DNA of 24,000 nucleotides, taken from Methylosarcina fibrata AML-C10. Lineage in GTDB: Bacteria; Pseudomonadota; Gammaproteobacteria; Methylococcales; Methylomonadaceae. The DNA is taken from the NCBI RefSeq assembly GCF_000372865.1, contig NZ_KB889965.1:1724990-1748989 (forward strand). The letters run 5' to 3'. The translations under genes were made by a program, and so were the position numbers. Position 1 is the first letter of the stretch. Each line of letters begins with the position of its first letter. Positions 1-24,000 of the stretch are shown here, in pieces. The notes under the pieces were generated by a model. That model searched no databases. It was not told the DNA's origin and saw only the letters and a list, made by a program, of their open reading frames with translations.

Positions 1-620
1 TCATGTAATTCAATTCGATCTTCCGAATCTTCGTTGTCATCAACTTTGATCCGAAGATTTCCATCGATCGGTTTATGTTGAGTTTTTACAAACAGAATTT
101 CATACCGGGCTAATTTAAGCGCTTCTAGATGCTTCTTTTCTTTGCTCTCGGCTACAGGGACACCAATATCAAACAAATATCCACCAAGTCTATTCTTCTC
201 AATAATTTCGGCATCAAGGAGGATATCGGCCAATATCTCTTGCGTACTCGGAATAAATGGGCATTCAGCAGACTTTAATTGAACTTGCATATCGTTTGCT
301 GCCAATGGCCACACCAGAAACACCCCGTCCTGACCGTGCCAAATACGGCCATTCTCATCATTGGGTACCCAACGTTTTTTCTGAACCAAATGCCGCATGG
401 CATCGATCAACCAGGGTTCCAGATGCATGCCCGCCAATGGTTTGCCATAGCGATCCGCATAACTCCATTCGTCTCTCTCCATGATTTTGTATCTCACTGT
501 GTCAACGATGTTAGCCAGTGGGTTGCCATGGTCTTTTTGATCTTGTAATGCTGCGTAGAGCGTTTTGTAAATTGCCTTTTCACCAGTGGCAAAAATATCC
601 GTTTGTTCCTTCTGAATGGA
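1..620 (-). CDS. C-terminal portion of a MobH-type (TraI_2_C-like) relaxase homolog. It is partial, running off the left edge, and lies in the same frame as 621..1283 directly after that ORF's TAA.
   Basis: My own reverse-strand translation is open for all ~206 codons from 620 to 1 (SIQKEQTDIFATGEKAIYK...GRIWHGQDGVFLVWPLAANDMQVQL...RIKVDDNEDSEDRIELH). The W-x-G-x-x-G-x-FLVWP segment resembles the C-terminal domain of ICE TraI relaxases. The ORF track omits it because there is no stop inside the window. The first in-frame ATG is at 482, with a GTG at 497. Confidence 0.6.
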
Positions 621-1283
621 TTATCCTGCCATGATATAAACCGTTGACCGATCTTCCTTATCGCTCCATCGAATGTGATAGCGTTTCAATTCATTTCTTT
701 GAAGCCATTCATAAAGTGATTCAGCACCTGGTCGCCATTCAATACCCTTATCCTCGGCATACACCGATATTTTGGATATGGCGGTAATTGCCTCGCTAAA
801 TAAGCCTGCCAGGAACGCAGCGTGAGTCCAAAGCGATTCTTCTTCTTTTCTTATTTCAGGCGTTGCTCGTGTCAATATTCTTCGTTCTGCGTACCTGATT
901 GAAAACAGAGAGACTTCCAGGCAGAAAGAAAATAATCCTCCCAACAACTTGAAATGATTTTTCTCGGAAGCAGGCAGCAAGTGCGTCATTTCAGCAAGAT
1001 GCCTTATCGGGGACATGATCTTTTTTTCTACTTCATCCTTGTTATGTGCTCCAGCCAATCCTCTTGCCAAAATGATTTGCTTGATCATTTCCTTATTTTT
1101 TTCGATCAGCAAATCAGTGGGAATAACGGGTATACCAGTCGGGAAGCCTGGCAATCTCTGTGAATATTCCTCAAAGACATCCAGACTAATTGACTGGGCA
1201 TTTACAACATCTGATTTCTCAAGATTTAACTTGCTACGTGCAGGCTTTTTTTTCTTAAAAATCGCAGCAATTTTTCTGATCAT
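621..1283 (-). CDS. N-terminal portion of a MobH/TraI_2-like relaxase homolog with a degenerate His motif.
   Basis: 220-aa ORF. IRHLAEMTHLLPASEKNHFKLLGGLFSFCLEV matches the LPAS-x-x-HH-x-x-x-GGL-x-H-x-LEV signature of MobH relaxases, but the histidines are replaced by N-H-F and F-C. Its start lies 3 nt after the stop of the upstream gene. Confidence 0.6.
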   Translation of the reverse strand: MIRKIAAIFKKKKPARSKLNLEKSDVVNAQSISLDVFEEYSQRLPGFPTGIPVIPTDLLIEKNKEMIKQIILARGLAGAHNKDEVEKKIMSPIRHLAEMTHLLPASEKNHFKLLGGLFSFCLEVSLFSIRYAERRILTRATPEIRKEEESLWTHAAFLAGLFSEAITAISKISVYAEDKGIEWRPGAESLYEWLQRNELKRYHIRWSDKEDRSTVYIMAG

Positions 1284-1286
1284 TAT

Positions 1287-1988
1287 TTATCCATGAAACT
1301 TGATGTAATGGTCGATGAGATTCTGAATATTCCGACGCATCGATATGGGATCGATGGTGTTTCTGAACTCTATGTCTACCGTTCCATTCGTGCCGGCCGA
1401 ATCCAAATGAATGGTGCCAATTCCCATCAATCTGTCTAATACGCCTTGTTGAACACCAATTGTTTTTATATCGCCAAATCGTATTTGTACTTGGGACTGA
1501 GCAATAATCCCCTTTTTGAGGATGATGCCATCATCGTCAATGTAAAGTTTTTCGGCAAAGTAGCTGTAAATAAACCTCATTCCATAAAGGAAGAGGAATA
1601 CACCGCTCAATCCTAGTAGATCGCCAATTCCTTTTAAATTAAGCCATTCGGGAATCGTTTCGATGCCAAAGCAATAAAATACCCAACCCATAACCCTGTA
1701 TGGGTTCATGATTAGCAAGCCTCCTAGAATTATTTCCAAATAATTTGTTACAAATCCTCGCCAAGCTTGACGGAACTCGCAGGATTTGAACTCGTTTTCT
1801 GTTTCGCCTTTTTTATTTGATTTTTTGATGCTTGATTGAATCCGATTTGCCGTAAAGCCCAAATGGTTATCGGGCATTACGGTGTATTCGTCGCCCGTTT
1901 CCCGTAACAACAATTCGCACATGTCCATCGCATCGTCGAAGCTTGCAAACGAATTCATCCTTAAATTCATCAGTTTGTTTTTTGACAT
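1287..1988 (-). CDS. Membrane protein with two TM helices and a C-terminal bacterial PH (bPH_2, YdbS/YdbT-like) domain.
   Basis: There are two hydrophobic segments (YLEIILGGLLIMNPYRVMGWVFYCF and IGDLLGLSGVFLFLYGMRFIY). They are followed by KLYIDDDGIILKKGIIAQSQVQIRFGDIKTIGVQQGVLDRLMGIGTIHLDSAG, which is typical of bPH_2. I prefer the ATG at 1988 (MSKNK...) because AGGAGA sits 7 nt upstream; the track's longest ORF starts at 2018. Confidence 0.7.
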   Translation of the reverse strand: MSKNKLMNLRMNSFASFDDAMDMCELLLRETGDEYTVMPDNHLGFTANRIQSSIKKSNKKGETENEFKSCEFRQAWRGFVTNYLEIILGGLLIMNPYRVMGWVFYCFGIETIPEWLNLKGIGDLLGLSGVFLFLYGMRFIYSYFAEKLYIDDDGIILKKGIIAQSQVQIRFGDIKTIGVQQGVLDRLMGIGTIHLDSAGTNGTVDIEFRNTIDPISMRRNIQNLIDHYIKFHG

Positions 1989-2043
1989 GACTGGTTCTCC
2001 TGAGTGCTTGGTTCTCATTTAATTAAGCTGCATTCAATTTGGT

Positions 2044-3384
2044 TTAGTTATGAACTCGTGAATTCGGAACTCTGACCATCGTAAATCGCGATCGCGTCTC
2101 GCCCTTGTTGCTCATTTGTGCACCGATGACTTGAAATGGCTTGATGTATTGCATGTATTTTGATTCCACCTTCATTTTTCTTACTAAGTTGTCCCAATAC
2201 ATTTGATCGACACCCAAGACGATCTTTGTGGCAACGTTTGAAAAAAAGTCTTCAGAAAAATGTGTAGGCGATTGGCTCGCGCAAATAAGGCCAAGGCCAA
2301 ACTTCCGACCTTCTTTAGCAATGGTGTTCAGGATGTTGTTTTCATCCTCGCGGAAGAATAAATGGGCCTCATCTATGATCATGATGTCCCGCAACATACC
2401 TTCATCCTCCCTTCGAACCGGGCCTCTTTCGAGTGCAGATGAAAAAATTTCTTGGAGCCTGAACTCAACAAACATTCGCTTTTCATCTTCACGAAGTGCT
2501 GTGATGTCGTAGTGCCAAACTGGATTTGATGGATCGAATGGTGGTTGCTGATTCTTGAATATCCCGCTTGCTTTGAGATTTTCGAATCGCTCAACAACCG
2601 ATTTCAAAACTTCTTTTGATTCATATTTGATGAAGTCTTCCAGTTCCTTGCCGGTTTCCAGGTTCTCTATGTAAGCTTTATAAGACTTGATCGCTTTTTG
2701 ACGCAGATCCATCGCTTTCTCTAGCAAATCGCCATCAGGCTTTGCGCCAGGCGCTGAAAGCTGCTTGTTTATTTTGTAGAGCTTCGTTGTGATTTTGTTT
2801 AGTTCTTCCAGAGCTCTTCCAGCTTGTGTGTCACTTCCAATAATGAGCTGTTTGAGTTTGACGAATGCGTAACGGCAAGCGTCATCCATGGTTGGGTAAC
2901 GTTTTGGGTATTTACGATCAATTCCATCATGCAAAACCCAGGATTTGTAATTGTCAGCATAGAACCCGTTGGCTGCATAGAGATCGGTAATTAAATGCCT
3001 CATGACAGCTTCTTGCCTTGAACCGATGGGACGGCATCCATTAATTGTTGCAATAAAGTCTTGTACACGCTTTCTCACGCCACCGAAATGACGATCCTGA
3101 CTTACTACAAATGGATTTAGCCCGTATTCTGTGGATTCCGAGAACCTGACGGACGATGTTCCGCTTAGATCGATATCGCCATGCACGTCCATGATATGAA
3201 TTCGTGGAGCGGGTGAAAAGTGATGCATTTGTTGAATCACTCTTCGCAAAAACGTGGTTTTTCCCATGCCTGTTTTTCCCATAACCAGCATATGGGCATT
3301 CACCAGGCAATCGAAATCGCAAAACACCGGGGAGGCTTGATTTTTTGACAAGAGATAATCATCTTGTCCGAGCTCTATCTTCAT
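2044..3384 (-). CDS. Soluble HerA/FtsK-superfamily P-loop ATPase (DUF87/AAA_10-like).
   Basis: Walker A is VMGKTGMGKTTFL and Walker B is MIIDEAHLFF. The EGRKFGLGLICASQSP segment is typical of HerA/VirB4-like ATPases. No TM segment is present, and there is a long coiled-coil insert (residues ~190-270). Confidence 0.8.
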   Translation of the reverse strand: MKIELGQDDYLLSKNQASPVFCDFDCLVNAHMLVMGKTGMGKTTFLRRVIQQMHHFSPAPRIHIMDVHGDIDLSGTSSVRFSESTEYGLNPFVVSQDRHFGGVRKRVQDFIATINGCRPIGSRQEAVMRHLITDLYAANGFYADNYKSWVLHDGIDRKYPKRYPTMDDACRYAFVKLKQLIIGSDTQAGRALEELNKITTKLYKINKQLSAPGAKPDGDLLEKAMDLRQKAIKSYKAYIENLETGKELEDFIKYESKEVLKSVVERFENLKASGIFKNQQPPFDPSNPVWHYDITALREDEKRMFVEFRLQEIFSSALERGPVRREDEGMLRDIMIIDEAHLFFREDENNILNTIAKEGRKFGLGLICASQSPTHFSEDFFSNVATKIVLGVDQMYWDNLVRKMKVESKYMQYIKPFQVIGAQMSNKGETRSRFTMVRVPNSRVHN

Positions 3385-3389
3385 TTGGT

Positions 3390-3410
3390 CAACATCAAGT
3401 AATGATGTTG
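3390..3410. promoter_or_regulatory. 8-bp perfect inverted repeat CAACATCA-agtaa-TGATGTTG, ending 5 nt upstream of the ATPase start codon.
   Basis: Read directly from the sequence. It occupies the position where an SD would be expected, and no SD is visible. Confidence 0.3.
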
Positions 3411-3469
3411 CTATTCTAAAAACGCGTTTGTGCTTACATCGGGGTGAAAGGCGCGATTTTTCAGTCTCT

Positions 3470-4546
3470 TTAGCTTGAGCCGATAATGCCTAACCCGCAA
3501 TCAAGCACCTTGCCTGCCTCAACGTCTCTAAAATGTTTGTAGTCGTAAAATCGTTTATTTACGTCCTCATTAATGAGTAATCGAGTGCAATCACTGAGAT
3601 TTGCCTGACCAGTTAACTCGGTCATCCTTTGCTTGAATTCATTTAGGCGATCTTCTCTGTATGCGTTTGCAACATAGGGATGAAGCGGGTTTAGATAAAA
3701 CCTTGCATCCACTTTTTCTTGCTTGAGCCATAGAACTAGATCCTTGAATTCACTAAAGCGGTTTTCGATCCAGGGCGTTGCCATTGAAGGTTTGGGATTG
3801 ATCGGAAATTGTTTGCGAATGAAAGCTTCGTGATCTTTTTTGATTTCGCGGTCGTAACGGTCGAGGTAATATCGTCCCGTTCCCTCTATGTCATACCTTA
3901 CCGAGGGTTCTCCGCGTAAAACGGTGACAAGCCGGCTAAATCCGTCAGACAGACTCGATGCGAATAAATAATTAAACAACACCTTTTGCTTACTGCTTTC
4001 ATCGGCTATCGGGTGTAACTGGTAAGCCGGGCCATATGACTTGATGTCCGTAAAAGCAATTGGCTCCAAACCATATACGATGTTGCTGATTGCCACGCCT
4101 TCGTGCTTCAAACCTTTCAGCGTTGCCAAGATTTCATCGGGCTTTGCGGCCAGAAATGCAAGATTGTAAAAGCGTGTCCCAGGCAAACGCGCTTCTAATA
4201 AAGATGGCTCAATCATGCCCATGATTGACGATCCCACAATGAATGCGTTCGGTAATTCATGTTTTGATTTTTGGTGCTCGTCTGGCGATTCGTTAATTGC
4301 CGAAACAATATTTCCAGATGCCAGAGGCGATCTTTCTCTTGCATCCCTTACAAGATGTTCGACCTTCAAGTATCGTTCGTTTGTAGTCGACGATGTGTAT
4401 CGAGCACCAATCGAGTGCTTGTCACTGAATATCTGGTACGGGTTAACCACCACATTCCAGGTGGGTAACGCCCAGGCAACAGCTCCGGTACAAAGCAAGC
4501 TGGCTTTCCAAAATGAATCAAAACTGCCAATAGATAAAGCTTTCAT
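3470..4546 (-). CDS. Signal-anchored periplasmic protein, a possible SGNH-like acyl-transfer partner of the adjacent MBOAT (AlgJ/AlgX/PatB-type role).
   Basis: 358-aa ORF with an N-terminal hydrophobic anchor (ASLLCTGAVAWAL). It overlaps the end of the MBOAT gene by 29 nt. IVGSSIMGM could be a block-I Ser motif and YDYKHF a D-x-x-H block V. The functional call is inference. Confidence 0.5.
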   Translation of the reverse strand: MKALSIGSFDSFWKASLLCTGAVAWALPTWNVVVNPYQIFSDKHSIGARYTSSTTNERYLKVEHLVRDARERSPLASGNIVSAINESPDEHQKSKHELPNAFIVGSSIMGMIEPSLLEARLPGTRFYNLAFLAAKPDEILATLKGLKHEGVAISNIVYGLEPIAFTDIKSYGPAYQLHPIADESSKQKVLFNYLFASSLSDGFSRLVTVLRGEPSVRYDIEGTGRYYLDRYDREIKKDHEAFIRKQFPINPKPSMATPWIENRFSEFKDLVLWLKQEKVDARFYLNPLHPYVANAYREDRLNEFKQRMTELTGQANLSDCTRLLINEDVNKRFYDYKHFRDVEAGKVLDCGLGIIGSS

Positions 4547-5924
4547 GTGATCCTGACATCCAAATACTGGTTAAAAATAAAGCGGATAGATAGCCAACAT
4601 TTCTTAGTGAAGGCCGCAGTGATTGAACTTCTTTTTGCGCGTTCACATACGCAATGCAAACCGAAAGTAGAATTCCGATTTGAATGAATTCCATACCAGA
4701 AATAAGACTGGTTTGTGCGCAGCTATTACAAAGGCCAGACAGCATGCTTGGGACAGCAACACCGCTGATGCCAACCATCCCTTTCCAGATTGAAATAGCA
4801 TGACCAACCGATTCGGCTCGAAACACAACCCAGGCCACTGTCACCGACAGAAACGTTAATCCGATTGCCGCCGTTTCCGGAAGCGCATATCGGGTTCGTT
4901 CCCAAACTCTGTGCATACCAATGAACAAACCATGCAAGAGTCCCCACAAAACAAACGTCCATGCGGCGCCGTGCCAGAAACCACCAATGATCATTGTCAA
5001 CCCCGCTGCCATGACTCCTTTAACAAATCCATTCCTATTTCCGCCAAGCGGGATATACACGTAGTCACGTAGAAATCTTGATAATGTCATGTGCCACCGC
5101 TTCCAGAAGTCGGCAATGCTTTTCGCCTGGTAAGGAGAATTGAAATTTTGAGGCAGGATGATTCCGAACATTAAGCCTATCCCTATGGCCATATCGGAGT
5201 ATCCGGAGAAATCGAAGTAAATTTGCAATCCATATCCCAAAGATGCCGTCCACGACTCAAAGAACTGTAATGACGTGTCAGTTGCAAATAACGGGTCTAC
5301 TTTTTCGGCGATCCTGTCGGCAATGACGCTTTTTTTGAACAGCCCAATTACAAACAAAAACAAGCCTTGGGAAAACAGCCGTGCATCAAATGCAATCCGC
5401 TCTTTGAGTTGCGGCATGACATCCGAGTAATGAAGGATTGGCCCGGCAATAAGGTGAGGGTAAAAAGAGATGGAGAAGGCAAATCGTCTCAGGTTGAAGT
5501 CTTCTACATAGCCTTTGTAACAGTCGACTAAGTAAGCGATAACCTGAAATGTGAAAAATGAAATCCCTAGCGGCAAGACCAACTTCAACGGTTCGGCGCC
5601 AGATCCAGTCAAGTCATTCCAATTTTCAATGAAGAAGTCTGCGTATTTGAAGTATCCCAGCAAACCAATGTTATAGATCAAGCCGATGGTCAATAAGGGC
5701 TTCGATTTTGTTCTGGAAATTTGCATTCCAAGAAAAAAATTGCCAATGGCATTGCCAATCAATAACGGGACGTACCGCGTATCCCACCATCCGTAGAAAT
5801 ACACGGAACAAATAATGACCAGTAATTGCGCGTCATTTTCACGCTCCAATTTTTGGAGCGTCCACCATGTTGCTATTGATAAGGGAAGGAAGAAATAGAT
5901 GAATTCTGGCGAATTGAATAGCAT
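4518..5924 (-). CDS. MBOAT-family membrane-bound O-acyltransferase (AlgI/DltB/PatA-like).
   Basis: 468-aa polytopic protein with the characteristic N-terminus MLFNSPEFIYFFLP. The conserved segments FWKRWHMTLSRFLRDYVYIPLGGNR and GFWHGAAW include the MBOAT catalytic His region. CAGGAG RBS. Confidence 0.9.
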   Translation of the reverse strand: MLFNSPEFIYFFLPLSIATWWTLQKLERENDAQLLVIICSVYFYGWWDTRYVPLLIGNAIGNFFLGMQISRTKSKPLLTIGLIYNIGLLGYFKYADFFIENWNDLTGSGAEPLKLVLPLGISFFTFQVIAYLVDCYKGYVEDFNLRRFAFSISFYPHLIAGPILHYSDVMPQLKERIAFDARLFSQGLFLFVIGLFKKSVIADRIAEKVDPLFATDTSLQFFESWTASLGYGLQIYFDFSGYSDMAIGIGLMFGIILPQNFNSPYQAKSIADFWKRWHMTLSRFLRDYVYIPLGGNRNGFVKGVMAAGLTMIIGGFWHGAAWTFVLWGLLHGLFIGMHRVWERTRYALPETAAIGLTFLSVTVAWVVFRAESVGHAISIWKGMVGISGVAVPSMLSGLCNSCAQTSLISGMEFIQIGILLSVCIAYVNAQKEVQSLRPSLRNVGYLSALFLTSIWMSGSHESFIYWQF

Positions 5925-6020
5925 GTTTGCTCCTGATTACCGGTACAAACATGCTATCCACTACACAAAAACTTATCCGTGTAAAAGGACGCTTAAAAAC
6001 GCCTCTTTTGGTTGATCGAC

Positions 6021-6037
6021 TGTCCTATTTTGGGACA
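6021..6037. promoter_or_regulatory. Copy 1 of the 17-bp palindromic motif TGTCCTATTTTGGGACA, about 97 bp upstream of the MBOAT start.
   Basis: Matches three other copies at 9808, 10745 and 10845. The arms are TGTC / GACA separated by 9 nt. Confidence 0.55.
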
Positions 6038-6047
6038 GCCTAGAGTT

Positions 6048-6668
6048 TCACAATCTATCTGGTCGGCGAGCGCGTAAAAACCTTTCTTTTTGGGTTCTTT
6101 CTTTGATCAAAATAACGCTGATCGCGCTCAACGAGCGATGCAATTTTTTATTATCCAAATTTTCTTGCATCAAGCCGCTAACAGCTTCAAGACCCATTTC
6201 AAGCTCTCTATAACTCATTAAATACGGGCTCACTGGCAACAATCTGGGTTCATAAATCCTTTGAACCGATTTGTCTTCCAGGCGGGCCTGTTGTTCATTC
6301 AAACGATTTGCTCTCTCTACTTCTTGCTCAGGACTCAAGTATTTCGGATAGTAGGTTTCTCGAATGCGTTCAGTAACCAAATACCATGCACCCTCGTCGA
6401 AGTACTCTTGTTTATCCGGATAGGTAACTTTTCTGTTCTTTCTAAATCTTTTGTTGACTATCTTTTGATGGTTTTCATCGAACGCCTGCAATTGCTCGCA
6501 TTCATTCCGCAATAGCTCATGGCTCTTATCCTTATTGAAACCCGAGCTGTTCCCTCTCTTATCGACACACTCTTCGATAGACAAATATTCCAGGAGATCA
6601 CGATCCCGGTTAATGTTGGTGCATGCCGAAATCAGTATTGCCTGTATAAGTACCAAAGCCAGTTTCAT
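6048..6668 (-). CDS. Lipoprotein of unknown function.
   Basis: MKLALVLIQAILISAC has a lipobox (I-S-A-C). I prefer the internal ATG at 6668, which lies 1 nt after the TAA of the upstream lipoprotein gene. Confidence 0.65.
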   Translation of the reverse strand: MKLALVLIQAILISACTNINRDRDLLEYLSIEECVDKRGNSSGFNKDKSHELLRNECEQLQAFDENHQKIVNKRFRKNRKVTYPDKQEYFDEGAWYLVTERIRETYYPKYLSPEQEVERANRLNEQQARLEDKSVQRIYEPRLLPVSPYLMSYRELEMGLEAVSGLMQENLDNKKLHRSLSAISVILIKERTQKERFLRARRPDRL

Positions 6669-6669
6669 T

Positions 6670-7254
6670 TTACCCTTGGCGTTGCTTAAGCTCGCGGCCA
6701 AACACAGATTCTAGCTCTCGGTACCGCCATGGACTGCAAAGTGTTTTATGCCCAATCGTCGATTTAGTAGCCATCAACTCGTATAGCTCTGTCAGATTCG
6801 TGCTGGAAATCTCGTTTAATCGGTTTGGAAAAAGATTCAGTTTGTCGTTACGAGCCTTAATGGATTTTTGTGCATCAATATCGGCCTCTAGTCTCGGTTG
6901 ATACTTATTGCTCAGATCTTTTGGAAGCCTCATTTCTGGAAAATTCTCATCAATGTAAAGTCCTTTTACAAATTCCCAGCAAAGTGAATTTTTTTCTAAT
7001 GGGTCTTTCGAGGCATGTTTTCCTTGCCCGGAATTCCCATCAAGGTTTGATTCAGAAAATTTTTGAACCATCACTATCCGATGGCATTCGTGATGGGCTT
7101 GCAAATATCCCTGCTCTCCACTGATTTTAGTTTCTGTCATACGCTTCATTGCGCATGCATCCAGCTCTGCATTTTTTTCCAGCGCGAATCGTTGGGCTTG
7201 AGTACACCCAGTCAACCAGCCCGCCATCATCATTAAAACAACCAATCTAACCAT
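6670..7254 (-). CDS. Lipoprotein of unknown function.
   Basis: MVRLVVLMMMAGWLTGC has a lipobox (L-T-G-C). I prefer the ATG at 7254, preceded by GAGAAAGG, over the track start at 7335, whose N-terminal extension is Cys/Trp/Arg-rich and unlikely. Confidence 0.65.
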   Translation of the reverse strand: MVRLVVLMMMAGWLTGCTQAQRFALEKNAELDACAMKRMTETKISGEQGYLQAHHECHRIVMVQKFSESNLDGNSGQGKHASKDPLEKNSLCWEFVKGLYIDENFPEMRLPKDLSNKYQPRLEADIDAQKSIKARNDKLNLFPNRLNEISSTNLTELYELMATKSTIGHKTLCSPWRYRELESVFGRELKQRQG

Positions 7255-7454
7255 AACCTTTCTCTCGACCCCCCACGGGCGTTTAACTATCGAATTTACC
7301 CTGATCCAGCATCTCACACCCTTAAAACAATGCAAGGGTGCATCGATGTCATCTTTCTAATCCTGGGGGGCGGTGGTAAACCCGTGAATTAACCTGAAAT
7401 AATGAAAAATTTATTTAGTAATTCACTAAAAAAATTCATTTATTTACATGATTA

Positions 7455-7480
7455 GTGATGATTACCTTAATTATCATCAC
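7455..7480. promoter_or_regulatory. Inverted repeat GTGATGAT-N10-ATCATCAC in a 22% GC tract upstream of the lipoprotein/MBOAT gene string.
   Basis: Read directly. The arms extend to 10 bp with one mismatch. Flanking AAAAATT-N-ATTTATTTA direct repeats suggest a curved or UP-element-like promoter region. Confidence 0.3.
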
Positions 7481-7857
7481 TTTGCATGAAATCCAGGCAA
7501 TACAATTTCAACGAGGTATTTTGCAGGCTATCAGATGCGCCGTATCTCGCTAAGAGCCTAATCTAAAAGGATTATTACGCCTCTACAGATAGACTTTGAG
7601 AACGATGCGCAAGCAAACGTCGGCGGAGAAATTCCCGGAAAGCCCGATGGCTGGACGGTTTTCCGATCAAGGAAGCTGCGGAACGTCACGAGCATTTGTT
7701 GAGTTATCTGAGCGCGAGAAACGCCAACTTCTAGGCGTAGACGGAAAGGGTTACCGGAAGCAATCTTCTTGACGACGGAGGAGTGATCGGTGGCCAAGGA
7801 TGGCCGGAGAACTTTGCCTCCGGAAACCGGTTAATTGCCGCCGAATCTTGAATAGGG

Positions 7858-7900
7858 CACCTGTACCAGGCAGGCTCCCAACACCTGTACCAGGCAGGCT
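7858..7900. repeat. Perfect 19-bp tandem direct repeat CACCTGTACCAGGCAGGCT x2, with a 24-bp period.
   Basis: The copies are at 7858-7876 and 7882-7900, separated by CCCAA. They lie at the right edge of the GC-rich island. Confidence 0.9.
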
Positions 7901-8065
7901 TGTGTTCTTGCTACGTTTTGGATAATCTTATTGATAAGGTGATCTGACCGAACCTGCCGCCGGGTTAAACAGATATTGCGAATTCAAGCAATCCATACAC
8001 TCGACCTCAATCATGGTTGATGCGTAATCGGCGGACATCGACCGAAATTTGATTGGAGGTTTTTC

Positions 8066-8806
8066 ATGGCTTCAATTCCGCTTTCGAAAATTTCTTTGGG
8101 TTCCGTAAAAAAATCATTACGGACGCAATACCCTGATATTCGATCATCACATTTGAGTGAAGCGCTTGCTGCTTCTTTACGTCGTCGCACACATGCATCG
8201 CTCCTTGCTGAATTGCCCAGTTTGGCCGTTGATCCTCCGATTGAACTGCTTGACGAGGCGCTGTTTGATCAACGTCTTCAGGAGTTTGGTTATCAGCCCG
8301 ACCCAGAATTCAGTTTTGAATGCCTAGAAAAAACGCATGTGATCCGTACAGCCGATATGTCTGCTTGGGATATCGAGTATAAGAGTGCTCGCGAAATGGC
8401 TTGGCGCAATCTAATAGTGCTAACAATCAATGCCGGTATAGAATTGAAACTATTTTCCTTGCGCCCTGATGACAATCGCTGGCCAGGGGCTGACAAGAGG
8501 GAATCTTGTCTATTTAATTTTTTATTGCCAAATGGCTTGCCGGCTAAAGGCTACGTATGTGATGCAGGCTGGGGTGAATTATCCGTACACGCTGCGGTGA
8601 ATCCTAATGGGGAATGGGTTAGGACGTCCAATGCAGGGTTTCATGCAGGTGATGCATTTGCTGCTAGTTGGCTGGAGCGTAAAAATGGCGCATGGCTTCA
8701 ATCTTCCACGTCGATGTTCAATTGCAAAAAGACAATTTTACATGCCCTCGCTGAACAAGTTGTAGAGCCTTTAGGTTACGGAGATAGGGGTAGGGTTATC
8801 ATGTAG
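8066..8806 (+). CDS. Hypothetical protein (246 aa).
   Basis: GGAGG RBS 6 nt upstream of the ATG, and a terminator hairpin downstream. No family was recognised. Its N-terminal SHLSEALAASL...THASLLAEL motif is shared with the 20333..21478 protein. Confidence 0.6.
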   Translation: MASIPLSKISLGSVKKSLRTQYPDIRSSHLSEALAASLRRRTHASLLAELPSLAVDPPIELLDEALFDQRLQEFGYQPDPEFSFECLEKTHVIRTADMSAWDIEYKSAREMAWRNLIVLTINAGIELKLFSLRPDDNRWPGADKRESCLFNFLLPNGLPAKGYVCDAGWGELSVHAAVNPNGEWVRTSNAGFHAGDAFAASWLERKNGAWLQSSTSMFNCKKTILHALAEQVVEPLGYGDRGRVIM

Positions 8807-8826
8807 CCACCCTGCCAGGTTCGGGA

Positions 8827-8848
8827 CTCCCCCGAAGAATCGGGGGAG
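8827..8848. terminator. Hairpin CTCCCCCGA-agaa-TCGGGGGAG between convergent genes.
   Basis: 9-bp GC-rich perfect stem followed by GATTT on the plus strand. It lies between the stops at 8806 (+) and 8853 (-). Confidence 0.5.
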
Positions 8849-8852
8849 GATT

Positions 8853-9790
8853 TCAGCGCTTCAATAGTTCACTGACAAATTCATGAAGCGACTTTTCCTG
8901 TTCTGTGCTCAGCGCGGCGCATGACAATGTCAGAGTTATCTTTCTTCCATTGTTTTTTAACTTGCCTACTGCCTTGCCTTTTTCGTTAATGAAAAGCATG
9001 GGTTCTGAATTTGATTGACTTCCAGGTGATAAACTTGGTTTTTGAATGGATGATGCTAATGTCGCTATTCTTTCGATCTCGGAAGCTACTCTTATCTGGG
9101 TCAATTCCCCGGCTTCAACGAGCTCAATCGCTTGTAGCGTTGCTTCACGATATCTTTGGTGGTCAATTGTTTCTTTGGCAAAGAGTCTCTTCAGTTCCTC
9201 TGCTGCAGTTCGATTCAGTAAAAAAGGGTTTTTATCCAAAACCGATCTCAACCACTCCGGCAGTTCCATAAACGCCAAATAACGGTAGAGTTCGCTTCTC
9301 GTTTTTTTAAGATAGCGAGCTAATTCAGTTCGGCTTCCAAAATTTTCTTCCACGCCATGAATGGCCAATGCCACTTCATAATCGCTCAAGCCTTCGCGAT
9401 CAAGGTTTTCAGCCACCGCAATCAATCGCATTTGCATATCATCGGCGCATTTCACTATTGCGCTGATATGCGGTTTTTTAAGTTGCTGATGAGCACGCCA
9501 GCGTCTTTCGCCAGCGATAATTTGAAACCGGTTTTCATGTTTTCTAACAACGATAGGTTCAATCAAACCGTGCACATCGATTGATTCAGCAAGCTGTTCA
9601 ATTTTTAATTGGTTAAAGTCTCTCCGGGGTTGCCATGGATTCGGGTCTATCAATTCCATTGCTATGGGTTGACTTTCGCCGTCGCTACTGGTCAATGAAA
9701 AAATTGGGCCCGAGGCCAAGTGTTGATCGAGATTGTTCTTGGATAAAGACTTCAACTTATCAAGAGGGGATTGCTTTTTGGTTTCATTCA
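8853..9790 (-). CDS. parB: ParB/Spo0J-family partition or DNA-binding protein.
   Basis: It has the ParB box GLIEPIVVRKHENRFQIIAGERRWRA and an HTH region. I prefer the ATG at 9790 (MNETKK), which has AAGGA upstream. The track start at 9815 has no SD and lies inside the palindromic motif at 9808-9824. Confidence 0.9.
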
Positions 9791-9807
9791 TTTTGGCGTT
9801 CCTTGAC

Positions 9808-9824
9808 TGTCTCATTCTGGGACA
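9808..9824. promoter_or_regulatory. Copy 2 of the 17-bp motif, TGTCTCATTCTGGGACA, in the parA-parB junction.
   Basis: Direct read; same orientation as the other copies. Confidence 0.55.
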
Positions 9825-9864
9825 GAGAAATTTTTTTTTCGACCCTTTGTGAGACGAGTCCTAT

Positions 9865-10704
9865 CTAATTCACGATGGTTTCTTGGTTGTTTTGTTCCAG
9901 GCCTAACTTTTCGATCAGATACTGCGCCAATTCCTCAAAATCCTTAGCCACTTTCCCGTCTTTTTCCATTTTCCGTATCGGCATCCGGGCAATTGACGCT
10001 TCGCCAACCTTTGCGCCTGCATGGATTACCATCGGCAATATATTGCCAATCTTCTCCTGTACTGTTTCAAAAATAGCTTTGCAGGCCCGTCTTCTTTCAT
10101 CGTGTCTTGAAATCAATACACCGATATTGATCAATTCCGGATTGATGCTTTCTTTGATCCGATTTATATATGCGGTAAGGTCGGCTACCCCGTATAAAGG
10201 GTACTGGCTGCTGGTTTCGATCGGAACTATGTAGTGGGTTGATGCGGCCAACGCATTGCCAGTAAGCAATCTAAGTGACGGCGGAGTGTCGATGATGATG
10301 ATATCGTACGCTTCGCGTAACATTTCAATACGCCGGCGCATCTCTTCGTATGGCCTTGGTGAATAATTTCTCAGCGACTCTTCAACTGACTGATCAAGTT
10401 CAAGCGATCCCGGTATTAAATGCACATTTTCAAATCCTGGGTTTGTTTCGATTTGAATCGACTCCATGATTTCCTCAAGACTGCCGCGAAACAATACGCT
10501 TGAGTTTTTACTTAATGTAGATGGGTGCGCGACACAAACATGAGTGCTTGCATTTGCTTGAGGATCAACGTCGATTAAAAGCACATTGAATCCTTGAGCG
10601 CCTAATTCGGCTGCCAAATTTACAGCAAGCGTTGTTTTGGCTGAGCCGCCTTTTTGAATGGCTACGGTAATGACCGGCGCTAATCCTGTTTTTTTCTCGC
10701 TCAT
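9865..10704 (-). CDS. parA: ParA/Soj-family partition ATPase.
   Basis: Deviant Walker A is AIQKGGSAKTTLAVNLA, and IIIDTPPSL is also present. AGGA RBS. Confidence 0.9.
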   Translation of the reverse strand: MSEKKTGLAPVITVAIQKGGSAKTTLAVNLAAELGAQGFNVLLIDVDPQANASTHVCVAHPSTLSKNSSVLFRGSLEEIMESIQIETNPGFENVHLIPGSLELDQSVEESLRNYSPRPYEEMRRRIEMLREAYDIIIIDTPPSLRLLTGNALAASTHYIVPIETSSQYPLYGVADLTAYINRIKESINPELINIGVLISRHDERRRACKAIFETVQEKIGNILPMVIHAGAKVGEASIARMPIRKMEKDGKVAKDFEELAQYLIEKLGLEQNNQETIVN

Positions 10705-10744
10705 TGTTTTTCCTGTTTTTTAAATTGAGTGATTTATGTGCCTG

Positions 10745-10761
10745 TGTCTCATTGTGGGACA
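10745..10761. promoter_or_regulatory. Copy 3 of the 17-bp motif, TGTCTCATTGTGGGACA, 41-57 bp upstream of the parA start.
   Basis: Direct read. The palindrome extends to CTGTGTC...GACACAG. Confidence 0.6.
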
Positions 10762-10844
10762 CAGCGATTCCTTCGAATCACGGTTCATTTTCCGCATATT
10801 TGAAATAATGCAACCAACCACAAAAAGATTCCTTTCCAGGAGGG

Positions 10845-10861
10845 TGTCTCATTGTGGGACA
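10845..10861. promoter_or_regulatory. Copy 4 of the 17-bp motif, identical to copy 3 and exactly 100 bp from it.
   Basis: Direct read. It lies between the integrase stop (10878) and parA. Confidence 0.6.
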
Positions 10862-10877
10862 ATTTTTATCGCTGCGA

Positions 10878-12572
10878 CTAAGATGCCTTTTCTTTGTCAC
10901 TCAATCCCAGTATGGCCTTGTATCGCTCATCCCGGTCGGTATGAACATAGATAGAGGTCGTGGCAATGTTGCTGTGACCAAGATTGTCTCGAACGATTGC
11001 TAAGGGGACACCGCTGGCAACAGCGTGACTACCATGGGTGTGCCGCAGCCAGTGCGTACTGGCTCGCTTTAGTTTTTCTGCTGCTAAAGGGTCTTTATCA
11101 GCTACTTCACTCGCCGCCTCTTCGAAAAATCCTTTGAGTTTTTGATATAGTCCTGACGCGCTAAGCGCTTCTCGACTTTCCCCGCGCAGCTTTCCGATAA
11201 TGGGCGTGTTCTCTGACACGTAGCCAACTGGACCGAGCTTTCTATCCCGAAGATGAGCATTAATTCCATCCATAAGGCTTGGTGGGATGGGTATCTCTCG
11301 ATGTTTATTACCTTTTCCAATAACATCAAGCCACCATTGATCGCCATCAAAGTTTGATACTTGCTTCAGGTCGCCAACTCGTGCATGCACTATTTCGTGT
11401 AACCGAAGCCCAGTTTGATATGCAAACTTTAGGATAAAGACCGTGCGCTGGTAACCATTGCGTTGCGATTCTGTTAAAGCAGTATTTTTTGCCTGATTCT
11501 CAGCAAATACGTTAATTTGCCCCCATAATGCAGGAGACAACACACGGTCTGTACTGTTGGTTCTTCGCCCATATCCTTGTGTGCTTAACCCTGTAAAAGG
11601 ATTGCTATCCAAATAGCGCTGCCCCACCAGCCATTCACAAAGACCGCTCAGGATGACTTCGGATTGGCGAATGCTGGATGGTTTAAGTGGCCCTTTTAAT
11701 GGGCGCCATTCCGGAGACCATCTTGGCGCTGGCTTGCCAACCCATCGATTGGCTGGATGGGGATCAGCAAGAAACCGCCTGTATTCAGCACAGTCAGGCA
11801 TTGTAATTGAAGACAAGGCCTTTCCTTTCTCAAGGATCGCCCAAAGCAGGAATCTTTCAGCTTCTTTACGATATGCGCGGTGTGTTGATGTGTCGTCGCC
11901 CCAGAGCGATAGCCATGCCATAATTGACTCGTAATCATTACGCGCATCAATTCTGCATCGTTCTATGGGTGCCCGGTTTGTACCGGCTTCACCTGTTAAA
12001 TGCGCAGGCGGAGCAAACCGTTCCAATGGTGCGATGCGATTACTAACGACAACCACATCAAAATTGGTCGCCTTTTTAGACGACAGGTCTAAAGAGATGC
12101 CTATATCATCCGCTGATGTCGAAAAAAAATCGTGGATTGCTTCTGCTGATTGCTTCCCAAGATTGGGTACTTTTTTCCACCAACTGCCACCGTGCTGATT
12201 GATAAACGCTGCGAGTTCAGCCAGTGTTTTTATTTTTTTGACGCAGGCTAACCGAGCCGAAATTTGCTGCGGGAGCCATCGGTTGTAATGATCTTCTGAT
12301 TGAGGCTTGGGATCTGGCTTTGACTTGAGCGTATCAACAGATTTGAGTGCTCGATTCATCCATTCCTGGCTGTATTCCCGATCCTGCTCCCATAGTTTTG
12401 CATCACCATCTATTCCTAGTTGCTGTGCTTTTCTTGCAAGTTTTTCGCGTAGCAGCCTAACAACACGCATAACCTCATTTCGGTCTGCGTCGTCGAGATA
12501 CATTTCCCCTATGACATCCCATGAGATGCCTTGAATCCAACTGCGTATTAATGCTAATTCACTAGGATTCAA
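10878..12572 (-). CDS. Tyrosine recombinase/integrase with a long N-terminal extension.
   Basis: The complete catalytic set is present: GLRLHE (R), GKGNKHR (K), HWLRHTH (HxxR), LGHSNIATTSIY (H, Y). The N-terminal extension contains an HhH-like segment, VPNLGKQSAEAI. The apparent TTG start overlaps the KfrA-like stop (TTGA), so the start is uncertain. Confidence 0.9.
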   Translation of the reverse strand: MNPSELALIRSWIQGISWDVIGEMYLDDADRNEVMRVVRLLREKLARKAQQLGIDGDAKLWEQDREYSQEWMNRALKSVDTLKSKPDPKPQSEDHYNRWLPQQISARLACVKKIKTLAELAAFINQHGGSWWKKVPNLGKQSAEAIHDFFSTSADDIGISLDLSSKKATNFDVVVVSNRIAPLERFAPPAHLTGEAGTNRAPIERCRIDARNDYESIMAWLSLWGDDTSTHRAYRKEAERFLLWAILEKGKALSSITMPDCAEYRRFLADPHPANRWVGKPAPRWSPEWRPLKGPLKPSSIRQSEVILSGLCEWLVGQRYLDSNPFTGLSTQGYGRRTNSTDRVLSPALWGQINVFAENQAKNTALTESQRNGYQRTVFILKFAYQTGLRLHEIVHARVGDLKQVSNFDGDQWWLDVIGKGNKHREIPIPPSLMDGINAHLRDRKLGPVGYVSENTPIIGKLRGESREALSASGLYQKLKGFFEEAASEVADKDPLAAEKLKRASTHWLRHTHGSHAVASGVPLAIVRDNLGHSNIATTSIYVHTDRDERYKAILGLSDKEKAS

Positions 12573-13498
12573 AGTGAAATCCTTTCGCCGGTTAGTTTTT
12601 CTGCAGGGCGGCGCTGTTTTTTGACCAACGCCTGCAACTTAACGGATCGTTCTTTCTCTTGAAGCAACGCTTTTTCCGTGCTTGACAGTTCGGCCCGCAA
12701 TTTGTCGACTTCTGCCTCTAGCTTACCTTGGCGTTCTAACTGATCTCCAACTTGATTCATGATTTGTGTCAGTCTTGCGCGTAACGATTCCTGATCAAGC
12801 CTTGCTGTTTCCAGGGATCGATTCAAGTTTGAAATGATTCTGGCTTGCTCGTTCTTTGCCGATTCCTTTTCTTCCTCAATCCGCTTCAGATGCCAAAGAT
12901 GATCTTTCTCAGATTTTTCCGACCATTCCTTGGCTTGAATCTCGTGTGATTTTCGTGCTTCTTCGAGTGCACCTTCTGCTCTTGAAAGATTTTCTCGATT
13001 AATAGCCAATGCGAATTCTGTTTCTTTGAAATTTTGCGTTGCGACTTCCAGGTTTTCGACCAAGCCATTAACCAAAGCGATTTGTTCGGCCAAGGCTTGG
13101 TTCAGTTCGTCTTTTTCAGACTCCCGTTGCTGTTGATTTTCTATTAATTTTTGTTCGAGACATTTGAGGTGAGATTTCCATTCAGACTCTCGGAGTGATA
13201 GCTCTTTCTCTTTTGCTTCGTATCCCTTCTTTGCCTCAATAAGAGCTAGATTCCAGAGTGATTCTGACGCATCCACGATAACCGCAGGTATATTTGGATT
13301 TTCTAACTTTTTACGATGCTTTTCGACAAAATGCAGAGTCCAATCATTCATCGCCCGCTTGATTACGGCGGGGCTATTCACATGAATGCGATCCCGAATG
13401 GCTTCAATCGTAGGAAACCGTCCGTCTTCCAAAAACACTGAATTGCAGCATTCGTAGGCAAGGGAATAGGTATCTGATCGCTTTTCCATTTCGCTCAC
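12569..13498 (-). CDS. KfrA-like protein: an N-terminal DNA-binding domain plus a long coiled coil.
   Basis: EDGRFPTIEAIRDRIHVNSPAVIKRAMNDW fits the KfrA_N pattern (G-x-x-PT...R......S..I.....W). The remaining ~230 aa are E/K/L/Q-rich coiled coil. There is a GTG start at 13498, or an ATG at 13489. Confidence 0.7.
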   Translation of the reverse strand: MSEMEKRSDTYSLAYECCNSVFLEDGRFPTIEAIRDRIHVNSPAVIKRAMNDWTLHFVEKHRKKLENPNIPAVIVDASESLWNLALIEAKKGYEAKEKELSLRESEWKSHLKCLEQKLIENQQQRESEKDELNQALAEQIALVNGLVENLEVATQNFKETEFALAINRENLSRAEGALEEARKSHEIQAKEWSEKSEKDHLWHLKRIEEEKESAKNEQARIISNLNRSLETARLDQESLRARLTQIMNQVGDQLERQGKLEAEVDKLRAELSSTEKALLQEKERSVKLQALVKKQRRPAEKLTGERISL

Positions 13499-13623
13499 TT
13501 CCCCAGGGACATTGCCAAGTCAAAATTCAGCTGAAGTTTTTTTTGTGCCCGTGTTGCGGCAACAGAAAGAATATTCAGAGCTTCGGTTTCAACAAAGCAT
13601 TTCTGTTCTTGCGTTAATTGCAT
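13495..13623 (-). CDS. Candidate 42-aa small ORF (MQLTQEQKCFVETEALNILSVAATRAQKKLQLNFDLAMSLGK).
   Basis: It is below the track's size cutoff. GAGGAA SD sits 5 nt upstream of the ATG at 13623. Its TGA overlaps the GTG start of the KfrA-like gene (GTGA). Confidence 0.3.
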   Translation of the reverse strand: MQLTQEQKCFVETEALNILSVAATRAQKKLQLNFDLAMSLGK

Positions 13624-13638
13624 GATTTCCTCGCGTCT

Positions 13639-13660
13639 GAGATTTTTCTAAAAAAATCTC
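13639..13660. promoter_or_regulatory. AT-rich palindrome GAGATTTTT-ctaa-AAAAATCTC between the upstream operon and the small ORF/kfrA-like gene string.
   Basis: 9-bp perfect arms. No U-tract follows on the minus strand, so an operator is more likely than a terminator. Confidence 0.35.
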
Positions 13661-13689
13661 ACGGACTTTAAAAAACGCAAGCGGCACTA

Positions 13690-14178
13690 TTAATACGCTT
13701 GCTCAATCCTCGACCTGGTTTTTTCGTCAAGTTCACTCCATACGGACATTACTGCTCTTCCTAATGCCGCCTGTTCATCCCTTTCTCGACCAAACATCCA
13801 ATAGGCGCCAACAACACTGACGGCCGATCCTGAGACGGCGATAGCCAGCGCAATCAATACTTGCGACCGCAGCGACAACCCATCCGATCGCTTCACTTCG
13901 TTGACCATCCGATTCACCGTTTTGGCCACTGATGCATTTAACTTTTCCTCGAACGCCTTTTTTTCCTTCTCTGCCACTACCGCAAATTCGACCTGCTTTT
14001 CGTGTGCATGACTTTCCACTTTTGAAATCGATGAAGCCAACTTGTCTTCCAGTTCAAGAACCAGTGGAACCATTTTGGCCTCCAAATCGCCGATCCTTTC
14101 AATGAGCACGCCGACGTCACCAATCGCTTCTATAATGAGCGCGTCCCTTGTCGTTCGTGGATGCCTGGTTTCGCTCAT
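13690..14178 (-). CDS. Coiled-coil protein with one C-proximal TM helix, in the third position of a traKLM/stbABC-like operon.
   Basis: 162-aa ORF with the TM segment VLIALAIAVSGSAVSVVGAYWMF. It starts 6 nt after the stop of the ParA-like gene. Confidence 0.6.
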   Translation of the reverse strand: MSETRHPRTTRDALIIEAIGDVGVLIERIGDLEAKMVPLVLELEDKLASSISKVESHAHEKQVEFAVVAEKEKKAFEEKLNASVAKTVNRMVNEVKRSDGLSLRSQVLIALAIAVSGSAVSVVGAYWMFGRERDEQAALGRAVMSVWSELDEKTRSRIEQAY

Positions 14179-14184
14179 GGTCTT

Positions 14185-14892
14185 TTAGGAAAATAGTTCC
14201 ACGTAACAAGCGTCCAGATTTCGATTAACGCTTTTTGCCAGAGCTTTAAGCCCAAACATCTCACTCCAATGGCTTCGCTTTTTATCATCCGCGTCCCTGT
14301 TATCGTGTAACAAAGCCTTATAGTTTTTTGGGTCAGATAGCAATTTTTCGATGGATAACTTTTTTATTGCCAAAACATCAAAGAGCTCGTTTTCAAAAAT
14401 GGCCGCTTTTGTATTGATTATTGCGTTGTTATTTTTACTAACATAATTAAGCAAAATCTGAAATTCATCATCAACGCTTGACTCGACACGATTAAATATC
14501 ACCCTTACCTTTTCTTTCGGCACTCCTAATCCTGCCAAAGTACCAATCATCGATGTTGTTTCTCTCTGCTCTTTTGTACCGTTTGTTACCGGTATAAGAA
14601 AATAGTCGAACTCAACATGTGATTCGTCGAATTTATGCATGCCTTCCAAAAAATCTTGGATATTTGATGCACCGATATCGATTATCACATCATCTTCTAC
14701 CATTAACCGTTTGAACAGCTCTCTGAACTTTTCCCCTTTTATTTTTTCAACCGCTATACCAATACTCTCCGCCGTTTCGTTAATGCTTTCCACCGCAATT
14801 ATTTGCGCTCCATTCATGCGTGGTGATAATAAATGCGTTGCGATAGTGGTTTTTCCAACGGTACCCGTAAAATTCATGATGGCTACTTTCAT
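14185..14892 (-). CDS. ParA-superfamily P-loop ATPase of the TraL (IncP) / StbB (R388) type.
   Basis: The P-loop is MKVAIMNFTGTVGKTTIA. VIIDIGASNIQDFLEGM resembles TraL's VVIDNGASSFVPLSHYL as I recall it. At 235 aa it is close to TraL's ~240 aa. Confidence 0.75.
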   Translation of the reverse strand: MKVAIMNFTGTVGKTTIATHLLSPRMNGAQIIAVESINETAESIGIAVEKIKGEKFRELFKRLMVEDDVIIDIGASNIQDFLEGMHKFDESHVEFDYFLIPVTNGTKEQRETTSMIGTLAGLGVPKEKVRVIFNRVESSVDDEFQILLNYVSKNNNAIINTKAAIFENELFDVLAIKKLSIEKLLSDPKNYKALLHDNRDADDKKRSHWSEMFGLKALAKSVNRNLDACYVELFS

Positions 14893-14924
14893 TGCCTTAT
14901 TCCATTTATTGTTTAACTTGTAAT

Positions 14925-15407
14925 TTAATCTTCTTGTTCGTTATCTTTAATTTCATCGTACTCTTCGTCATGTTCTCTAAGGGTTTTTATCCGCATATCT
15001 CGTATCTCCTTGGGAGTCAAAAATTTTTTATTGGCTTGTTCATTAATTGATTTTTCTTGCTGAGAATCTTTTGTTACTAAAACACTTGAATTATTTTCAT
15101 GGATATTCAATCTTATAATTCCTTTGTTTCCTTTTTGGTTTGTTTCTGGTTCTTGGTTATTGCCCTTTCTCTTTTTTCTAATCCGGTATAAGTTTTTCTC
15201 GAAAGTTTTAAGGCTCATACTGATACCAAGCGACTCGCTAATCGCTTCAAGAACTTTTTCCCGGCGCACCCCGGATGACAAGGCTAACTCCACTGAGTCA
15301 ATTACCTCCCTTAATTTGGCTGCCTCTGATTTCCCATCAATCCCGCTTGCCAGCTTCGCTAGCTTTTCAATCGCATCAGTTTTTCTGTTACCCAACGAAC
15401 GCCCCAT
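14925..15407 (-). CDS. Small basic putative DNA-binding protein (KorA/TrfB-like HTH), in the first position of the traKLM/stbABC-like operon.
   Basis: 160-aa ORF. VLEAISESLGISMSLKTFEKNLYRIRKKRKGN looks like an HTH plus a basic tail. AGGA SD lies inside the first upstream repeat. Confidence 0.55.
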   Translation of the reverse strand: MGRSLGNRKTDAIEKLAKLASGIDGKSEAAKLREVIDSVELALSSGVRREKVLEAISESLGISMSLKTFEKNLYRIRKKRKGNNQEPETNQKGNKGIIRLNIHENNSSVLVTKDSQQEKSINEQANKKFLTPKEIRDMRIKTLREHDEEYDEIKDNEQED

Positions 15408-15411
15408 AAAA

Positions 15412-15539
15412 TGTCCTACTAGTGCCCTGCGACTATCCTGCGGCGGTACTGAACTGTCATGAATTATTCATTTTTTTGTCCTGCACGCGTCCTATGAATG
15501 TCCTGTGGTTTTCCTTTAAATGACCTGCAAGTGTCATGT
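15412..15539. repeat. Phased iteron-like array of 9-10 copies of TGTCCTGC-like octamers at an exact 11-bp period, in two blocks.
   Basis: Block 1 starts at 15412 (TGTCCTAC), 15423 (TGCCCTGC) and 15434 (TATCCTGC). An isolated TGTCATGA lies at 15455. Block 2 starts at 15477 (TGTCCTGC), 15488 (CGTCCTAT), 15499 (TGTCCTGT), 15510 (TTTCCTTT), 15521 (TGACCTGC) and 15532 (TGTCATGT). Confidence 0.8.
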
Positions 15540-15573
15540 GCCAGCTTACCTAGAACCACAATGCAAATCAGAT

Positions 15574-15602
15574 CGAAAGAGGCGGGAAAACCGCTCCTTT
15601 CG
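15574..15602. other. Imperfect 12-bp hairpin CGAAAGAGGCGG-gaaaa-CCGCTCCTTTCG just beyond the repeat array.
   Basis: 10 Watson-Crick pairs, 1 G-U pair and 1 mismatch. The position is compatible with an oriT-type inverted repeat, but the function is unknown. Confidence 0.3.
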
Positions 15603-16481
15603 TTTTGGCGATGGATTGACGTTGACAATAGCTATTAGCTCAGTAGAGAATAAAAATTCGTTTATGGGTTTCCTGCATCAGGACGCACTAACCCGACAAG
15701 AACTGCGGCGATCGCAGTATAAAAAGCTTCGACCTCACCTGGACAGCCCATGTGGCGGCACGGATGTCACCAGGCCTAGGCTCACCAACACTGAGTCCTT
15801 TCCATCTTTTCCCGGCATATGCGCTGGAAAATCATCGCACTCAAAGTGCGTCTGTCGATCGCAGCATTGGCTGCTGTTGACCCATAAACCCTTTATCAAT
15901 TATTTGCGCTTTGAGCCCTTGGACGGTAACGCGTAATCAAATCTGACTGGTCAATTTTTTTTGCCCCTGGTCTTTTTTAAAAACATAGACACTTACAGTC
16001 TATGCCAACCCCTCAAAAATCCGCCTTGTAAAACAGAAGCCTATCCACTCCGCGCTTCCAAATTCTCAATAGGAAAAGCTGGGGTTTCTCATATTTTCAC
16101 TTTGAAAAAGCTCAGAATCAGGTATGACCCGGCCAAGAATATTGCGTTGGCTGGCTCGATTGACACCCACCTGTTAGGCATTTTTCATCAAGTTTTCGCC
16201 ACGCGCGGCGGAGAAGAAGTAGCGCATTGACGTTTGTTTTTTCTACACCCTGCTGGGAGGCCAGTCCCAAGCACCTTATGCTCACCGTCGAGAGAACTGT
16301 GTCCGTAGAAAAAGAGGCGTTGGGGATTCCTGTAGGAATTCCCACTGGAGCCGGTTATGCCTGCTCTCGACGTAAAAGATTTTTTTGGACAACCCGGCTC
16401 CACCCCAGAGCGGCTTGTAAAAGCTGTTCCGGCGTGGAGCTGTTGCAACATGGAGCAACAACTTTTTTCTATGAGGAATTT

Positions 16482-16547
16482 ATGGAGACACTGACAAAAT
16501 CAGAAAAGCACGCTTTCAAACATATTTCGGAATGCATGGCTTTGTAA
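16482..16547 (+). CDS. Candidate 21-aa upstream ORF (METLTKSEKHAFKHISECMAL).
   Basis: GAGGAA sits 3 nt upstream of the ATG. Its TAA ends 1 nt before the ATG of the first integrase-like gene. This is very tentative. Confidence 0.2.
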   Translation: METLTKSEKHAFKHISECMAL

Positions 16548-16548
16548 T

Positions 16549-17499
16549 ATGGATAAAGCCATGTTGCGCCACAAAACCAGTCTTCATCAGCTATACAAAA
16601 ACGGCGAGGCTGAAATAACCCGAGCTTGTAATGAGGATTCCAAAACACAAAAACGACTGATTAACCAATGGCTGAGTTTTTGTATTTGGTCGATTACCAA
16701 GGACGGTAATCACCTTGAAAGCATAAGATCGGTAACCAGCGAACATATTATCCGTTACGGACAATATCTAAAGTCAGAATTCGACAACGGAAGATTTGCC
16801 AGCACATTGAGCGCGACGAGTTATTTGTCCGGCATAAATACCCTGATGAAACTAATCCATGGTGGCAACTGGGAAAAGATCAGTCCTATAAAGGATTGCG
16901 GCTTGGAACCTATTTCTCATATTCCAAACAAGAAACCTGGATTAGACAAAAATGGCCTGCCGGATATTGAAAGTCTGGCCGGTTATTTACTCGAACTTCA
17001 AATGTCGCTTGGCGTTGTTATTCGAGAAGCCCTAATTCTGGATTTAAGAGAAGCGCTGATTGAAGGACGCTCGACAGGATTTGTAACCATTACCAACTTT
17101 CAAAATGGAATCCGGAGAAAGGTCCCTTGCCGCCCATCTGCCATCAAAGCCATTGGCAATGGTATAGCGGCCAGGCGCTTGCAAAAACTATTGCCGAAAA
17201 AGTGGGAATTTAACGATTTTCTATCAGCCCATAACAAACTGGCAGCGAGAAAGGGCTACTCAACCAATACCGCCAGAGGCATTTATGTTCGCGACCGGTA
17301 TCAAGAATTGGCCGGTGTCGAACCGCCGATCATTTCCGGACTCGGTCAAACTGAACACTGTCAAAAACTTTCCCAATATTCCAATAAGACACCATCCGAA
17401 ACCAAAGGCATCGACAAAAAAACCCGTCACAATATTGCCAAAGAGATCGGTGTGCTCGGCATAGAACAACTCAAAGAATACCTGGATAAAAAACCATGA
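16549..17499 (+). CDS. Tyrosine-recombinase-like protein A, a paralog of the next gene with a degenerate active site.
   Basis: It aligns with ORF B along its full length (IRYGQYLKSE/ISYGQHLQQQ, KDCGLEP/KDCGIER, IGVLGIEQLKEYL/LGHSRVEISNAYL). It keeps Arg (VIREA), the second Arg (NTARG) and the terminal Tyr. It lacks the Lys (NFQNGIRRK) and both His residues. Confidence 0.7.
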   Translation: MDKAMLRHKTSLHQLYKNGEAEITRACNEDSKTQKRLINQWLSFCIWSITKDGNHLESIRSVTSEHIIRYGQYLKSEFDNGRFASTLSATSYLSGINTLMKLIHGGNWEKISPIKDCGLEPISHIPNKKPGLDKNGLPDIESLAGYLLELQMSLGVVIREALILDLREALIEGRSTGFVTITNFQNGIRRKVPCRPSAIKAIGNGIAARRLQKLLPKKWEFNDFLSAHNKLAARKGYSTNTARGIYVRDRYQELAGVEPPIISGLGQTEHCQKLSQYSNKTPSETKGIDKKTRHNIAKEIGVLGIEQLKEYLDKKP

Positions 17500-18434
17500 G
17501 TCGAAATTACGAAATCGGCAGCCGGGATATGTTCACGGCCGGGAAAATGCTACTGAAAGATCGTTCACCAAATGGGTTCAAAACCAAATCCGATTACAGC
17601 GACCGCTGGCGTCTGTTTTGCATGTACGCAGAAGAAAATGGCGTGAAGAAAATGGAAGATGTCACCCCTGCGTTCGTCATTTCCTATGGCCAGCACCTGC
17701 AACAGCAACTTGAAGCCGGCATCTATTCCAGCGCGTCGGCGCCAAAGAATTACCTATCGACTGTGAATTGCGTCATGCGTTTGGCCACTGGAGGCCTATG
17801 GAAAACTGTTAGGCCGAGTAAAGATTGCGGCATCGAACGCAGAAAATACATTCCCAAGGAATCCAAGGCGCTACCAGAAGCCAAACACCAAGAAGTCCAG
17901 CAAACGATCGATGATCGGCTGTCCAAAATTATGGATTTGCAACGAGTCTTGGGGCTTCGCTTCAAAGAAAGCTGCCTTTTCGATGCCAAAACCGCTTTGA
18001 AACAACTCGAAAAATTTGGCTTCATTACCATCCAGGCCGGTACCAAAGGTGGTCGACCCAGGCGATTGTTCTGTGACGATAACATGCGGAACGTCATTCA
18101 AGCGGCATCCAGTATTCAAAACGGAAAATCAATGATCCCTAAGGAAATGACCTACATCAAATTCCGCCAGGAATGCTACCAGCAGGCAAAGGTGAATGAA
18201 ATTGCCTTCCATCCGGAACGTCATGCCTTCGCGCAAAAGCGTTACCGCGAGTTAGTCAATGCGCCGTGTCCACTTGAGGCTGGATGGGAGCACAAAGGCC
18301 GGATCGAAAAACTGGCCGAATACCTGTCAACTTCCGTAGAAGAAGCCAAGGACATTGACTGCAAAGCCCGCCTCAAAATCTCAATGGAATTAGGTCATTC
18401 TCGCGTGGAGATCAGCAATGCGTACCTGGGCTAG
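17496..18434 (+). CDS. Tyrosine recombinase B (Integrase_1-like) with an intact catalytic set.
   Basis: Motifs are GLRFKE (R), TKGGRPRR (K), HPERH (HxxR), ELGHS (H) and NAYLG (Y). It has an ATGA start/stop overlap with ORF A. Confidence 0.8.
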   Translation: MSRNYEIGSRDMFTAGKMLLKDRSPNGFKTKSDYSDRWRLFCMYAEENGVKKMEDVTPAFVISYGQHLQQQLEAGIYSSASAPKNYLSTVNCVMRLATGGLWKTVRPSKDCGIERRKYIPKESKALPEAKHQEVQQTIDDRLSKIMDLQRVLGLRFKESCLFDAKTALKQLEKFGFITIQAGTKGGRPRRLFCDDNMRNVIQAASSIQNGKSMIPKEMTYIKFRQECYQQAKVNEIAFHPERHAFAQKRYRELVNAPCPLEAGWEHKGRIEKLAEYLSTSVEEAKDIDCKARLKISMELGHSRVEISNAYLG

Positions 18435-18960
18435 GGAGCTGGAATCTTATACTCATGACTACGTACGCCGGGGTGGAAAACAAAACCGCCGCAAGCAGGT
18501 TTCCTTGATCGTGAACTTCCTGGAGTTCACCGACGCCCAAGAAGGATTGACCTCGCTTCACCGCTTGGGCAAGCGTCATGTCATCAATTTCTGGAAAGGG
18601 CATCGAGATATGCCGGAGAAATCGGCCTACGATTATTGGTTAGGGTTTTGCCAATTATGGAGTTGGCTTGGAAAATCCGAGAAGCCACCGCGACCGCATA
18701 AAATGAATGCTCATTCTGATAATCCAGGAACTGAGGAAGCCAATTCTCAAGCGGTTTTGTGCTTCACCGAAATATCTGCCGCCATCAAGACTGCCCGTGA
18801 GGCGAAAAGCATGCCGATCCTTAAGCTTGCAAACTTGTCAGGTTGCGATCCCACGATCCTCAATGAAATCGAAGCCGGTCAATATGGCGCTGCCACCATT
18901 TCAGACATCCAGAATCTGTTGAAGATTTTAAGCGTCAATCTGACCCTAGCTAGGACATAA
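18418..18960 (+). CDS. Fusion of an integrase N-terminal SAM-like domain to an XRE-type HTH, with no catalytic domain.
   Basis: The N-terminal LGKRHVINFWKGHRDMPEKSAYDYWLGFCQLWSWLGKSEKPPRP resembles phage-integrase N-terminal (SAM_2-like) domains. The C-terminal ISAAIKTAREAKSMPILKLANLSGCDPTILNEIEAG is an XRE-like HTH. GGAG RBS, and a 17-nt overlap with ORF B. Confidence 0.65.
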   Translation: MRTWARELESYTHDYVRRGGKQNRRKQVSLIVNFLEFTDAQEGLTSLHRLGKRHVINFWKGHRDMPEKSAYDYWLGFCQLWSWLGKSEKPPRPHKMNAHSDNPGTEEANSQAVLCFTEISAAIKTAREAKSMPILKLANLSGCDPTILNEIEAGQYGAATISDIQNLLKILSVNLTLART

Positions 18961-19001
18961 CCTTCTGAAGACTTAGTACCGTGTCTTTTCGTTTATTTCA
19001 T

Positions 19002-19030
19002 TTGTTTCGTTTATTTCGATTGTGTATAAT
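19002..19030 (+). promoter_or_regulatory. Candidate sigma70 promoter TTGTTT-17-TATAAT for the TA operon, overlapped by a 12-bp direct repeat.
   Basis: TATAAT is at 19025-19030 and TTGTTT at 19002-19007. TTCGTTTATTTC is repeated at 18988-18999 and 19006-19017. This would give a ~145-nt 5' UTR. Confidence 0.45.
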
Positions 19031-19180
19031 GTGCTAGTGACTTTTTTACTGACGACTTACTGAAATTTAAGCTTATTACCAATCTTCAAAATCACACATA
19101 ACGACATACGCATTCAAAAATAGCTGAAAAATCGACATCTAAAGACTGATAAGCACAAACTGACAATACTAGAGAAAACA

Positions 19181-19639
19181 ATGAATACTAAAGAAAGTCC
19201 AGGTCTTCCAACGGAAGCCGAAGTTTCGTTAGCAAAGGAAAGCAGCCGGTTGCTCTCCTTGTACTTGAGCACTAAAGAAGAATCACAATCGATCAGAGTC
19301 ATTGATCAAGCAGGTGAACATGAAGCGGTCAGAATTCCCACTGCCGCATTTCGCTTATTGATCGATGTGCTGTCCGAAATGGCTCAAGGCAATGCAGTCA
19401 GTATGATTCCTGTGCATGCGGAACTCACAACACAAGAGGCGGCTGACATGCTCAATGTTTCCCGTCCGCATCTGATCAAATTGCTCGACAGCGGCGTGAT
19501 TCCTTTTCACAAAGTAGGCACCCATCGTCGTGTGCGTTATCTCCATTTGGTAGATTACAAAGCGAAGGTCGATTCGGAACGATTAGCAGCGTTGGAAGAA
19601 CTATCAGCCCAGGCACAAGAACTAAATATGGGTTATTAA
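19181..19639 (+). CDS. Excisionase-family (MerR-like) HTH antitoxin.
   Basis: LTTQEAADMLNVSRPHLIKLLDSGVIPFHKVGTHRRV is the classic excisionase-family HTH. It lies 3 nt upstream of the PIN gene. Confidence 0.8.
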   Translation: MNTKESPGLPTEAEVSLAKESSRLLSLYLSTKEESQSIRVIDQAGEHEAVRIPTAAFRLLIDVLSEMAQGNAVSMIPVHAELTTQEAADMLNVSRPHLIKLLDSGVIPFHKVGTHRRVRYLHLVDYKAKVDSERLAALEELSAQAQELNMGY

Positions 19640-19642
19640 TTA

Positions 19643-20212
19643 ATGACAAGCTTTTCCGTAGTCTACGACGCATGTGTATTGTATCCAGCACCCTTGCGCG
19701 ATTTACTGATGCACCTTTCTCTGACCGATCTATACCGAGCAAAATGGACGGCGGAAATCCACGAAGAATGGATGCGAAACGTCTTGACCGTTCGTCAGGA
19801 TTTGACACGCGAGCAACTTGAACGAACACGAAAACTGATGGATACCAGTGCCCGTGACTGTCTGGTAACCGGCTACGAATTTCTGATCCCAACTCTGGCT
19901 TTGCCAGACCAAAACGATCGGCATGTGCTCGCTGCTGCAATACGCAGTCAGTCGAGTGTTATTTTAACTTTCAACCTGAAGGATTTTCCTGAAACGGAAC
20001 TCGAAAAATACGATGTTGAGGCGCAACATCCGGATGAATTCATTTCAGATCTGATCGACTTGAATGCGGCCAGGGTCTTGGCGGCTATTGCCAAACACCG
20101 ACAATCCCTAAAAAACCCGCCAAAATCGAGCAAAGAATATTTGGATACCCTGTTGCAACAAGGGCTGCCCGAAACTGTTAGCCAGTTACGGCAATGGGAA
20201 TTATCATTTTAA
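19643..20212 (+). CDS. PIN-domain toxin (PIN_3-like, VapC-type RNase).
   Basis: VVYDACVLYPAPLRDLLMHL, NDRHVLAAAI and ILTFNLKDF provide acidic residues at PIN positions. Confidence 0.85.
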   Translation: MTSFSVVYDACVLYPAPLRDLLMHLSLTDLYRAKWTAEIHEEWMRNVLTVRQDLTREQLERTRKLMDTSARDCLVTGYEFLIPTLALPDQNDRHVLAAAIRSQSSVILTFNLKDFPETELEKYDVEAQHPDEFISDLIDLNAARVLAAIAKHRQSLKNPPKSSKEYLDTLLQQGLPETVSQLRQWELSF

Positions 20213-20288
20213 GCTCTGGCAAATGCTCCACAAGGCCAGCAGAGATTTTTCTGGATGAATAGCTACCAAATCAAAGATTTCATTTACA

Positions 20289-20311
20289 CACGGGTGGCAT
20301 TGCCACCCGTG
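20289..20311. terminator. Hairpin CACGGGTGGC-att-GCCACCCGTG between convergent genes.
   Basis: 10-bp perfect GC-rich stem. There is only a short T-run (CTTT) on the plus side. Confidence 0.5.
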
Positions 20312-20332
20312 CTTTAATAATGAACGTTTCAA

Positions 20333-21478
20333 TTATTGAATCGCTTCGAATAATTCTTGAGCTTTTGTACGAGCTTTGACATCGTCTTCTTGGCCAAGGG
20401 GTTCAATCCTGATGCCCTCTCTGCCATCAACGAACATTGGGCCACCGATGTCATCGTCGTAATGGGATCCATCCTCATGAATAGCGTAATAGTCGTCTTG
20501 AGTCAGATCGGTACCTAAAAGTTGAGAGAGATAAATCCAGGTCCAACAACGCAACAAGTTACCCTGGTCAAATTCTTCGATGAGTCTTAGCATTGCTTCC
20601 GTTTCACCCTTTTCAGCCGCAACGGTTAACCAGGAATGGACATCCTGATAACGATCTAATTTTTCAGCTATTTCTGCTACTTTTAGTGGATCATGATCAA
20701 GCCCATTTCTGGTTTGTTCAAAAAATGTGGGATCATCAAAAAAATCTGCCAAATCGATCAAAGCGAGTTCATTTCCTAAGCGTCCCGCCTCACGGAGATG
20801 GTGCTCGTACTTTTGATCCTTCGCAACGGTGAATGCATACTGTTCAGCCCATTCTTTCTCCACTCCCGCTAATACACGGCCACTTTTTTCTTGGTTATAC
20901 CAAAAATCAAACCCTGGTGACCGTTCGTCTACATCTACGGGGGAATGGATCAAAGCTAAAGCATAATGGGCACTGGCATTCCCTCTTGTAGCAGCATCTT
21001 CAAGGGTTTTCAGTAATTCTTGTGAAATCAAGTCTTGAGGTTCGTCATGGAATGGAGGCCAATCCTTGTCGACCCATTGCTCCAGATTTTCGTCTTCACT
21101 TTCGTCAACATCCTCTTTCTGCCAATCTGAATAACCTCGATAGGATAATTGCTGCCTTAGCTTCAATATCAAATCGGAAAGCAACAAGACATTGATCCGC
21201 TTCTGTTCTATTAAAACCGGAAATTCGGCGACAATGAAATCGGCGACATCATTTGAGTATTCAAGCTCCAAGCAGCGTTTATGTAAGGCCTGTGATTGCT
21301 GGATGCAAGAATGTTCCTGCTCGCCTGGCAACAAAATAGAGTGAGAACTCAGTGCCGCAAAGGAGTTATAGCCAAATGCGGTAGCTAAAAGTTCGTAGAT
21401 ATGAGTCCTTTTGAAAGTGGCGGCAATATGAGCCTGGCAGTATTGATGTGTCTCGAAGACAAATGCTTTGATAGTCAT
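20333..21478 (-). CDS. Hypothetical protein with C-terminal Sel1/TPR-like repeats.
   Basis: Repeats are ATRGNASAHYALALIH, AGRLGNELALIDLADFF and AAEKGETEAMLRLIEEF. I prefer the ATG at 21478 (MTIKAF), with GAGGAA 7 nt upstream, over the track start at 21520. Confidence 0.55.
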   Translation of the reverse strand: MTIKAFVFETHQYCQAHIAATFKRTHIYELLATAFGYNSFAALSSHSILLPGEQEHSCIQQSQALHKRCLELEYSNDVADFIVAEFPVLIEQKRINVLLLSDLILKLRQQLSYRGYSDWQKEDVDESEDENLEQWVDKDWPPFHDEPQDLISQELLKTLEDAATRGNASAHYALALIHSPVDVDERSPGFDFWYNQEKSGRVLAGVEKEWAEQYAFTVAKDQKYEHHLREAGRLGNELALIDLADFFDDPTFFEQTRNGLDHDPLKVAEIAEKLDRYQDVHSWLTVAAEKGETEAMLRLIEEFDQGNLLRCWTWIYLSQLLGTDLTQDDYYAIHEDGSHYDDDIGGPMFVDGREGIRIEPLGQEDDVKARTKAQELFEAIQ

Positions 21479-21807
21479 AAATAATTTCCTCAACACTTCA
21501 TCGTTCTGGGATGAATGCACACGTTTAACGTCCCAACGACGAAGCCATTTAAGAAAATTAAATCAATGACGATATTTGATTGACCTGTTTTTACTCGTGT
21601 GCAAGTAAGGCGGGCGCCATAGATTATTCTAGTCGTTTGATTAATGCTCGTCAAAAAAAGGAAGGAAGGCAAATTCCGCGCTAAGGAACAATTTTCACGA
21701 AACCAACGCTCTTGTAACGAAAGATGCTCAAAAATCACGCCTTTCGTTGTGACCTCACATGTTGTTTTTCATTAGGATCATGCATTTCAAAGGAGACCGA
21801 ATAGTTC

Positions 21808-22946
21808 ATGCATAAGCAACAAATCATCATCTATCCAGAATACAGTGCGGATAGTCTTGGATCAGCCTGGGCCGCGTGGGAGTTTTTTGGCGATGGAGCC
21901 TATTACATATCTTATCGCTACAACGATCCTATGCCTCCGTTTGAGAAGGGTGCCGAAGTTTTTGTCCTGGGCTGTGGTATTCCTTTAGGAATGATCTATG
22001 AAGCAGCCATGCAAGCTGAACGGATCGTCGTCATTGAGAGCCAGTCGCATTATGAAGCAAAGTACTTGGAACAGCTCAATGCTCAGCTGTTAGCACACAA
22101 CGTTACCTTCATTATTGATAGTTCCCGAAGCGCTTGCGTCATGTCTTGGGACTTTTTCAAACACACCAAGACGCCGCTCTTATTGGAGATGATCCAGGAT
22201 CATAATCAAGGAAGGTTTTCTATTGAGACATCCAGGGATGTCGTAGCCGCGCTGAACAATCGTCTTCCTATGGATCTCATGGAATTCGGGGGAATTTCTG
22301 TTGGCGAATTAAGAGCGGGGAGTCGCTATTTTTGCGAAAGCTTGTTTTGGGCATCCCAGCCCAAGCAAGCGGCAAAAACTTAACGCGACCGCTAATGGCT
22401 GCGCCGCCCCAGCCGTCCTGCTCCCTCGTTTGATACCCAACAAGGGGTATCAAACTGAGTGCGCAATGACTCGACGCGATGTCGGATGGCTTTGCAATTT
22501 CACTCCGCAAACAGCGCTCCGTGAAATCGCCCAGCCCTATCGCTTCTGGGGACTACTCGGCTTCCCGCCTCGCAGCGTCGGAAGGGAAAGCACTGAATGA
22601 GCAGACTCGAAGAATTGCCGCCCGATTAATGCAAGCGCGTCATGCGGTTTGTTTTGGCGATGTCGTTGGGATGGCCATCAACGCGCCGCCGGCATTTGCC
22701 AACGATCTTGGCCTGATGCTATCCATGGAAAGGGGAAGCTTTGGAATAACGTATCACTTCAATGGCGAGCGTAATGCTTGGCTTTGTTCGCTTCGTTCAA
22801 ATGGCTCTGTCAATGTTGGGTTACTAGCTGAGCAGTTTGGCGGTGGAGGAAATGAACGAGCTGCCGGATTTTCGGTACAGAGTGGCGAGTGTGATTTTCT
22901 TTTTCCTGCGTCAAAAGGGGTAAAACTGCAAAAACACAACATGTAG
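21808..22946 (+). pseudogene. DHH/DHHA1 phosphoesterase homolog, split into two frames (21808-22383 and 22479-22946), with catalytic motifs substituted.
   Basis: The N-terminal half carries IIIYPEYSADSLGSAWAAW (motif I DxD becomes SAD), VLGCG (motif II Asp lost), VVIESQSH (DHH lost) and DSSRSACVMSWDFF. The C-terminal half carries SLRSNGSVNVGLLAEQFGGGGNERAAGF (GGGH becomes GGGN). The two halves are in different reading frames. Confidence 0.6.
22428..22455. repeat. Perfect 11-bp hairpin GTTTGATACCC-aacaag-GGGTATCAAAC inside the gap that splits the DHH homolog.
   Basis: Direct read. It is embedded in a locally GC-rich stretch (~22381-22600). Confidence 0.7.
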
Positions 22947-23262
22947 TATAGTTAGACTGACTTCGGCGCTATTTGTCGGGGTCTTTCCCGCGCGGGCCCG
23001 GGTTGGTGTATTCAAAATAGCACCCGAAGGCATTCGGTTGATCTATTACAAAATACTGGACGCCGGTAACGCTAAGATCAATATAGCGCGGTCATGAAGA
23101 ATCTAAGCAATGGTGATGGCAGCAAAGCTAGATGCAGCCCCATGGCGACCAATCGTATTAGTCAATATTTATTCCATAGATAAATCTCAATATGCGAAAT
23201 AATTTTCGTTTTAGTGAAACAAAAGTCGATTTTATTGAAACAAGATTATATAATTCGCAACT

Positions 23263-24000
23263 ATGGATAATCTCTCCGAAGTTCTAAAAATTCTAGAAGG
23301 TGCCCTGCAGCATAACGTGCGCAAGGCTGCCGATTACGCCGCTTTGCTCGCTGATAAACTGGAAGAAAAAGGCGAGGTGAAACAGGCTTCCATGATCCGG
23401 CAGAAACTTGCTCGCGTGCCCCAGGAATTATTCTCTCCAGCCAGCATGAGCCACAGCCTTCCAGTAGATTCGGAAAGCCAGCTTCATACAGTAGACGAAG
23501 AGCGTCCTAACATTACAGATATCGAACTGGCTTTGCCGGGAAATGTTAGGATCAGACTAAATGAGTTTGTCGGATCAGTTCGCGCTGTCGAACAACTAGC
23601 TGCCGCTGGCCTGCGTCAACCGGCCAGGCTCTTTCTATACGGCCCCCCAGGATGTGGCAAAACACAGGCTGCCCGACTGATCGCCGCTGAATTAAACTTG
23701 CCGCTTCTTACTGTGCGTTGCGACACTTTAGTCTCATCGCTTCTGGGGCAAACCAGTCGAAATCTACGCCGAGTGTTTGAGCATGCCGAAAACCGTCCCT
23801 GCATATTATTTCTTGATGAATTCGATGCGCTTGCAAAATCGCGAAGCAATGAAAGAGAGATCGGCGAATTACAACGAGTAGTCATTGCCCTTTTGCAGAA
23901 CATTGATGCGCTGTCACCCGAAACGCTCCTGATTGCTGCTACTAATCATGATGAGTTATTGGATCGTGCAGTTTGGCGACGCTTTGCATGGCATATTTCT
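23263..24000 (+). CDS. AAA+ ATPase (classic AAA/CDC48-FtsH-type module) with an N-terminal helical domain; 3'-truncated by the window edge.
   Basis: My own translation gives MDNLSEVLKILEGALQHN...ARLFLYGPPGCGKTQAARLIA (Walker A), PCILFLDEFDAL (Walker B) and LLIAATNHDELLDRAVWRRF (sensor-1 / Arg-finger region). An in-frame TAA at 23251 bounds the ORF. It is not in the track because it has no stop in the window. Confidence 0.85.
   Translation, partial: MDNLSEVLKILEGALQHNVRKAADYAALLADKLEEKGEVKQASMIRQKLARVPQELFSPASMSHSLPVDSESQLHTVDEERPNITDIELALPGNVRIRLNEFVGSVRAVEQLAAAGLRQPARLFLYGPPGCGKTQAARLIAAELNLPLLTVRCDTLVSSLLGQTSRNLRRVFEHAENRPCILFLDEFDALAKSRSNEREIGELQRVVIALLQNIDALSPETLLIAATNHDELLDRAVWRRFAWHIS

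Follow-up and report, generated by a model that had tools for sequence, protein, structure and literature searches.

The four 17-bp palindromes found at two loci of the window (the whole 24-kb stretch of DNA analysed here) are very probably parS sites of a ParABS system that the element itself encodes, acting both as its centromere and in its self-repression, and they form a plasmid-type arrangement rather than an operator network in the style of KorB. The sites are not randomly distributed, hold their positions among relatives, travel together with parAB and vary in concert with ParB.

Results

Four palindromes, all intergenic

An exact-match scan of the window retrieves the palindrome TGTCYYATTNTGGGACA four times, always on the + strand, where chance predicts none, and none of 100 dinucleotide-preserving shuffles of the window contains a match (0/100). 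A looser scan of the window for TGTC-N9-GACA, with 0.34 occurrences expected, returns the same four sites and no others, and tolerating up to three mismatches adds nothing new except these sites read on the reverse strand. TGTCYCA half-sites are in excess (11 in the window versus 5.1 +/- 2.4 in simulated sequence), an excess that comes from the full sites, because only 4/11 are isolated copies lying away from them. The first-pass annotation had described four palindromes in a single orientation, two of them identical and 100 bp apart upstream of parA, another about 97 bp upstream of an MBOAT gene, and none in coding sequence. This description stands: the coordinates and the 100-bp spacing are confirmed, the MBOAT-proximal site lies 96 nt before the ATG at 5924, and 4/4 sites are intergenic, the one at 9808 overlapping only the spurious N-terminal extension of a mechanically called 320-aa ORF. 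Within the 24 kb, sites occur at two loci only, parAB and the MBOAT junction (Table 1).

Table 1. Positions of the palindromes and associated features in the window.
Feature	Position	Strand	Basis
MBOAT, first gene of a conserved operon	4518-5924	-	Pfam; synteny
Site 4, TGTCCTATTTTGGGACA	6021-6037	.	exact match
parB, ParB/Spo0J-family CTPase-type protein, 312 aa	8853-9791	-	Pfam, NCBIfam, PDB, AlphaFold2
Site 3, parA-parB junction, TGTCTCATTCTGGGACA	9808-9824	.	exact match
Degenerate fifth copy or half-site relic, CGACCCTTTGTGAGACG	9840-9856	.	alignment with relatives
parA, Walker-type partition ATPase, 279 aa	9865-10704	-	Pfam AAA_31/CbiA, NCBIfam ParA_partition
Site 2, parA-proximal parS-like palindrome, TGTCTCATTGTGGGACA	10745-10761	.	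exact match
-35-like TTGCAT hexamer	10808-10813	-	invariant in 7-sequence alignment of int-parA spacer
Site 1, distal parS-like palindrome, TGTCTCATTGTGGGACA	10845-10861	.	exact match

Site 1 lies upstream of parA, 17 nt past the stop of a DUF3701 tyrosine recombinase gene, and its position is occupied in all relatives, with lineage-specific arms. Site 2, whose palindrome is extended (CTGTGTC...GACACAG), precedes the ATG of parA by 41 nt. Between these two sites, the TTGCAT hexamer is a candidate parA promoter element; as a simple scan called no canonical sigma-70 promoter around the sites, the operator geometry can only be inferred. Site 3 ends 3 nt before the ribosome-binding site of parB (AAGGA) and 16 nt before its true start, the ATG at 9791, and the database twin of the protein, P0001, is also 312 aa long. 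This position is occupied in L009, L010, L012, L013, L014, L015 and L136-L148, and the degenerate copy at the same junction has as its aligned counterpart in L142/L146 a second site that is intact, CGTCCCATTATGGGACG. Site 4 is found 10 nt past the stop of a lipoprotein-like ORF (6048-6701).

A ParA without an HTH domain and a canonical ParB

parA sits directly upstream of parB in the same orientation. Because its Walker A motif begins at residue ~17, ParA has no N-terminal HTH domain, and sequence-specific recognition is left to ParB. ParB is predicted, from its sequence and structural model, to be a canonical ParB/Noc-like CTPase. It matches Pfam ParB_N (4.6e-26) and NCBIfam parB_part, its CTPase motifs are intact, with GERRWRA and ENLDRE invariant in the alignment of relatives, and its HTH reads K162-K-T-R-S166-E-L-Y-R-Y. 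Among PDB sequences, Noc and Spo0J match it at E about 1e-25 to 5e-25 and KorB is the weakest match (E 7.8e-8), while its AlphaFold2 model (pLDDT 79.8) finds the ParB, Noc and KorB clamps as structural matches. At E <= 0.01 Pfam gives ParB_N alone, without KorB or KorB_C domains.

The palindromes follow parAB and vary with ParB

All the relatives examined, whose ParB proteins span 41-94% identity, carry 17-bp TGT-N11-ACA palindromes at matching places, the usual layout being two sites upstream of parA and one at the parA-parB junction, in some cases with another past parB. The motif accompanies parA-parB independently of a neighbouring recombinase or KfrA: L012, L002 and the complete plasmids L214 and L215 keep the sites beside parAB with no integrase, KfrA or StbA. 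In L012 the gene order is RPA-parA-parB. The arms change from lineage to lineage, both of them symmetrically (TGTCYCA, TGTTCCA, TGTACCA, TGTATCA, TGTGGAA, TGTAGCA). Within the methanotroph clade the ParB HTH is constant as KKTRxELYRYLAF apart from x, which is Ser166 in the window, and this residue tracks the type of site: S goes with TGTC, K with TGTG, V with TGTT (in two separate lineages), and A and T with TGTA. Beyond that clade the match between residue and base is no strict code; L178, for example, pairs A with TGTC. The locus has the sequence hallmarks of a type I ParABS system: a ParB_N protein with GERRWRA and an HTH, an adjacent and co-oriented Walker ParA, a repeated palindrome that follows parAB across contexts, and a site sequence that co-evolves with ParB.

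Relation to known parS families

Sister lineages carry sites, TGTTCCA-TWA-TGGAACA, whose 7-bp arms are the same as in the chromosomal parS of Pseudomonas, TGTTCCACGTGGAACA. For this reason the motif is a variant of parS, longer by one central base and with A/T at its core, and the earlier view that it is unrelated to chromosomal parS has to be abandoned. The window ParB has the CTPase and HTH fold of its chromosomal counterparts, and the sites share with chromosomal parS the TGT...ACA arm ends and a tolerance to change at arm position 5. However, chromosomal parS is a 16-bp palindrome, TGTTNCACGTGAAACA, with a central CG, a T at arm position 4 and a location near the origin, whereas the window sites are 17 bp long, have an A/T centre and a C at that position, and surround the parAB promoter region of a mobile element.

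The nearest named homologues of the window ParB are the Bsr (Burkholderiales secondary-replicon) ParBs, with 35-40% identity and a common HTH core, SRSELYRYLAF. Their parS sites are short palindromes with lineage-specific specificity, in several copies beside parAB (five of them precede parAB on a plasmid integrated into a chromosome), and one Bsr system has a conserved arm asymmetry (PMC5450999). These palindromes nevertheless measure 16 bp, have CG at the centre and are T-rich at the 5' end (PMC5450999), in contrast to the 17 bp and unpaired A/T-rich centre seen here, and their hosts are Burkholderiales rather than Methylococcales. The IncA/IncC plasmids offer a second comparison: their backbone is of a related type, with a MobH relaxase, an F-type T4SS and FlhC-like activators present in the Methylobacter relative. 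In parAB-053 of IncA/IncC, parS overlaps PparA, ParB represses its own operon, and further intergenic parS lie away from parAB (PMC10954446). But the inverted repeat that makes up IncC parS is 22 bp long, has the core TTTCACATGTGAAA, is scattered in 7-14 copies and is read by a ParB that has a KorB domain (PMC10954446), while here the sequence differs, the ParB is devoid of that domain, and the 2-5 sites cluster at parAB with at most 1-2 at one other locus.

Site 4 heads a conserved transfer operon

The genes behind site 4 had been called an MBOAT cargo operon. Pfam and synteny depict instead a conserved transfer backbone ending in a relaxase and coupling protein, in the order MBOAT-p358-DUF87 ATPase-bPH-MobH/TraI_2 relaxase(-T4CP), and this synteny is kept in L007, L009, L013, L139, L146 and NZ_CP091425. 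Site 4 occupies the same junction in 6/6 close relatives in which the junction is visible; L009 has two copies there, with diverged flanks, whereas L013 and the Methylobacter plasmid have no site at this place. Site 4 and MBOAT are separated by a conserved block that resembles a terminator.

Discussion

From the sequence, we infer that ParB binds these sites, spreads from them in a CTP-dependent manner, represses parAB and acts in partition. A ParB dimer would read the two 7-bp TGTCYCA arms through its HTH, with Ser166 helping to choose base 4, and would bind CTP through GERRWRA, shut as a clamp and slide or spread from the sites to form a partition complex, which the Walker-type ParA would use in segregating the element during its extrachromosomal state. 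With sites 1 and 2 bracketing TTGCAT and site 3 abutting the parB ribosome-binding site, parAB is most likely repressed by the same binding. Repression of parAB by ParB is the usual arrangement where ParA has no HTH of its own. Precedents for the whole reading are the repeated Bsr parS ahead of parAB on an integrated plasmid (PMC5450999) and the IncC parS at PparA with its ParB autorepression (PMC10954446). Site 4, 3.8 kb away, would be an extra loading site that makes the ParB domain larger and perhaps dampens the MBOAT-relaxase operon.

Site 4 also bears on a different view, in which ParB would be mainly a transcriptional co-regulator with operators at many operon boundaries, coordinating maintenance with conjugative transfer as part of a global network. 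The operator OB of KorB has the sequence TTTAGCSGCTAAA. In RK2/IncP-1 a partition protein can serve as a repressor too, and its KorB resembles the window ParB in being (here by prediction) a CTP-dependent clamp of the ParB family that acts on a short palindrome, with a fold match to our model at E 1e-10; the sequence similarity between the two proteins is weak, and the operator sequence is different. OB3 has a 13-bp palindromic core (PMC3597684), and KorB itself is known to be a ParB-family CTP clamp (PMC11790492). This view is further favoured by the position of a site ahead of the MBOAT-DUF87-bPH-relaxase-T4CP operon, its conservation and its doubling in L009, by the sites that flank the parA control region, and by the 14 parS spread over the backbone of IncC plasmids, which is likewise of the MobH/F-type (PMC10954446). 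Yet the window ParB is far nearer in sequence to Noc/Spo0J than to KorB, and no sites precede the stbAB, kfrA-int, p246, lipoprotein, integrase-like or toxin-antitoxin units of the window. The 349-kb Methylobacter plasmid has two sites in total, both at parA, and the complete plasmids pM02_c6 and that of C. violaceum have exactly two each, flanking parAB; with these three complete relative plasmids bearing sites at parAB only, no dispersed regulon is seen. Nor do the transfer regions of two relatives (~20 kb each) contain sites of the family type, and the relative without a site at MBOAT, as well as the terminator-like block that separates site 4 from this gene, also argue against such a network. 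The IncP-1 KorB/OB regulon is defined by KorB domains, by many operators dispersed over the backbone and by a clamp-locking co-repressor (KorA/TrbA) that has operators of its own at the target promoters. The KorB domains are missing from the window ParB, and the window and these relatives' sequences show no counterpart of the plasmid-wide operator set of RK2; we consider a global network improbable. The proposal of a KorB-like operator or dispersed centromere consequently survives in part: a very probable site for the element's ParB homologue, forming a multicopy centromere that brackets the parA control region, is retained, and membership in the KorB family and a global network are not, given the missing KorB domains and the restriction to two loci.

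A more limited link of a KorB-like nature between site 4 and the transfer genes is possible, and the MBOAT operon is a possible secondary target of ParB loaded at this site. One could go further and propose that ParB in the MobH-type clade gained a second conserved loading site heading the MBOAT-ATPase-relaxase-coupling-protein operon, where a CTP-driven clamp would couple segregation to the control of conjugative DNA processing, or would mark the oriT region; we regard this as rather unlikely, though somewhat less so than the global network.

Other explanations dispense with ParB altogether. The palindromes might be recombination sites of the adjacent DUF3701 tyrosine recombinase, either for multimer resolution or as an attachment core, since two copies come directly after the recombinase gene, 17 nt past its stop for the nearer one, and imperfect inverted repeats with a short spacer look like tyrosine-recombinase cores. 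However, L012, L002, L214 and L215 have the motif with parAB and not the recombinase, copies also occur at the parA-parB junction and after parB, and the type of site follows the ParB HTH residue. The persistence of the motif in recombinase-free relatives largely refutes this candidate, which we hold to be very improbable. Equally improbable is a role as RNA hairpins (terminators, mRNA-stability or REP-like elements), although 9807-9825 and 10845-10861 come up in a terminator scan of the + strand as stem-loops with a T-run, the T/G asymmetry is G-U compatible on that strand, and the sites often lie just past stop codons. The neighbouring genes are all on the - strand, where the hairpin would contain a C-A mismatch and lack a U-run behind it; folding of the sense strand yields little stability (-4 to -12.5 kcal/mol), the 6021 site alone standing out from shuffled sequence; an Rfam search gave no match; and a hairpin leaves unexplained both the linkage to parAB and the covariation with the ParB residue. 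Binding by a global regulator of the host, such as an NtrC- or CRP-like dimer, comes to mind because the Methylobacter variant, TGTACCATAATGGTACA, is similar to the 17-bp NtrC consensus, TGCACC-N5-GGTGCA. But the arms differ among elements in related hosts, following the ParB type of the element and not the host, and no sites are seen away from parAB in these complete plasmids, making this the least credible of the explanations considered.

As parS sites, the palindromes reveal no new kind of system, but an ordinary plasmid-type arrangement. They are likely to be the centromere and an incompatibility determinant of a family of methanotroph plasmids and integrated elements, which aids the design of compatible vectors and the annotation of such elements. 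If site 4 did link ParB to control of the transfer genes, a KorB-like function would have evolved independently, in a canonical ParB without KorB domains or a known KorA partner. Among plasmid ParBs, a large and uncharacterised branch commonly has parS in the 17-bp, odd-centred format, and these elements provide a natural series in which one residue of the recognition helix changes along with a single parS base pair; both bear on how ParB-parS specificity evolves.

Results

A search of the window for TGTCYYATTNTGGGACA returned exactly the four copies that the first-pass annotation had listed, starting at 6021, 9808, 10745 and 10845 and all on the + strand, against 0 matches in 100 dinucleotide-preserving shuffles. 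The loose skeleton TGTC-N9-GACA recovers only these same four sites where 0.34 are expected, and half-sites standing alone occur at chance level. The annotation's further statement that no copy lies in coding sequence holds for site 3 once the true parB start is used (ATG at 9791, preceded by the ribosome-binding site AAGGA; the database holds an identical protein of 312 aa), so that this site is intergenic and abuts the parB ribosome-binding site. A fifth, degenerate copy in the same junction, CGACCCTTTGTGAGACG, has as its counterpart in two related loci (L142/L146) an intact second junction site, CGTCCCATTATGGGACG. Only two loci of the 24-kb window bear sites, and no site was found in it before stbAB, kfrA, the 246-aa gene, the lipoprotein genes, the integrase-like pair or the toxin-antitoxin pair. 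Neither site locus yielded a promoter in a simple sigma-70 scan, so the operator-promoter geometry there is a prediction.

Features of the window, in gene order, and coordinates of related loci
Feature	Location	Strand
Two tandem Integrase_1-like ORFs and HTH_3 protein, with adjoining HTH_17/PIN pair	16549-18960 and 19181-20212	
StbA-like and StbB pair	14185-15407	
KfrA-like gene	12569-13498	-
Tyrosine recombinase with DUF3701	10878-12572	-
Site 1	10845-10861	+
Invariant TTGCAT	between sites 1 and 2	
Site 2	10745-10761	+
parA	9865-10704	-
Degenerate fifth copy	9840-9856	
Site 3	9808-9824	+
parB	8853-9791	-
246-aa gene		divergent
Two lipoprotein-like genes		-
Site 4	6021-6037	+
Hairpin-like block	~5975-6010	
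MBOAT	4518-5924	-
p358, DUF87 ATPase, bPH protein		-
TraI_2/MobH relaxase	1-1283	-
Premature stop in relaxase	~618-620	
Conserved MBOAT-relaxase operon	621-5924; L007 13711-20939; NZ_CP091425.1 103736-120494	
Actin-like ALP_N/ParM cassette	L010 3356-4704; L014 4913-6160; L015 5236-6610	
Two FlhC-family regulators	NZ_CP091425.1 100843-102524 (L218 1043-2724)	
TGTCCCAAAATGGGACA clusters	L046 2216-2329; L059 2856-3028; L033 7865-7983; L039 4259-4377; L102; L110	

Beyond the window, a genome-collection scan for TGTCCCANAATRRGACA gave no Methylococcales among the matches listed, which were mostly single ones in unrelated taxa and fit chance (~1,000 chance matches estimated); a PLSDB megablast with the region gave no match. 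The perfect palindrome TGTCCCAAAATGGGACA forms clusters of 2-4 copies in unrelated phyla: in a Phascolarctobacterium region with DnaB_2/IstB-like replication genes, in Aminicenantes and in Poribacteria. Such clusters (L046, L059, L110) are not beside parAB, have phage-type replication genes, a carbamoyltransferase and a secretin among their neighbours, and were set aside as irrelevant; their appearance is that of iterons or operators belonging to unrelated systems.

Among annotated relatives the closest is a Methylobacter plasmid of 349 kb. Its ParB shows 61% identity, its KfrA-recombinase-parA-parB order is that of the window, and a 17-bp palindrome of another sequence, TGTACCATAATGGTACA, is present twice between its recombinase and parA. 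Every one of the further relatives, gathered by exact-protein look-up and a metagenome scan, carries 17-bp TGT-N11-ACA palindromes: a pair, usually spaced ~100 bp apart, precedes parA, a single one occupies the parA-parB junction, and L015, L148, L145, L142 and L146 have an additional site just 3' of parB. When the arms change between lineages, both always change together. In the methanotroph ParBs the recognition region KKTRxELYRYLAF is constant save for x, residue 166 of the window protein, and x varies with the arm. Among distant family members S again goes with TGTC (about nine contig groups) and N with 16-bp sites. Family-wide the correspondence does not hold strictly, since A accompanies TGTC in L178. 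This correlation suggests that ParB reads the arms.

Site arms by lineage and the ParB residue x found with each arm start
Arm	Carriers	x
TGTCYCA	window clade (ParB at least 76% identical)	S (TGTC)
TGTTCCA	L013, L014, L143, L145	V (TGTT; two separate lineages, ParB 72% and 56% identical to the window protein)
TGTACCA	L001	T (TGTAC)
TGTATCA	L015, L144, L148	A (TGTAT)
TGTGGAA	L002 (Methylomagnum plasmid)	K (TGTG)
TGTAGCA	complete plasmids pM02_c6 and a C. violaceum plasmid	

A large, uncharacterised plasmid and secondary-replicon branch of ParBs, 34-42% identical to the window protein (L151, L155-L161, L160, L172, L178, L188, L153/L163/L168/L170/L210, L214, L215), also has 17-bp TGT-N11-ACA palindromes (such as TGTCCCAASTTGGGACA, TGTCTCTAGTAGAGACA and TGTAGCAASTTGCTACA), mostly just downstream of parB; those of its ParBs with Asn after the conserved Arg have 16-bp sites instead. 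The slot upstream of kfrA holds an StbA-like and StbB pair in the window, L007, L009, L013, L136 and L142, and an actin-like cassette in L010, L014 and L015; it is a swappable second segregation module beside ParABS. The trio of Integrase_1-like ORFs and HTH_3 protein is kept in most relatives and adjoins an HTH_17/PIN toxin-antitoxin-like pair.

Discussion

Our comparison points to the motif being a multi-copy centromere that would be bound by ParB and serve in partition. The palindromes stay with parAB in L012 (ordered RPA-parA-parB), L002, L214 and L215, all of which are without recombinase, KfrA and StbA; these three are therefore out as candidate binders and, because the 279-aa ParA (Walker A from residue ~17) has no HTH domain, ParB remains as the presumptive one. 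The same contexts refute the reading of the palindromes as sites of the recombinase, and that of a host regulator acting on them is refuted by the arm changes, which are element-specific. The view that they form an RNA hairpin or terminator could call on a terminator scan that flags two of the sites, but the flagged sites are on the antisense strand, the sense-strand folds are weak and an Rfam search gave no match, and we reject it.

The first-pass annotation had proposed KorB-like operators or a dispersed centromere, and of this proposal the multi-copy centromere survives as a prediction, since the motif follows parAB and covaries with ParB residue 166; membership of the KorB family and a global network do not. 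The protein combines a ParB_N domain and an HTH with the motifs GERRWRA and ENLDRE. Neither KorB nor KorB_C is detected in it by Pfam, NCBIfam assigns it to the generic parB_part, and in a sequence search of solved structures Noc and Spo0J/ParB score E ~1e-25, with KorB in last place (8e-8). Its AlphaFold2 model (mean pLDDT 79.8) matches ParB, Noc and KorB clamps alike, which confirms a ParB-clamp fold at the level of prediction and cannot separate ParB from KorB. As to the network, only two loci of the window carry sites. Across 349 kb and with up to 2 mismatches allowed, the Methylobacter plasmid shows just two sites, both between recombinase and parA; its MBOAT-MobH-TraD operon is free of them. 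Exactly two sites are present on each of pM02_c6 (36.7 kb) and the C. violaceum plasmid (43 kb), where one precedes parA and the other lies at the parB stop. A TraI_N protein search for sequence of relatives beyond the relaxase gave only fragments, and no family-type site was found in the transfer regions of the two loci retrieved (L223, L224; ~20 kb each, with fragmented genes). On present evidence the pattern is best read as a local centromere and autoregulatory operator, not a KorB-type network.

The motif, described before as unrelated to chromosomal parS, is in fact related to it: the sister-lineage site TGTTCCA-TWA-TGGAACA has the same arms as the Pseudomonas chromosomal parS TGTTCCA-CG-TGGAACA, and arm position 5, which accepts C or T in the window, matches the permissive position 5 of canonical parS (PMC5450999). 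It differs from chromosomal parS in one extra central base pair and an A/T centre and, in the window clade, in a C at position 4. The nearest named homologues of the window ParB, at 35-40% identity, are those of Burkholderiales secondary replicons (Bsr), whose parS palindromes measure 16 bp and are centred on CG; one Bsr system, on a chromosomally integrated plasmid, has five parS copies upstream of parAB with a conserved arm asymmetry (PMC5450999). A limited literature search found no description of a 17-bp TGTCCCA-type parS.

In the mechanism that we propose, ParB dimers would nucleate on the palindromes and, with CTP, close and spread into a partition complex that would be the substrate for ParA. 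ParB on both flanks of the parA control region and at the parB ribosome-binding-site region would repress parAB, and site 4 would make the ParB domain 3.8 kb longer, with a possible modulating effect on the transfer operon. On IncC plasmids, which have a related MobH/F-type backbone, parS overlaps PparA, with ParB autorepression, and further parS are scattered over the backbone (PMC10954446), so that a modest dispersed arrangement has precedent.

Site 4 is the exception to the local pattern. It is found at the lipoprotein-MBOAT junction in all six close relatives in which this junction is visible (window, L007, L136, L139, L146, L009), as two inverted copies within otherwise diverged flanks in L009, and is absent at MBOAT in L013 and the Methylobacter plasmid. 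Between site 4 and the MBOAT start, four lineages (window, L007, L009, L013) share a conserved hairpin-like block, AAAGAG(G/T)CG-TTTTNAG-CG..TCTTT, which could terminate the lipoprotein operon or be some other cis element, for example oriT; given this position, site 4 may be part of the 3' end of the unit upstream and not of the MBOAT promoter. The operon beyond, earlier called cargo, is conserved backbone through the relaxase and, in relatives, the coupling protein. MBOAT, p358 (DUF1574-like), a DUF87/HerA-like ATPase, bPH_2, MobH relaxase and coupling protein form an operon conserved in all relatives, headed by a membrane-bound O-acyltransferase pair.

The relaxase gene of the window has an in-frame premature stop after codon 220 (...YIMAG-stop-SIQKEQ); with an intact 704-aa homologue it gives one tblastn alignment, which spans aa 1-427 at 93% identity. 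An independent metagenome contig (L003) has this 220-aa ORF too. The element, possibly no longer self-transmissible, is probably integrated in a chromosome, since the window ParB and the TraI fragment lie on a 4.9-Mb contig. Two FlhC-family regulators adjoin the MobH/TraD genes of the Methylobacter plasmid and recall the AcaCD/SetCD activators of IncC/SXT elements; the analogy suggests that transfer genes in this family may be under FlhC-type regulators rather than ParB. The interest of the system is modest, and lies in a 17-bp, odd-centred site format with what appears to be a one-residue specificity series, and in the conserved extra site at the relaxase operon.

Follow-up and report, generated by a model that had tools for sequence, protein, structure and literature searches.

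The window (the whole stretch of DNA that was analysed, 24,000 nt) holds three tandem genes, ORFs A, B and C, preceded by a short leader ORF and a structured non-coding element (Table 1). A and B meet in an ATGA overlap, and B and C overlap by 17 nt with a GGAG sequence 7 nt 5' of the ATG of C. The original prediction placed three overlapping and translationally coupled genes here; the coordinates, the shared strand and both junctions bear this out. The TAA stop of the leader ORF lies 1 nt 5' of the ATG of A, and in related loci the position of this ORF is taken by comparable short ORFs or by an AntA gene.

Table 1. Features of the locus and its surroundings (positions are those of the window).
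Feature	Position	Strand	Description
ORF A	16549-17499	+	316 aa; recombinase-like, catalytically dead paralogue of B
ORF B	17496-18434	+	312 aa; MpsA-type tyrosine-recombinase-like relaxase candidate (MOB_M; Integrase_1)
ORF C	18418-18960	+	180 aa; MpsB-type domain, disordered linker and XRE HTH
Leader ORF, 21 aa	16483-16547	+	GAGGAA Shine-Dalgarno; read from the sequence
Structured non-coding element, ~290 nt	16150-16445	+	nhmmer, covariance model and covariation
Eight direct repeats TG(T/C/A)C(C/A)T(G/A)	15412-15538	+	Candidate StbA-binding site
stbA-like gene	14925-15407	-	StbA_2 below cut-off; PF28167 on the identical gene in L009
stbB	14185-14892	-	NCBIfam StbB above cut-off
TraI_2 (MOBH HD-domain) homologue	1-1283	-	Interrupted by an in-frame TAA at 621-623

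The three proteins

The product of ORF B matches PF12835 (Integrase_1) with 41 bits (cut-off 23) and aligns over its full length (315 columns) with the MpsA of the type found in Salmonella Genomic Island 1 (SGI1) at 39% identity (E = 1e-77). The reference MpsA-type protein, from locus L002, has R162, H247, R250, H251 and Y319; these are the same residues as published for MpsA (PMC6414798), so we take this protein to be MpsA. The catalytic set of B is R155, K184, H239-x-x-R242-H243, H301 and Y310. As had been claimed, every canonical residue (R155, K184, H239, R242, H301 and Y310) is intact, and these six are invariant across 12 B-type sequences including MpsA; H243 varies. The dN/dS of B is 0.08-0.09. 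An assignment of B as a canonical Xer/integrase-type recombinase found no support: PF00589 (Phage_integrase) matched neither A nor B at E<=1 and att- or dif-like repeats were not found, although the fold is still recombinase-like.

A and B are full-length paralogues, as originally proposed, with 27% identity over 286 aa (E = 2e-37); A also matches MpsA (E = 8e-27) and gives no match in Pfam. At the catalytic positions of B, A has Val for Arg-I, Asn for the Lys, Asn for His-II and Val for His-III, and keeps Arg-II and the Tyr, the former invariant in A-type proteins and the latter present in 13 of 15 A-type sequences. The earlier description of A, in which the Lys and both His residues were lost and two Arg residues and the Tyr were kept, is correct as to the losses but wrong as to the first Arg, which is gone. 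R155 of B aligns to V157 of A in the ungapped BLASTP and MAFFT alignments, and R159 of A aligns to K157 of B and is Trp or Gly in other A-type proteins; the supposed retention was an alignment error. The replacement motifs STNTAR and GVLG are conserved among A-type proteins. The dN/dS of A (0.10-0.16) indicates purifying selection, and its 39 homologues (50-100% identity), all from Methylococcales, have an intact reading frame. The AF2 model of A (pLDDT 88) has a recombinase fold, with XerA, IntI4, XerH, Cre and lambda Int as the best Foldseek matches. From its sequence, A appears to be a duplicated copy of B that lacks a working active site.

C is differently composed. Over residues 1-93 it shares 32% identity (E = 8e-16) with MpsB, the adjacent 98-aa protein of the SGI1 pair, and the protein is laid out as an MpsB-type domain (residues 1 to ~95), a disordered linker (97-112) and an XRE HTH (~119-176). 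The AF2 model (pLDDT 79) places four helices at residues 3-84 and the HTH at 119-170. The HTH, which the original prediction had recognized, is supported by a Pfam HTH_3 match right at the cut-off (23 bits), by the match of the C-family profile to HipB (E = 6e-8) and by the best Foldseek matches, HipB, SinR and C.BclI. The integrase N-terminal SAM-like domain that had been assigned to C was not recovered: Pfam searches with C and its family returned HTH families only, and an hhalign comparison of the C and B families gave a probability of 0.2% for a shared core-binding-type domain. The link of MpsB to the core-binding/SAM-like fold rests on published modelling (PMC6414798). Neither Pfam nor the AF2 model shows a catalytic domain in C, and the view of C as a DNA-targeting subunit in which the catalytic domain had been replaced was a misreading. 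Among 68 species-level loci, the HTH fusion in C-type proteins is confined to the Methylococcales clade. By its sequence, C belongs with the MpsB-type accessory proteins and acquired the HTH in Methylococcales.

Recombinase-in-trio (RIT) elements carry three full-length intact recombinases of distinct subfamilies, with inverted repeats on their flanks. The present locus resembles them in having three neighbouring co-oriented genes related to tyrosine recombinases, but B alone is intact here, A lacks Arg-I, the Lys and both His residues, C has no catalytic domain and is no recombinase, and terminal inverted repeats were not found. The locus is thus not an RIT element, as had been argued.

Flanking genes and the upstream element

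The stbA-like gene and stbB are divergent from the trio across a 1.1-kb non-coding region, and the same arrangement is seen in locus L033. The StbB profile of NCBIfam scores 320 bits (cut-off 200); the StbA_2 profile scores 38 bits, below its cut-off of 100, and the identical protein in L009 has a precomputed match to PF28167 (StbA-like). The divergent operon had been described as traKLM/stbABC-like, of which the StbA-like and StbB components stand but the traKLM label is without support. The eight repeats adjoining the start of stbA are all on the same strand at spacings of 11, 21 or 22 bp and are a candidate StbA-binding site by analogy with R388, to whose stbDRs we presume they correspond. 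R388 (IncW) has the order stbABC-oriT-trwABC, with stbA and stbB divergent from the DNA-processing genes and 11-bp-phased direct repeats beside stbA. The present locus shares the divergent stbA/stbB genes and the 11-bp-phased repeats adjoining stbA, whereas its DNA-processing genes are of the MpsA/MpsB kind rather than a MOBF relaxase with TrwA, and the sequence of the repeats differs.

The window has no TraI_2 gene other than the homologue of Table 1, and the in-frame stop codon of this gene agrees with the earlier view that the relaxase homologue looks defective. Intact 405-aa TraI_2 homologues lie directly 3' of the C-type genes in loci L007, L024 and L040, and the interrupted gene is a possible cofactor gene, probably a defective one. 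The separate 564-aa integrase reported for the window was confirmed and has DUF3701 and Phage_integrase domains. Type IV secretion or coupling-protein genes were identified neither in the window nor, near the trio, in the inspected 75 kb of the 349-kb record of a related plasmid (YRD-M1), so self-transfer is unproven. The host element looks plasmid-like, with ParAB, KfrA and StbAB. Megablast of positions 15400-19000 against plasmids gave no match, and no tRNA gene was found in a search at the locus.

Searches with nhmmer and a covariance model place the structured element directly 5' of the operon's opening gene in ~25 loci, with the same orientation in each. Its covariation is sufficient to define a structure: 94.7% of cells are paired (~42% in slid controls) and 20 pairs change on both sides, and none of 500 shuffles matched this. 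On the + strand, G.U pairs outnumber A.C pairs by 53 to 15. The 5' end carries an invariant TTGACA, and GTGTCC/GGACAA motifs are also invariant. Rfam returned nothing credible for the element. Searches with nhmmer and with R1, a covariance model of its 3' domain, found no counterpart in the SGI1-type loci (L002, L058 and others), and E. coli genomes searched by megablast with the SGI1-type region gave no match. The position and strand of the element fit the layout of sgm-sRNA, which lies between oriT and mpsA on the strand of mpsA; homology to the SGI1 region was detected neither in sequence nor in structure. We regard the element as a candidate RNA leader or sRNA, a folded oriT strand, or both. 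A discrete terminated sRNA was considered and set aside since the terminator-like hairpin at 16441-16470 is not conserved in other loci, as was a sigma-70 promoter at the invariant TTGACA, 3' of which there is no conserved -10 box.

Relation to SGI1 and other systems

An MpsA-type/MpsB-type gene pair, mostly overlapping or abutting, is present in almost all of the 68 species-level loci, counting those that have downstream sequence. A, in contrast to this conserved unit, is present in one of the 68 species representatives and is restricted to a few Methylococcales elements; in sister loci the first operon position holds an AntA antirepressor-family gene. The conservation of the pair identifies the locus, by homology, as a known MOB_M-type mobilization core (the name given to MpsA-kind relaxases in a preprint; bioRxiv 10.64898/2026.01.13.699239) and rules out the new three-part architecture that had been proposed for the trio. 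The MpsA/MpsB core was thus known already, and what is new here is the conserved dead enzyme copy (A) and the DNA-binding HTH joined to the helper protein (C). Judged by homology, A, B and C constitute a methanotroph version of the SGI1 mpsA/mpsB DNA-transfer module.

Mobilization of SGI1 requires MpsA as well as MpsB, its oriT lies 5' of mpsA, and MpsA is a tyrosine-recombinase-like 'atypical relaxase' with a nic site that is still unmapped (PMC6414798); MpsAB is known to work with TraI as a cofactor (PMC13635750). Comparison with SGI1 (PMC6414798, PMC9299015 and PMC13635750) shows that both systems have a tyrosine-recombinase-like protein of ~315 aa whose catalytic Tyr lies 2-3 residues from the C-terminus, an MpsB-type gene immediately 3' of it, a long upstream non-coding region with inverted repeats, and a functional or genomic tie to a TraI_2 (MOBH) protein. 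The present locus differs in the additional non-catalytic paralogue upstream, in the joining of the MpsB domain to an XRE HTH (180 aa compared with 98 aa), in a structured element without detectable relation to the SGI1 upstream region, and in its host, a plasmid-like element of methanotrophs, whereas SGI1 is an IncC-dependent island.

The tyrosine-recombinase-like relaxases MobK (pIGRK) and TcpM (pCW3) are similar to B in the proposed Tyr-dependent nicking at an oriT just 5' of the gene and in having a DNA_BRE_C-type catalytic domain; MobK nicks oriT in vitro via its Tyr (PMC8152469). No significant mutual sequence similarity has been reported among MobK, TcpM and MpsA, an mpsB-type partner has been reported for neither MobK nor TcpM, and the domain layouts differ (PMC8152469).

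Interpretation of the locus

We think it likely, from homology and gene context, that the locus is a DNA-processing (mobilization) module of the tyrosine-recombinase-related relaxase kind, belonging to a plasmid-like or integrative element of Methylococcales. This explanation follows from the similarity of B to MpsA and of C to MpsB, the conservation of the pair, the stb and TraI_2 context and the published function of MpsA/MpsB. Against it count the interruption of the window's single TraI_2 gene, the lack of type IV secretion and coupling-protein genes in the sequence covered, the complete recombinase residue set of B and the failure to find the upstream element in SGI1-type loci. A tyrosine-recombinase-fold relaxase had been offered originally as a speculation, with TcpM as its precedent; it gains support from the homology of B to MpsA and of the C N-terminus to MpsB and is now the best-supported reading. 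The class of mechanism is indeed shared with TcpM, but the right precedent is the far closer MpsA/MpsB of SGI1.

As a relaxase module, the locus would have B as its catalytic subunit, which would use Tyr310 to cut a single strand of an oriT located within or beside the upstream element. C would be the MpsB-type partner, and its added XRE HTH probably serves for autoregulation or for binding to specific DNA sequences. Most likely A is a retained non-catalytic copy of B that would act at the same site, whether as a regulator or as a partner of B with a DNA-binding or architectural part. The ~290-nt element would be part of the module, either as a folded RNA like sgm-sRNA or as the folded transferred strand. 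A stoichiometric heteromer of A, B and C, as first suggested from the coupling of the genes, is plausible. A more specific scheme, which we put forward as an unlikely but consequential one, would have A evolved as a dedicated dead paralogue of the relaxase and A/B heterodimers on a symmetric site cut a single strand, so that the make-up of the subunits would turn a recombinase into a nickase; the process would need the ~290-nt element, acting as a structured RNA or as the folded strand that is transferred, and the HTH of C would read the GTGTCC/GGACAA motifs. If this were true, the element would represent a structured-RNA class that is new, and it would be the functional equivalent of the unexplained sgm-sRNA of SGI1.

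A could instead be no subunit of a relaxosome but a recombinase-fold transcriptional regulator of the operon or of transfer, comparable to MrpR, YopR and SroF of SPbeta/phi3T, a reading that we consider doubtful but worth retaining. The MrpR, YopR and SroF proteins of SPbeta-like phages (PDB entries 8a0a, 8bpz and 9rd5) are a precedent for a non-catalytic tyrosine-recombinase fold, and all three appear in the Foldseek list for A (E 0.03-0.05, probability 0.5-0.9). A is conserved despite its missing catalytic residues, and its first position in the operon, beside a regulatory leader, is that of the AntA gene in sister loci. The resemblance to the repressors is, however, one of structure and not of sequence, and active recombinases match A more strongly. 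A arose recently as a paralogue of the active enzyme encoded beside it, and the ATGA coupling of the two genes fits the co-production of partners. A and AntA are also found together in locus L001, so A is not a simple replacement of a regulator.

It seems improbable to us that the genes serve site-specific recombination (integration, inversion or the resolution of multimers), with B as an ordinary recombinase assisted by A and C as accessory or directionality factors. B has all of the residues for full recombination, the R-K-H-R-H-Y set being complete, so it may be capable of recombinase activity; the model of A aligns over its full length to Xer, Cre and IntI recombinases, and homologues are found on many very small plasmids, where resolution would help. 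The closest characterized relative (39% identity, same two-gene layout) is nevertheless a mobilization factor and not a recombinase (PMC6414798), neither A nor B has the PF00589 match noted above, and the element already has its separate integrase. Repeats around the locus (12500-21600) are scattered short pairs (16-20 nt, 80-94%) at the chance level, and none of the att, dif or inversion type flanks the trio; hence there is no sign of an invertible or excisable segment. That A is a functionless, decaying duplicate on its way to becoming a pseudogene is scarcely credible: four of its six catalytic positions are lost and it is missing from most related loci, but its frame is intact in homologues down to 50% identity, its dN/dS is low, its replacement motifs are conserved and its fold is confidently predicted.

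The relaxase kind to which we assign B has been recognized recently, and according to a 2026 preprint the tyrosine-recombinase-like relaxases are the most common relaxases in chromosomes (bioRxiv 10.64898/2026.01.13.699239). Their mechanism is unsolved with regard to the polarity of attack, the cutting of a single strand and what MpsB, TraI and sgm-sRNA contribute. Natural variants relevant to it are available in the Methylococcales branch: an active enzyme beside a paralogue that is inactive, an MpsB that has an explicit DNA-binding domain, loci with a TraI_2 protein in the same operon, and an upstream element whose covariation suffices to define a structure. Large plasmids, and small ones typed 'non-mobilizable', may hold an unrecognized mobilization module, which matters for predicting gene flow in methanotroph communities. 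B homologues are found on 135 plasmids, many of them very small, and 103 of these are typed 'non-mobilizable', in keeping with the reported failure of standard profiles to detect this kind of relaxase (bioRxiv 10.64898/2026.01.13.699239).

An MpsA/MpsB-type pair within the trio

The ORFs A, B and C are present on the + strand as the original prediction had described, and their coupling was verified: A and B overlap by 4 nt (CC-ATGA-GTCG), and B and C by 17 nt, with the ATG of C inside B behind a GGAG and a 7-nt spacer. A and B are also paralogous, as proposed (E = 2e-37, 27% identity across 286 residues). B matches Integrase_1 (PF12835) of Pfam with 41 bits (cut-off 23), a family termed 'relaxase-like integrase' in a genomic-island classifier on account of MpsA of Salmonella Genomic Island 1 (SGI1; PMC10484663). 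Against Pfam and NCBIfam, A has zero matches and C matches HTH_3 only, with a score at the cut-off.

The tblastn matches include a Salmonella record of SGI1 type (L002) encoding a 321-aa protein with R162, H247, R250, H251 and Y319, which we take to be MpsA because these residues and their numbering are identical to those published (PMC6414798); a 98-aa ORF starting one codon past its stop agrees with the description of MpsB. B aligns end to end with this MpsA (E = 1e-77, 39% identity), and residues 1–93 of C align with MpsB (E = 8e-16, 32% identity). Alignment of 12 B-type proteins, MpsA included, shows R155, K184, H239, R242, H301 and Y310 to be invariant. The B family comprises about 390 clusters at 50% identity (E ≤ 1e-10), nearly all of about 310 aa. 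SGI1 mobilization needs both MpsA and MpsB, which are thought to form an atypical relaxase targeting an oriT upstream of mpsA (PMC6414798; PMC13635750). MobK, which nicks its own oriT through a conserved Tyr (PMC8152469), is kin to the MpsA-type enzymes in mechanism. A 2026 preprint names such relaxases MOB_M and describes them as missed by standard profiles and very common in chromosomes (bioRxiv 10.64898/2026.01.13.699239).

In the AlphaFold2 model of C (pLDDT 79), four helices make up the N-terminal domain (residues 3–84); a disordered linker (97–112) joins it to a C-terminal HTH (119–170) resembling HipB, SinR and C.BclI. The N-terminal domain had been assigned as an integrase SAM-like domain; this was not borne out, with no Pfam match in 24 family members and a negative hhalign comparison with the B family, and a core-binding or SAM-like assignment derives from the published modelling of MpsB (PMC6414798).

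Features of the window and their positions
Feature	Position	Strand	Remarks
TraI_2 homologue (MOBH, HD domain)	1–1283	−	extends beyond the left edge of the window
bPH_2-domain protein, then DUF87/HerA-like P-loop ATPase	1287–3384	−	243 aa; 446 aa
ParB, ParA, integrase (DUF3701 + Phage_integrase), KfrA_N protein	8853–13498	−	integrase 564 aa
Repeat array TG(T/C/A)C(C/A)T(G/A), eight copies	15412–15538	+ (one strand)	spacing 11, 21 or 22 bp; just upstream of stbA
Structured element	16150–16445	+	about 290 nt; inside the 1.1 kb separating stbA from A
Palindromic hairpin GGGGATTCCTGTAGGAATTCCCC	16321–16349		inserted into the conserved element
Short ORF	16483–16547		21 codons; stop 1 nt before the ATG of A
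A	16549–17499	+	316 aa
B	17496–18434	+	312 aa
C	18418–18960	+	180 aa
Tandem 18-nt repeat TTTCGTTTATTTCATTTG / TTTCGTTTATTTCGATTG	18987–19022	+	located after C and before the HTH_17 gene; may be an operator
Excisionase-type HTH_17 protein, PIN-domain protein	19181–20212	+	152 aa; 189 aa
Acidic protein	20333–21520	−	395 aa; no family match

The degenerate paralogue A and operon variants

The original prediction credited A with two Arg residues and the Tyr. In a joint alignment with B-type proteins, Arg-II is invariant across the A clade, 13 of the 15 sequences retain the Tyr (two have Phe or Asn instead), and the loss of the Lys (Asn, Ser or Thr) and of both His residues holds: His-II is Asn within a conserved STNTAR motif and His-III is Val within a conserved GVLG motif. 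Arg-I, the part that did not stand, is Val; the nearby R159 of A pairs with K157 of B and is Trp or Gly in some members. Read from this alignment, A is more degenerate than first held, and with these catalytic positions lost it is very unlikely to cleave DNA. Its 39 homologues (50–100% identity) all come from Methylococcales genomes or metagenomes.

Synteny was compared in 68 loci, one genome per species, with the ORFs of every fetched locus classified by phmmer. An MpsA-type gene followed by an MpsB-type gene is found in essentially all loci with downstream sequence, across Gamma- and Betaproteobacteria and also on very small plasmids (pAeme4, for example, has 4.8 kb). Only the Methylococcales clade shows fusion of MpsB to an HTH (a tail of 70–88 aa). 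One of the 68 species representatives carries an A-type gene; such a gene lies upstream of B only in the lineage of the window (L009–L016, L019), on the Methylobacter YRD-M1 megaplasmid (L001) and in L017/L018. In the sister loci L005, L020, L021 and L033 an AntA-family gene takes the first position, and L001 has both AntA and A. The fusion is not obligatory alongside A, since the A-containing locus L017 (12135–13126) has a C-type gene of just 105 aa, the MpsB domain without the HTH; the separate 176-aa ORF that follows has no match to the HTH of the window.

A covarying element upstream of the operon

About 25 Methylococcales loci share the structured element, in each case 5' of the operon's first gene and on the same strand as the operon, with A present or absent. 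RNAalifold gave helices with many compensatory changes. Within the 3' domain, for a structure of 36 pairs, the paired cells amount to 94.7% versus 37–44% with the partners slid, and 20 pairs are changed on both sides versus 4–8; none of 500 shuffles attained any observed measure. On the + strand G·U pairs outnumber A·C pairs by 53 to 15, which argues that this is the folded strand. Rfam has no match to the element; a covariance model finds it in all clade members, four of them outside the seed, and in none of the SGI1-type loci. SGI1 has an RNA required for transfer, sgm-sRNA (PMC9299015), whose functional core lies where the element does, after the upstream region and before the mpsA-type gene, and on the same strand. 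Most loci have 15–35 nt from the end of the element to a strong Shine–Dalgarno sequence, with AntA or a short ORF starting behind it. The element may serve as a 5' leader, as a processed sRNA or as a folded transferred DNA strand.

A GGCTCC segment can pair with an upstream GGAGCC or a downstream GGAGCT (16261–16270 / 16394–16402 / 16433–16440). From locus to locus, changes in each partner are matched by changes in this segment (A to G with T to C), a hint that there are two alternative helices, possibly a switch. The hairpin insertion occurs only in loci carrying A or AntA (the window, L014, L001 and L005), with larger insertions in L017 and L027. The repeat array near stbA is iteron- or centromere-like; over the whole window its motif has 52 matches versus 52 expected, and just the local cluster stands out. 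We take its layout to recall the StbA-binding repeats of R388.

A probable mobilization function, its alternatives and the genomic setting

The best-supported reading, which we consider probable, is that the trio serves mobilization as a MOB_M-type relaxosome module. B would be the enzyme supplying the Tyr nucleophile, C an MpsB-type partner with additional sequence-specific DNA binding, A a non-catalytic architectural partner or regulator, and the upstream element a cis or RNA component. A defined A/B/C heteromer, as originally proposed, is put forward far more tentatively. For A itself, a recombinase-fold repressor is a live, if less likely, alternative: Foldseek with its AlphaFold2 model retrieved full-length tyrosine recombinases (XerA, IntI4, Tn1549 Int, XerH, Cre, lambda Int) and, more weakly, the recombinase-fold repressors YopR, MrpR and SroF. 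That the trio is purely a recombination module is improbable compared with the relaxosome reading: the closest characterized relative is a transfer factor, the flanks of the trio have no recombination-site repeats and the window already has its separate integrase, confirmed here. A is not decaying, and a pseudogene was rejected given its constraint (dN/dS of 0.10 for the window versus L014 and 0.16 for L001 versus L017; 0.08–0.09 for B) and confident fold (pLDDT 88).

In L007, L024 and L040 an intact gene for a 405-aa TraI_2 protein, a homologue of the one in the window, lies immediately 3' of C, followed by a conserved 358-aa protein without a family. This is notable because TraI (MOBH, TraI_2 domain) boosts MpsAB-dependent SGI1 transfer by four logs (PMC13635750). 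The relaxase homologue of the window does look defective, as had been noted, with an in-frame TAA at 621–623. The mpsAB/MOB_M core is already known; the literature searched yielded no description of a dead but conserved paralogue, of MpsB fused to an HTH, of a TraI_2 gene linked to the operon, as in the relatives, or of the covarying element, and these features set the locus apart from that core.

The window is probably part of a chromosome or of an integrated element, since a 4.9-Mb contig encodes the identical A protein. Neither the window nor the 75 kb inspected of the YRD-M1 plasmid showed a T4SS. Next to the module, L001 and L014–L016 have the ParB–ParA–integrase–KfrA_N block in the identical order, an indication that Methylococcales have a plasmid/ICE backbone in common. 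Homologues of B occur on 135 plasmids of a plasmid collection, and MOB-suite typed 103 of these as 'non-mobilizable'. Several are of 5–12 kb with the MpsA-type/MpsB-type pair as their largest genes, and may be mobilizable plasmids overlooked by current typing; pAeme4 (L003) has 4795 bp. The HTH_17 and PIN proteins are likely a toxin–antitoxin pair (the latter of the RSP_2648 family, 124 bits, under its cut-off) and also lie immediately 3' of the trio in L009, L010, L014–L016 and L019. L009, L010 and L014–L016 have a conserved 381-aa counterpart of the acidic protein in the same place.
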